From: Promethearchaeota archaeon
GTDB lineage: Archaea; Asgardarchaeota; Lokiarchaeia; Sigyniarchaeales; SOKP01
Assembly: GCA_030599585.1 (NCBI GenBank)
Contig: JAUVNS010000002.1
Coordinates: 345,282-409,281, forward strand
DNA length: 64,000 nt
Reading direction: 5' to 3'
The notes below the pieces were generated by a model. The model searched no databases. It had not been told where the DNA came from and was given only the letters and a program-made list of their open reading frames with translations. A program made the translations under genes and the position numbers. Positions 1 through 64,000 of the stretch are shown piece by piece. Within the stretch, counting starts at the first letter, position 1, and every line of letters starts with the position of its first letter.

Positions 1-294
1 CCCCCAATAATTCGTTAGATTAAGTGGTATTAGAAAAAACGCTAAAAAAGATGTAAGAACTAATATTATATCAATTTTTATATATCCTAAAAACGCTCGA
101 GGGTTGCATGAGAAAGATTCTATTGTTGCAGCATCACAAGTTTTTTCTAATTCCATTTTGATGATTTCCGCACTTTGAGCTTCTTGCGAACTACATGGCA
201 TTCTAGGTCCACATTCATCAATTATTCTTTTAATGATTTCGTACATATACTCTGAATCTTCTTTACTGATATTGAGTTCCAAGTTAATTATCAT
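1..294 (-). CDS. M28-family peptidase-like membrane protein, 5' part only (runs off the window's left edge)
   Basis: Hand translation from ATG at 294: MIINLELNISKEDSEYMYEIIKRIIDECGPRMPCSSQEAQSAEIIKMELEKTCD...PRAFLG, then a hydrophobic stretch; open to base 1. GPRxPxSxxE is a typical M28 N-terminal motif. Not in the ORF track. Confidence 0.65.
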   Translation of the reverse strand, partial: MIINLELNISKEDSEYMYEIIKRIIDECGPRMPCSSQEAQSAEIIKMELEKTCDAATIESFSCNPRAFLGYIKIDIILVLTSFLAFFLIPLNLTNYWG

Positions 295-460
295 CTCGCG
301 TTCTGAATTGTGAATTTAGATATATATGAGTATTAAGTTATAAATTATATATCAATATTGATTGATATATCTTATAAAATAATTGATTTAGTGAGTGAAA
401 AATCATAATTTTTTTTATTTTTTGAACTATTCGTCTTTTTATGTTTTAGAGGTGTAGTTA

Positions 461-1186
461 ATGAATTTATTTGAAAAAGAACAATACGTATGCAAAGTTT
501 GTGGTTTTAATATTATAGGATATTTTCCTGAACGGTGTCCTTTCTGCGGTGCTTTAAACGTAAATTTCATAACAGCCGAGAATTGTTCCGAAAATTATAA
601 GGTTTTAGAAACGAAAATAACGGATAAAGTTATACGGCTGAATACTACACCCCCGTTAGGCTTAGAACACGCAGCCTATGGTATAAAAACAGAAAATCAA
701 ACCATCTGGATAGATTGTCCTTCTACTTTTGATAGTTCGTTAGAAAAAATGGACAAAATCATATTCACGCATCACCACTTTCTTGGAGCATCAAATCTAT
801 ATCGAAGTTACAACACCGCATTTGTTTGGATTCACATTGAGGATTCAAAGCACGATATGTCTCAAAAACACACATTTGATAAGAGGTTTGATACTGATTT
901 TCAGTTATCGGGAATTAAGGCTTTTCATATCAACGGCCATACGCCTGGATTTACATTTTATACTTACGAGAACATAGTTTTTATATGCGATTATGTTTCT
1001 CTATCGGAAGGGAGAATGAAATTTAATCCCTATGGTCCTCTCAGAAAAACGATTGAAGGAGGAAAATTAATTAAAAAATTACTTGAAAATGGAAATTACC
1101 AGAAAGTTTGTGGTTTCGATTATGATGTAGCTTTTTCAGAATGGAGTAGCCTGCTTAACGATCTTCTGAACTCTTCAACTAACTAA
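461..1186 (+). CDS. Rubredoxin-like metal ribbon fused to an MBL-fold domain
   Basis: N-terminal CKVCG...CPFCG; THHHFLG and GHTPG MBL-type motifs. Confidence 0.75.
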   Translation: MNLFEKEQYVCKVCGFNIIGYFPERCPFCGALNVNFITAENCSENYKVLETKITDKVIRLNTTPPLGLEHAAYGIKTENQTIWIDCPSTFDSSLEKMDKIIFTHHHFLGASNLYRSYNTAFVWIHIEDSKHDMSQKHTFDKRFDTDFQLSGIKAFHINGHTPGFTFYTYENIVFICDYVSLSEGRMKFNPYGPLRKTIEGGKLIKKLLENGNYQKVCGFDYDVAFSEWSSLLNDLLNSSTN

Positions 1187-1208
1187 GTATAATAACATTT
1201 AAGACCGT

Positions 1209-1433
1209 TTATTCAAGATTTACATGGTGCTTGGGTTTGAACTCAAGTGCATTGGTAGGACAAACATCGATGCATATTCCACAACGCGTACATTTATCTT
1301 CTGGATCAATGAAATCCAATTTGCGCTTTTCGCCTATAGGAGTAGGAGGAGAAAAAAATAGGTTTTCAGGACATTCTTCTACACAATCTCTACATTTAAT
1401 ACATAAAATATTATCTACGATAATTACCTTCAA
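1209..1433 (-). CDS. 2x[4Fe-4S] ferredoxin
   Basis: Two CxxCxxCxxxCP motifs (CIKCRDCVEECP, CTRCGICIDVCP). Confidence 0.9.
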   Translation of the reverse strand: MKVIIVDNILCIKCRDCVEECPENLFFSPPTPIGEKRKLDFIDPEDKCTRCGICIDVCPTNALEFKPKHHVNLE

Positions 1434-1674
1434 AGAAATTCACTATAATTCGTTTATTGCCTATTTATTCACTACTTTACACTTAAAATTAAGTAAAACT
1501 AAGTTCAATTTTATTCCTACTACATGTAAATTTTTTCTAAATGTTTAAGTTTTTTAATAAGAATTTTTTTACTATTTTTAACAAAAAAAAATATGAATAT
1601 ATCACATGTAATTAAATTAGAATTTAGGCTAATAAGTAATCAATATAATATTACAAAATGGTTTTATAGAGATA

Positions 1675-2526
1675 ATGGAAAGCGCTAGACTGAAACAATT
1701 TGATGTTACTTGCCCGAAATGTGGAAGCGGGAAAATCATATCTGTTCCGGATTCACTGTTTGTCCAAAAAAAGTTTGGAACGGTCAAGATTAAAGTCCCT
1801 CAAGGAGCAGTATGTAAAGATCACAATTTTATAGTTTTTATCTCCACTAAAGGTCAAATAATTGGATATGATATAATAGACGCTTCTGTGTCACTAGACC
1901 ATAAAGAAAAGCTTCCTGAGAATTTATCTGATCTAACTTTGGACGAAGTTATTGATGCATTCGGATTTAATTGTGTCGCTGGTTTTTTACATGCTAAATT
2001 ATTCGATTACCCTTCTTTTGTTGTTAGAAACGAAGAATTTGCCCTTGATATTAAACAATTAAATGAATTGTTTGATAAGTTAATGCCTCCGAATTATCGA
2101 AATTCAAATGCCATAATGGACGAGGAATTTGATTCTTATGTGTTTCCTAATCCTAATTATTATTACACATCTATTAAAAGAGAACATGCAGACGCTTTTT
2201 TAATCAATAATCGAAAATTAGTTATTCAAGTACCATGGCGGACACATAGTGATTTTGAGAAGTCAATTTTAACCAATGCCATAGGTAAAAAAGATAAAAG
2301 TGAGCAGTTACAATATTTAGCTCAATATATCTACCAATTTATTAGTGATGTAGAATTTACACAAACCCTTCTAGAAAATGTTAAGTCCATTAGTGAAAAG
2401 GAATTAATTAAGAAGCTCAAAGAGAATTTGATTGTATCTACGATTAATAAAAATCGAATCCTATCAATAAAAGAATTCATAACCAGAAGGATCTCAAAGG
2501 AATTAGGTAGTAAGATTAAAAAGTAA
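1675..2526 (+). CDS. Hypothetical protein with N-terminal Zn-ribbon (Lokiarchaeal type)
   Basis: CPKCG...VCKDH motif; rest unassigned. Confidence 0.6.
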   Translation: MESARLKQFDVTCPKCGSGKIISVPDSLFVQKKFGTVKIKVPQGAVCKDHNFIVFISTKGQIIGYDIIDASVSLDHKEKLPENLSDLTLDEVIDAFGFNCVAGFLHAKLFDYPSFVVRNEEFALDIKQLNELFDKLMPPNYRNSNAIMDEEFDSYVFPNPNYYYTSIKREHADAFLINNRKLVIQVPWRTHSDFEKSILTNAIGKKDKSEQLQYLAQYIYQFISDVEFTQTLLENVKSISEKELIKKLKENLIVSTINKNRILSIKEFITRRISKELGSKIKK

Positions 2527-2687
2527 TAAAATTCATCGCTAATAGGAAATTTAGCATCAAAAGCCCTCAAAACCTATTTTTAAGATTTTATCCTAATTAG
2601 GTAAAATACAAAAAAGATAATGAATTAATTATTTCAATAATTTAACTTTACTACATAATTAGAAGAAGAAGAAGAAGTGATGAACAT

Positions 2688-3470
2688 ATGGACTGGGGAA
2701 TGAAAAACCGATTAGCAAGAATAATCAAACCTAAATCTGGACGATGTGTGATGCTTGCTGTCGATCATGGATATTTTGGTAATATTCCGGGGGCACTTAA
2801 GTGTTTTGGAGATTTGAACCCTTTATTTCAACACGCTGACGCGTTAATGTTAACCAGAGGGATGCTGAGAAGCTGTGTTTCTGCTGATTTCGACATTCCA
2901 ATTGTTTTAAGGGCATCAGCAGGAGCTAGTATGTTAAAGGAGCTTTCAAACGAAGAAATCAATATTACGATTGAAGAAGCTATAAGGTTAAATGTTTCAG
3001 CCATGACTTGCTCAATTTTCGTAGGAGGCGAGTACGAAAAACATAGTTTAATGAATTTGTCTAAATTAGTAAACTGGGGGCAGGAATATGGCATCCCAAC
3101 ATTAGCAGTCACTGCTGTTGGTAGGGAAATGGTAAGAGATCACAGATACTTAGGTATGGCAAGTAGAATGGCTGCCGAGTTAGGAGCTACTTTTGTAAAG
3201 ACATATTACTGTGATGATTTTGAAAATGTTACGAGTATTTGTCCCGTACCAGTTGTTATTGCCGGTGGTAAAAAATTACCCGAAAAGGATGCCTTGCAAA
3301 TGGCTAAAAACGCCATCAATGCAGGAGCCGTAGGGGTAGACATGGGAAGGAATATTTTCCAATCAGAAAAACCTATCGGAATGATTAAAGCAGTGAGAGC
3401 TATAGTCCACGAGAACGCCTCTGTGGATGAAGCTTATGGCATTTATCAAGATGGTCCAATAGGGCTATAA
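2688..3470 (+). CDS. lsrF: LsrF-like class I aldolase/thiolase (DhnA family)
   Basis: MDWGMKNRLARII start, MLAVDHGY, ELGATFVKTYY (Schiff-base Lys), PVVIAGGKK, GVDMGRNIFQ. Confidence 0.9.
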   Translation: MDWGMKNRLARIIKPKSGRCVMLAVDHGYFGNIPGALKCFGDLNPLFQHADALMLTRGMLRSCVSADFDIPIVLRASAGASMLKELSNEEINITIEEAIRLNVSAMTCSIFVGGEYEKHSLMNLSKLVNWGQEYGIPTLAVTAVGREMVRDHRYLGMASRMAAELGATFVKTYYCDDFENVTSICPVPVVIAGGKKLPEKDALQMAKNAINAGAVGVDMGRNIFQSEKPIGMIKAVRAIVHENASVDEAYGIYQDGPIGL

Positions 3471-3519
3471 TTTTTTAGATTTTTAGTTTAAATTAAACTA
3501 TATACTTTTTTTTTATTCA

Positions 3520-4479
3520 ATGACTACATCAAAAATAGATAATCTAGAGATTAGGAAGTTAACAGAAGATATATTACTTGTTCACCAGAAAAAACCTCCC
3601 TTTTATTTTTCTTGTAGTGACGGTATTATTATTTTGCCAAAAAAAAGGAGAAATGATAGTTCAATTGTATTAGATTTAAATGTAGAACCTCAACTTGTAG
3701 ATGAATTGGACGATGTTTACGGTCCTTTTACAAATTACATATGCTCACATGGACATATGGATCATATAGCCCATGTCCATCAATGGGAGTCGCTTGGAGC
3801 TAAAATTCACGCCCCTTTTCCAGAACACGCAAATTTATTAAATCTTCGCAATTTTTATGAAGGGTTTGGCTTTTTTGAAGAAATAGATTTTTCAGTGATA
3901 AATAAGTTTGCAAAAAAAAATGGTTATAAAGAATGTCAAGATGTTATGTCCTTCAAACCCGGTCATATTTTTAAATTTGAAGACTTAATAATTGAAACTA
4001 TTCCATTAATAGGTCATTCTAAAGCTCATGTAGGCTTTTTGATCCCTGAAGAAAGATTATTTCACATAAGCTGCTTAGGTTTTGATAAAGCTAGACCTGA
4101 AAAAGATGGATTTGGTCCATGGTACGGATTTAAAGAATGTTCTATTGAACAATATCTAATAGATATTACGCAGGCGGAGTTAATTTTCCTAGAACGGGCT
4201 AATTTCTTAACTTCTAGCCATTCTTATATTGTAAAAAGCCCCGATAGAACTCCATTTATTTACATGAGAGAAAAAATCGCGAAAAATCAAGATCTTGTTG
4301 ATAATGCAATCAAATCTCATAACTTGACAAGTAAATCTATTGATACGATAAACTATTTACTTAGTCTAGACATTTTCTTTCCAAAAAGGAAAATGGGGGG
4401 CTATTTATTGGAAATTTACAATTTTTGGGAATCTGGAATTATTCGTAAGCATGTCGAACGGAGTGAATTTCTTAGTTAA
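3520..4479 (+). CDS. MBL-fold metallo-hydrolase
   Basis: SHGHMDH (HxHxDH) and GHSKAH motifs. Confidence 0.85.
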   Translation: MTTSKIDNLEIRKLTEDILLVHQKKPPFYFSCSDGIIILPKKRRNDSSIVLDLNVEPQLVDELDDVYGPFTNYICSHGHMDHIAHVHQWESLGAKIHAPFPEHANLLNLRNFYEGFGFFEEIDFSVINKFAKKNGYKECQDVMSFKPGHIFKFEDLIIETIPLIGHSKAHVGFLIPEERLFHISCLGFDKARPEKDGFGPWYGFKECSIEQYLIDITQAELIFLERANFLTSSHSYIVKSPDRTPFIYMREKIAKNQDLVDNAIKSHNLTSKSIDTINYLLSLDIFFPKRKMGGYLLEIYNFWESGIIRKHVERSEFLS

Positions 4480-4494
4480 TATTTGATTTAGGAG

Positions 4495-4535
4495 TTATTT
4501 ATCTGGTTCGATAATAACCTTAGAAAACTCAGTAG
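4495..4535 (-). pseudogene. Short 3'-end remnant of a Zn-ADH paralog
   Basis: Translates to TEFSKVIIEPDK*, matching the ADH C-terminus SESLKVILEPNTVE*. Confidence 0.6.
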
Positions 4536-4550
4536 GATGGTCCAATAGGG
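4536..4550 (+). repeat. 15-bp exact copy of the lsrF 3' end
   Basis: gatggtccaataggg is identical to 3450-3464. Confidence 0.8.
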
Positions 4551-4771
4551 GTTCATTTTCCTATTTTTTTAATGTTTTATTATAATTTTTTTAAGAGAAA
4601 AGAACCAAAATTTTCTTAGTTGAAATTTAGAACTGGTATATTTAAACGAAGTTTAAACTTAAAACACTTATTAGGATTATCATAAATGAGATTCCAATAT
4701 TTATAAGCTAGTTAAAATTATTATTCAAGATTATTTAATAAAAAATAATCCATAAAAAAGTGATTTAAAAA

Positions 4772-5176
4772 ATGGCTGAAGAAATATTAAAATTTACGAA
4801 GTTAACTTTTATAATCCATTTTATAACAGGGCTTATTTTTACCATTTTGTTTTGGCTTCCAGAGATTACGGCTCCTCTTTTTGGTTTTACTTACACACCA
4901 GGATTGGGAGCTGTTACCATGACGCTCGGTGCAACTTTCGTAGGGCTTACTGTTGGTTCACTCCTAGGAATTTTAGCTAAAGAATGGAAAGAAATAAAAA
5001 TTGTAGTACTAATCGAATCATTTTGGCTAGTTGCTAGTTTTATTTCTACTACTATTAATCTCTCTGCATATAGCGCAATGGTATACGTCTCGATGGCACT
5101 AAGCATAATTTTACTTGTGCTATTTTGCCTAACATTTTTACAGCAGGAAGATAAAATGAAACCACTATTCAAGTAG
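4772..5176 (+). CDS. 4-TM membrane protein, paralog 1
   Basis: Four hydrophobic segments; shares KFTKLTFIIHF and FLQQEDK with 5577..5984. Confidence 0.8.
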   Translation: MAEEILKFTKLTFIIHFITGLIFTILFWLPEITAPLFGFTYTPGLGAVTMTLGATFVGLTVGSLLGILAKEWKEIKIVVLIESFWLVASFISTTINLSAYSAMVYVSMALSIILLVLFCLTFLQQEDKMKPLFK

Positions 5177-5270
5177 ATAAGTGTCCATTTAAATTTATTT
5201 TTTTTTTATTTTTATCGTATAATCCTTAAAAATTTGAGATAAATGTATATGTAATAAATAAATTTCTGGA

Positions 5271-5432
5271 TTATTCAACCATGTCAGGTTCAATAACAAC
5301 CTTTAGAGACTCAGTAGCCTAACTAACAATTTTAAATGCATTTCCTACTTGATTTAGAGGAAATCGATGAGAATTTAAGTCGGTTATGTTAATTATTTTA
5401 GAAAATATCCACACATATGACTCTTGGAGATT
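5271..5432 (-). pseudogene. 3'-end fragment of a Zn-ADH paralog with an in-frame stop
   Basis: NLQESYVWIFSKIINITDLNSHRFPLNQVGNAFKIVS*ATESLKVVIEPDMVE* aligns to the last ~53 aa of 6074..7126. Confidence 0.9.
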
Positions 5433-5576
5433 TTTAGAAGTTATAAATTTAATTTCTTTTTCTATTTATCCTTTCATTTCATATTAAACCGAGTATCATT
5501 AAAAGTTCAACCTTTATATAAAAGGAAACATAAATAATCAAGATTTTACAATTTTGTAAAAAATAGTGAAGAAAAG

Positions 5577-5984
5577 ATGGTTGAAGAAATTCAAAAATTT
5601 ACGAAGTTAACTTTTATAATCCATTTTATAATTGGAATTATATTTTCAGCTCTATTTTGGTTACCTGACATTACACTTCCGCTTTTAGGAATAGTGCTCA
5701 CATTAGATACTCGCACTTTGAGTTTAAGCGTAGGAGCGTTATTTACAGGATTAACTATTGGTTGTCTTCTCGGAATTTTCGCTAAAACATGGAAAGAGGT
5801 TCGAATTGTAGTAATTACAGGAATTATCTATTTATTTCTTTTACCAGTTACCAGTATTATATGCTTCAGCGCTTACGATCCAATGATGGCAATAATGATG
5901 ATTGTTCAGACAGTTATTATCTTAGCTCTTTATGTACTATCCTTTTTACAACAAGAAGATAAGTTAAAACCCATATTAAAGTAA
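5577..5984 (+). CDS. 4-TM membrane protein, paralog 2
   Basis: Clear paralog of 4772..5176. Confidence 0.8.
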   Translation: MVEEIQKFTKLTFIIHFIIGIIFSALFWLPDITLPLLGIVLTLDTRTLSLSVGALFTGLTIGCLLGIFAKTWKEVRIVVITGIIYLFLLPVTSIICFSAYDPMMAIMMIVQTVIILALYVLSFLQQEDKLKPILK

Positions 5985-6073
5985 TAGAGTTTACAATAAA
6001 ATTCTTCTTTTTTTTTTAATGAAAAACCCTAAATACTTTTAGAATTCTGTAGATTCATTAATAGAATTTTAAA

Positions 6074-7126
6074 TTATTCAACAGTATTCGGTTCTAAAAT
6101 AACTTTTAATGATTCTGATGCTTCGTTAACAATTTTAAATGCATCACCTATTTGATTTAGAGGAAATCGATGAGTTATTAAGTCTGTTACATTAATTTTT
6201 TTTGACAATATCCACACATATGACTCTTGGAGATCTTCAGGTGCAGCGCCGTATGAAGTTGTAATTGTTATTTCGTTCCTCCAATAATCGTTTATTGGAA
6301 CCTCCAAATTGACACCAGGTCCGGGAACTGCGAAGAATATCACGGTACCTCCCGGTGCTACACAATTTAAAGCTTGCTTCGCCGCCGATAAAGCGCCTGT
6401 GCATACAATAATAATGTCAGCTAATTTATTATCATTGGTTCTCAGAAGTTTCGAAGGAATATCCTCGCTTGCATGAATTATTTCATCCGCTCCAAAATCT
6501 TGAATTTTCCTCAACCTATAATCGTTTATATCGGTTGCAAAGACTTTTTTTGCCCCTCTAAGTTTTGCTAATTGAGCATGTAAGATTCCGGATACTCCAC
6601 TTCCTAATATTAAGACTGTTAATCCTTTTTTTACATTTGCTAATCTTTGTGCTCTACAAACACAGCCAAACGGTTCAATAAATACTCCATCTTCATAGGT
6701 AACTGACTTATCTAACACAAAAACGCCCTTTTTTTCAATATTTATTTTAGGTATTCTAATATATTCGGCAAAACCTCCAGGATCAAAATTAGTGTTATGG
6801 AGAAGATCACATGCTGTATGATGTCCGTGGTTGCAGTAATAGCAATCAAAACACGGTACGTGATGTGAAACGAAGACTCTATCCCCAATTTTATAACCTT
6901 TAAGACCGTCTCCCACTTCAACAATATCACCGGCGATTTCATGTCCAAGAATTAAACTGTCTACACCAAGTTTCTTCATTTTAGCAAATCTATAATACTC
7001 TAAAACATCTGATCCACATATTCCAGATTTTTTAACCTTAACCAACAACTCTCCCGGACCAATCGTTGGTTTAGGTATTTCATCAATTCTTACATCGGTG
7101 TTGCTATAATATCGTGCAATCTTCAT
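6074..7126 (-). CDS. Zn-dependent medium-chain dehydrogenase (sorbitol/threonine DH-like)
   Basis: GICGSD, GHE, structural-Zn CFDCYYC...C, Rossmann GSGVSG. Confidence 0.9.
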   Translation of the reverse strand: MKIARYYSNTDVRIDEIPKPTIGPGELLVKVKKSGICGSDVLEYYRFAKMKKLGVDSLILGHEIAGDIVEVGDGLKGYKIGDRVFVSHHVPCFDCYYCNHGHHTACDLLHNTNFDPGGFAEYIRIPKINIEKKGVFVLDKSVTYEDGVFIEPFGCVCRAQRLANVKKGLTVLILGSGVSGILHAQLAKLRGAKKVFATDINDYRLRKIQDFGADEIIHASEDIPSKLLRTNDNKLADIIIVCTGALSAAKQALNCVAPGGTVIFFAVPGPGVNLEVPINDYWRNEITITTSYGAAPEDLQESYVWILSKKINVTDLITHRFPLNQIGDAFKIVNEASESLKVILEPNTVE

Positions 7127-7263
7127 GATTGATTTTAATTTTACCTAAGTTTTATTTTAATGTTAATATGATATGTCTTAATATAATTCTTTATCAAAAA
7201 TTAATATAATATATATTTTAATAACGATATTTTAAATTAGTTATCGATTGATTATTATGTGAA

Positions 7264-7665
7264 TTGAGTGTAAATTACATGGAAATGAAAGATATCAAAG
7301 CTTTTTGCCAAAACTGGTTAACATCATGGACGGGAAATAATCCAGAAAAACTCATTTCTTTCTATTCAAAAACTGCATATTATCAAGATCCTGCAAATCC
7401 TAAAGGATTAAAAGGACATGATGAAATATTTCCCTATTTTAAAAAATTGTTAGCTGCTAATCCAAAATGGATATGGCGAATGACTGAGGCTTATCCTACT
7501 GAGAAAGGTTTTGTATTAAAGTGGAGAGCCACTATACCAGTTAAATCTGAAGAGATAATGGAATACGGAATGGATATTCTAGAACTTGAAGGCGATAAAA
7601 TTATCCGAAATGAAGTCTACTTCGATCGAACAGAGCTAATATCGTTATTAAAGTCAAAAAAATAG
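7264..7665 (+). CDS. SnoaL/NTF2-like protein
   Basis: Y..DA.YQDP...GLKG pattern, C-terminal KIIRNEVYFDR; start may be an ATG a few codons later. Confidence 0.8.
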   Translation: MSVNYMEMKDIKAFCQNWLTSWTGNNPEKLISFYSKTAYYQDPANPKGLKGHDEIFPYFKKLLAANPKWIWRMTEAYPTEKGFVLKWRATIPVKSEEIMEYGMDILELEGDKIIRNEVYFDRTELISLLKSKK

Positions 7666-7695
7666 TTTTTATATAATATTTAATTACGGTAGATT

Positions 7696-8160
7696 ATGGT
7701 TGAAGTAAAAAAGGAATTGCTATCTCCTTGCGGCTTATGGTGTGGGGTGTGTTCAATTTATATTGCGCATAAAAATAACAACATAAAGTTTAAGGAGAAG
7801 TTATTGCCAATATATAAGGCTTTTGCGAAAAATGTAGACGATATAGCCTGCACAGGTTGTCTATCAGAGGGTACCGTTTTTCCCGTTTGTAGAGCGTGTC
7901 CGGTCAAGAAGTGTTGCAAAGAAAAGAATATTGACGGTTGTTATCAATGCGAAGAATTCCCATGTAAATTTATTGATAACTTTCCTATCCCTGTTGGGAA
8001 AAAAGTCATTCTTCGAGCAATTCCATTTTGGCGCGAACATGGAACCGAGAAATATGTTGAAGCAGAAATGAATAGATATCACTGCCCAGAATGCGGAAAT
8101 CAACTATTTCGTGGTGCAAAAAGGTGCAACAAATGCAAAATGCCTGTTAATGTAGATTAA
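7696..8160 (+). CDS. DUF3795-like Cys-rich protein
   Basis: PCGLWCGVC, CTGC, CPVKKCC, CYQCEEFPC, plus C-terminal CPECG...CNKC. Confidence 0.8.
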   Translation: MVEVKKELLSPCGLWCGVCSIYIAHKNNNIKFKEKLLPIYKAFAKNVDDIACTGCLSEGTVFPVCRACPVKKCCKEKNIDGCYQCEEFPCKFIDNFPIPVGKKVILRAIPFWREHGTEKYVEAEMNRYHCPECGNQLFRGAKRCNKCKMPVNVD

Positions 8161-8185
8161 TATAGATTTTAAAATAAAAAAAAAA

Positions 8186-8398
8186 TTAAGACCTGTTTTT
8201 TTGATTGCTTCTAACAAGCATTTTAAAAGTTTCATCCTCTAAATTTTGGAACATTTTAAGTTCATCACTCAAAAATTGGCTTAATGCGCATCTTATAGCC
8301 TCGCTTCGACTCGGGTATACTCCTAAATCATTTAGAGTTTGAATTGCTTCTAGATATTTTTCAGGTAGGTTAATTGTTATAATTTTCATCTTTCTCAA
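8186..8398 (-). CDS. Ribbon-helix-helix (CopG/Arc/MetJ) regulator
   Basis: MKIITINLP...G.YPSRSEAIR.A. Confidence 0.85.
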   Translation of the reverse strand: MRKMKIITINLPEKYLEAIQTLNDLGVYPSRSEAIRCALSQFLSDELKMFQNLEDETFKMLVRSNQKNRS

Positions 8399-8555
8399 CC
8401 CTTTGTTTAAAAATCATAGCTTTTAACGTTTAGTTATTATTCTTATTTCGTCGGATCACTTATAAATAAAGAGTATTAATGCTTTGATGATATTAACGGC
8501 TTAATTGCTGACGAATAAATAATATTATTACATTAATATTTAAAAAAAAATTAGA

Positions 8556-9308
8556 TTAGAATGGTTTATTAACGGATTTTATGTGCAATATCAATGAAAA
8601 CGAGGCTTTATATAGCTCAGCATTGCTCATCTCTTTGATCTCTTTTAAATAAGTTAGACTGAAATCTGCTTCCCGTTTTAAATAGTTCACATCTTTTGTT
8701 GAATGATCGTAATCCAGATATGCATCAACCTGTAATATATTTTCATCTAATTTTTTAGGAAACTGAGGGGTCATATTAAAAGTGAACAGTAGATCTGGTT
8801 TCGAGGATTCGGCAGCATCAAAAACAAATAAGATGTTTGGTTGCGCGTAAGAAATAAACGATTCTAAGTTGTGAAATAGATCGTCAATTTTGATGTTTAG
8901 TTTAGATGCTTCTAAGATGCTACAATCGCTAATTTTAGGAAATATAAATTTCTCCTTTCCTCGAAAGGCACTATCTATTTCGTTGGAACTTAAAAATTTC
9001 TTAAAGACTTCGTCCTTTTTCTCTAAAACAAATTCACTCGTTATTGGATCAGACTTGGTATATAACACTATAGAACTTGAGGATAGTAAATTTAATTTTT
9101 GGTAATATATATTGAAATCGGGGTTATATGGCAGATTTATAATACTTTTATCGCCACTCAGGCCAAGTTGAGCCATGATATTCATTGGGCCTTGGCTCGT
9201 TAATGTTAATAAAAGAAAAGATCTGAAATTTTCAAGTTCAATAAAATTAGTAAAACCACTAAAAAATTCGTTAACAATTTTAATTTTAGTATCTAACGCT
9301 TTGGACAT
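8556..9308 (-). CDS. Hypothetical protein
   Basis: 250-aa ORF co-oriented with its neighbours; no motif recognised. Confidence 0.6.
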   Translation of the reverse strand: MSKALDTKIKIVNEFFSGFTNFIELENFRSFLLLTLTSQGPMNIMAQLGLSGDKSIINLPYNPDFNIYYQKLNLLSSSSIVLYTKSDPITSEFVLEKKDEVFKKFLSSNEIDSAFRGKEKFIFPKISDCSILEASKLNIKIDDLFHNLESFISYAQPNILFVFDAAESSKPDLLFTFNMTPQFPKKLDENILQVDAYLDYDHSTKDVNYLKREADFSLTYLKEIKEMSNAELYKASFSLILHIKSVNKPF

Positions 9309-9363
9309 AGTCGCATCATCTAATAATTATAATATTTCTGTAAAGAATTAATTGTAATTAAAT

Positions 9364-9780
9364 CTAACCATGATATTTCAAAATAAAACTACGGAAAGAT
9401 TCTTTAACTTCTTGAGTTATATGATGCTCAATATCGCATGATATCTTTTCTACGAGTTCGTCATCGGTTATTTTTAGGATTTCTTTAAAGAAAGTCCGAA
9501 GTAGCCCGTGAGTTTCTTCTAACTGAATAGCATATTTTTTACCCTTATCTGTAAGTCTAATTGATTTTCTAGGTTCCCAATTTATCAATTTCTTGTTTTT
9601 TAACTTATCTAGCATTCCAGAGACTGAAGCTGGTTCGACCTGTAGATTCTCTGCTATTTCTTTATTAGTTACCCAACCGCCTTTTTTTTTCTTTGAAATA
9701 TTATAAATGATGTCTAAATATCTTTGATAACTTTCTGGTATCTCGGATATTTCAGATGTAATTTTATCTTTAGCACTCAT
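9364..9780 (-). CDS. DtxR/MntR-family metal-dependent regulator
   Basis: YLDIIY...EIAENLQVEPASVSGML, LTDKG, CDIEHHI. Confidence 0.9.
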   Translation of the reverse strand: MSAKDKITSEISEIPESYQRYLDIIYNISKKKKGGWVTNKEIAENLQVEPASVSGMLDKLKNKKLINWEPRKSIRLTDKGKKYAIQLEETHGLLRTFFKEILKITDDELVEKISCDIEHHITQEVKESFRSFILKYHG

Positions 9781-9985
9781 CGTTTTCTAAATGGAAATAA
9801 TCATTATTATTTTTACCGTGCCAAGTTTCATAACAATTATCATTCTTAAAAATTTATTTATTTTTCTGTATTAAGTACATGAAATATTTATCAATTACTT
9901 ATCACGCGATGTTTTAACCAATTTTTGATAAAAATTATAATAATTAAATCTTTAATAAGAAGTAAAATTTTGAAGATGGGAGCTA

Positions 9986-10561
9986 ATGATAAAAAATTTT
10001 CCTGGTAAATTAGTATTGGTTGTAGGTAATTCAGGCTCGGGCAAAGATTCGATAATGAAGGGAGTAAAAGAAAGATATCCTTCTGATTTAATAAGCCTTT
10101 ATCTTACTCAAAGATATATAACAAGACCATATTCAGACACTGAAGATAATATTGCTGTTACACCAGAAGACTTCAAAATCATGTCATTGCAAGGAGAATT
10201 TGTGTTAGAATGGCATATATATGGTCTAGACTATGGTGTTCCCATAGAAATTGATGAATGGTTGAAAAAAGGTCACCCTGTCCTCGTCAATGTAAGCAGG
10301 TCAATTATAAAAAAAGCTCGTAAAATTTACCAAAACATAGTAGTTGCGTTTATAGATGTTCCTTTTGAAATTACGCTCAAAAGAGTAAAAGAACGCGCAA
10401 GAGAAAGCGGAATAAGATTAGAAGAGAGAATTCTAAGAGCTAGACGAAATCAAGATATTCCTGATGCTGATTTTATAGTTGACAATTCTGGAGATTTAGA
10501 AGATGCAATTAATGAATTTTTAAGCAATCTTATCTATGTTGTTTACGCAAAAGGAAAATAA
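9986..10561 (+). CDS. phnN: PhnN-like ribose-1,5-bisphosphokinase (guanylate kinase family)
   Basis: P-loop GNSGSGKDS, RYITRP, W..YGLDYG, NVSR, RARES. Confidence 0.75.
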   Translation: MIKNFPGKLVLVVGNSGSGKDSIMKGVKERYPSDLISLYLTQRYITRPYSDTEDNIAVTPEDFKIMSLQGEFVLEWHIYGLDYGVPIEIDEWLKKGHPVLVNVSRSIIKKARKIYQNIVVAFIDVPFEITLKRVKERARESGIRLEERILRARRNQDIPDADFIVDNSGDLEDAINEFLSNLIYVVYAKGK

Positions 10562-10623
10562 TTTAGGGAAATAATAGCAAAAAAAGGAAAAATAAGCGTG
10601 TCTTTTTCTTTATTAAAGTAAAA

Positions 10624-10770
10624 TTATAAATTGGCGCAAAAGCCAGAGAACGGACAAACATCGCACTTAGAATCGATTTTTTTGTTAATGTAAATTCCTA
10701 TGATCTTTAATCTTGAATCTGGGGGGTTACGAACAAAAAAATCAGTGTCACAACCAAATGTGAGAATCAT
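10624..10770 (-). CDS. Putative 48-aa Cys-motif microprotein
   Basis: MILTFGCDTDFFVRNPPDSRLKIIGIYINKKIDSKCDVCPFSGFCANL*; CxxCPFxxxC motif; below the ORF-track cutoff. Confidence 0.35.
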   Translation of the reverse strand: MILTFGCDTDFFVRNPPDSRLKIIGIYINKKIDSKCDVCPFSGFCANL

Positions 10771-10852
10771 TGTTCAGTCGATATTGAGGAACAGCATACG
10801 AATGTTCCCGAAACTGTTTAAGGAAATAAATTAGTAATAAGAGAAAGGATAG

Positions 10853-10953
10853 GGCTCGGTACGGGAATCGAACCCGTCTCTAGGGATTCACAGTCCCCAA
10901 TACTATCCATTTTACGGAGCTAGCTTTCTAAACCCCTCTATACAAACCGAGCC
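10853..10953 (-). tRNA. tRNA-His(GUG) with encoded G-1 and a 28-nt D-loop intron (about 10910-10937)
   Basis: Acceptor GCTCGGT/ACCGAGC with G-1:C73; anticodon arm GGGGA-CTGTGAA-TCCCT; T-arm ACGGG-TTCGATT-CCCGT; extra 28 nt in the D-loop; no encoded CCA. Confidence 0.92.
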
Positions 10954-11056
10954 TTAGTTACAGTTTATAATATTACCCACTAAAAAAATCTTTTGAGTCA
11001 AGAACAAAAAAATGTGTAGTTAAAAAAAAATTAAAAAGCGCAAGAAAAATTTAACC

Positions 11057-11917
11057 TCATATAATAGTAATAGAATCTTTTATTAAAGCGTCTGGAATTG
11101 ATATTAAAGGGTTTCCTTTTAATTGTAATTGATTTAATAATTTTAACTCGACGATAGAGCTTGGTAATTCTTTTAACTTATTCCCCCCCAATTTCAGAGT
11201 ACCCAACGATTTCATCTTTCCAATTGTGGTGGGTAATTGTTCCAAACAATTATTTGATAAGCAAAAGTAGCTCAAGTTTTTGAGATTTCCAACCGACTCA
11301 GGTATTGATTTCAACCGATTGTTTCTTAGTGTTGTTTCAGTTAAACCCTCGAGCCTGCCGAAACCTTCAGGCAGTTTTTCCAACTTATTGTTCTTCAAGT
11401 AAAAGGTTTTTAGAGATTTTAGTTCCCCTATTGCCTCAGGTAGCGCTTTAAGACGATTACTGGACAAAGCTAAATGGTGAAGATTTATTAAACATCCAAC
11501 TGAACTCGGTATTGAAACGATGTTGTTTTCGGCCAAATTTAGGCTATGCAGTGAGGTGACTTTTGTTAGAGGTTCAGGAAAAACTCTTAACCTGTTACCG
11601 GCTATACTGAGAACTTCTAAGAATTTCAGTTTTTCGATTGCAATGGGGATAATTCCGATTGCATTTCTATCTAAATCTAATTCTCTTAACTTTGAAAACT
11701 TCCAAACAACAAGAGGAATTGAGGATAACCGACATGATACCAAACTAAGCTCCTTGATATTCCCGCCTTCAATCTCGAGGAAGATGCGACTCGAATTACC
11801 GTCTCGCTTTTTTTCGAAATTATTGCTTATCAAATTGTCTAATTCCAAAAGGTCATAGTATTCTTGCGAACTTAACCGCTCTTTACCCTCAAAATCTAAA
11901 TCTCTTATGTTTTTCAT
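11057..11917 (-). CDS. Leucine-rich repeat protein (about 9 23-aa repeats), candidate immunity protein
   Basis: Repeated LxxLxLxxNxLxxLPxxIGx; no signal peptide; starts 78 bp after the giant ORF's stop. Confidence 0.9.
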   Translation of the reverse strand: MKNIRDLDFEGKERLSSQEYYDLLELDNLISNNFEKKRDGNSSRIFLEIEGGNIKELSLVSCRLSSIPLVVWKFSKLRELDLDRNAIGIIPIAIEKLKFLEVLSIAGNRLRVFPEPLTKVTSLHSLNLAENNIVSIPSSVGCLINLHHLALSSNRLKALPEAIGELKSLKTFYLKNNKLEKLPEGFGRLEGLTETTLRNNRLKSIPESVGNLKNLSYFCLSNNCLEQLPTTIGKMKSLGTLKLGGNKLKELPSSIVELKLLNQLQLKGNPLISIPDALIKDSITII

Positions 11918-11995
11918 AGGTAAATAAAAAAAAGTAATTTATGATAATTTAATTATAGCTGTGCCAAAATTTAATAATTTGCGATTTTGGTGTTT

Positions 11996-14900
11996 TCACA
12001 TCAAACCTCGACTTTCTAATTTTTGTCTTATGTCTTTTATGATGGAAGTGACCCAGTCTTCTGTAATCCATTTCTTATCGATCATCTGTTGAATAGTGTA
12101 AGTCTCCCCTCCATGGTTCATCTTAAGAAAATCTACCTTTGAAGTATCGACTACCCACTTCCCGTTCTCAAACACATATCTATTAGGGCCTTTATAGGAA
12201 TATGCTATTCTGTCGTTATTTTCCCATTCGTTGACAAATTCTATAAGGCGTTCTATATAGAGATCTTGAGCGGATTGTTCCCAGTACGATGGCGGCCTTG
12301 CAGCTTGGAAATCATTGCGCATCATACGCATTCGAGAATAATAATCTAGATTTTTCCTCGGTTCCAAGCTTGTGAATTTGTAATGCAAATCCCCCATCAT
12401 AATAAGATCCATTACGTCGTTTACCGTTTTATCGAAGTCAATGTGATGTCTAAATTTATTATTTTCGACATCATAGTTTTGGATTCCCTCTCCACGCCGC
12501 CCAGCTGGTAATAAACCTCCTTGATAAAGGAGTAATTCAACCCAATGCTTAGCTATAGTTGCTACTTTATAAAAATCGTCATGATAATCAACTTTTGTAG
12601 AATCAAGCAATTTTGGTTCATATCTAAGGTAAATATCATGAACCCCAGGATAATTTCTTTGATTGTCGGCATAAAAATCTCTAAAAGTTTTTTGCATAAG
12701 TATAGCTTGACCTTTCCTAATAGATTTGCTCAAGTCTGATACGAAATCTTCGAGGTTGTTAACTACACCCATATTATTTATATTCTTAACTTGTCCAGAA
12801 AGATATGAACTAGTTGTAGACGCTACCGTTCCTAATCCAATTCTATTATTGATCTCTGATACATCTAAGTATATCGATCCATGATATATATCAGATAGAT
12901 GCCAACTAGCAAGCAACATTACTTTTTGAAGAGGTTTGACTTCTTCATTAACAAGAAAACTGTTAGAAGCGCAGTATCTATTAATGGCTAATAAGGCTTC
13001 TTGAACTGATCTAGCTACTAACTTAGATTCTATACTATCTGAAATCCTAGATTCGCCCAAATTCTCTAACATAAATTCAGCAGACGATTTCCTGTATAAA
13101 CCGTAAATCATTCTGAGTAAATGTTCGGTTTTGACTACGCGCCCTAGTACTTGGGATCTTGAAAAAAGTCCGAAAAATTCGTTTAACCTGTTAATCGAAG
13201 GCCCGTGACCGTCCCTATTGGCAGGATCATGCTGGATTGCAAGCCTAAGATCCCCTAATAGTTTATCTACGTCAGGATTTTGATTCTGTAAGCCAATTTG
13301 TCTTCTATAATTCATTAATAATTCTTTAAATGCTTTCTTTGTTTCCTCTGTAAATTGTGGATCTTGATCTACACTAAATATCCATTTGTAAAGCTGGTTA
13401 TCAGTCCATAAGATGTTTACTCCGTTCTCTAAAGACAAGCGGGTAGTTCTAAATGCATCTCGACGTTGATTCAATGCTATAGCAAGCGGTCGCTCCTCAG
13501 TAATGCTTAAAATGTTTTTAATATCATTGAGTAAGATGTTCGTAGGATGATCTTCCCAATTTTCGTAACTATGGAAGTAATCAATAGTAACAGCCACTTC
13601 CGCTACGTAAATTTTACTGTCGATGTTATGATGGTTTTCTTCTAGCCAATCTGCAAGATTAGTAACGCGGTCTACAGGAATGGAAATGAGTTGAAAATCA
13701 TCGGAAATTATATACATCTTATAATTGCCGCTCACACCGAAATAAGTCAAAATCTCGTTTAATTTGTCTAAAGTGCTCATATCTGCTCTAAAAGCGTTCT
13801 GAACTAAAGAACGAGAGGCTTGGCTCTTTTTATGAATTAACACAAAATTGGGATCGTAGAATTCTAATCCGAACATATCTAAGAATCGCAAATTTGTAAC
13901 CCCTTCTTTAGCAAGTGCGTCTTTAATGATTTGAATTGTCTCTTTTTCTGCTTTTTGGACTCCAATCTTATTGTAATTTTTCTGGATTTGTCTAAATAGT
14001 TCTTTATATCCTCTAAATCTCTCTTCTTTTAATAGATACTTCTCGATCCATTCGTTAAAATATGGATCAAAGGCAAGTGTGTTAAACTTGTTAGCGAGAT
14101 TTTCTTTTTGAGTTCTACTATCGGGATTAATCTGACGAAGAGCAGTAACCGATGGAATGTTTTCTTTATTGGAGCCTTCTTGCGGTGCCTTAAATAGCTC
14201 GTGAAGGGCTTGAGGATCAACTTCCGAGGGTTGCTTTGTTTCTTGTCCAAAGTTTATGGTGTCAATATCTCCGACAATACTTATTAGGTTCTTTTTTCTT
14301 CTGTTGTGTCGCCACGACTTGAGATTAGCCATGGAAAGAGGCGACGCTTTTATTGAGCTGCCGACCATTTTCTTCAGACCGGAGAGCGCAGCGAAACTGA
14401 AGGTGCCGAAAAAGACGGCTGGAAGCGTCATAAACAACCCTTTAAGGAAGTTGCTTTCTAACAGCTTGCCCAACGAGCCCTTATTTTCTGCTGCTTCTTG
14501 CATTGCTTTCTGTTTTTGTTCGAAATCGGAGTTTATTTGCTGTTGAATCTCTGTCATTGACTGACCCGAAACGAGACCTTGTATAAGAGTAATTACGCTT
14601 TTTGAACTTATTGGAGCGCCTAGAACTAACTGGCCCATGGCTCCTTTTACTTCTCTGGCGGAGGTTGATAACGAAGACAACCAGAATCCTAAGTCGTCAG
14701 AGCCGCCTAATATACTTACGACGTTTTCGATTAGTGCTTCTCTAAATCCGTCTTGAATTATTTCTTCGAATACTTCTTGTATTGCACCTTTAACCGCACC
14801 TGTAAGACCTCCAAGAAGCGATTTTGATTGCTTTGCAATAAGCATCGCAACGCCTTTAGCTCCTGCCTCCGACGCTAATTTGCCTACGGCTGCTTGAGCC

Positions 14901-17900
14901 GCCCAAGAACCAAAATACGCTAAGGGAGCGCTTATTAACGTAGACCAGAACGTTAGAGTCTCCGTATAGGAAATCTCTGAAATCATATTAGCACTAATTT
15001 CTGCGAATGTATACTGACTGAAATAGTCCATAATGGTGTAAGAAGTAGCTTGAGCTAAAGCAAGTCGACTGGTTTCGTCGGTGGTGTCGGGAATAAATCT
15101 TTCGAATTCGATTCGAATTTTGTAGAATATAGTCTCATCGACCAATTTGCTAGCCCACGATTGAGCCAAGAAGTCTTCGAATCCTGAATATTTTTCCGAA
15201 ACGAGCGCTTCTATAGACTTAGTAAAGTATAGATTACCTCCATCGACCGTGTAGTCAGAATCGTTAACTAGTATGTCTTGAGCAAAATAATCGTTTAGGT
15301 GAACTTCTTCTTGAACAACGTCGATAAACACGGACGTAATGTTGTATTCGAAACCGTTATCGTTAAGAGGAACTTTCGCTCCATACAGAGCCGATTCTAC
15401 GTCGTCCATGGCATAAGCGTTAATCCCAGAAGTCTTATCGTAATCCTTACATCGAACGGTCACAGTAAGTTTTCCTAGCGCAGGTTGGATTTGGTCGAAT
15501 CGAGCTTGGCTTAGAACCACGGGTCGATACAAAATCGATAGCGGTAAGATAGTTTCTTGGATGGTGCTATTGATAAATTCGTAGCTCGGTGCTCCGTCTA
15601 TGCAATTAGGCTTTATAGCATCGAACGATCCTCCTGATTTTTCCATGACGATGGTCTCAAGCGCGCCTAAGGTGTTGAACGAGTGTAAGTTGTAATCGTT
15701 AAACAAGAATTCGGTGTTGTGGTAAGTGTAAAATGGTTTGGTGTTGTAATAAGGGAGCTCGCTTGTCATAAGTAAATAATCTAAATTGATGTCATCGTAA
15801 TCGAGGGCGGTGTAAGAATCAGGATTGGAACCTCCCATGTCCCAAATGTTTTCCCATAATAAATCTAAAAATCCTCCAAAAGAGTTCCATATTCGAAGTG
15901 GATTTGGAGGACTTACTAACAACTGCCCGGTATAAGTAGTCCCAGAATCCTTGCCACTCACGGTAGCGTAATATCCTCCTGGATGAGCTAATAGCGCTGC
16001 TGCCATCGTGTCTTGAAGAACTCTATCAAAAAGATTTTTTTCGTTGAGCGAAACCGGTTCTTGTGGTCCGCTTGAACTTGGGTAAAATGTGTCGGCCCGT
16101 TCTATGGATTGTGCCATGTGAAGTTTTCGATCGATGTTAAATTTTGTCATTAAAGTATATATAACAAGGTAAGTTAGCGTTCCCGCAGCTCGACCCGCAG
16201 CCTCTCCCGCTGCAATAGCTGCAAGAGTTCCTACGCCTAATGTCGCCGCTATACCAGCAGCAGTGACCATCGACGCAACTATAGCTGCTACTACCGCGCT
16301 CGCAATAGCCGCAGTTGTTGTCATAAAGACTTGTTCTATAATATCACCTACTAATTGTTCTCTGTAAGTCTCCCACGCTCTTGCGTAAGATTTGTGTCTA
16401 ATTTCGTAAAATAACTCGGTAAATTTAGGGTTTTTTTGGCTCGTTTCAGAAGTTTTGTAAATTTCGAAGATTTGATCTTTTGGTTTGTATTCTTTCCAGA
16501 ATTTATCGTCTTCGTTTAAAATATCGAATAACAAATCGTTATTTTTTAAATTGTCGAAGTTATAAATCCAATCAGAACCAAACATTTCAGTCTTTCTTCC
16601 GAGGTTGCTAAAATCGGTAATTGTGTTTTCTACTTGATCTAACTTTTCGTAGGGAGCAAAATCGTGTATGCCGTCGTAGTTCATTCCTATCGATATTACG
16701 TCGTATTTAGGAATTACTAATCTGCTTACCGTGTATAAGTTGCCAACTATGTACACTGTCTCGTAATAACCGTTAAGATCTGAATCTATGAAAAAGTAGC
16801 TACCTGAAGTTTTAGCAGATCCGTCCAAAAACGCGTCTTTATCAGAAGTGTAATAAACTTGACCGTCTGCCGGAGTGACCATAGCTCCAGTCACCTCAAA
16901 TTCAACCCAACCGTCGTTCTCTACGCTAGATTTAGATATTTTACCGAAATCGTTGTATAACGAATACCTATTTGGGATGCGAAGAATAATAGTCTTTTCG
17001 AAATAATTTGTGGAATAAGAAATTTCTCCATCTTCGTCAAATACTTGAAGAGAGTCGTATTTTATTGGAACGTTGTCTGAACTCCAAGTTGGACCCGTCC
17101 AAGTGATGTTTGCGGGACTCGCGTAAGGAAGTTCAGGATCGAAAATTATTTGTGATTGGGCGTTAGTGTCGATGTTAGTGACCGAGTGTTGATTGGAAAC
17201 ATCTTCAAAGAACCCTTCGACGCTTTCAACTTCGTTGTTTTTAAAGTCGTCCTTGTAAACCCTTTGTTCTTCAACCTCTCCTTCGTTATAATCAATAAAG
17301 GTTAAAGTCGAATATTCAACGGTGTCTACGTACGAAGTAGTGACATTTTCAGTAAATTTTCTATAAGTTGTGCTCAAAGTAGGAGCGTTCATGATGGCCC
17401 CAAGGTTTGCCGTGCTAAAATCGTTAGAATCGAGGTGTTCTTTCGTAAGAAATTCGTTAAATACAAAATCGTCTTTTGATCCAAACAAGGAAGCGGCGCT
17501 TTTCATTATATATTCGCCTAAAAAGATTAATACGTTCTGAAGTTTTGCAGCGAGTATTGTTTCTTTAAATTCCGTTACCTCGTAATATATGCTAACTTCG
17601 GTAGTCTCAAAGTTGGTAGATTCGTCTACCGTTCCGTCTCGGTCTTCGTCTACTTGCACGCTGTAGAAATTACTTTTAACGTGTTCTTCCTTGTTTATTT
17701 GCCTCTGCGTCGATTTCTGAGCCCAATAGTCAACATCTGGAAGCATCATCTTAGAAAGCGTGTAAAGCATTAACGGTATTATCAAGACTGATAATAATAG
17801 TTTGGCCATGTTAGGATCGTAATTGGCGAAAGTTTGATCGTCTACATCGAACCAATCTGTTCTTAGTTTTTCTTCTAAGTTTTTAGAGGCTTTTATCTCT

Positions 17901-20900
17901 CGATTCTCGAAATCTTGAATGACCGTATACCAATAAATCTCGCCTGAACCTTCTGGATCGTCTATACCGTATTTAATTATATCTGGAACGCCATCTCCAT
18001 CAATGTCGATCGTTTGCTTGTAATCGGATTCTCCGTCCATGTCAATGTCTGCTACATATATTATGGAGGTATCGTCGTAATATACTTCGAAATTATCGAA
18101 TTTTTCAGATGTGTAACCAATAAATTGACTTTCAGAACTAATGTCGGGGTTTCGAGAGAAACTAATTGATTCAAAAGAAGTGCTTTCGCTGGTAATAGTA
18201 TCAGATCCTTCAGCAAACAACGGAACGCCCGATTCAGATCTGAAATTGTAATCAATATCTACCGAACTGTAAAAAGTCTCGGTCTGATCTGATAAGTAGG
18301 TTTGGTTAAAATTATCGAGTAAAAATATTTCGGTATAGGTAGAAATTGGGGCGTACGAATAATTTACTATTGCTGTAATTTGATCAAAAACGTCCAGAAG
18401 ACCGTCATCCGAGTTCAGATCAATAATTGTTAAGTTGTTAGTTGTTTCGTCAAAATTTAGGCTAAAATTGACGTTATTTGTCAACATTTCCGTGTCAAAG
18501 GTAGGCGTTAATCCGATCACTTGATACAAACTAAGGTTAACAAAGTCGTTTTCGAAAGTAAGGTTGCCAAGGTCAAAAGTATGGGTGTATTCAGAAATTT
18601 CGGTGTATACTGAAAAAGTCTCGTAATAATATTGGACTACTCGATATTCCGATTCTTCTTTAAAAGAGTAAGCGATATTTTCGTAGGAGTGCGATGTGCT
18701 AAACTCTGAAAGCCAATCGTAATGCTCAGGTTTTAATAAGTAGTTGCAATCGTATACCGCCCTAATCGAGTCGAGATCGATGTTTTGCTCGTCAATTCGA
18801 ATAGATTCGGTCCAAGACGTGTTTGTAGCGTATTCAAAGAATAGGGTTGAATTAGCCTCGATTATTAAAGGTTCTTCAAATTCCATACCAAAATATTCTG
18901 GGTATTGGTTAAACGATGGGTTCCAGGTAAATGTATTGTTTGAAGGTTCAAAGTGTAATTGGTGATCGTTTCCGGTAATTCCTGCCGAATAATAATTGCC
19001 TTCCTTGTCGTATATGGTCAAATAATCTAACCAAGTACTATCAAGGTAAAACATTGGCAATTTATCGAGAACGAGTTGATAGGAATCGTCTTCAGGATCG
19101 GAATCGGATGTAAACATTTCGTGCTCTGAATATTGCCACACCCGACTATCTACGCTACCAAACGCGTCTGATGCCTCGTACGATTGTTCTAAAAGCACAA
19201 TTTCGCTTATAGTCAACTCGTATGTAGGGTTAGGCACAGAAATAACTATATTACTGAAGTCTAACTCGTCAACTCCTTCTGAACTAAATAAGGAAGTTAA
19301 GTTAAGCTCTATCTTAACCGCCTTCACTCTTCCGTTAAATTCGGTATCAAATGGAGTAATTTCTAATGGAACTTGGTAATAATAATCGGCGGTAAATTCG
19401 GAATAAGAACCGGTAGAATTGGCGTTAATTAACAACAGCTCCGCTTTAGGAAGGTCTGGGTGCGAATCGTAGTTATATCCCTTGCTTTCGAAGTAAGCTT
19501 TACCGATACCTACGGCTATTCCTCTCTTTACTGGAGAGCTATATTTTAGGACTATCACTTGATCGTCCTTAAAGCTACCCCTTTCGCTGGTATTGTTGTT
19601 GAAATAAATCGTCGGAACGTGTAAAGTGTAAATATCGTTTTCAAATGTATAAGTTATGTTATTTGAGAAAGAAAGAAGTTCCAACATGTCGTTAAATACG
19701 TAAGCTAGATGAGTCCCGTTAACCATAAGGTCACTTTCTAACGCGATGTGCATGTATTCGATTTCATCTTCCATAAAGGATACGAGTTCGCTATCCCATT
19801 CAACAGTTTGTATTCTGATAATACCTTTAAGGTTGTCTTGAGAGTATTTTTCGTCGCTCCTAAATTCTGGAGTAAATCTTATCGTTTCTAAGGTGTTTGT
19901 GCTAGTAGGCAAATCAACTTTTAGGGTGTAATCTACCATAATTAATTCTTCAGCGGTGATAACTTTTGTTAATTGCGTCATTAAGCCTGAATTATCGAAA
20001 AGTTCGATCGTGACGTATTCTAAACTTTCTATGTTTTTTATATTGGTGTCTAAATACAAAACAAGGTAATCTCCGTTGTGTAGTCCTGTAAGCATATCTT
20101 GATCGTAATTCTGCAATTCTTGAGAAACGTTGAATTCTAATTGATCTCCTTCTTTAAGATAGGCAGCAACTTGAGACGCTTGACAAACTATGTTCTGCAA
20201 GGTAGATTTGTTCTCGTTCATGAAGTATGGAGCGTCTAAGTTAGGTATCACGCTAAAATTTTGTGCGTTTATAATGTTCCAACTTGTTACGTTTAATGTT
20301 GATGTAATTCCTTCCGTGGGATCGTACGAGAATTGGTAACTATTTAGTTCTTTATCGATATTATTTGATATAAACGATACGAAGAATTCTTTGTTCGCCC
20401 GAATTGAAGATACCAAACTGTTTTCATCGTTTTTGATGGTTATTTTTCTAGAGTCAACATCTACTGAATAGTGAATAGAATCTAAGAATATCATCTTGCC
20501 TCTTGCGTTGAAATAAAACACGCTTATCGCCTCCTCTCCTTCAGCTTCGATAATATCGACGTAATTATCTAATTCTGGGCTCATCATATCGTATACATAT
20601 CCTGAAACGGAACTATCAAAAAATTCAGAGCTTATCTCGAATCTCTCTTCGTAGTAATCTCTGCTATTTAGCCGATAACTTAAGTATAAGTTGTATATGT
20701 TGTCGATCGAAAGGCTGTATTCGAAAGGTGTAATTATGGAACCTCCGCTTAATTTTCGGTATTTTTCCCGATAAGTGTTTAACGAGTCTAAAGTCGTCTC
20801 AAATAGGTTTGTCCACGGATAAGTAACCATTATGAAGTGTTTGCGATCGATTAACCCTGGTTGAAGTTTATATTTGTATTTTAACTCAACATTTGTGTTA

Positions 20901-35900: not shown

Positions 35901-38900
35901 CCTACGGCTTCCATCCATCTATATTCGAGGTCATCGTATCCAGAAATGTCCCAATCTGCGGATCCTACGTACCCAGGACCCCATTCCCAACCCCCGGTTG
36001 TTGTAGTTGCTATCGAGGTAATCCTCGATGGGTTAATGTATTCGTCTATTCCCGTAGTAGCGGCGTCGTAAAAACTATTATTGTTTTCGTATAACCTTGT
36101 GAAAGGATTAGGGGCGTAGATATTGGTACCATCTATTCCAGTTACCGCGGTAAATTCTGGTATCTTGGAAACGCCGTTTGCAATAAAACCAGTTTCGTTA
36201 AATAAATAATCGCCTAAGTTGTCGGAACTATCGATAGAATAAGTAGGGTTAAAATTGTAAGTAATTATGTTATTTTGCTGCATATCGTCGTTAAAACTGT
36301 AAATAACATCAATGTCGGCGGAAATATGGGCGAACGAATTTTCAGGAGTAATTACGCTATCTTGAAGGTCTAAATCGAGAGTTGCAACGTGAGTTTCTTT
36401 CTCCTTGTAGCTTAGAAGCAAAGATTTGTATTTTTCGAAATCTTGTTGGTCAACAATCCTTTTGTAATATTGCGATTCGAGATATTTAACGATTATTCCA
36501 TCCGTCTCTGAAGCAAAACGCGATTCAATTCTTGGTTTCGTTGTTGGTTCGGTATCGATAATGTTAAGTAGATCGGTTGGATTGTCGTTGATAAACCCAC
36601 TCCATTTTTGTAGAGCACTATCGTAATAAATCGAAACTACGTTGTCGAAACCAGTTGGCGCAAGGTCGCCGCTTGCTATAGTAAGAGACACGTCGTCGTT
36701 TACCGCCACAGTAACTTCTCCCGACCCCGGACCCACTTTCTCGAAAGTGAAAGCAGCTCGATACAGGTCGTGTTCGACGTTCCATTTCTTTAAAGTGATT
36801 AAGCACAATTTATCTATGTGAACGGTAAAAGCACTGGCAGTTTCAATGTTAATTCTAAACAAGAAAGGATTAATTCCACTTGTATAGTTGAATTCGTACA
36901 ATTGACTTTCTGGAATAGTAAAAACAATATCGCCGTCTTTAATGGCGTGAGTAATAGTTTCGTATTGTTTCGTGTTCCAATTTTTTAATCTAAACACTGC
37001 TCCTTCCAACGAAGCGCCGGTAGCGAAACCCGTTAAGCGAATTTCTACATCAGTTACTTCTTCCATATCGGTTTCGTCAAGTTCGAATTCGAAATTAATA
37101 GTGTAAGCGTTATTAATATCAGAACTAACGTTGTAAAATTGACCGTCTTTAGCGTGAGCGTAACTAGCGGATGATGGAGGAATAACCTTACTACCGTCTA
37201 TTATATAGGGTTTATTTATTCCCTCAGTAAATTCGTGTTCGGACACTTTTGTGTCGATAATGCTCGCCCCTTCCATTACAGTAATAAAATTTGCCATAAA
37301 ATATTGGCCGTCAGTTAAGTTTCCTGAAAACTCTAACTGATCGAATTGTAAAGTCTCTGACGGTTCTAAAGTTAAAATTTGAGTGCTAAAATCGGTATTT
37401 CCTTGAGGAACCACGTTAAACGAGTGTTGAGCTTGTCCGTCGCTGTATAGCGTTAAGTTAATCTCGTTTCCCGTTTTTGCTTTAAATTCGATTATTATTT
37501 GATCGTTAGGGGTAACCGTTATATTGTTGGCGTAAGAATTACTTTTCAAGCTAAGGCTTTCGGGATCGATGTTATCCGTTTGCATGTATAACATTCCACC
37601 CTCTTGGTATTTCTTAGTTGCTTGATATTTAACAAATGAATCGTAAAAATTAACATATCCGCTTGGAGACACTAAGTCAAAATATTGACCTAGAGAGTCT
37701 AGATTTCCCAACTCAAAAAGTATTTGGGTGGGACCAGAAATAGTGCCAATTGGTTTTAGAGAAACGAATTCGATAGGTGAAGGTCTATTGCTGTTCCAAG
37801 TGATCGTCTCTTCGTCAAAACTTCCGGTTGTATAGACTTGCACGTTTGGACTAAGGTAGGCGTTTTCTGAGGTTACTTCGTAATAGCTCTTGTCGTCTGG
37901 TCCTAAACCTAGGTATTCGAAAGGTTCAATTTCAATATAAGTCTCGTATTGTTCAGGCACGTTAAAACCTTCTATCCAATCTACTTTAAGGTTGTGGCTA
38001 ACAAAACTAGCAGTTAACACTTTAATTTCGATAGTGTCCGATCTTTCTACGCGTACTGATCCCGATAGAGAATTTTCGCTACCAGAAGCTATTATAACGC
38101 CGTTATATTCTATAGCTAAATATTCTATGTCTTCGTCGGTAGATATATCGAAATAAATATCAACAAGATTGCCGTAAGGGAAGATTGGGGTGCTCCCTAA
38201 CCTCTGATAACTAACTTCAACTTCGTCTAGCGGTCCATTAGGTATAGAATGGGTGATGTGATATTGACCGTTGTCTGTCTTCGTATCCCAGACATCGCCT
38301 CCATTTGCATAACCCTTATTTATAACACAAGACATGGCACACGTTCCGTAAGAATCTAACCAATTATAAACCGAAAGGTCGTCCCCGTTAAAATTTGTGT
38401 TCGGATAAAGCGAGCGAACTACTGTTTCTTGGATTGGGTTTTTAGAGATATAAATAGTATCTTGAGCAGTTCCGAACAAGTCCCAAGGAGTGGTTTGGAA
38501 GTTATCTCTAAACTTGATGGTTTTAGGTGATTCTATAAGGTTAAACCCGCTATAACCGTAAAGTTCAACTCCGTCTTGAGTAAAATCGATTTTATCGCTA
38601 ATGTGCTCCCCTCCTATGGCGTTTGATTCGAAATCGTCGTAATTTAAATAATCAGTACTCGTTAATGCAAAAGTGTTGAAGTTTGAAACGCATAAAAATG
38701 GTTTTGTACCTGAGTCTTGTGAAGATTCTTTTTCCGTTAAAATCCTAACTTTAAATTCGTGCAAATCGTTTAAAAAGTCGTCGTAAAAATCAGCTTGAGT
38801 AAAGGTCGGAACGGTCGTATACGCTGGAAAATCTGAGGTGGTAGTAAAAAAAGCTTCAGGATCGATAATTAAATTGTTCAACTGGAACTTATTTGCGTTG

Positions 38901-41900
38901 TAATTGGAATCGTAAAAGAGCATTTTGTAATCTTCGTTGGTAAAAAGGCTGTTAACTTTGTGTCCGGTATCGGCGTTATCTAAAAAACTTCCGCCGTTGG
39001 TAACAGAACTATCAAAGACTATGTTTCCGGAACCGTCTATTGTATTTGGGAATACATCACCATATCCAATCGTGTTAATCTGAGATAGGCTTAACGTACC
39101 CCATTTAGGCCTGAACCTATCAGCGTCACTATAGGGCGTCTCAGGATCCCAGCCCCAAAAATCAAGATCTAAACTACTTGCAGAATATTTATCATTAACG
39201 TCTAATAAAGCCATTGGAATTGATTCCCACCTGGCTTGATCGTAGTTCCACAATTGTATTGACAACGGATATTCTTTAACAAATCCAGTTGAAGAAATAG
39301 ACGCGTCGAACGATATTTGAATGGAGTCCAAGTCGTCTTTGCTGACAACTGGAAGTTTATACGAATATTCAAAACCAAACTCTCCACTAACACCTTCCAT
39401 AAAAGTGGTTGTATATTGAGTCCAATTTAACAATACCGACTCGAGTTCTTCTAATGAAGCTCCTTGAGTAGCAGGATTGCTCTCGGTTACTTTCTCTAGT
39501 TTGAAGTAGTATAACTTGGCGTGAAACGCGGGCGACCCTTCTAACCCCGATATAAACCTTATTGAGTTAACATTTTCTATAAATTCACGATCAATATCAA
39601 TTACTTCTCCTTGCCTAAAGGTTTGACTATTAATTTTTAAAACTCCTTCTTCTCCACCAGTGCCAAAAGTTTCAATGTGACAGCTTAAGTAAAAATCGCC
39701 GTTGTATTCACCCTCTATGTTGAATATTGCACTAATAAAGTCGCAACTTTCTGCTTGTACCCAGCCAGAATTCATCTGATAATAAGTTAAATCGTCTTTT
39801 TCAGTGTTTGAAAGTAATCCTGAACCAGATCCGGAAGGATAAGTTACGCTTTGTAGATAAGTAGGATCGATCTCTTGGGGGAGTATTCCAGAATCATAAA
39901 TGAGGGAAATTGAGGAGTTATAAGTCTCTAAATCGGTTAATTCGTTTCTTACGAACACCTTTTGTTCGCCATCAAAATTATAAAGTCCGTCTGAATTTAA
40001 CCTGTCTTGAATATCGGGGTAATACATCTGCGAAAAGTTGTAATTGTCCGAGATGTACGGATTTGAAGCCCATACGCCGTCAACGTAATTATTTTCGAAA
40101 TTACCTCCAAATTCAGATTCGCTGTCTTTACCGTTTAAGTTTTCAGATAAAATTCCAGAATCGTAGGAGTCGCCGTAATATATTAAAGAATTTTCTAGTT
40201 CAGGCATCGAGGTATATTCAGAACCCCAGTTATTTCCCGTCCATCCATTTTTAATAGTAGGATAAATTACCGTATTTCCTAACCCAGAAATAACCGGAGT
40301 ATTTTGATATGTCATACCGTTTGGTAATAAATTCCAATTTGCGTAAGGATCGGAATACCGCGTTGTAGGATTCAACCATAAAAGCGGAAGAGCTGAATCA
40401 GTAAAGAAAGTTCCGAACGCAGATGTTTCTTGAGCGCTCGAAGTGCCTTTATACGATTTAAAGGACGGATCGACAGCAGTTGTCTCTTCAGCTTTGAAAG
40501 ATTCGAACGCGTAAGCAATCTTAAGGAATGCTAAGTTAGACCAAACAGAAGCTAGGTCTACTTGTACCTGAGTTTTTGAATAGCGATATTTACTGGAACT
40601 TAGTTCGTACCAGTTGTTATCTCCTGCCAACTTATACGAAATTTTCGAAATCGACTTTACGGGATAATTATTAAAAAGTATTGTAGGGTAATAGTCGGGT
40701 TCTAAATTCGCTTTAGAAATCACTTCGTGAACGTAGACTACGGGGCTTGTTATCGAAGTCGCGCTTTCTAAATAGGTAATTTTTGTTTGATATAACCCCG
40801 TTTTAGAAGCAATTACTAATTTTTTAGCGTTGTTTTCTTGAATGGTCAAGAGATCTAGTATTTCGAACTTAGTTTCGTCAAATCCCGACAACTCAAAAGG
40901 CGTCCAAATTTCTGTGCCTAAATTTCTCCTTAAAGCTATAACAGCGTCCATCTTACCGATAGATAATCGCTCAACCCCTAAAATTACAGTATCTTGACCG
41001 TTTATGGTTTCGTATTCGATGACGTCGATTTTTCCCAAAATAGATTCGGCAACTATGGATTCGAACTCAAAAATAGCGTCAAACTCGAGTAATTGCGAAT
41101 AGTAGGCACCGTCCATAAGTCCGCCAACCAACACTGCCTTTCTATCGCTAGCAGAGAAGCGGTTTACTATCTTAATTGAAGTAGGTTCAAAATTAAGCGG
41201 GCTATCGATGTTTTTGACTAAAATAAGGTTCAAATTTGAATCAAACGCGTATTTCCAGAACGAAAATTCTGATTGTTGGTCTTGTTGAATTAATACCATG
41301 TTTGTATCAGAAGAAGTAGAATCGTATTCGAGATCGAAAGACAAATAGTTGTATCCTGATAAACTCGTAACGTTTTCTTTTAGGTTCCAAGTACCCGAAT
41401 CTAAATATATTACGTCAATTTGGTTTGGAGAAATCCTAATGATTTCGAACTTGTTGTCGTCGTTTACGTCGAATAAAGTAAAAACTTGATCGGTAATTGA
41501 TGGGATAGTATTTTCGCTACTTACTGCGGTATCTAACTCCCAGCCGGTTATATTGTTAAAGTTAAAGACCGATACGTCTAAGTTACCTCCCAATTCACCT
41601 ATAACGATCGGTTGCCAATCTACTGAACTGTCAGAAAAGACTCCCCACGAACCCCATAGGTCAGAAACTGTTCCTTTGTTAATTTTTAGAGGTAAATACT
41701 CGTAATTGTTGTCGTAAATCGAATCCACGAAAGTTTTATCTTTGCTAATGTCCCAAGTAATGGTATAATCGGCGGTATCCCCAGCAGAAATTATGGTCGA
41801 GGAGTTATAGGCAATTGGTATCCATTCTCGCTTGTTAGGATTGTACCATTCGGCAATTACGTCCCATAAGGTTTCAGATGAGCCTTGGAAGTAGTTTTCG

Positions 41901-44900
41901 ATGGTTCCTTCTATCGTTTGAAGGTTTGAAGTAAGCGAAGAATTGTATTCAAACACGTGTCCAAATAACACATCTGTGAGCAATAAAACTTCCGTGTAGT
42001 CGTAAAGGTTAACGTCTTCTGATTGGGTAATGTAATTTCCAGCGCGATCAAACGCATATATTTTAAGCGAGTAGTTTTCTGGAAGCATTGGATCTAAAGC
42101 GTCTCCGTCCCAATAAAAATTCCACAAGTTTTCTTCTCCGCTAAAGTAAGCCCTTCCAACGAATGTATTGTTTGGACCATAGATCATGATTCTTTGGATG
42201 TCGGAGAGTCCCGATATTAAGGGTAGTATAGAAGACACATTTACTTGGATGGTACTATCGGAATAATTATCGGAGCCAAATATAATTACTCCCTCATCAG
42301 CCGAATTAACTCCTAGTTGCCAATTAAAGAGCGATTGGGAGGGTGGAGAATTCTCGATAGAGTTATCGTAAATACATTTATATTTGTGAGTTTGTAACAT
42401 GTTTCCTAGCCCATCTTCTGCTTCAAACCACGCTAAAAATTGTTGTTCTTGCGATAGAGAGAGGTGGTCAGTTATGTCAAAATAAGATTTTCCAGGGGAG
42501 AGGAGTTCCCATTTTTTGGAAGTGTTGTTAAAGGTTAGAGTGATTTTATTGTCAACTAATTCGTAAAATTGGGCGGTTATGTTGTTTGTTAAAGAAGGGG
42601 ATAACAAATACCTGTATTGTTCGTCGATTTTTAGGGTTATTGAGGTTCCGTCTAAAAGCACAGTAAACTTATCAACTAAATAATCTCCAATTTTTAAGTT
42701 TTGGATGCTTTTAATGTTAGACACAACCGTATTTATTGGAGTTCCATATCCAGTAATTTTATAATGAAAAGTTTCGTAATTTAAACTGCCTAAAATAGAT
42801 ATGTTGTACCAACTAAGTGGGTTGGTGTAGTAGAAGGAAATATTTTTTACTCCTAATTGATTGGCAATGGTAGGATCAATTGGGCTCCAATCAAAACCGT
42901 CAAATAATTCGTCAAAAGCAGTTATTTCGATATATTTTTGGTCGCTAAAATAAATGTTTTCGGTTAAAGTATTGTTGTATATATTTTCGTTTTCGGCAAA
43001 AATTTGCTCTTCGATCGATTCTATTTGGGTAAATTGAGAGTCTAAATAAACATTAATTATTGTGTAGGTTCCAACATTTCCTGCGTTATCGGTAGCAATA
43101 AGGCTTAAATTATAGTATCCGTTATCTAAACCCTCTGAAGCTATTAGAATAGTCCAGATATTATTTTTATAAAATATTGTATAGGCTAAATTATAGGCTA
43201 TAACGCCCGAAGTTACGTGTAAAGCTTCAACGATCAACGAGAATCCAGAAATTTCGGTGATAGTTGCGTTAATTTCAAATAAATCTGTCCAATAAGAAGT
43301 TAAAGTGTTGACATTGGAAATAACAGGATCTGTTTTGTCAACGGTAATTAAAAAGGTATAGATAGTTTGCAACCCTTGAGTATCGTTTAAAGTAAAATCA
43401 ACATATTTTGTGCCTTCAGATAGGTTAGTATCGTTGAAAGTAAAAGTATAAAGACTCTCTGCTACAGACCAGTAGCCATCGATTGAGGAATTAAGAGAAA
43501 AATCTGATACTCCAGATAGATCGTGTACTACAAACGAGAGAACGCTCGATTCGGGATCTATTGAGCAATTATTCGCGAATTGGCTGTAAACTTGTGGACC
43601 TTGATAGTCTATTGTGATTGAATTATCGATGACAAATTGAGAAATTGCTCCTGTTATGCCATAAAATTCTCCAATAATTGTGTAATTATCTTGAGGTAGT
43701 TGCGAAAAATCATAACTTCCGATAAATTGATCGGAACTGTGGAACATAGTTGAGACGCCAATATCTAAGAATACTGGGTTAAAACTATCGTAAGAGCCGT
43801 CAAGATCATACGGTGTGAGCAAAGTGATTAAAATCGTGCCGCTTACGTGGTCAACGAAATAAGAGTGGTCGTATGAAGTGCCGTTTATCCTTACATCTTC
43901 GATCGAACATAAATCTTCTCCAATCGACAAACTAGGGATATCTACTGTGAACTTATTGTCCGTTATTACGATATCTGAGCTTGGAGTAGAATAAAACACA
44001 GTAATTCTAACATCATCGATATTAGCCTCCGTTGTAACTGAGCCTGAAGAATTTACGAAGATGTCTACTCCAAAAGTACTGCTATTGATATCTGCAACAG
44101 ACCACGAAGCGTTCCAAAGGTCAGTTGATCCTCCATAAGAATCGTAGAAATCGTTATCGTTAGTATCCCAATATCCACCTTGAGCCCTCGTAAGCCCCAC
44201 TTGTCCAGAAGCTTTTCTAAGGAAAATTTCTCCATCCCAAATAGAATCGGTTATCGTACTAAACCGGTCTATATCTACTTTAATTCCAAGGATAGTCGCT
44301 TCGGTAGGTATTGAAAATCCAAAATCTGTTAATCTAAGCCAATCCGAACTAGTCTCGGAGGATGTATCAAAAGAAACGAAAGTCTCGTCGTTGTCTTGAC
44401 CGATAACTTTGGTCGGATTGATCCACTCTTCTTGGCTTTGTGGAGGTTCGGTGTAATGTATTCTAATCTCCAGAAAATCTATTCTCGCATCGACTGTACT
44501 TAATCCCGTAGAGTTCACAAATAAATCAATCCCAAAATCGGGACTGTTAATCTGAGCGTAATTCCAGAAGGCGCCCCATAGTTCGGAACTTCCCCCATAA
44601 GTGTCGAAATTATCGTTTGTAGTATCCCACCATTGATCGTTTGCTAAGTTAACTCCAACCCGACCCGATGAATTTCTAAGGAAGAACTCAACTTCTTTTA
44701 TAGCGTTGGCTAACGAAGAATCCCTGTCTATACGAATTTCTATACCGGTTATCGTTGCATCGCTCGATAGAGTAAAATCGAAATCGGTTAAGCGGAGCCA
44801 ATCTGATGTAATCTCTGAGCTTGAAGTAAAAGAAGATATAGCGTTATTGTTGTCTTGGGTAGTAGTATTGCTTGGATCTTGCCAAAGTCGTCCCGAAAAC

Positions 44901-47900
44901 GATTCGGTATAATTAACGATTATGTAGAGATGATCAATAAAGGCAGCAGCAGAGATGTTGCTATCTACTACAATATCTACTCCAAAGCCGGGGCTTTTTA
45001 TTTCAGCAACTGTCCACGAAGTACCCCAGAGATTGTTAGAAGCACCATAGGTAGTGTAATAATTAGTATCTGTTGTGCTCCAAGGAGTAGCATAAGCTTT
45101 ATTGTCTCCTTTTAGCACCGTTGAATTTCGAAGCCGTACTAAATAATCGGTAATAGAATTAGTTACATTGGAATATTTGTCTATTTTAACCGTGATACCT
45201 ATAATTTCTGCTCTATCAGGAATAGCGCTGAAATTGAAATTTGTAAATCGCAACACATCAGATTCTGCGTTAGCACCTACTCCCGTAGATTGAAGCAATA
45301 CCGCATCTATATTCCACGTATCCAGTATTGAATCAGAAGAAATATCAGAACCTGCAAATCTTAAAGTGAATGTGTCACTTGAAAGTGATACTGAAATATT
45401 ATTCCACGAGGAAGCGTTTAAATCAGAAGCAATGGTAAACCAGTCAGAGCCCGTCCAATAGGCCAAACTAATATTCTCGGAACCCGAAAAAGTGCCCGTC
45501 TTGATGCATAATTTTTCTACGTCCGCAAAATCCGTTACTCCTGTGAACTGTACTTCTAAATCCATCTGATAATCCGAAGTACTAGGTGCTGGATTAATCG
45601 CGATTTGTCCGTACGAGGCACCATCAGCGAGCGCGAAGGCTACACTTACTATCCCAGTACTTCCAGCAGTTGCTAACGTCTTATTGCCCCACGAACCACC
45701 TACCCCAACATCACCAGATCCTGTTTCTATATATTCTTGTTCAGACCAACCCGTACCAGTAACATCAAAGGGATCGAGATCTGCGCCGTCCGAACTAAGC
45801 ACGTAAAGACACAGTGCGTCGTTTGTATCCGTGATTACAGCAGGAATATCAACGCTCCCTGCCGATCTAACAGAACCAGTTGTGGGGGTTCCACTAATTG
45901 GATCGGATTCATCAGCGCCTTTTATTAACAAGCAATACCCCCATAAATCATCAGAATCGATAGAATCAATGGTCACGGTTGGATTTTCGTTATTAGCAAT
46001 CTTGTAAAAAGCTGCAACATAAGCGTCAGGAGTTTTTCCGCCAACATTGAAAATAGTTGTCCACCCAGACTCGTCAGAAAATCCTTGACCATTATCGTCT
46101 GAATCGCTTCCTGCAAGAATTAGCAATAAATCACCATTTACGGTGGCACTAGGGATATCTAAAGTAAGCGTCGTACCAGTGTTAGTATTATTAGTGTATT
46201 CTGCAATAAAAGGAGCTCCGGATGTTGCACCTGCTACCAATTCCTCAGAGAGCAAATCGTAAGTATCATCTGTTGCTTTCATACTCTCAAAATTACTATG
46301 CCAACCAGAAGACGAACTGTCCATATCAGACACGTTGTTATTAACATATTCTTCGATTTTAACGTCGTTAACTGTAAGGTTAGAGTACGCGTAAGAATTC
46401 GTTTGAGATTGAGCGTAGGCAGTGTCGAACCAATTAAATCCTCCTACTTCTATCGAGTTTATTGCTTGCGTAGAAGATATTGTTCCGTCATCAACAGAAC
46501 CAAGGTTTCTATCTATGTTTGCTGTAGCACCAGCGGTCATCCAACTTGAAAATGTTGCACCACCTCCAGCCAACCTATCGATGTTTAAGGCGATTTGAGG
46601 CGAATTAAAAATCGAACTTAGCTGGGCTTCAGTTAAATTTAGCGTTAATAAATAATCGTAATTTGCGGTTAAATCTAGCGTGTTGATTAAATCACCGCGA
46701 GAATTATATATTTTTACTACAGGAGGATTGTTGTTAACCACGAAGGGAATGGAGTGTGAATTATTGTACGCGTTGTTATCGTTAACGAAGCTCATATTTA
46801 GGTTGTTGACAGATTTGGTAATGTTTACGATTAAATCCGAGATTTCAATTATATTGTCAAAAACGCGAGTTATTACCGTAATAACGATTTCTTCGTCAGC
46901 AATTCGATTGTTTCCTTGGTATAATACAACTATTACGTCTATAAAGGAAAAATCGGTGCCAGAAATTGAGTATTTAGATGAGTCAAGTTTAATGTCAATA
47001 TCTAAACCCCCGTCAGTAAAATAGATGTGATCTCCTTCCGATACTACGTTAGAAAGTTGGAAGGTTTCGTATCCAGTGCTTATCCAAACCCACGTAATAT
47101 CGTTATCTACGGGAAGAACTTTTAGGTGCAGATCGATCATACCGTTTTGATCTAACCCGTAAATTGAACCGCTCTCTAACCCTTCAATTACGAAATTTTC
47201 GTGGTTGTTATAATCTTTTACAATCCAATAATTTCCTTGGTATAATGTAATGGAGTTAGACAAATCGTCGTACCCAATGAACCTTATTGTGATATTATCG
47301 TCTCTTAAGTTAATAATGTCAAAATTTATTTCTGCTAAAGAGTCTACTGCTTCGAAATCTCCATATTTTATCCATTCTGCCGTGGTCGGAGTATCGTACT
47401 GATATTCAAGGGTTACTTTATCAAAATCGGTATCGGTCGAGTTAATAGCCAAGGTAATTACGTTATCTTCTACTATATCGTAAGCCGATCCTAAAACTAA
47501 GGAATATTCCGACCCTGTAATGAGTTCTAAATCAGGACCTTTTATGTCTAAAATAGTTGGATTTGCAGAATAATTATACAAGTAAGAGAGTTCTCCGAAG
47601 CTATAAGACAAGTTAGCTTGAAAAACGAAATTTACGTCGTATTTGTCTGGAGATAGGCCTTTATTCGAAATCCAGTCTGAAAGCTCAGACAGTTCGATTA
47701 ACCAATAATTAGAATACAAATCAGAATAACTTACTTCTTTCAAAAAGTCGATATCATTAGAATAATTTACGAAGAGGTTTAAAGAAGAAAAGTGCCATTC
47801 AAATCCATCGATCGGAACGACTCCAAGTTGAGAATTGTGATTTATCTTTCCGTTTTTATCCAAATAGGTGAAATTTATTAGATCGTGGAAGTGTTCGATC

Positions 47901-50900
47901 CCAAAATAGGTGTTATAATATTCGTAAACCGTATTGTTGTCGATATCGGTCGCTTTACTAATAAAATACCAATTGTCGGAATCTGGGAGGTCTCTCGAAT
48001 CCAATAAATAAGAGTAATAAGACGAATCGTAGCTAAAACTAGCGAGGAAATCCCAATCGATTTCTGATTGAGTTTGGAAGTCGGGAAGCGTTCTCGAGAG
48101 ATAAAATTCCATCGATTCTACTTCGTTACTGGTAGCGTTTACCTCAAAATTGAGGTATCCGTCAATTTTTTCTCCTGCGGAAGTAATTATCGTCCAACCG
48201 CCTTGTCCGTTTTCTTTTGCAACTCCGGGAGAAATCGACACGATGCGCTTCCCCGTGTGAGCTTCGATCTGGGCGTCAGTAAGGCTAGCGTTAAACACCG
48301 ATATCTCGTCGATAATTCCTGTAAAACAAGAATAATTTGCAATTTCGCCTCCAACGGTCAAATTACCTCCGGCTTGTAGGTAACCACCGCCGTTCCACGG
48401 TTCATTAATTCCACCAAGCGCGTCTCTACACCAAGTTTCTCCAATTAACACGTCAATATCGCTCTTATTGTAACGAAGAGCTATGTAAGTCCATTGATTG
48501 AGTGGGATTGCTCCACTAAAACCGTACGTTCCCATCGATTCGAAGTTAGTTGTGTTTAAATAAAGTTGTAAAAAACCACTCTCGTTGACTCCAATTTCTA
48601 TGTTTCCTTCCTTTGCAAAAAATACATTTTTAACTCCGTTATCGCTTAGGTTTGAAGTAAAAACCGTGGGATACAACCAACCCGCAACTACAAAAACATC
48701 GTTAGAATCGCCTAAAGTATTGTCTAGGACGTCACCAAATTGCACATAATCAAAATCTTTATATTCGGGATCTCCAGAACCTTGTTGCGATTCTGGAGTG
48801 GTCGAATTAAATTTAATCTTCATTCCATCTAGATCAGTTTGGTTCAAAGTTAAACTTGACCACGTGTAAGTGTTCCATTCTGGGGTTGAAGCCATACTTA
48901 ATGGTTTTTCTCCTAACCAACCTCCGCAGTAGACATCTACCGTCGAATCTATGGTAGTTTCGTTTCCAAACACCTTTATTGAAATCTCAGTTACGTTTCC
49001 ATTCTGAACGCTAAAAGAACTCATGTTTAACTCGTCAACGATGTAAGGTCCTTGAAACGTGCTAGAGGTAAATATATACCCGCTACTCGTGTCTGGAGGA
49101 GGTACTTCCTCTACTGATTCGTTGAGTAAATTAAAATGATCGTCCGAGGTTGAAGCGTTCCATTGAGCAATAACGTCCTCGTTTGGAAGAACGATACTGT
49201 TGTTTATTATTGTACTCGATCCTGAATATGTGTAATAGACTATCATCTCAATGTGGTCGATATAGGCGCTCCGGGCGGTTGATGTGTCTTTGTTATCGAC
49301 TTGAAATTGAACTCCGAACGTATCACTATTTACAATTGAAGGGGTTAAACTCGCGCTCCAGTCGTCTTCCATGCCACCATAGCCCACATACTGGTCACTT
49401 GTAGGCCAATACGACACCAAATCTGGTTTACCGATCCCTTGTATAACCTCTCCAAGTATTAAATCTACCGTTCTATCCATAATTGTATTCGTTGCTGACG
49501 CGTGTCTATCGATTCTTACGTGAATACCGGCAATATCTGCAGTGGTAGGAATATCGAACCCGAAGTTGGAAACTCGTAATATATCGCTTTTTTTCCGCTT
49601 TGCAATAAGATTAGCGAGTGCATACGCGTCATTCGGCGTCTTTGCGTTATCGGCAGGAATCCAATCGGTACCACCTACTTGCATGTTTGCCGCGGTTCCA
49701 GGGTCATAATACCCTTCAGAACCATCACTACCACCAACACCTTCGTATTCGTAGGACACGTTAGCGAAGGTAGCGTAAATGGTAGAACCAATTGTCTCGA
49801 TTTGTTCGTATTCAAGAGTTCCTACTCCGTCAAATTCTAACCCATATGATTCGCCTTGAGTGCTTGTCCAACTTACATCGCCTTCTAAGGTTCCTTCCAA
49901 GTTATGAATCTCGTCAAATGTGCTTATTCCTAAATTTTCGTTGAACAACGCCCAGAAATCTAAAGAGCCTGGGGGAGTATAACTGCTAGTGTGAAGTTGT
50001 AATAAATCGTATATTGAAAAAGGCCAATCGGGGTATAAATCTTCGTTGTTATCGAGAAAATATCTTCCGTGGCTAGAATCAAATTCGAGTCCTGCGTATT
50101 CTACGTAATCCATCTGATTGTAAAAACCATCGCCTAAATACGATAACTTAACGAGCATATTTTGTTCGATAGAGCCGTATACTTTGTGAGTATAATAGAA
50201 ACTACCGTCAGAACGAGTTTTAACTGTAGTAATTTTTTCAAACCGATCGTTTGATTCGATGAATAACTCTAAATCGTCAACGGGGTAAGGTTCGTGGATA
50301 CTATTAGCAACTTTTCCATCGAATACGATTGTCCACGAGCCATCGTCTGGATGTTCAAAGGTGTATACAGCACCGTAATACTTGGAATCTAATTCTTCTT
50401 CAAAAATTTTGTTTGATATTACCGTCAGATCGTCTTTATTTATCTCAATCTGATACGCTTCAGGAATAGAATTTTTGAACGAAAAACCAGACAAAACCGA
50501 ATAACTCACCTTAGCTTCGTAAGAACCTGGTTGTAAATTTAAATCGTTAAGGTTAATTTCTGCTATCAATTCAGAATCGTCTAAAGGTCCGTTTAGATAA
50601 GGGGACAGAACCGAATACGATTTTTTAGCGTAAAATCCATCAATAGTCGGAACGTCTATGGGTACTAAATCAACTCGAATTCGAGAAGCTTGTCCGAACT
50701 TGGGAGAAATTCTTGTTTTTATCACGAATTTGTCGTTGATTGTAAGTTCGTCTAACGATTCTAAACTTGGATGGTATTCCAAGCTATCAAAATCGATCGA
50801 ACTCGTCGATATTCTCTGTTCTTGAGATACGGACGCAAACTCGTAAAATGGATTGTCCACGGACCACATGGATTGTATTCCGAACGTTATTGGAAAAATG

Positions 50901-62429: not shown

Positions 62430-63302
62430 CTATGTGTAGTTTTCGCAAGCTTTCGAGTCGATCCGCCTCAAATACGGGTTTTTGTAGTACTGACAAGAAA
62501 TAATAGCGTCTTTACAACTCGGACATGTCAGTTGAAGCCCGTCCTTACACTCTTTACAGTATTTTGTGTCGTCGTCGAGTTCTACGATAATTTGTGGTTT
62601 TCTTATGAGTTCCTTGGGAGTTTTAGCTTTTTTAAGTTTGATCGTCTCTTCTTTTTTAAATTTCTTAGGTTCTAAAACGATACTTTTTGAAGGTGGCTTC
62701 TTGCCTTCCTTATCTTGTTCTAAAGCTTTGATCTGTTCGAGAACTTTTCGTTGAGAAAGCTTTCGCTTGCTAAATTGATCCACCGTTTTATCTTGTAGTT
62801 TCGCGTCCAAGATATATTCGCCGATCTTCGTTTTAGTTTGTATCGACCTAACCGAAGCGTCGATTTCTTCGGCTTGCACTTGTGCAAATCCAAGTGCAAC
62901 GTTTGCAGTTTGATTTTGTCTGAATTTTTCCGATTTGCGATCGCCACCGCGCCTGTATTCCGGATGTATTTTGAGAAAAGCTCTTTTTTTCAACGCTAGA
63001 GCTTTTGCCTCTTCGGCAGGGTTCAAGTTTTTTCTCCGTAAGTTCTCGTCGATCTCTATAGTAATTTTTTGATATTCAGAAAGACCGATTCGTCTATCGC
63101 ACCTAATTTTACTCCACCCGAGGTTTTTGGCGGAGTAGTACCTTCGCGTGCCTTCTATAACGTTATAATCTTCGTCTACGGTGAGCGGGTTTAATAACCC
63201 GACTTCGCTCATAGATTTCATAAGCTCGGCTAAGTCCCCGATCACTTCCCGGACTCGATTATCGCGTATTTTCAACTTTTCTAAAGGCACTTTTTCTATC
63301 AT
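62430..63302 (-). CDS. ParB-like protein with HTH and C-terminal Cys-rich tail
   Basis: SMSEVGLLNPLTV...VIEGTRRY.SAK.LGW, DENLRRKNL, GGDRKS, AEEIDASVRSIQ. Confidence 0.85.
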   Translation of the reverse strand: MIEKVPLEKLKIRDNRVREVIGDLAELMKSMSEVGLLNPLTVDEDYNVIEGTRRYYSAKNLGWSKIRCDRRIGLSEYQKITIEIDENLRRKNLNPAEEAKALALKKRAFLKIHPEYRRGGDRKSEKFRQNQTANVALGFAQVQAEEIDASVRSIQTKTKIGEYILDAKLQDKTVDQFSKRKLSQRKVLEQIKALEQDKEGKKPPSKSIVLEPKKFKKEETIKLKKAKTPKELIRKPQIIVELDDDTKYCKECKDGLQLTCPSCKDAIISCQYYKNPYLRRIDSKACENYT

Positions 63303-63342
63303 GGTGTTTTTACTCTTGTTGTTTTTGTTCTTTTTTTTTACC

Positions 63343-64000
63343 TCAAAGGAAATGTAATTTTAAATACCTTTTTTGAACTATTTTTAAAGTAGAGAGCAAA
63401 CAGGACTTGTTGTGCTCCATAATTAGGTAATAATCTCCGTTTTTGAAGTGGAGTTCGATGTTTTTCGAATTTCTCAGCAACGGATCGTGGTAGGAGCGCT
63501 CGTTTAAGCTGTATAGTGCCGGAACTAACCCTTCGAAGTTTCTTTTTTGCACGTTTACGATCTTTAAGACTTGGAAGAATGTTTTATCATTTGCTTCCTT
63601 TAGCTTAAACGGTAAAATCTTCTTAAAAAACCGGGCTTCGTGGTTGGAAAACGTGAACAAGTAAAAATTGATTAACAGGTTCAATATTTTCCAGACGGTC
63701 TCGTATAGGTCCAGCAAGTATTTTGTTTTCGTTACGAAAATTTGGTAGACCTGGTTCGATACAACGAGCCCAAAGAACTTAGGAGGGTCTCCTTCTAAGT
63801 CTATAATAGCGTATTTGTAAGGGGGGAACTTTCCTTTTAGCTCGAATTGCCTCGTCTTGACCGTGTCGCCTTCTTTCGCCATCAAAACGACCTCGTTGAT
63901 GGCGTTTATTAAATATTTAATCTCTTTTTGGTCGGATCGGAGCCCGAAATTCATTCCAAGCGTTCCGTAGTTGAGAATTTGTCCAATTTTTGATTCTACT
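63343..64000 (-). CDS. RNase H-like/YprB-type exonuclease-like protein, probably extending beyond the window
   Basis: AIIDLEG (ExoI-like) and MEHNKSCL (ExoIII-like HNxxD with D replaced by C); the frame stays open upstream of the ATG at 63954 to the window edge. Confidence 0.45.
   Translation of the reverse strand, partial: VESKIGQILNYGTLGMNFGLRSDQKEIKYLINAINEVVLMAKEGDTVKTRQFELKGKFPPYKYAIIDLEGDPPKFFGLVVSNQVYQIFVTKTKYLLDLYETVWKILNLLINFYLFTFSNHEARFFKKILPFKLKEANDKTFFQVLKIVNVQKRNFEGLVPALYSLNERSYHDPLLRNSKNIELHFKNGDYYLIMEHNKSCLLSTLKIVQKRYLKLHFL

Follow-up and report, generated by a model that had tools for sequence, protein, structure and literature searches.

The LRR protein of 286 aa encoded on the minus strand at 11057..11917 of the window (the whole 64,000-nucleotide stretch of Lokiarchaeial DNA analysed here) is probably the cognate cytoplasmic inhibitor, or immunity protein, of an HNH-like module at the tip of the giant protein encoded next to it. 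The initial annotation had proposed a cognate antitoxin, and that proposal is strengthened by conserved linkage of the two partners, by an exchangeable tail on the giant, and by pairs that occur without any giant, all read from genome comparisons. Module and LRR gene would together make up a cassette of two genes that are passed on, duplicated and relocated jointly, whether at the end of a giant, at the end of a shorter protein or on their own. Inside the producer, the horseshoe of the LRR would bind the module and so protect the cell's own DNA from it, and it would likewise bind modules arriving from sister cells. What this reading adds by inference is that the module is a toxic nuclease, that the LRR physically binds and inhibits it, and that the module is delivered to other cells. 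Below, G000 is the genome of the window, other G numbers are surveyed Asgard genomes, and C numbers are contigs.

The giant gene and its LRR neighbour

The giant ORF (11996..53539, minus strand) encodes 13,847 aa, and searches of Pfam and NCBIfam found no significant domain in it. Its N-terminal region is basic (22% K+R) and is followed by a hydrophobic, TM-like cluster at aa ~650-890 and then by an acidic body of ~11,000 aa in which K+R is ~5% and the density of N-x-S/T sequons is normal to raised. After the body come three hydrophobic segments and then a tail. The last of these segments is TM-like (14375..14449, minus strand; aa 13031-13055), and homology to paralogues stops just beyond it.

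A spacer of 78 bp, rich in A+T (11918..11995, minus strand), separates the stop codon of the giant from the start of the LRR gene. The two genes share strand and reading frame, with a TGA and a TAA between them. Coordinates and hydropathy thus agree with the earlier description of a signal-less LRR gene 78 bp downstream of the giant on the same strand. The LRR gene was also said to be the last gene before the tRNA, and no ORF of at least 60 aa was found between it and the next gene, a tRNA-His (GTG) at 10852..10920 on the minus strand. A search for att-like repeats that might connect the tRNA with the region beyond the giant returned none.

The 286-aa protein, our candidate immunity or inhibitor protein, is a clear member of the LRR superfamily as judged by its sequence, and exceeded the Pfam gathering thresholds. 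LRR_8 matched at E 1.6e-31 with 108 bits (cut-off 27), LRR_14 with 104 bits and LRR_4 with 88 bits, and LRR_1 was matched as well; NCBIfam matches were at repeat level only. The first ~50 residues are hydrophilic and are followed by ten repeats, each of 23 residues, of the form LxxLxLxxNxLxxLPxxIGxLxx. A hydropathy check, which is not a dedicated predictor, found neither a signal peptide nor a TM-like segment: the maximum KD19 value within the first 40 residues was -0.29, and charged residues make up 12 of the first 30. Five LRR orthologues share the start MKNIRE/DL, which confirms the start codon. We also tested whether variation among five close orthologues is concentrated on the concave face of the LRR, and this was not seen (2.1 residue types per column on the concave face, 2.3 on the convex face).

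The exchangeable tail and its C-terminal module

Beyond the last membrane segment the giant continues for 739 aa (11996..14215, minus strand) in a basic tail without N-x-S/T sequons. Three giants of ~14,000 aa are encoded in G000. The window giant aligns with the giant of C23 to residue ~13,119 and with that of C47 to residue ~13,099, and past the last TM segment the tails of the three giants are unrelated to one another. Since paralogue homology stops after the last membrane segment, the tail is exchangeable. Base composition changes near this same point. Tail and LRR gene are alike (GC ~0.36, range 0.355-0.373; CpG o/e ~1.0), and the body of the giant has GC 0.38-0.41 and CpG o/e 1.4-1.5 (computed over window positions 11996-17995). 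The absence of sequons was significant when computed for a tail of ~790 aa (0 observed vs. 6.3 expected, P ~0.002), and K+R amounts to 12.8%. These sequence properties suggest that the tail lies in the cytoplasm of the producer cell.

With the 739-aa tail as query we searched 161 genomes of the class and a set of 1.84 billion representative proteins, and in the latter the entire query drew only 47 matches. The tail proved to be modular: residues ~4-220 are common to many giants, and residues ~545-739 form a rare module. With its stop codon, this C-terminal module covers 11996..12583 on the minus strand, and it is this stretch that the LRR gene accompanies. An AF2 model of the last 200 residues of the giant folded confidently on its own (pLDDT 88.6, pTM 0.83). 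The conserved columns of the module alignment include an HNH-like core motif (12362..12451, minus strand) that reads RHH-x3-K-x9-(D/N)LILLG-x-LH-x6-E, and downstream of it LDYY..MR..R..F ... P..W is conserved as well. Within the close clade, R70, H71, H72, K77, L85, I86, G89, L91, H92 and E99 are invariant. At the motif the AF2 model has two strands followed by a helix.

An exhaustive structural comparison with VIA-align placed HNH-type nucleases, or complexes containing one, at 12 of the best 15 matches (Z 3.5-5.4). These included Cap5 (5.4), IscB (4.7), McrA (4.1) and the retron HNH (4.1), together with the GVE2 HNH, ScoMcrA, the Cas9 HNH and PtuB. The individual Z values are low, but the enrichment for HNH folds is consistent. 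Sequence-level searches gave no support. Neither Pfam, NCBIfam nor PADLOC assigned a family to the tail or the module, and a profile of the module alignment had no match among PDB sequences at E<=10. Foldseek with the module model retrieved nothing from the PDB at E<=0.001, and the ESM Atlas gave no usable match for the module. In hhalign comparisons of the module core with eight or nine genuine Lokiarchaeial HNH domains the probability was 0.15, which is not significant, and the best local alignment puts RHHI.F.K..D.LILLG on DHIIPFSKGG..NIQLLC with the motif in register. From the motif and the weak structural matches, the module is a probable HNH-like nuclease; the assignment is not established, because the sequence-level tests fail.

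Linkage of modules, LRR genes and other partners

Linkage between module and LRR gene was surveyed in 161 class-level and 400 phylum-level (Asgard) genomes. Across the 400 Asgard genomes the module is confined to one Lokiarchaeial family. Every intact copy in these genomes has an adjoining LRR gene within ~100 bp (11/11), and a pattern scan of metagenomes added five copies, each with a co-directional LRR gene (5/5), two of which probably duplicate G125. The survey of genes downstream of homologous giants that had been suggested as a check thus revealed a tight and conserved linkage. The only module matches without an LRR gene were a 59-aa fragment and a truncated fragment of 136 aa. The pairs span three genera and two gene orientations. 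They are co-directional in the genus of the window (G000, G120, two copies in G125, and G114), with the LRR gene 70-90 bp downstream and, in G120, G125 and G114, 63-66% identical to the window LRR; over all close copies of the module the adjoining LRR orthologues have 62-68% identity. In two other genera they are convergent (five pairs in G156, and G055), with LRRs 30-40% identical to that of the window.

LRRs matching the window LRR at E<=1e-45 were found in 4 of 135 genomes of the family, and these four are exactly the module carriers among the 42 genomes of the genus. Modules and LRRs fall into matching sets of three clades, and their pairwise identities correlate (Pearson r 0.85), a value that is confounded by phylogeny. 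Within G156 the similarity rankings of module and LRR are not congruent, in a mirror-tree style comparison that is noisy because the sequences are truncated.

The initial annotation had cautioned that LRRs are common in Lokiarchaeia and that the adjacency could be chance. LRR proteins do recur in Asgard archaea, and a close paralogue of the window LRR on contig C9 does not lie beside a module. Against an accidental neighbour stand the pairing of all 16 intact modules, the exact co-occurrence of module and LRR subfamily across the genomes of the genus, and the scarcity of LRR genes in G000, a genome for which the caution does not hold. Only 13 of its 3,568 ORFs of at least 150 aa are rich in LRRs. 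The genome has 26 ORFs of at least 1,500 aa, and 3 of the 13 LRR ORFs lie directly at the 3' end of such an ORF, with none at a 5' end (Poisson P ~1e-4). On these linkage statistics chance adjacency of an ordinary Lokiarchaeial LRR gene was rejected, and we give it next to no credence.

The pair also occurs away from giants of full length. In G125:C143 it stands behind a 1,583-aa ORF equivalent to the C-terminal ~1,570 residues of the window giant. The module is a stand-alone ORF in unrelated surroundings in G125:C94 (252 aa) and G055 (178 aa). For the two pairs of G125 the identities are 57% and 71%. Proteins of 650-680 aa carry the module at their end in G156, a genome in which at least five divergent pairs coexist, with identities of 30-57% between modules and 39-67% between LRRs. 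The locus G114:C246 (L055:11771-13123) is syntenic with G125:C143 (L056:13938-19631); its module is reduced to a 140-aa stump without the HH motif, and its 293-aa LRR ORF is intact. Retention of an immunity gene after loss of the toxin would yield this pattern. Overall the module has the scattered distribution of an accessory element (4 of 42 genomes in the genus).

To see which gene comes next, we extended eleven loci whose resemblance to the tail is limited to its juxtamembrane part. In G036, G130 and two loci of G042 the gene after the giant is another LRR, confirmed by Pfam in 3 of 4 cases. In G092, G120, G125, G072 and G059 it belongs to a family of small CxxC proteins (Zn-ribbon) of 115-190 aa, with an N-terminal KKxRTIxIKxPxLxKIR, two C-terminal CxxC pairs and no Pfam match. 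Genes of this family lie at L046:3071-3806, L047:3421-3846, L048:7228-7794, L049:296-691, L043:3476-3883, L032:1988-2851 and L034:1-337. They form a tandem pair in G120, and those of L032 and L034 stand beside two weak module-like matches. The family is likely a second family of partner or immunity genes. Tails of different types are thus accompanied by partner genes of their own, the arrangement known from polymorphic toxin systems. An irregularity concerns two tails with 44% identity over their full length: the partner is an LRR in G036 but a Zn-ribbon protein in G125, where the contig stops ~340 bp past the Zn-ribbon gene.

LRR genes were also found beside other large proteins of G000. A 2,483-aa ORF on C32 is of Tc/Rhs type, with matches to SpvB (E 1e-87), TcdB_mid-N, TcdB_mid-C, FG-GAP and RHS, and a convergent LRR gene of 339 aa ends 4 bp past its stop codon. 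This pair of tip and LRR recurs in G056:C240 (L070), again convergent and with a similar LRR. At the C23 giant, too, an LRR gene lies 78 bp beyond the end and is convergent with it. It is conceivable, though rather doubtful, that LRRs are a general guard or antidote family for the exchangeable tips of Lokiarchaeial giants and Tc/Rhs-type proteins, and that the LRR holds the tail in the producer cytoplasm until an event at the surface sets it free.

Several further features were observed around these genes. A 2,643-aa ORF precedes the Tc/Rhs-type gene at its locus (G000:C32:170399-178874, L067). Tandem ORFs of ~260 aa in G022:C840 (L071, L073, L075) and G036:C21 (L074, L076) match the segment upstream of the C32 tip, and the arrays look like orphan tip cassettes with small membrane proteins in between. 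Ahead of the repeats, an N-terminal domain of the type (K/E)EF(K/Q)IN(E/D/K)F(L/I)xLxLE is encoded by several LRR genes in the vicinity of giants (G000:C23:51081-52154 and 57063-57863, G000:C47:22613-24208, and L030:2840-3424); the C47 copy has an N-terminal hydrophobic anchor in addition.

The role of the LRR partner

Conserved adjacency makes module and LRR partners, and it does not tell blocking from assisting. The tail is apparently cytoplasmic in the producer cell, so that its delivery to another cell is hard to picture, and for this reason two readings other than inhibition were retained. In one of them the LRR is a non-inhibitory partner (an adaptor, scaffold or regulator) of a tail that stays in the producer cytoplasm, and it might, for example, link what happens at the giant on the surface to an activity on DNA within the same cell. 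Such a role would suit the sequon-free tail, its K+R content well above that of the body, and an LRR without signal peptide whose 23-residue repeats belong to a class of general protein-protein scaffolds. An intact LRR beside a truncated module, as in G114, fits protection better than it fits a cofactor, and the joint exchange of tail and partner, the divergent pairs of G156 and the LRR at a Tc/Rhs tip are signatures of conflict systems. We therefore consider a non-inhibitory partner unlikely, although it is the alternative to which we give most weight.

A different kind of role would be played in an anti-virus pair, in which the LRR senses a viral protein and frees or activates the HNH effector (abortive infection), and the copies on giants are secondary fusions. 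The stand-alone pairs of G125:C94, G055 and G156 and the patchy, accessory occurrence of the module are compatible with this, and its best structural neighbours include the defence effectors CBASS Cap5, retron HNH and Septu PtuB. A structural likeness among HNH domains is uninformative on biological role, however, PADLOC matched neither of the two proteins (0/2), and no NTPase or other signalling domain was found in them. The module mostly tips very large membrane proteins whose tails have been exchanged, which is the layout of a toxin. We regard the anti-virus pair as improbable, and inhibition by a cognate immunity protein as the best account of the locus. Against that account count the weak nuclease assignment, the substitutions that are not concentrated on the concave face, the incongruent rankings within G156, the different partners of similar tails in G036 and G125, the C9 paralogue and the apparently cytoplasmic tail. 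As a proxy for docking, an AF2 model of a read-through fusion (module, natural linker of 27 residues and LRR as a single chain) reached pTM 0.56, with confidence in the HNH core lower than in the model of the module alone, and was uninformative on binding.

The immunity reading had initially been argued from two precedents, immunity genes of bacterial toxin loci and the eukaryotic ribonuclease inhibitor. The first role is indeed on record for LRR proteins, since Zhang et al. 2012 (PMC3482391) list Imm-LRR among the immunity classes of polymorphic toxin systems in bacteria. The genomic features of that class are present in the window: adjacency, conserved linkage to one tip family, and no export signal as judged by hydropathy only. 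As with Imm-LRR, an LRR-only protein is encoded beside the exchangeable C-terminal domain of a very large surface protein, orphan and multiple copies occur, and the partner changes with the tip. The present system differs in its host, an Asgard archaeon, and in its carrier, a membrane-anchored protein of ~14,000 aa with no known trafficking domain in place of the T5SS or another bacterial export route. Its tip family is absent from Pfam, and the LRR gene is convergent in two genera.

The ribonuclease inhibitor (RNH1) is an LRR protein that neutralises cytotoxic RNases, paralogues of RNase A (PMC5435912). The proposed situation in Lokiarchaeia is comparable, in that a cytosolic LRR would block a nuclease by binding. 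The repeats of RI are 28-29 residues long and Cys-rich, its gene is unlinked to those of its RNases, and the target proposed here is HNH-like, not RNase A-like. Membership in the RI class was rejected, as all ten repeats of the window LRR have 23 residues and do not alternate between 28 and 29. Because the repeat class differs, the likeness to ribonuclease inhibitor is functional only.

The toxin-immunity cassettes of nuclease colicins (such as the HNH DNase pair colicin E9-Im9), CdiA-CT and Rhs-CT offer a third comparison. They share with the window locus an HNH-type DNase tip (putative here) on a large protein, a tightly linked gene for a cognate inhibitor (proposed here), and the occurrence of orphan cassettes of tip plus immunity gene. 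Convergent immunity genes are known for pore-forming colicins. Immunity proteins of the Im9 type are small four-helix proteins, unlike the LRR found here, and the module is missed by sequence profiles and has none of the Cys/Zn features that many HNH domains show.

Among archaea, polymorphic toxin systems have been predicted but not characterised experimentally (Makarova et al. 2019, cited in PMC8416519). As far as they are described there, they resemble the window locus in having a long first gene, a variable C-terminal tip of DNase or RNase type and a neighbouring immunity gene. Our literature search found no paper joining Asgard, LRR, immunity protein and toxin. The system differs from those described in its archaeal host, its carrier of ~14,000 aa, its non-Pfam tip, the convergent orientation of some pairs, and the pairing of LRRs with Tc/Rhs-type proteins.

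Many Asgard LRR proteins have no known role, and the pair gives one subfamily a concrete candidate function, as nuclease inhibitor or immunity protein. If the more doubtful reading of LRRs as a general guard family were true, part of the Asgard expansion of LRR proteins would serve conflict between cells, and the archaeal relatives of eukaryotes would have an LRR paired with a nuclease as its inhibitor, in the manner of ribonuclease inhibitor or an NLR-type guard. The pair also suggests that antagonism or recognition between cells involves the giant surface proteins of Lokiarchaeia. The stand-alone pairs are small and clonable, and if binding were confirmed, they would provide an archaeal counterpart of LRR-based nuclease inhibition, which is known in animals and proposed for bacteria.

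One relative of the window LRR lies outside the linkage described above. The closest paralogue (G000:C9:321372-324333, L065) has 320 aa and is 56% identical to it; its gene follows that of an NAD-dependent DNA ligase (LigA) at a distance of 55 bp, and the surroundings contain no module. This may be an orphan immunity gene or one with another role altogether.

What the first reader, a model, noticed from the sequence alone, without database searches (positions are those of the whole stretch)
12383..12545. HNH-like nuclease motif ~150 aa from the giant protein's C-terminus
Seen: WVELLLYQGGLLPAG...FRHHIDFDKTVNDVMDLIMMGDLH, with His at aa 13,698, 13,699 and 13,719. Known: this fits the beta-beta-alpha-metal consensus HHIDxDKxNNxxxNLxxLxxxxH, and LLxxQGG precedes the Zn knuckle in many HNH proteins. 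Here the structural Asn is Asp and the Zn cysteines are absent. Inference: a divergent Zn-less DNase warhead, or an inactivated one.
Basis: partly seen in the sequence, partly recalled or inferred. Interest (0 to 1): 0.85.

Follow-up and report, generated by a model that had tools for sequence, protein, structure and literature searches.

The report
Divergent HNH nuclease tail with LRR partner
The histidine motif near the end of this 13,847-residue Lokiarchaeal protein is the conserved active-site core of a real but very divergent, cysteine-free HNH-type nuclease domain, which sits on a swappable C-terminal tail always encoded next to a leucine-rich-repeat protein, a layout that resembles bacterial toxin-immunity cassettes.

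Summary
**Observation.** Confirmed: WVELLLYQGG...FRHHIDFDKTVNDVMDLIMMGDLH is at window 12383-12545 (minus strand), with His at aa 13,698, 13,699 and 13,719 of a 13,847-aa ORF in an archaeal genome whose relatives are named Lokiarchaeota.

**HNH fold: well supported.**
- No Pfam, NCBIfam, PADLOC or PDB sequence match.
- The motif is conserved in relatives: HH in 36/36 distinct sequences, Lys in 35/36, Asp/Asn in 30/38, the last His in 39/43.
- AlphaFold2 (pLDDT 90) puts HH at the end of a strand and the last His in the first turn of a helix.
- Structure searches return almost only HNH nucleases, at low scores (Cap5, Z 5.4).
- The family profile also reaches canonical HNH_3 domains.

**Context: toxin role likely, not shown.**
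- The domain ends a ~770-aa tail that begins just after the last hydrophobic segment.
- A same-genus relative is 73-90% identical up to aa ~13,080, then unrelated, and has a different LRR neighbour.
- An LRR gene abuts the domain in every locus examined except two that gave no usable DNA next to the domain.
- 5'-truncated copies keep the LRR gene.

**Open.** Nuclease activity, LRR binding, topology and delivery are untested.

**Verdict.** A new variant of a known kind. Earlier scan notes concern this same genome only.

The parts
11996..53539 (-). Giant ORF of 13,847 aa. It has a Lys-rich N-terminus (1-650), about 7 hydrophobic segments (651-892), an acidic S/T/D/N/Y-rich body, further hydrophobic segments at 11,911-33, 12,403-70 and 13,033-56, and a non-acidic tail.
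   Evidence: No Pfam hit anywhere in the protein.
14372..14443 (-). Last hydrophobic segment (aa 13,033-13,056), followed by KSWRHNRRKK. It marks the junction before the variable tail.
   Evidence: sequence. Identity to the G252 relative collapses just after it.
11999..14299 (-). Replaceable C-terminal tail cassette, aa 13,081-13,847. It is non-acidic, has no N-x-S/T sequons, and has lower GC3 and CpG than the pre-tail.
   Evidence: G252:C229 is 73-90% identical over aa 12,241-13,080 and then 15-31%. Other giants share only up to aa ~13,160-13,385. Composition and sequons.
12557..13624 (-). All-helical pre-HNH region (aa 13,306-13,661). Its fold is not assigned. There are weak HTH-like hints only.
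   Evidence: AF2 pLDDT 81. Best VIA rows are the SaPI repressor Stl (Z 5.8) and the ChiS DNA-binding domain (Z 5.0), both below meaningful level for helical models. HTH_3 at E 1.2e-4 in homolog P0018.
12248..12577 (-). HNH / His-Me-finger-like core domain, aa 13,655-13,764 (model residues 1-110).
   Evidence: AF2 model. VIA wide: Cap5 Z 5.4, IscB HNH 4.7, retron HNH 3.9, EcoKMcrA 3.9, GVE2 HNH 3.5. Atlas rows are HNH clusters. hhalign to HNH_3: E 6e-4 with the motif in register.
12443..12448 (-). H13698 and H13699, at the C-terminal end of strand 1. Predicted roles: metal ligand and general base.
   Evidence: 36/36 conserved. Strand 42-45 of the model ends at H45. Roles are assigned by analogy with the superfamily definition (PMC5714182).
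12407..12409 (-). D13711, at the position of the structural Asn of H-N-H, immediately before strand 2.
   Evidence: D 18, N 12, E 4 among relatives. Aligned to the N of 'NL' in HNH_3.
12383..12385 (-). H13719, in the first turn of the core helix. Predicted metal ligand.
   Evidence: 39/43 conserved. The helix starts at model residue 64 and the His is residue 65.
11999..12247 (-). Family-specific C-terminal extension of the domain (aa 13,765-13,847): four short strands and two helices.
   Evidence: Conserved in type-A relatives.
11057..11917 (-). 286-aa LRR protein gene, 78 nt downstream on the same strand. There is no hydrophobic N-terminus. It is the conserved partner of the tail.
   Evidence: Pfam LRR_8 at 1.6e-31. 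63-66% identical orthologs follow type-A tails in L002, L005, L007 and L018. LRR genes, co-directional or convergent, lie at all other loci except two uninformative ones.
10852..10920 (-). tRNA-His just beyond the LRR gene. Context only.
   Evidence: ARAGORN.

Best explanation
**What it is.** The motif is the active-site core of a genuine, unclassified, cysteine-free member of the HNH (His-Me finger) nuclease superfamily. The core spans aa ~13,655-13,764 and is followed by a family-specific extension to the C-terminus.

**Inferred catalysis.**
- H13699, at the end of strand 1, is the general base.
- H13698 and H13719 hold one divalent metal ion. H13719 is in the first turn of the helix. The conserved E13726 may help.
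- D13711 takes the place of the loop-fixing Asn.
- The substrate is most likely DNA.

**Context.** The domain closes a ~770-aa tail that starts right after the last hydrophobic segment of the giant protein. This tail and the adjacent LRR gene behave as one exchangeable cassette.

**Most likely role.** A nuclease effector (toxin) whose cognate LRR protein binds and silences it in the producer. That would make it a Lokiarchaeal analogue of bacterial polymorphic toxin-immunity modules.

**Shown.** The motif, its conservation, the predicted fold, the LRR linkage and the cassette swap.

**Inferred.** Catalysis, LRR binding, toxicity and delivery.
For: **Fold**
- AF2 pLDDT 90.3, pTM 0.87, with the motif residues on the canonical elements.
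- 8 of the 11 best of 48,161 PDB representatives are HNH nucleases. The top hit is Cap5 7rwk_B: Z 5.4, rmsd 2.8 A, 86 residues.
- ESM-Atlas shape hits are HNH, HNH_2 or HNH_3 clusters. Weak Foldseek rows include Cap5 and Cas9 HNH.

**Sequence bridge**
- The family profile hits G267:C76, G215:C102 and G255:C25. The same segments match Pfam HNH_3 or HNH.
- hhalign to an HNH_3 alignment gives E 6e-4, with HH on HH and D on N.

**Conservation**
- One search gives the counts for the catalytic positions.

**Cassette behaviour**
- G252:C229 is 73-90% identical up to aa 13,080 and then at noise level.
- Its LRR neighbour is of another subtype, only 28% identical over a partial match.
- LRR genes follow type-A tails at 63-66% identity.
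- An LRR gene is adjacent in 15 type-A loci in either orientation. One locus has three LRR modules.
- LRR genes are also found next to 9 of the 15 other giant tails fetched.
- 5'-truncated copies keep the LRR gene: frames of 2,033, 1,583, 252 and 121-140 aa.
- Distribution is patchy: 13 of 135 genomes of one family and none of 265 other genomes of the phylum.

**Precedent**
- LRR immunity proteins are listed for bacterial polymorphic toxins (PMC3482391).
Against: - No significant sequence match to any curated HNH model for this protein.
- All structural Z-scores are below 6, and hhalign probabilities are only 28-34%.
- Residue-level superposition could not be done.
- The structural Asn is Asp here.
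- No known secretion, processing or trafficking domain was found.
- The basic stretch after the last hydrophobic segment, the loss of acidity and the absence of sequons suggest the tail lies in the producer's cytoplasm. No delivery route is apparent.
- Several relatives are soluble 340-650-aa proteins without hydrophobic segments.
- Among the three same-genus type-A copies the tail is not hypervariable: 37-62% identity throughout.
Confidence: 0.6

Rival explanations
1. The domain is an active HNH nuclease that works inside the producing cell. It would be the cytoplasmic effector of a membrane-spanning giant sensor, or of soluble relatives, held in check or switched on by the LRR protein. This would be a defence, abortive-infection or cell-death module rather than a delivered toxin.
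For: - The tail follows a hydrophobic segment with a basic flank, and it lacks the acidity and sequons of the body.
- The LRR protein has no signal sequence.
- Soluble standalone relatives exist.
- The best structural matches are defence effectors: Cap5, retron and Septu HNH.
- One relative lies next to an integrase.
Against: - No match to any PADLOC defence model.
- No sensor or signalling domain was recognised.
- The swap of tail plus LRR on a conserved body, and the truncated copies that keep the LRR gene, are more typical of toxin-immunity cassettes.
Confidence: 0.22
2. The domain has the HNH fold but is not a nuclease. It would be a nucleic-acid-binding or protein-binding module that docks the LRR protein, or DNA, to the cytoplasmic end of the giant protein.
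For: - Asp stands in place of the canonical Asn.
- No curated HNH model matches.
- LRR genes also accompany giant tails in which no HNH motif was found, for example G242:C74 and G239:C48.
- Inactive His-Me fingers are known (PMC5714182, group 21).
Against: - The catalytic His, both candidate metal ligands and a Lys are almost invariant across sequences that otherwise share 23-30% identity. This is hard to explain without catalysis.
- Several relatives carry Asn at the D position.
Confidence: 0.13
3. The motif is a chance resemblance in an unrelated domain.
For: - HH-x-H patterns alone are not significant.
- All similarity scores to known HNH domains are weak.
Against: Conservation, placement on the secondary structure, three structure searches and the profile bridge to Pfam HNH_3/HNH all agree.
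Confidence: 0.03

Closest known systems
HNH / His-Me finger nucleases, HNH_3-like subgroup (PF13392; motif HHxDxxxxNNxxxNL...H)
   Same: - Beta-beta-alpha core.
- HH at the end of strand 1, and a His in the first helical turn.
- Lys and Asp/Asn at the corresponding spacing.
- No Zn knuckle, as in many members (PMC5714182).
- Remote family members pass Pfam HNH_3/HNH.
   Different: - No Pfam hit for this protein.
- Asp stands for the structural Asn.
- The spacing is shorter by 2-3 residues.
- It has its own N-terminal helix (W...VELLIxQaG), a conserved E/Y/F/W/Y helical continuation, and an 80-aa C-terminal extension.
Bacterial polymorphic toxin systems with nuclease C-termini and Imm-LRR immunity (CdiA-CT/CdiI, Rhs, MafB; Zhang et al. 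2012, PMC3482391)
   Same: - A very long membrane or surface protein.
- A C-terminal nuclease domain.
- A sharp junction, after which close relatives differ.
- The adjacent small gene is exchanged together with the tail.
- Truncated 3' copies are retained with that gene.
- Loci with several LRR modules occur.
- The distribution across genomes is patchy.
   Different: - The host is an archaeon, and no T5SS, T6SS, T7SS, Rhs, HINT or pre-toxin domain is present.
- The tail follows a transmembrane-like segment and may be cytoplasmic.
- Soluble standalone forms exist.
- Toxicity, immunity and delivery are untested.
- That paper reports such systems as generally absent from archaea, except some methanogens and haloarchaea.
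CBASS effector Cap5 (HNH + SAVED), the best structural match
   Same: HNH fold over about 86-105 residues, including the helix that precedes the hairpin.
   Different: - No SAVED sensor domain.
- 12-16% identity.
- A different genomic context, with no cyclase gene.
Ribonuclease inhibitor-type LRR proteins (by analogy only; from general knowledge)
   Same: A small cytoplasmic LRR protein encoded beside, and presumably binding, a nuclease.
   Different: - Binding is not shown here.
- The repeat type and the nuclease family differ.

Membership tests
His-Me finger (HNH) superfamily | Beta-beta-alpha core fold | tested here: met
   The AF2 model (pLDDT 90.3) has strands 42-45 and 58-61 and a helix from residue 64. 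The best VIA and Atlas matches are HNH domains, though at low scores: Z up to 5.4, TM 0.31-0.39. This is a predicted model, not a solved structure.
His-Me finger (HNH) superfamily | Nearly invariant catalytic His at the C-terminal end of strand 1 | tested here: met
   H13699 is model residue 45, the last residue of strand 42-45. It is present in 36/36 relatives.
His-Me finger (HNH) superfamily | [quoted passage not shown] | tested here: met
   H13719 is model residue 65 and the helix starts at 64. It is conserved in 39/43 relatives. Metal binding itself was not tested.
His-Me finger (HNH) superfamily | Asn in the loop between the two strands | tested here: inconclusive
   This protein has Asp (D13711). 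Relatives have D 18, N 12, E 4. The position aligns to the N of 'NL' in HNH_3.
His-Me finger (HNH) superfamily | Metal-dependent nuclease activity | not testable with these tools
   Needs an enzyme assay.
Pfam HNH (PF01844) / HNH_3 (PF13392) | Score over the curated gathering threshold | tested here: not met
   No HNH family is listed at E up to 1 for the last 601 aa. No HNH_3 hit in the window's genome. Remote relatives found by the family profile do reach the thresholds: L017 PF01844 at 25.4 bits, G267:C76 HNH_3 at 27.2 bits.
Treble-clef Zn-knuckle HNH | CxxC pairs that bind structural zinc | tested here: not met
   There is no Cys in aa 13,655-13,764. This is not required for the superfamily (PMC5714182).
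Polymorphic toxin system (sensu Zhang et al. 2012) | Variable C-terminal domain on a conserved body, with a sharp junction | tested here: met
   G252:C229 is 73-90% identical up to aa 13,080 and 15-31% after it. Other giants share the pre-tail module but have other tails.
Polymorphic toxin system (sensu Zhang et al. 2012) | Cognate immunity gene next to the toxin end, exchanged together with it | tested here: inconclusive
   Adjacency and co-exchange of an LRR gene are shown. Immunity function and binding are not shown.
Polymorphic toxin system (sensu Zhang et al. 2012) | Standalone or orphan toxin-tip cassettes with immunity genes | tested here: inconclusive
   5'-truncated copies of 2,033, 1,583, 252 and 121-140 aa each keep an intact LRR gene. 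They lie at other loci, not in arrays behind a full gene. Assembly artefacts are not excluded.
Polymorphic toxin system (sensu Zhang et al. 2012) | Recognisable secretion, trafficking or release domain | tested here: not met
   Pfam returns nothing over all 13,847 aa. Archaeal export routes for such proteins are unknown.
Known anti-phage defence systems (PADLOC) | Match to a defence-system protein model | tested here: not met
   No hit for the tail, the LRR protein or relatives at E up to 0.1.

The most novel reading that the evidence does not exclude
One family of Lokiarchaeia may have its own polymorphic toxin system, evolved independently of the bacterial ones. In this reading, 11,000-20,000-aa membrane-anchored surface proteins carry exchangeable C-terminal HNH nuclease cassettes. 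Each cassette is paired with a fast-evolving cytoplasmic LRR inhibitor. The system would be used for contact-dependent competition or kin discrimination between Asgard cells. A nuclease-inhibiting LRR protein is reminiscent of the eukaryotic ribonuclease inhibitor.
Probability: 0.3. Interest if true: 0.85.

Novelty: new variant of a known kind. Interest (0 to 1): 0.62.

Why it matters
- **A first functional handle.** The giant genes of Asgard archaea are noted in the literature but are functionally blank (bioRxiv 10.1101/2023.11.21.568195; PMC8813620). This result gives one handle on one end of such a protein: a probable nuclease, with a defined set of residues to mutate and a defined partner gene.
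- **A rare system in archaea.** If the toxin-immunity reading holds, it would show inter-cellular conflict machinery in the archaeal lineage closest to eukaryotes. Polymorphic toxins are reported as rare in archaea (PMC3482391).
- **A new nuclease family.** It also adds a cysteine-free HNH family that current Pfam models miss.

Tried and rejected
**Searches that gave nothing**
- Pfam, NCBIfam and PADLOC on the last 601 aa: nothing relevant.
- Pfam on the other 13,246 aa: nothing.
- PDB by sequence, with the single protein and with the family profile: only chance rows.
- Foldseek against PDB: no row at E <= 0.001. HNH domains appear only among weak rows.
- ESM-Atlas feature search: all scores below 0.9, uninformative.
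- Pfam on 14 alternative giant tails: nothing.

**Inconclusive tests**
- Complex prediction of the LRR protein with the domain: no verdict (score 0.01). This is neither for nor against binding.
- The pre-HNH region folded well (pLDDT 81), but VIA matches are at background level for a helical model. The HTH idea stays a hint.
- The N-x-S/T sequon count as a topology marker is weak. There are 0 observed against about 6.8 expected in the last 850 aa, but the cytoplasmic N-terminus has some, and the body is only slightly enriched.
- GC3 and CpG of the tail and the LRR gene differ from the pre-tail. The N-terminal part is low too, so this is not proof of transfer.

**Ideas rejected or not pursued**
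- P0010's Cys-rich C-terminus looks like a Zn-type HNH by eye, but Pfam does not confirm it.
- The 2019 mBio survey of archaeal polymorphic toxins (Makarova et al.) could not be read.
- Chance motif: rejected (see rival explanations).
- An orphan-cassette array behind the giant gene: not present in this window. Only one LRR gene and then a tRNA follow.
Full report
**1. The observation**

The window holds one uninterrupted reading frame on the minus strand, 11996..53539, of 13,847 codons. W13666 is at nt 12542-12544, H13698/H13699 at 12443-12448 and H13719 at 12383-12385.

The genome is archaeal: the archaeal SSU model scores 1,458 bits. It is 4.85 Mb with about 36% G+C. Named relatives of the protein come from Lokiarchaeota MAGs.

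The bare pattern HH...H is not statistically remarkable, so the question is whether it is conserved and where it sits in a fold.

**2. Conservation**

A full HMMER search of 1.84 billion representatives with the last 601 aa found 35 relatives. Many are fragments from short contigs.

Aligned, they share RHHIxFxK-x6-(D/N)LILLG-xLH, followed by E, Y, F, W and Y in a helical continuation. Over 43 distinct sequences, including ORFs from sibling genomes:
- HH is present in 36/36 that cover the site.
- The Lys is present in 35/36.
- The Asp position is D 18, N 12, E 4.
- The last His is present in 39/43.

Overall identity among these sequences falls to 23-30%.

**3. Fold**

AlphaFold2 on the 21-sequence alignment gave pLDDT 90.3 and pTM 0.87. 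In the model:
- A helix (5-18) and a hairpin (22-25, 31-34) come first.
- Strand 42-45 ends in the two histidines.
- Strand 58-61 (LIMM) is immediately preceded by D13711.
- A helix starts at residue 64, with H13719 as its second residue.

These are the positions that define the His-Me finger: the catalytic His at the C-terminal end of strand 1, Asn in the connecting loop, and His/Asn in the first helical turn. Many members lack the zinc knuckle (PMC5714182).

The structure searches agree:
- Foldseek found nothing significant, but its weak rows include Cap5 and Cas9 HNH domains.
- The Foldseek-independent search of 48,161 PDB representatives put HNH nucleases in 8 of the first 11 places. These are Cap5 7rwk_B (Z 5.4, rmsd 2.8 A, 86 residues, model 2-110), IscB 4.7, Cap5 4.1, retron HNH 3.9, EcoKMcrA 3.9, Cap5 3.9, IscB 3.6 and phage GVE2 HNH 3.5. 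ScoMcrA, Cas9 HNH, PtuB, T4 endonuclease VII and ZRANB3 follow further down.
- The ESM-Atlas shape search returned clusters carrying PF01844, HNH_2 or HNH_3.

Every score is low, partly because half of the model is family-specific. The agreement of the lists is the evidence, not any single Z.

**4. Sequence bridge to canonical HNH**

No curated model matches this protein. However, the family profile, run over 400 genomes of the phylum, gave weak hits with textbook motifs. Examples are RHHIDYDKTNNDLENL...H in G215:C102, HHIDFDKTNNDPDNL in G267:C76 and HHIDYNKENLNSDNLIALCQRCH in G255:C25.

The same segments match Pfam HNH_3 or HNH, some over the threshold. Profile-profile alignment to an HNH_3 alignment built from sibling genomes is weak (probability 28%, E 6e-4), but it places HH on HH and D13711 on the Asn of 'NL'.

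I therefore file the domain in the superfamily, but not in any Pfam family.

**5. Context: a tail cassette with an LRR partner**

*The LRR neighbour.* The gene 78 nt downstream (11057-11917) encodes a 286-aa LRR protein without a hydrophobic N-terminus.

Among type-A loci, an LRR gene abuts the 3' end of the domain in all but two. In those two the DNA next to the domain is missing or too short to read: L040 (P0034), where the contig ends at the gene, and L072 (P0010), a 1.5-kb contig.
- Co-directional: the window, L002/L009, L003, L005, L007 and L018.
- Convergent: L008, L019, L022, L023, L024, L010, L039 and L041.
- Flanking on both sides in L041, where one neighbour holds two LRR modules.

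*Other giant proteins.* The family of genomes contains many 11,000-20,600-aa frames that share the pre-tail module. It is found in 47 of 135 genomes. The type-A domain occurs in only 13 of 135, and in none of 265 other genomes of the phylum.

*The swap.* The closest relative of the pre-tail, G252:C229, is 73-90% identical from aa 12,241 to 13,080. It then drops to 15-31% for the remaining ~770 aa.

The break lies just after the last hydrophobic segment (13,033-13,056) and its basic flank KSWRHNRRKK.

Its LRR neighbour is of another repeat subtype and only 28% identical over a partial match. In contrast, LRR genes beside type-A tails are 63-66% identical to the window's. So tail and LRR gene are exchanged together.

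*Type-B tails.* The alternative 'type-B' tails (G252, G214, G191, G194, G242:C77, G158) carry RHHF...RK.S....D...T....H at the same distance from the C-terminus. They align to the type-A profile over 68 columns (probability 34%, E 4e-4). Type B occurs in 40 of 135 genomes. The nuclease-like domain is therefore a general, fast-diverging feature of these tails.

*Truncated copies.* Copies cut at different points on the 5' side each keep an intact LRR gene: frames of 2,033 and 1,583 aa in G242 and G247, 252 aa in G247:C94, and 121-140 aa in L002/L009.

*A limit.* Among the three same-genus type-A copies the tail is not hypervariable.

**6. Mechanism**

*Shown:* the motif, its conservation, its placement on a confident model, the LRR linkage and the cassette swap.

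*Inferred from the superfamily (PMC5714182):*
- H13699 activates water.
- H13698 and H13719 bind one metal ion. The conserved E13726, seven residues on, may help.
- D13711 fixes the loop.
- The enzyme cuts nucleic acid, probably DNA.

*Inferred from context and from precedent.* The LRR protein binds and silences the tail in the producer. Imm-LRR is a listed immunity class in bacterial polymorphic toxin systems, which that survey found rare in archaea (PMC3482391).

*Unresolved:* where the tail is. Loss of acidity, absence of sequons and the basic flank suggest the cytoplasm. Soluble standalone relatives exist. These points fit equally well with an intracellular effector, which is the main rival. 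No export or release domain was detected.

**7. Comparison and novelty**

The domain works like an HNH nuclease and meets the structural definition of the superfamily, but it fails every curated sequence model.

The locus works like a polymorphic toxin-immunity module in four respects: position, sharp junction, co-exchanged neighbour and truncated copies. It lacks any known trafficking part and has no functional test.

I found no paper linking Lokiarchaeal giant proteins, HNH and LRR. The literature notes giant Asgard genes without assigning function.

I class it as a new variant of a known kind. Earlier notes of this scan on the motif, the LRR gene and the 3' tip concern this same genome only.

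**8. Verdict**

| Claim | Confidence |
|---|---|
| Motif is real and is an HNH-type core | about 0.85-0.9 |
| Domain is an active nuclease | about 0.6 |
| Toxin/effector paired with an LRR inhibitor | about 0.5-0.6 |
| Delivered to other cells | about 0.3 |

Noticed in passing
G000:C23 (L082) and G000:C47, outside the window: The same genome has two more giant frames (13,906 and 14,552 aa) with a homologous pre-tail module. The C23 frame is followed by a convergent 359-aa LRR gene, and its tail has no HNH-like match.
   Followed up: partly
G252:C229 (L081, L088); G214:C135, G191:C7, G194:C3, G242:C77, G158:C69 (L074-L080): A second 'type-B' tail family carries RHHF..RK.S....D...T....H about 170-190 aa from the C-terminus. 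It occurs in 40 of 135 genomes, on giants, on short ORFs and on broken copies.
   Followed up: partly
P0010 / L072: A 435-aa metagenomic protein shares the helical pre-HNH region but ends in a Cys-rich part with two CxxC...HH...CxxCH units instead of the cysteine-free domain. Pfam does not recognise it.
   Followed up: partly
window 10852-10920 (-): A tRNA-His gene lies directly beyond the LRR gene. Giant-gene elements of Heimdallarchaea ('aloposons') are reported to sit at tRNA integration sites (PMC8813620). No integrase was looked for here. ARAGORN's ends differ from the intron-containing model in earlier notes.
   Followed up: no
L002 / L009 versus G247:C143 (L018, L032-L033): At one syntenic locus (CTP-transferase-like, Roadblock/LC7, X, LRR, Rpb7, Spt4), X is a 1,583-aa frame in G247. 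In G236 and GCA_013375475.1 it is only a 121-140-aa remnant lacking the HH motif, while the LRR gene stays intact.
   Followed up: partly
L051, L056, L058-L061, L064, L065, L067, L070 (sibling genomes): ORFs of 470-810 aa with HNH_3 motifs of the form HHINFDxxDNRxENLW, in several cases two Pfam HNH_3 hits per frame. There are also ~1,250-aa frames with a single HNH_3. Both are unrelated to the giant tails.
   Followed up: no
G207:C13, around 141-149 kb (L085): An open frame of 20,619 aa carries the same pre-tail module. It is the longest seen in this family of genomes.
   Followed up: no
window 11999-14299 and 11057-11917: The tail and the LRR gene have GC3 of 0.32-0.35 and about 3 CpG per 100 nt. 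The pre-tail has 0.40 and 5.8. The Lys-rich N-terminal part is also low.
   Followed up: partly
L040 (GCA_048882605.1): A distant soluble relative (P0034, 339 aa) lies next to a phage-type integrase and a NikA-like gene, which suggests carriage on a mobile element.
   Followed up: no

What the first reader, a model, noticed from the sequence alone, without database searches (positions are those of the whole stretch)
14370..17810. Second membrane-active region ~11,000 aa from the anchor, resembling a translocation module
Seen: MAKLLLSVLIIPLMLYTLSKMML (~17745-17810); a ~55-aa Ala/Gly stretch TTTAAIASAVVAAIVASMVTAAGIAATLGVGTLAAIAAGEAAGRAAGTLTYLVIYTLM (~16150-16330); and FWSTLISAPLAYFGSWAAQAAVG...GLFMTLPAVFFGTFSFAALSGL (~14375-14950). 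Known: small-residue hydrophobic hairpins precede toxin domains in pore-forming and translocating toxins. Inference: insertion into a target-cell membrane. Alternatively, the chain re-enters the producer's own membrane, making it a giant receptor with a cytoplasmic nuclease output.
Basis: partly seen in the sequence, partly recalled or inferred. Interest (0 to 1): 0.7.

Follow-up and report, generated by a model that had tools for sequence, protein, structure and literature searches.

The report
Hydrophobic pre-tail module of Asgard giant
Just before its exchangeable end-piece, a 13,847-residue surface protein of a Loki-type Asgard archaeon carries a conserved, previously undescribed module of long helical hairpins with greasy tips, and from that module to the protein's end every sugar-attachment site has been purged, which fits a device that carries a bare payload across another cell's membrane, although no membrane activity has been shown.

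Summary
The quoted hydrophobic segments exist at the stated coordinates in one ORF (window 11996-53539, minus strand). Three of them (S2 aa 12407-12464, S3 12858-12886, S4 13034-13055) belong to a conserved Asgard-only module (221 clusters at 50% identity; 31 of 301 sampled genomes of the phylum). It sits immediately before the point where paralogues and 5'-truncated orphan cassettes switch to unrelated tails. The first segment (S1) is not conserved as a hydrophobic helix and is not part of it. AlphaFold (moderate confidence) places S2 and S3 at the tips of very long helical hairpins. An invariant E-x3-E-x3-D-x3-E stripe follows S3. No Pfam, NCBIfam, PDB-sequence or fold match was found, including to colicin, RTX or Tc domains. 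The discriminating result is family-wide. N-x-S/T sequons are enriched upstream and conserved on both sides of S1 and S2. From the first residue of S3 to the C-terminus they are almost absent (tails: 6 observed, 625 expected; control motifs 0.75-0.98; cytoplasmic baseline 0.94). So this part is exported yet kept glycan-free, which favours a delivered cargo over a tail kept in the producer's cytoplasm. This scan had already noted sequon-stripped tails in another Loki-type genome; new here are the boundary at S3 and a second desert around S2. Membrane insertion itself remains inferred.

The parts
11996..53539 (-). Giant ORF, 13,847 aa (GTG start)
   Evidence: no stop on translation; no Pfam family over the whole length
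50864..51571 (-). N-terminal TM cluster, aa 657-892 (the anchor)
   Evidence: KD 2.0-2.7 and summed insertion energy -1.9 to +1.7
17741..17809 (-). S1, aa 11911-11933: hydrophobic, Pro-containing segment; not part of the conserved module
   Evidence: Replaced by charged sequence in P0024 and P0027; sequons enriched upstream and conserved downstream, so both sides look extracellular
17102..17347 (-). Conserved N-glycosylation sequons at N12065 (61% of homologues) and N12144 (78%), between S1 and S2
16091..16354 (-). Predicted helical hairpin A, aa 12396-12432 / 12438-12483; S2 (aa 12407-12464, window 16148-16321) forms its apolar tip
   Evidence: AF2 model 1, pLDDT 56-71; family-mean hydrophobicity 0.45-0.63, moment <0.3 and ~0 charged residues over ~57 aa
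15080..16057 (-). Alpha/beta domain, aa 12495-12820, with conserved sequons at N12657 and N12759
   Evidence: pLDDT 80-93; sequon columns; no fold match; His/Cys peptidase idea rejected
14711..15079 (-). Predicted helical hairpin B, aa 12821-12889 / 12895-12943; S3 (aa 12858-12886, window 14882-14968) at the end of the first arm
   Evidence: AF2 model 2, pLDDT 76-92 on the second arm; invariant Y12858, T12859, T12863, S12866
14738..14776 (-). Invariant acidic stripe E12922, E12926, D12930, E12934 (one face of a helix)
   Evidence: Invariant in 25-27 sequences and >=90% in 70
14651..14677 (-). Conserved S12955 ... R12962-E12963 motif
14375..14440 (-). S4, aa 13034-13055: Gly/Ser/Phe-rich apolar helix, the last element shared by all family members
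   Evidence: model confidence low (pLDDT 50-60)
14060..14374 (-). Basic linker, aa 13056-13160, with the NP(N/D)P.. and LANKF motifs; holds the main recombination breakpoints
   Evidence: Similarity to homologues ends at aa ~13050-13090 or ~13140-13177; net charge +4.8 per 100 aa
11999..14059 (-). Variable tail, aa 13161-13847: sequon-free, cytoplasm-type composition
   Evidence: 0 sequons vs 5 expected, net charge -1.2 per 100 aa, K+R 12.7%; family tails 6 observed vs 625 expected
11057..11917 (-). LRR partner gene, 78 nt downstream; no signal peptide
   Evidence: Pfam LRR_8 1.6e-31; hydrophilic N-terminus and normal sequon count; LRR gene follows the tail in 5 other loci

Best explanation
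Residues ~12,200-13,160 form a conserved, Asgard-specific pre-tail module. It has two long alpha-helical hairpins whose tips are charge-free and only marginally hydrophobic (S2; S3 with an amphipathic partner arm). A glycosylated alpha/beta domain separates them. They are followed by an invariant acidic stripe, a coiled segment, a last apolar helix (S4) and a basic linker. Proposed mechanism: the whole chain beyond the N-terminal anchor is exported. The apolar segments are too weakly hydrophobic to be arrested as stop-transfer anchors, so they end up outside, folded against each other. On contact with another cell the hairpin tips and S4 insert into that cell's membrane. They then carry or conduct the unglycosylated stretch from S3 to the C-terminus (linker plus swappable tail) across it, where the tail acts unless an LRR partner neutralises it. 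Shown: the conservation, the position at the swap junction, the orphan cassettes, the marginal hydrophobicity, and the sequon pattern (exported but kept glycan-free from S3 onward). Predicted at moderate confidence: the hairpin architecture. Inferred: escape from stop-transfer, insertion into a target membrane, translocation, and any trigger role of the acidic stripe.
For: (1) Conserved module at the junction. All three giants of this genome and a 1,364-aa ORF share it and then diverge. Among 36 homologues, similarity ends at aa ~13050-13090, ~13140-13177 or ~13305-13330, followed by unrelated tails of 600-1,700 aa. (2) Nine loci hold 5'-truncated stand-alone copies with unrelated genes upstream, no leader of their own and a partner gene downstream; all keep S3-S4. 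(3) Family size and range: 221 clusters at E<=1e-3, and named members are all Lokiarchaeota or sediment metagenomes; 31 of 301 sampled genomes of the phylum. (4) Hydrophobic character. The segments are charge-free with low hydrophobic moment in the family average. The summed insertion energy is +2 to +6 kcal/mol for most S2, S3 and S4 copies, against -1.9 to +1.7 for the N-terminal TMs. (5) AF2 puts S2 and S3 at hairpin tips. (6) Sequons. The observed/expected ratio is 1.25 upstream, 0.03 in S3-S4, 0 in the linker and 0.01 in 117 tails (6 vs 625; N-x-T 0 vs 255). Control motifs give 0.75-0.98, cytoplasmic-type ORFs 0.94 and LRR partners 0.93. The desert begins at S3, and a second one spans aa ~12208-12600 around S2. 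Conserved sequons lie on both sides of S1 and S2. An STT3/AglB gene is present in the genome. (7) Composition switches from ectodomain type (net -10 per 100 aa) to cytoplasm type at the module.
Against: No assay and no homology to any protein of known membrane activity: Pfam and NCBIfam give nothing, PDB sequence search has best E 0.28, and Foldseek/VIA give only generic helical hairpins at Z<=9, below the tool's stated noise ceiling for helical folds. Model confidence is moderate (mean pLDDT 65-67, pTM 0.36-0.54) and S4 is poorly modelled. Sequon avoidance shows exposure to the glycosylation machinery plus selection to stay bare; it does not show membrane crossing. Within this one genome a sequon-free 600-aa window is not significant after multiple testing, since two SMC/Rad50-like proteins and a HEAT-repeat protein also have one. 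The partner arm of hairpin B is amphipathic and Lys-bearing, not apolar.
Confidence: 0.5

Rival explanations
1. Soluble pre-toxin or junction domain only. The apolar helices are the buried core of an extracellular helical domain. Its roles are structural (holding the tail), serving as a processing site, and providing homology for tail swapping. The tail would enter targets by another route, such as a target membrane protein as for CdiA-CT, or act outside cells.
For: Position at the recombination breakpoints and retention in orphan cassettes. Marginal hydrophobicity and a mid-helix Glu in most S2 copies. An amphipathic partner arm and an invariant polar/acidic cluster suggest helix-helix packing. 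The sequon desert fits any requirement to stay bare.
Against: Charge-free runs of 43, 26 and 22 aa are the extremes of a 13,847-aa chain. The helices are predicted as 37-69-residue hairpins rather than a compact bundle. No peptidase-like conserved residue set lies nearby. This reading does not explain the second sequon desert of ~400 aa centred on S2.
Confidence: 0.27
2. Second anchor in the producer's own membrane. S1-S4 would be stop-transfer or re-entrant helices that tie the distal end back to the cell and place the tail in the producer's cytoplasm, bound by the LRR protein, giving a giant receptor or a stored toxin.
For: S2 in this protein is as hydrophobic as a real TM (summed energy 0.3). 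Basic residues follow S2 and S4. The tail has cytoplasm-type composition and a cytoplasmic-type partner. CdiA is known (from my own knowledge of Ruhe et al. 2018) to retain its C-terminal half inside the producer until contact.
Against: There are conserved sequons on both sides of S1 and of S2. S1 is not conserved as apolar. Most family members score +2 to +6 kcal/mol for S2-S4. Near-total, motif-specific sequon avoidance in the S3-S4 loop, linker and tails would have no selective cause in a cytoplasmic location, given baseline 0.94, giants' N-termini 10/19 and LRR 15/16.2. An S2 hairpin dipping into the producer's membrane with both ends outside is not excluded.
Confidence: 0.1
3. Adhesion or fusion-type element. 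The apolar hairpin tips would insert into a partner cell's membrane to tether or merge membranes (syntrophic contact), without transporting the tail. The tail would be an extracellular or regulatory end-piece.
For: Long helical hairpins with apolar tips are a general design of membrane-remodelling and fusion proteins (established knowledge). The generic hairpin fold hits include ESCRT-III/Vipp1-type hairpins at Z 6-7.
Against: Those hits are within the tool's noise range. This reading does not explain why unrelated tails are swapped together with partner genes, or why tails have cytoplasm-type composition and no sequons.
Confidence: 0.08

Closest known systems
Pre-toxin (PT) domains and toxin-cassette junctions of bacterial polymorphic toxin systems (CdiA PT-VENN, Rhs core, MafB; Zhang et al. 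2012, PMC3482391)
   Same: A conserved element directly N-terminal to a C-terminal end-piece that is replaced by recombination with stand-alone cassettes. The overall layout is an N-terminal anchor, a long presenting stalk, the tail, and a small partner gene downstream (paper text).
   Different: No sequence similarity to any Pfam pre-toxin domain. Built of long helices with apolar tips. No releasing peptidase recognised. [quoted passage not shown] Toxicity and immunity are untested.
Transmembrane-domain-bearing T6SS effectors (prePAAR class, e.g. Tse6), whose Gly/Ala-rich helices insert into the target's inner membrane and pass the toxin domain across (recalled from Quentin et al. 2018 and Ahmad et al. 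2020; not re-read here)
   Same: Marginally hydrophobic, small-residue-rich helices physically linked to a cytoplasm-acting toxin domain that must cross a single target membrane unaided.
   Different: Those helices are N-terminal, are kept soluble by Eag chaperones and are delivered by a T6SS needle. Here they are C-proximal in a Sec-type surface protein. No chaperone is known and no homology was detected.
Colicin pore-forming domain and diphtheria toxin T domain
   Same: A hydrophobic helical hairpin plus conserved acidic residues next to a delivered catalytic domain. In those toxins acidic residues act as the insertion trigger (established knowledge).
   Different: No Pfam match and no fold match. 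The helices here are 2-3 times longer, two hairpins are separated by a 330-aa domain, and a trigger role of the E-E-D-E stripe is pure inference.
ClyA-family alpha pore-forming toxins (long helical bundle with an apolar tip)
   Same: The architecture inferred from secondary structure: very long antiparallel helices whose distal ends are apolar.
   Different: No family member appeared among the fold hits. This is a resemblance of design only, recalled from memory.
Unexplained giant genes of Asgard archaea (Wu et al. 2022, PMC8813620, Extended Data Fig. 7; aloposon giants Otus/Ephialtes)
   Same: The same kind of organism and gene size class. The paper notes many unrelated giant genes across Asgard archaea without assigning a function.
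   Different: That paper does not describe this module, tail swapping or a sequon pattern. Relationship of this gene to aloposons was not tested.

Membership tests
Polymorphic toxin system (sensu Zhang et al. 2012) | N-terminal secretion or surface-anchor element | tested here: met
   TM cluster at aa 657-892 after a basic N-terminus; sequon-enriched, acidic chain beyond it
Polymorphic toxin system (sensu Zhang et al. 2012) | C-terminal domain varied by recombination while the rest is retained | tested here: met
   Paralogues and 36 homologues share the module and then carry unrelated tails; breakpoints recur
Polymorphic toxin system (sensu Zhang et al. 2012) | Stand-alone (orphan) cassettes carrying alternative tails | tested here: met
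   Nine loci with 5'-truncated copies, unrelated genes upstream and no leader of their own
Polymorphic toxin system (sensu Zhang et al. 2012) | Immunity gene immediately downstream that neutralises the cognate tail | not testable with these tools
   An LRR gene lies 78 nt downstream here and follows the tail in 5 other loci; binding and protection are unassayed
Polymorphic toxin system (sensu Zhang et al. 2012) | The tail is toxic to target cells | not testable with these tools
   Not examined here; earlier notes propose an HNH-like nuclease, which I did not verify
Colicin pore-forming domain (PF01024) | Sequence match to the family profile | tested here: not met
   No Pfam family at E<=0.1 on the C-terminal 2,348 aa or at E<=0.01 in 27 homologues
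Colicin pore-forming domain (PF01024) | Ten-helix globular bundle enclosing a hydrophobic hairpin (fold) | tested here: inconclusive
   Not among the Foldseek or VIA hits; models are of moderate confidence
Diphtheria toxin T domain / TcdA-TcdB pore-forming region / RTX toxins / Tc toxins | Sequence match to the respective Pfam profiles | tested here: not met
   No Pfam hit of any kind
Diphtheria toxin T domain / TcdA-TcdB pore-forming region / RTX toxins / Tc toxins | Fold similarity | tested here: inconclusive
   Not listed in any fold search; only generic hairpins at Z<=9
Stop-transfer membrane anchor in the producer | Segment hydrophobic enough for autonomous insertion and conserved as such | tested here: not met
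Stop-transfer membrane anchor in the producer | The flanking regions lie on opposite sides of the membrane | tested here: not met
   Conserved sequons on both sides of S1 and S2; sequon avoidance (hence exposure to the transferase) on both sides of S4. This is indirect evidence.

The most novel reading that the evidence does not exclude
The module is a self-contained archaeal protein-translocation device with no relative among known toxins. Helical hairpins with apolar tips would let a surface-tethered giant protein push a bare, unfolded ~800-aa payload across the membrane of a neighbouring cell without any secretion machine. That would be the first contact-dependent protein-delivery mechanism described in Archaea, in the lineage closest to eukaryotes. 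The sequon desert would then mark exactly which residues make the crossing (S3 to the C-terminus), and the same signature could be used to find delivered proteins genome-wide in glycosylating prokaryotes.
Probability: 0.33. Interest if true: 0.88.

Novelty: new variant of a known kind. Interest (0 to 1): 0.68.

Why it matters
Giant genes are common in Asgard archaea and remain unexplained in the literature (PMC8813620). Classical polymorphic toxin systems were reported to be rare in archaea (PMC3482391). How a toxin tethered to an archaeal surface could reach another cell's cytoplasm is unknown. This finding defines the conserved element most likely responsible and gives its boundaries to the residue. 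It also supplies a family-wide, quantitative signature: the sequon desert starting at S3. That signature separates 'exported and kept bare' from 'cytoplasmic' without an experiment. Finally it turns the question into direct tests on a ~770-aa fragment. If the module is membrane-active, it would be a new protein-translocation design and a handle on cell-cell interactions in the archaeal group nearest to eukaryotes.

Tried and rejected
(1) Pfam over the whole giant and NCBIfam over the last 2,348 aa gave nothing apart from one sub-threshold Big_3_2 hit far upstream. Pfam on 27 homologues gave only two chance coiled-coil hits.
(2) A PDB sequence search with the junction profile gave best E 0.28, which is noise.
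(3) Foldseek (PDB) on both models gave no hit with E<=0.001. VIA-align wide on both models and a second look on model 1 gave only generic helical hairpins (cytochrome oxidase subunit, RIFIN, ESCRT-III, Esx, GPCR helices, Wzc, AcrA/MexA) at Z 5-9, within the tool's stated noise range for helical folds. No colicin, RTX, Tc, diphtheria or large-clostridial-toxin domain appeared.
(4) ESM Atlas scores were 0.81-0.85 with low recognition, so they were uninformative.
(5) The idea that the alpha/beta domain is a His/Cys releasing peptidase was rejected. The Cys is present in only 14 of 23 sequences, and the conserved residues are mostly Gly, Pro and Tyr.
(6) S1 as a transmembrane helix was rejected.
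(7) I rejected treating the sequon-free tail of this single protein as significant on its own. Three ordinary cytoplasmic helical proteins in the genome also have sequon-free 600-aa windows, so only the family-level figure is used.
(8) Burial and packing of the helices could not be measured because model coordinates are not exposed to scripts.
(9) My first translation call was out of frame and one MAFFT run timed out. Both were repeated correctly.

Full report
OBSERVATION. The window holds one 13,847-codon ORF on the minus strand (11996-53539). A cluster of TM helices lies at aa 657-892. Outside it, the only 19-residue Kyte-Doolittle windows >=1.6 in the whole chain are S1, S2 and S4. S2 is the longest charge-free run of the protein (43 aa), S3 the fourth (26 aa), and S4 is in the top ten. 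S3 itself is only weakly hydrophobic in this protein.

WHAT KIND OF GENE. No Pfam family matches anywhere in the giant, and no NCBIfam family matches its last 2,348 aa. The genome (4.85 Mb, 52 contigs) has three such giants of 13,858-14,552 codons. Named relatives are all Promethearchaeota/Lokiarchaeota, other Asgard MAGs or marine-sediment metagenomes. Published work notes many unexplained giant genes in Asgard archaea (PMC8813620).

A CONSERVED MODULE AT THE SWAP JUNCTION. BLAST against all ORFs of the genome shows that the C23 giant shares aa 11702-13108. The C47 giant shares 11706-12542 and 12804-13088. A 1,364-aa ORF shares 12804-13058. After these points the sequences are unrelated. Among 36 database homologues, similarity ends at recurring points: aa ~13050-13090, ~13140-13177 (after a conserved NPNPK...LANKF motif) or ~13305-13330. 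Unrelated tails of 600-1,700 aa follow. In nine genome loci the module sits in 1,000-3,000-aa ORFs whose homology to the giant begins abruptly, anywhere from aa ~11035 to ~12849. These have unrelated genes upstream and no leader; the first Met is an internal residue of the parent sequence. A partner gene lies downstream, LRR-type in five loci. All of them retain S3-S4. This is the layout of orphan cassettes in bacterial polymorphic toxin systems as described in PMC3482391. A profile of aa 12798-13072 finds 221 clusters (at 50% identity) in 1.84 billion representatives, 184 of them at E<=1e-10. It also finds matches in 31 of 301 sampled genomes of the phylum, mostly in the window's own family (27 of 68), often with several copies per genome and in open frames up to 20,619 aa.

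WHICH SEGMENTS BELONG.
- S1 has conserved flanks but is replaced by charged sequence in P0024 and P0027. It is not a conserved apolar element.
- S2 is conserved as a ~45-aa apolar stretch, and 19 of ~27 homologues have a Glu in its first half. This protein's 58-aa Ala/Gly version is a lineage-specific expansion.
- S3 (consensus YTETLTFWSTLISAPL.YFGSWA) is the best-conserved sequence of the region.
- S4 (consensus GLFMV.PS.FFGSFSF..L.GL) is the last element common to all members.
- Invariant residues in 25-27 sequences are E12855, Y12858, T12859, T12863 and S12866; an acidic stripe E12922, E12926, D12930, E12934 with i+4 spacing; and S12955, R12962, E12963. They stay >=90% conserved in 70 sequences.

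HOW HYDROPHOBIC. The N-terminal TMs score -1.9 to +1.7 kcal/mol. In the rest of the chain only this protein's S2 falls below 2 (0.3). Across homologues S2 scores +2 to +4.5, S3 +2 to +6.6 and S4 +0.2 to +6.3. Family-averaged profiles show three charge-free, low-moment stretches (mean hydrophobicity 0.45-0.7) flanked by amphipathic arms with moment 0.3-0.47. So these segments are marginal. That is the class expected to pass a translocon rather than stop in it, although this step is inference.

STRUCTURE. AlphaFold2 on aa 12395-13170 with 27 sequences gave mean pLDDT 64.6. It shows a confident alpha/beta domain at aa ~12495-12820 (pLDDT 80-93). It also shows a hairpin of two long helices (12396-12432 and 12438-12483, pLDDT 56-71) whose distal half is S2. 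A second model of aa 12798-13170 with 70 sequences gave mean pLDDT 66.6. It shows a 69-residue helix (12821-12889) ending in S3, a turn, and a 49-residue helix (12895-12943, pLDDT 76-92) that carries the acidic stripe. S4 is modelled poorly. In such a hairpin the invariant polar residues at the start of S3 would face the acidic stripe; this follows from the antiparallel register only. Neither Foldseek nor VIA-align finds a specific fold, only generic hairpins at Z<=9.

TOPOLOGY FROM SEQUONS (the key result). The genome encodes an STT3/AglB oligosaccharyltransferase. I anchored 160 family sequences on the invariant YTE motif and counted N-x-S/T against the expectation from composition.
- The ratio is 1.25 in the upstream ectodomain, 0.50 between S1 and S2, and 0.50 between S2 and S3.
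- It is 0.03 in S3-S4 (4 vs 147), 0 in the linker (0 vs 113) and 0.01 in the tails.
- In 117 tails (89,704 aa) there are 6 sequons against 625 expected, and N-x-T is 0 against 255.
- Control motifs in the same tails are near 1: reverse S/T-x-N 0.85, Q-x-S/T 0.98, D-x-S/T 0.89, N-x-A/G 0.75.
- Baselines: genome ORFs without a hydrophobic window 0.94 and with one 1.19; LRR partners 15 vs 16.2; the giants' cytoplasmic N-termini 10 vs 19.
- In 50-aa bins, sequons are enriched (1.2-2.8) up to aa ~11800 and nearly absent at aa ~12208-12600 around S2. They return at aa ~12608-12807 (0.5-1.3). They are then absent from the first residue of S3 to the C-terminus in more than 100 sequences.
- Four sequon columns are conserved: N12065 (61%), N12144 (78%), N12657 (41%) and N12759 (63%). 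Conserved Asn after S3 are never in a sequon.

My reading of the sequon pattern:
- Regions on both sides of S1 and S2 are extracellular. So S1 is not a TM helix, and S2 does not cross the producer's membrane an odd number of times.
- The stretch from S3 to the C-terminus is exposed to the transferase. Otherwise nothing would select against sequons, as the cytoplasmic baselines show.
- That stretch is under strong, generic selection to remain glycan-free in tails that are unrelated to one another.
- The simplest generic reason is that it must unfold and pass a membrane, and then work in a cytoplasm.
- Caution: within this genome alone the tail's zero count is not significant after multiple testing. 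Two SMC/Rad50-like proteins and a HEAT-repeat protein also have sequon-free windows. The inference also assumes N-x-S/T is the sequon used by this organism.

Composition agrees. Net charge is -10 per 100 aa in the ectodomain and about -1 in the tail. K+R rises from 5% to 12.7%.

MECHANISM AND RIVALS.
- Best explanation (confidence 0.5): an exported pre-tail module whose apolar hairpin tips and S4 insert into a target cell's membrane and take the bare linker and tail across. The acidic stripe would be a candidate ion or pH latch, which is speculative.
- Rival 1 (0.27): a purely soluble junction or processing domain, with entry by another route.
- Rival 2 (0.10): re-anchoring in the producer with a cytoplasmic tail. 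The sequon evidence and the poor conservation and hydrophobicity of the segments disfavour this. An S2 hairpin dipping into the producer's membrane with both ends outside is not excluded.
- Rival 3 (0.08): a tethering or fusion element without cargo transport.

COMPARISON WITH THE KNOWN. In position and genetics the module behaves like a pre-toxin domain of polymorphic toxin systems. In proposed action it resembles the TM helices of prePAAR T6SS effectors or the hairpins of colicin and diphtheria-toxin translocation domains. It is not a member of any of those families by sequence (tested, not met), and fold comparison is inconclusive. I class it as a new variant of a known kind.

RELATION TO EARLIER NOTES OF THIS SCAN. 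Other follow-ups read this protein's tail as a swappable HNH-like end-piece with an LRR partner. I confirmed the swapping and the partner's position, but not the nuclease. Another follow-up on a different Loki-type genome had already reported tails stripped of sugar-attachment sites. I reached the same signal independently. New here are the positional profile, the boundary at S3, the second desert around S2, the conserved flanking sequons and the motif controls.

Noticed in passing
L009, L010, L018, L019, L023, L030, L033, L015, L021 (module ORFs; e.g. L018:4429-9177, L030:4917-7955): Stand-alone 5'-truncated copies of the giant's C-terminal region. Homology starts abruptly between aa ~11035 and ~12849, there are unrelated genes upstream and no leader, and a partner gene lies downstream. 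L018 carries the same tail type as this window (55% identity) with a 66%-identical LRR partner. They look like orphan cassettes for tail exchange.
   Followed up: partly
G000:C23:57899-61990 (-), locus L008: A 1,364-aa orphan-like ORF lies about 7 kb beyond the 3' end of the C23 giant, on the opposite strand. Its module is much closer to the C47 giant's copy than to its neighbour's. It has 0 sequons against 8.3 expected.
   Followed up: partly
G000:C8:148621-148797 (-), locus L004: A short remnant of the module (matching giant aa ~12801-12858) interrupted by an in-frame TAG; probably a decayed cassette.
   Followed up: no
L024 (contig JAAKFN010000045.1, 11.5 kb): A contig binned as a Candidatus Anoxychlamydiales bacterium carries a Loki-type giant's C-terminal 3,082 codons with the module (40% identity). 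This is most likely a binning error rather than a bacterial homologue.
   Followed up: no
window 17930-18045 (-), aa ~11832-11870: A dense run of D-x-D-x-D-G-type acidic loops lies just upstream of S1 and is conserved in homologues. This is a candidate Ca2+-binding cluster. It has no Pfam match.
   Followed up: no
P0002, P0012, P0022 (homologues): Precomputed Pfam hits in alternative tails: LAGLIDADG_3 (PF14528) in P0002 and ThiS-like beta-grasp (PF02597) in P0012 and P0022. This illustrates that the tails belong to unrelated families.
   Followed up: no
window 14117-14128 (-), aa 13138-13141, and the family consensus NPNPK: A conserved Asn-Pro motif lies at the second recombination breakpoint. 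The Pro after each conserved Asn also prevents it from forming a sequon. It could be a processing site; this was not tested.
   Followed up: no
G000:C22:200115-202259, G000:C11:123401-126778, G000:C11:147583-152064 (L034-L036): These are the only other ORFs in the genome with sequon-free 600-aa windows. They are two SMC/Rad50-like ATPases and a HEAT-repeat protein, all ordinary cytoplasmic helical proteins. They serve as a caution for single-protein sequon statistics.
   Followed up: yes
G000:C34:33721-34914 (+): An STT3/AglB-type oligosaccharyltransferase domain (PF02516, E 2e-44) sits in a 1,325-codon open frame, so the genome has the enzyme that the sequon argument presumes.
   Followed up: partly
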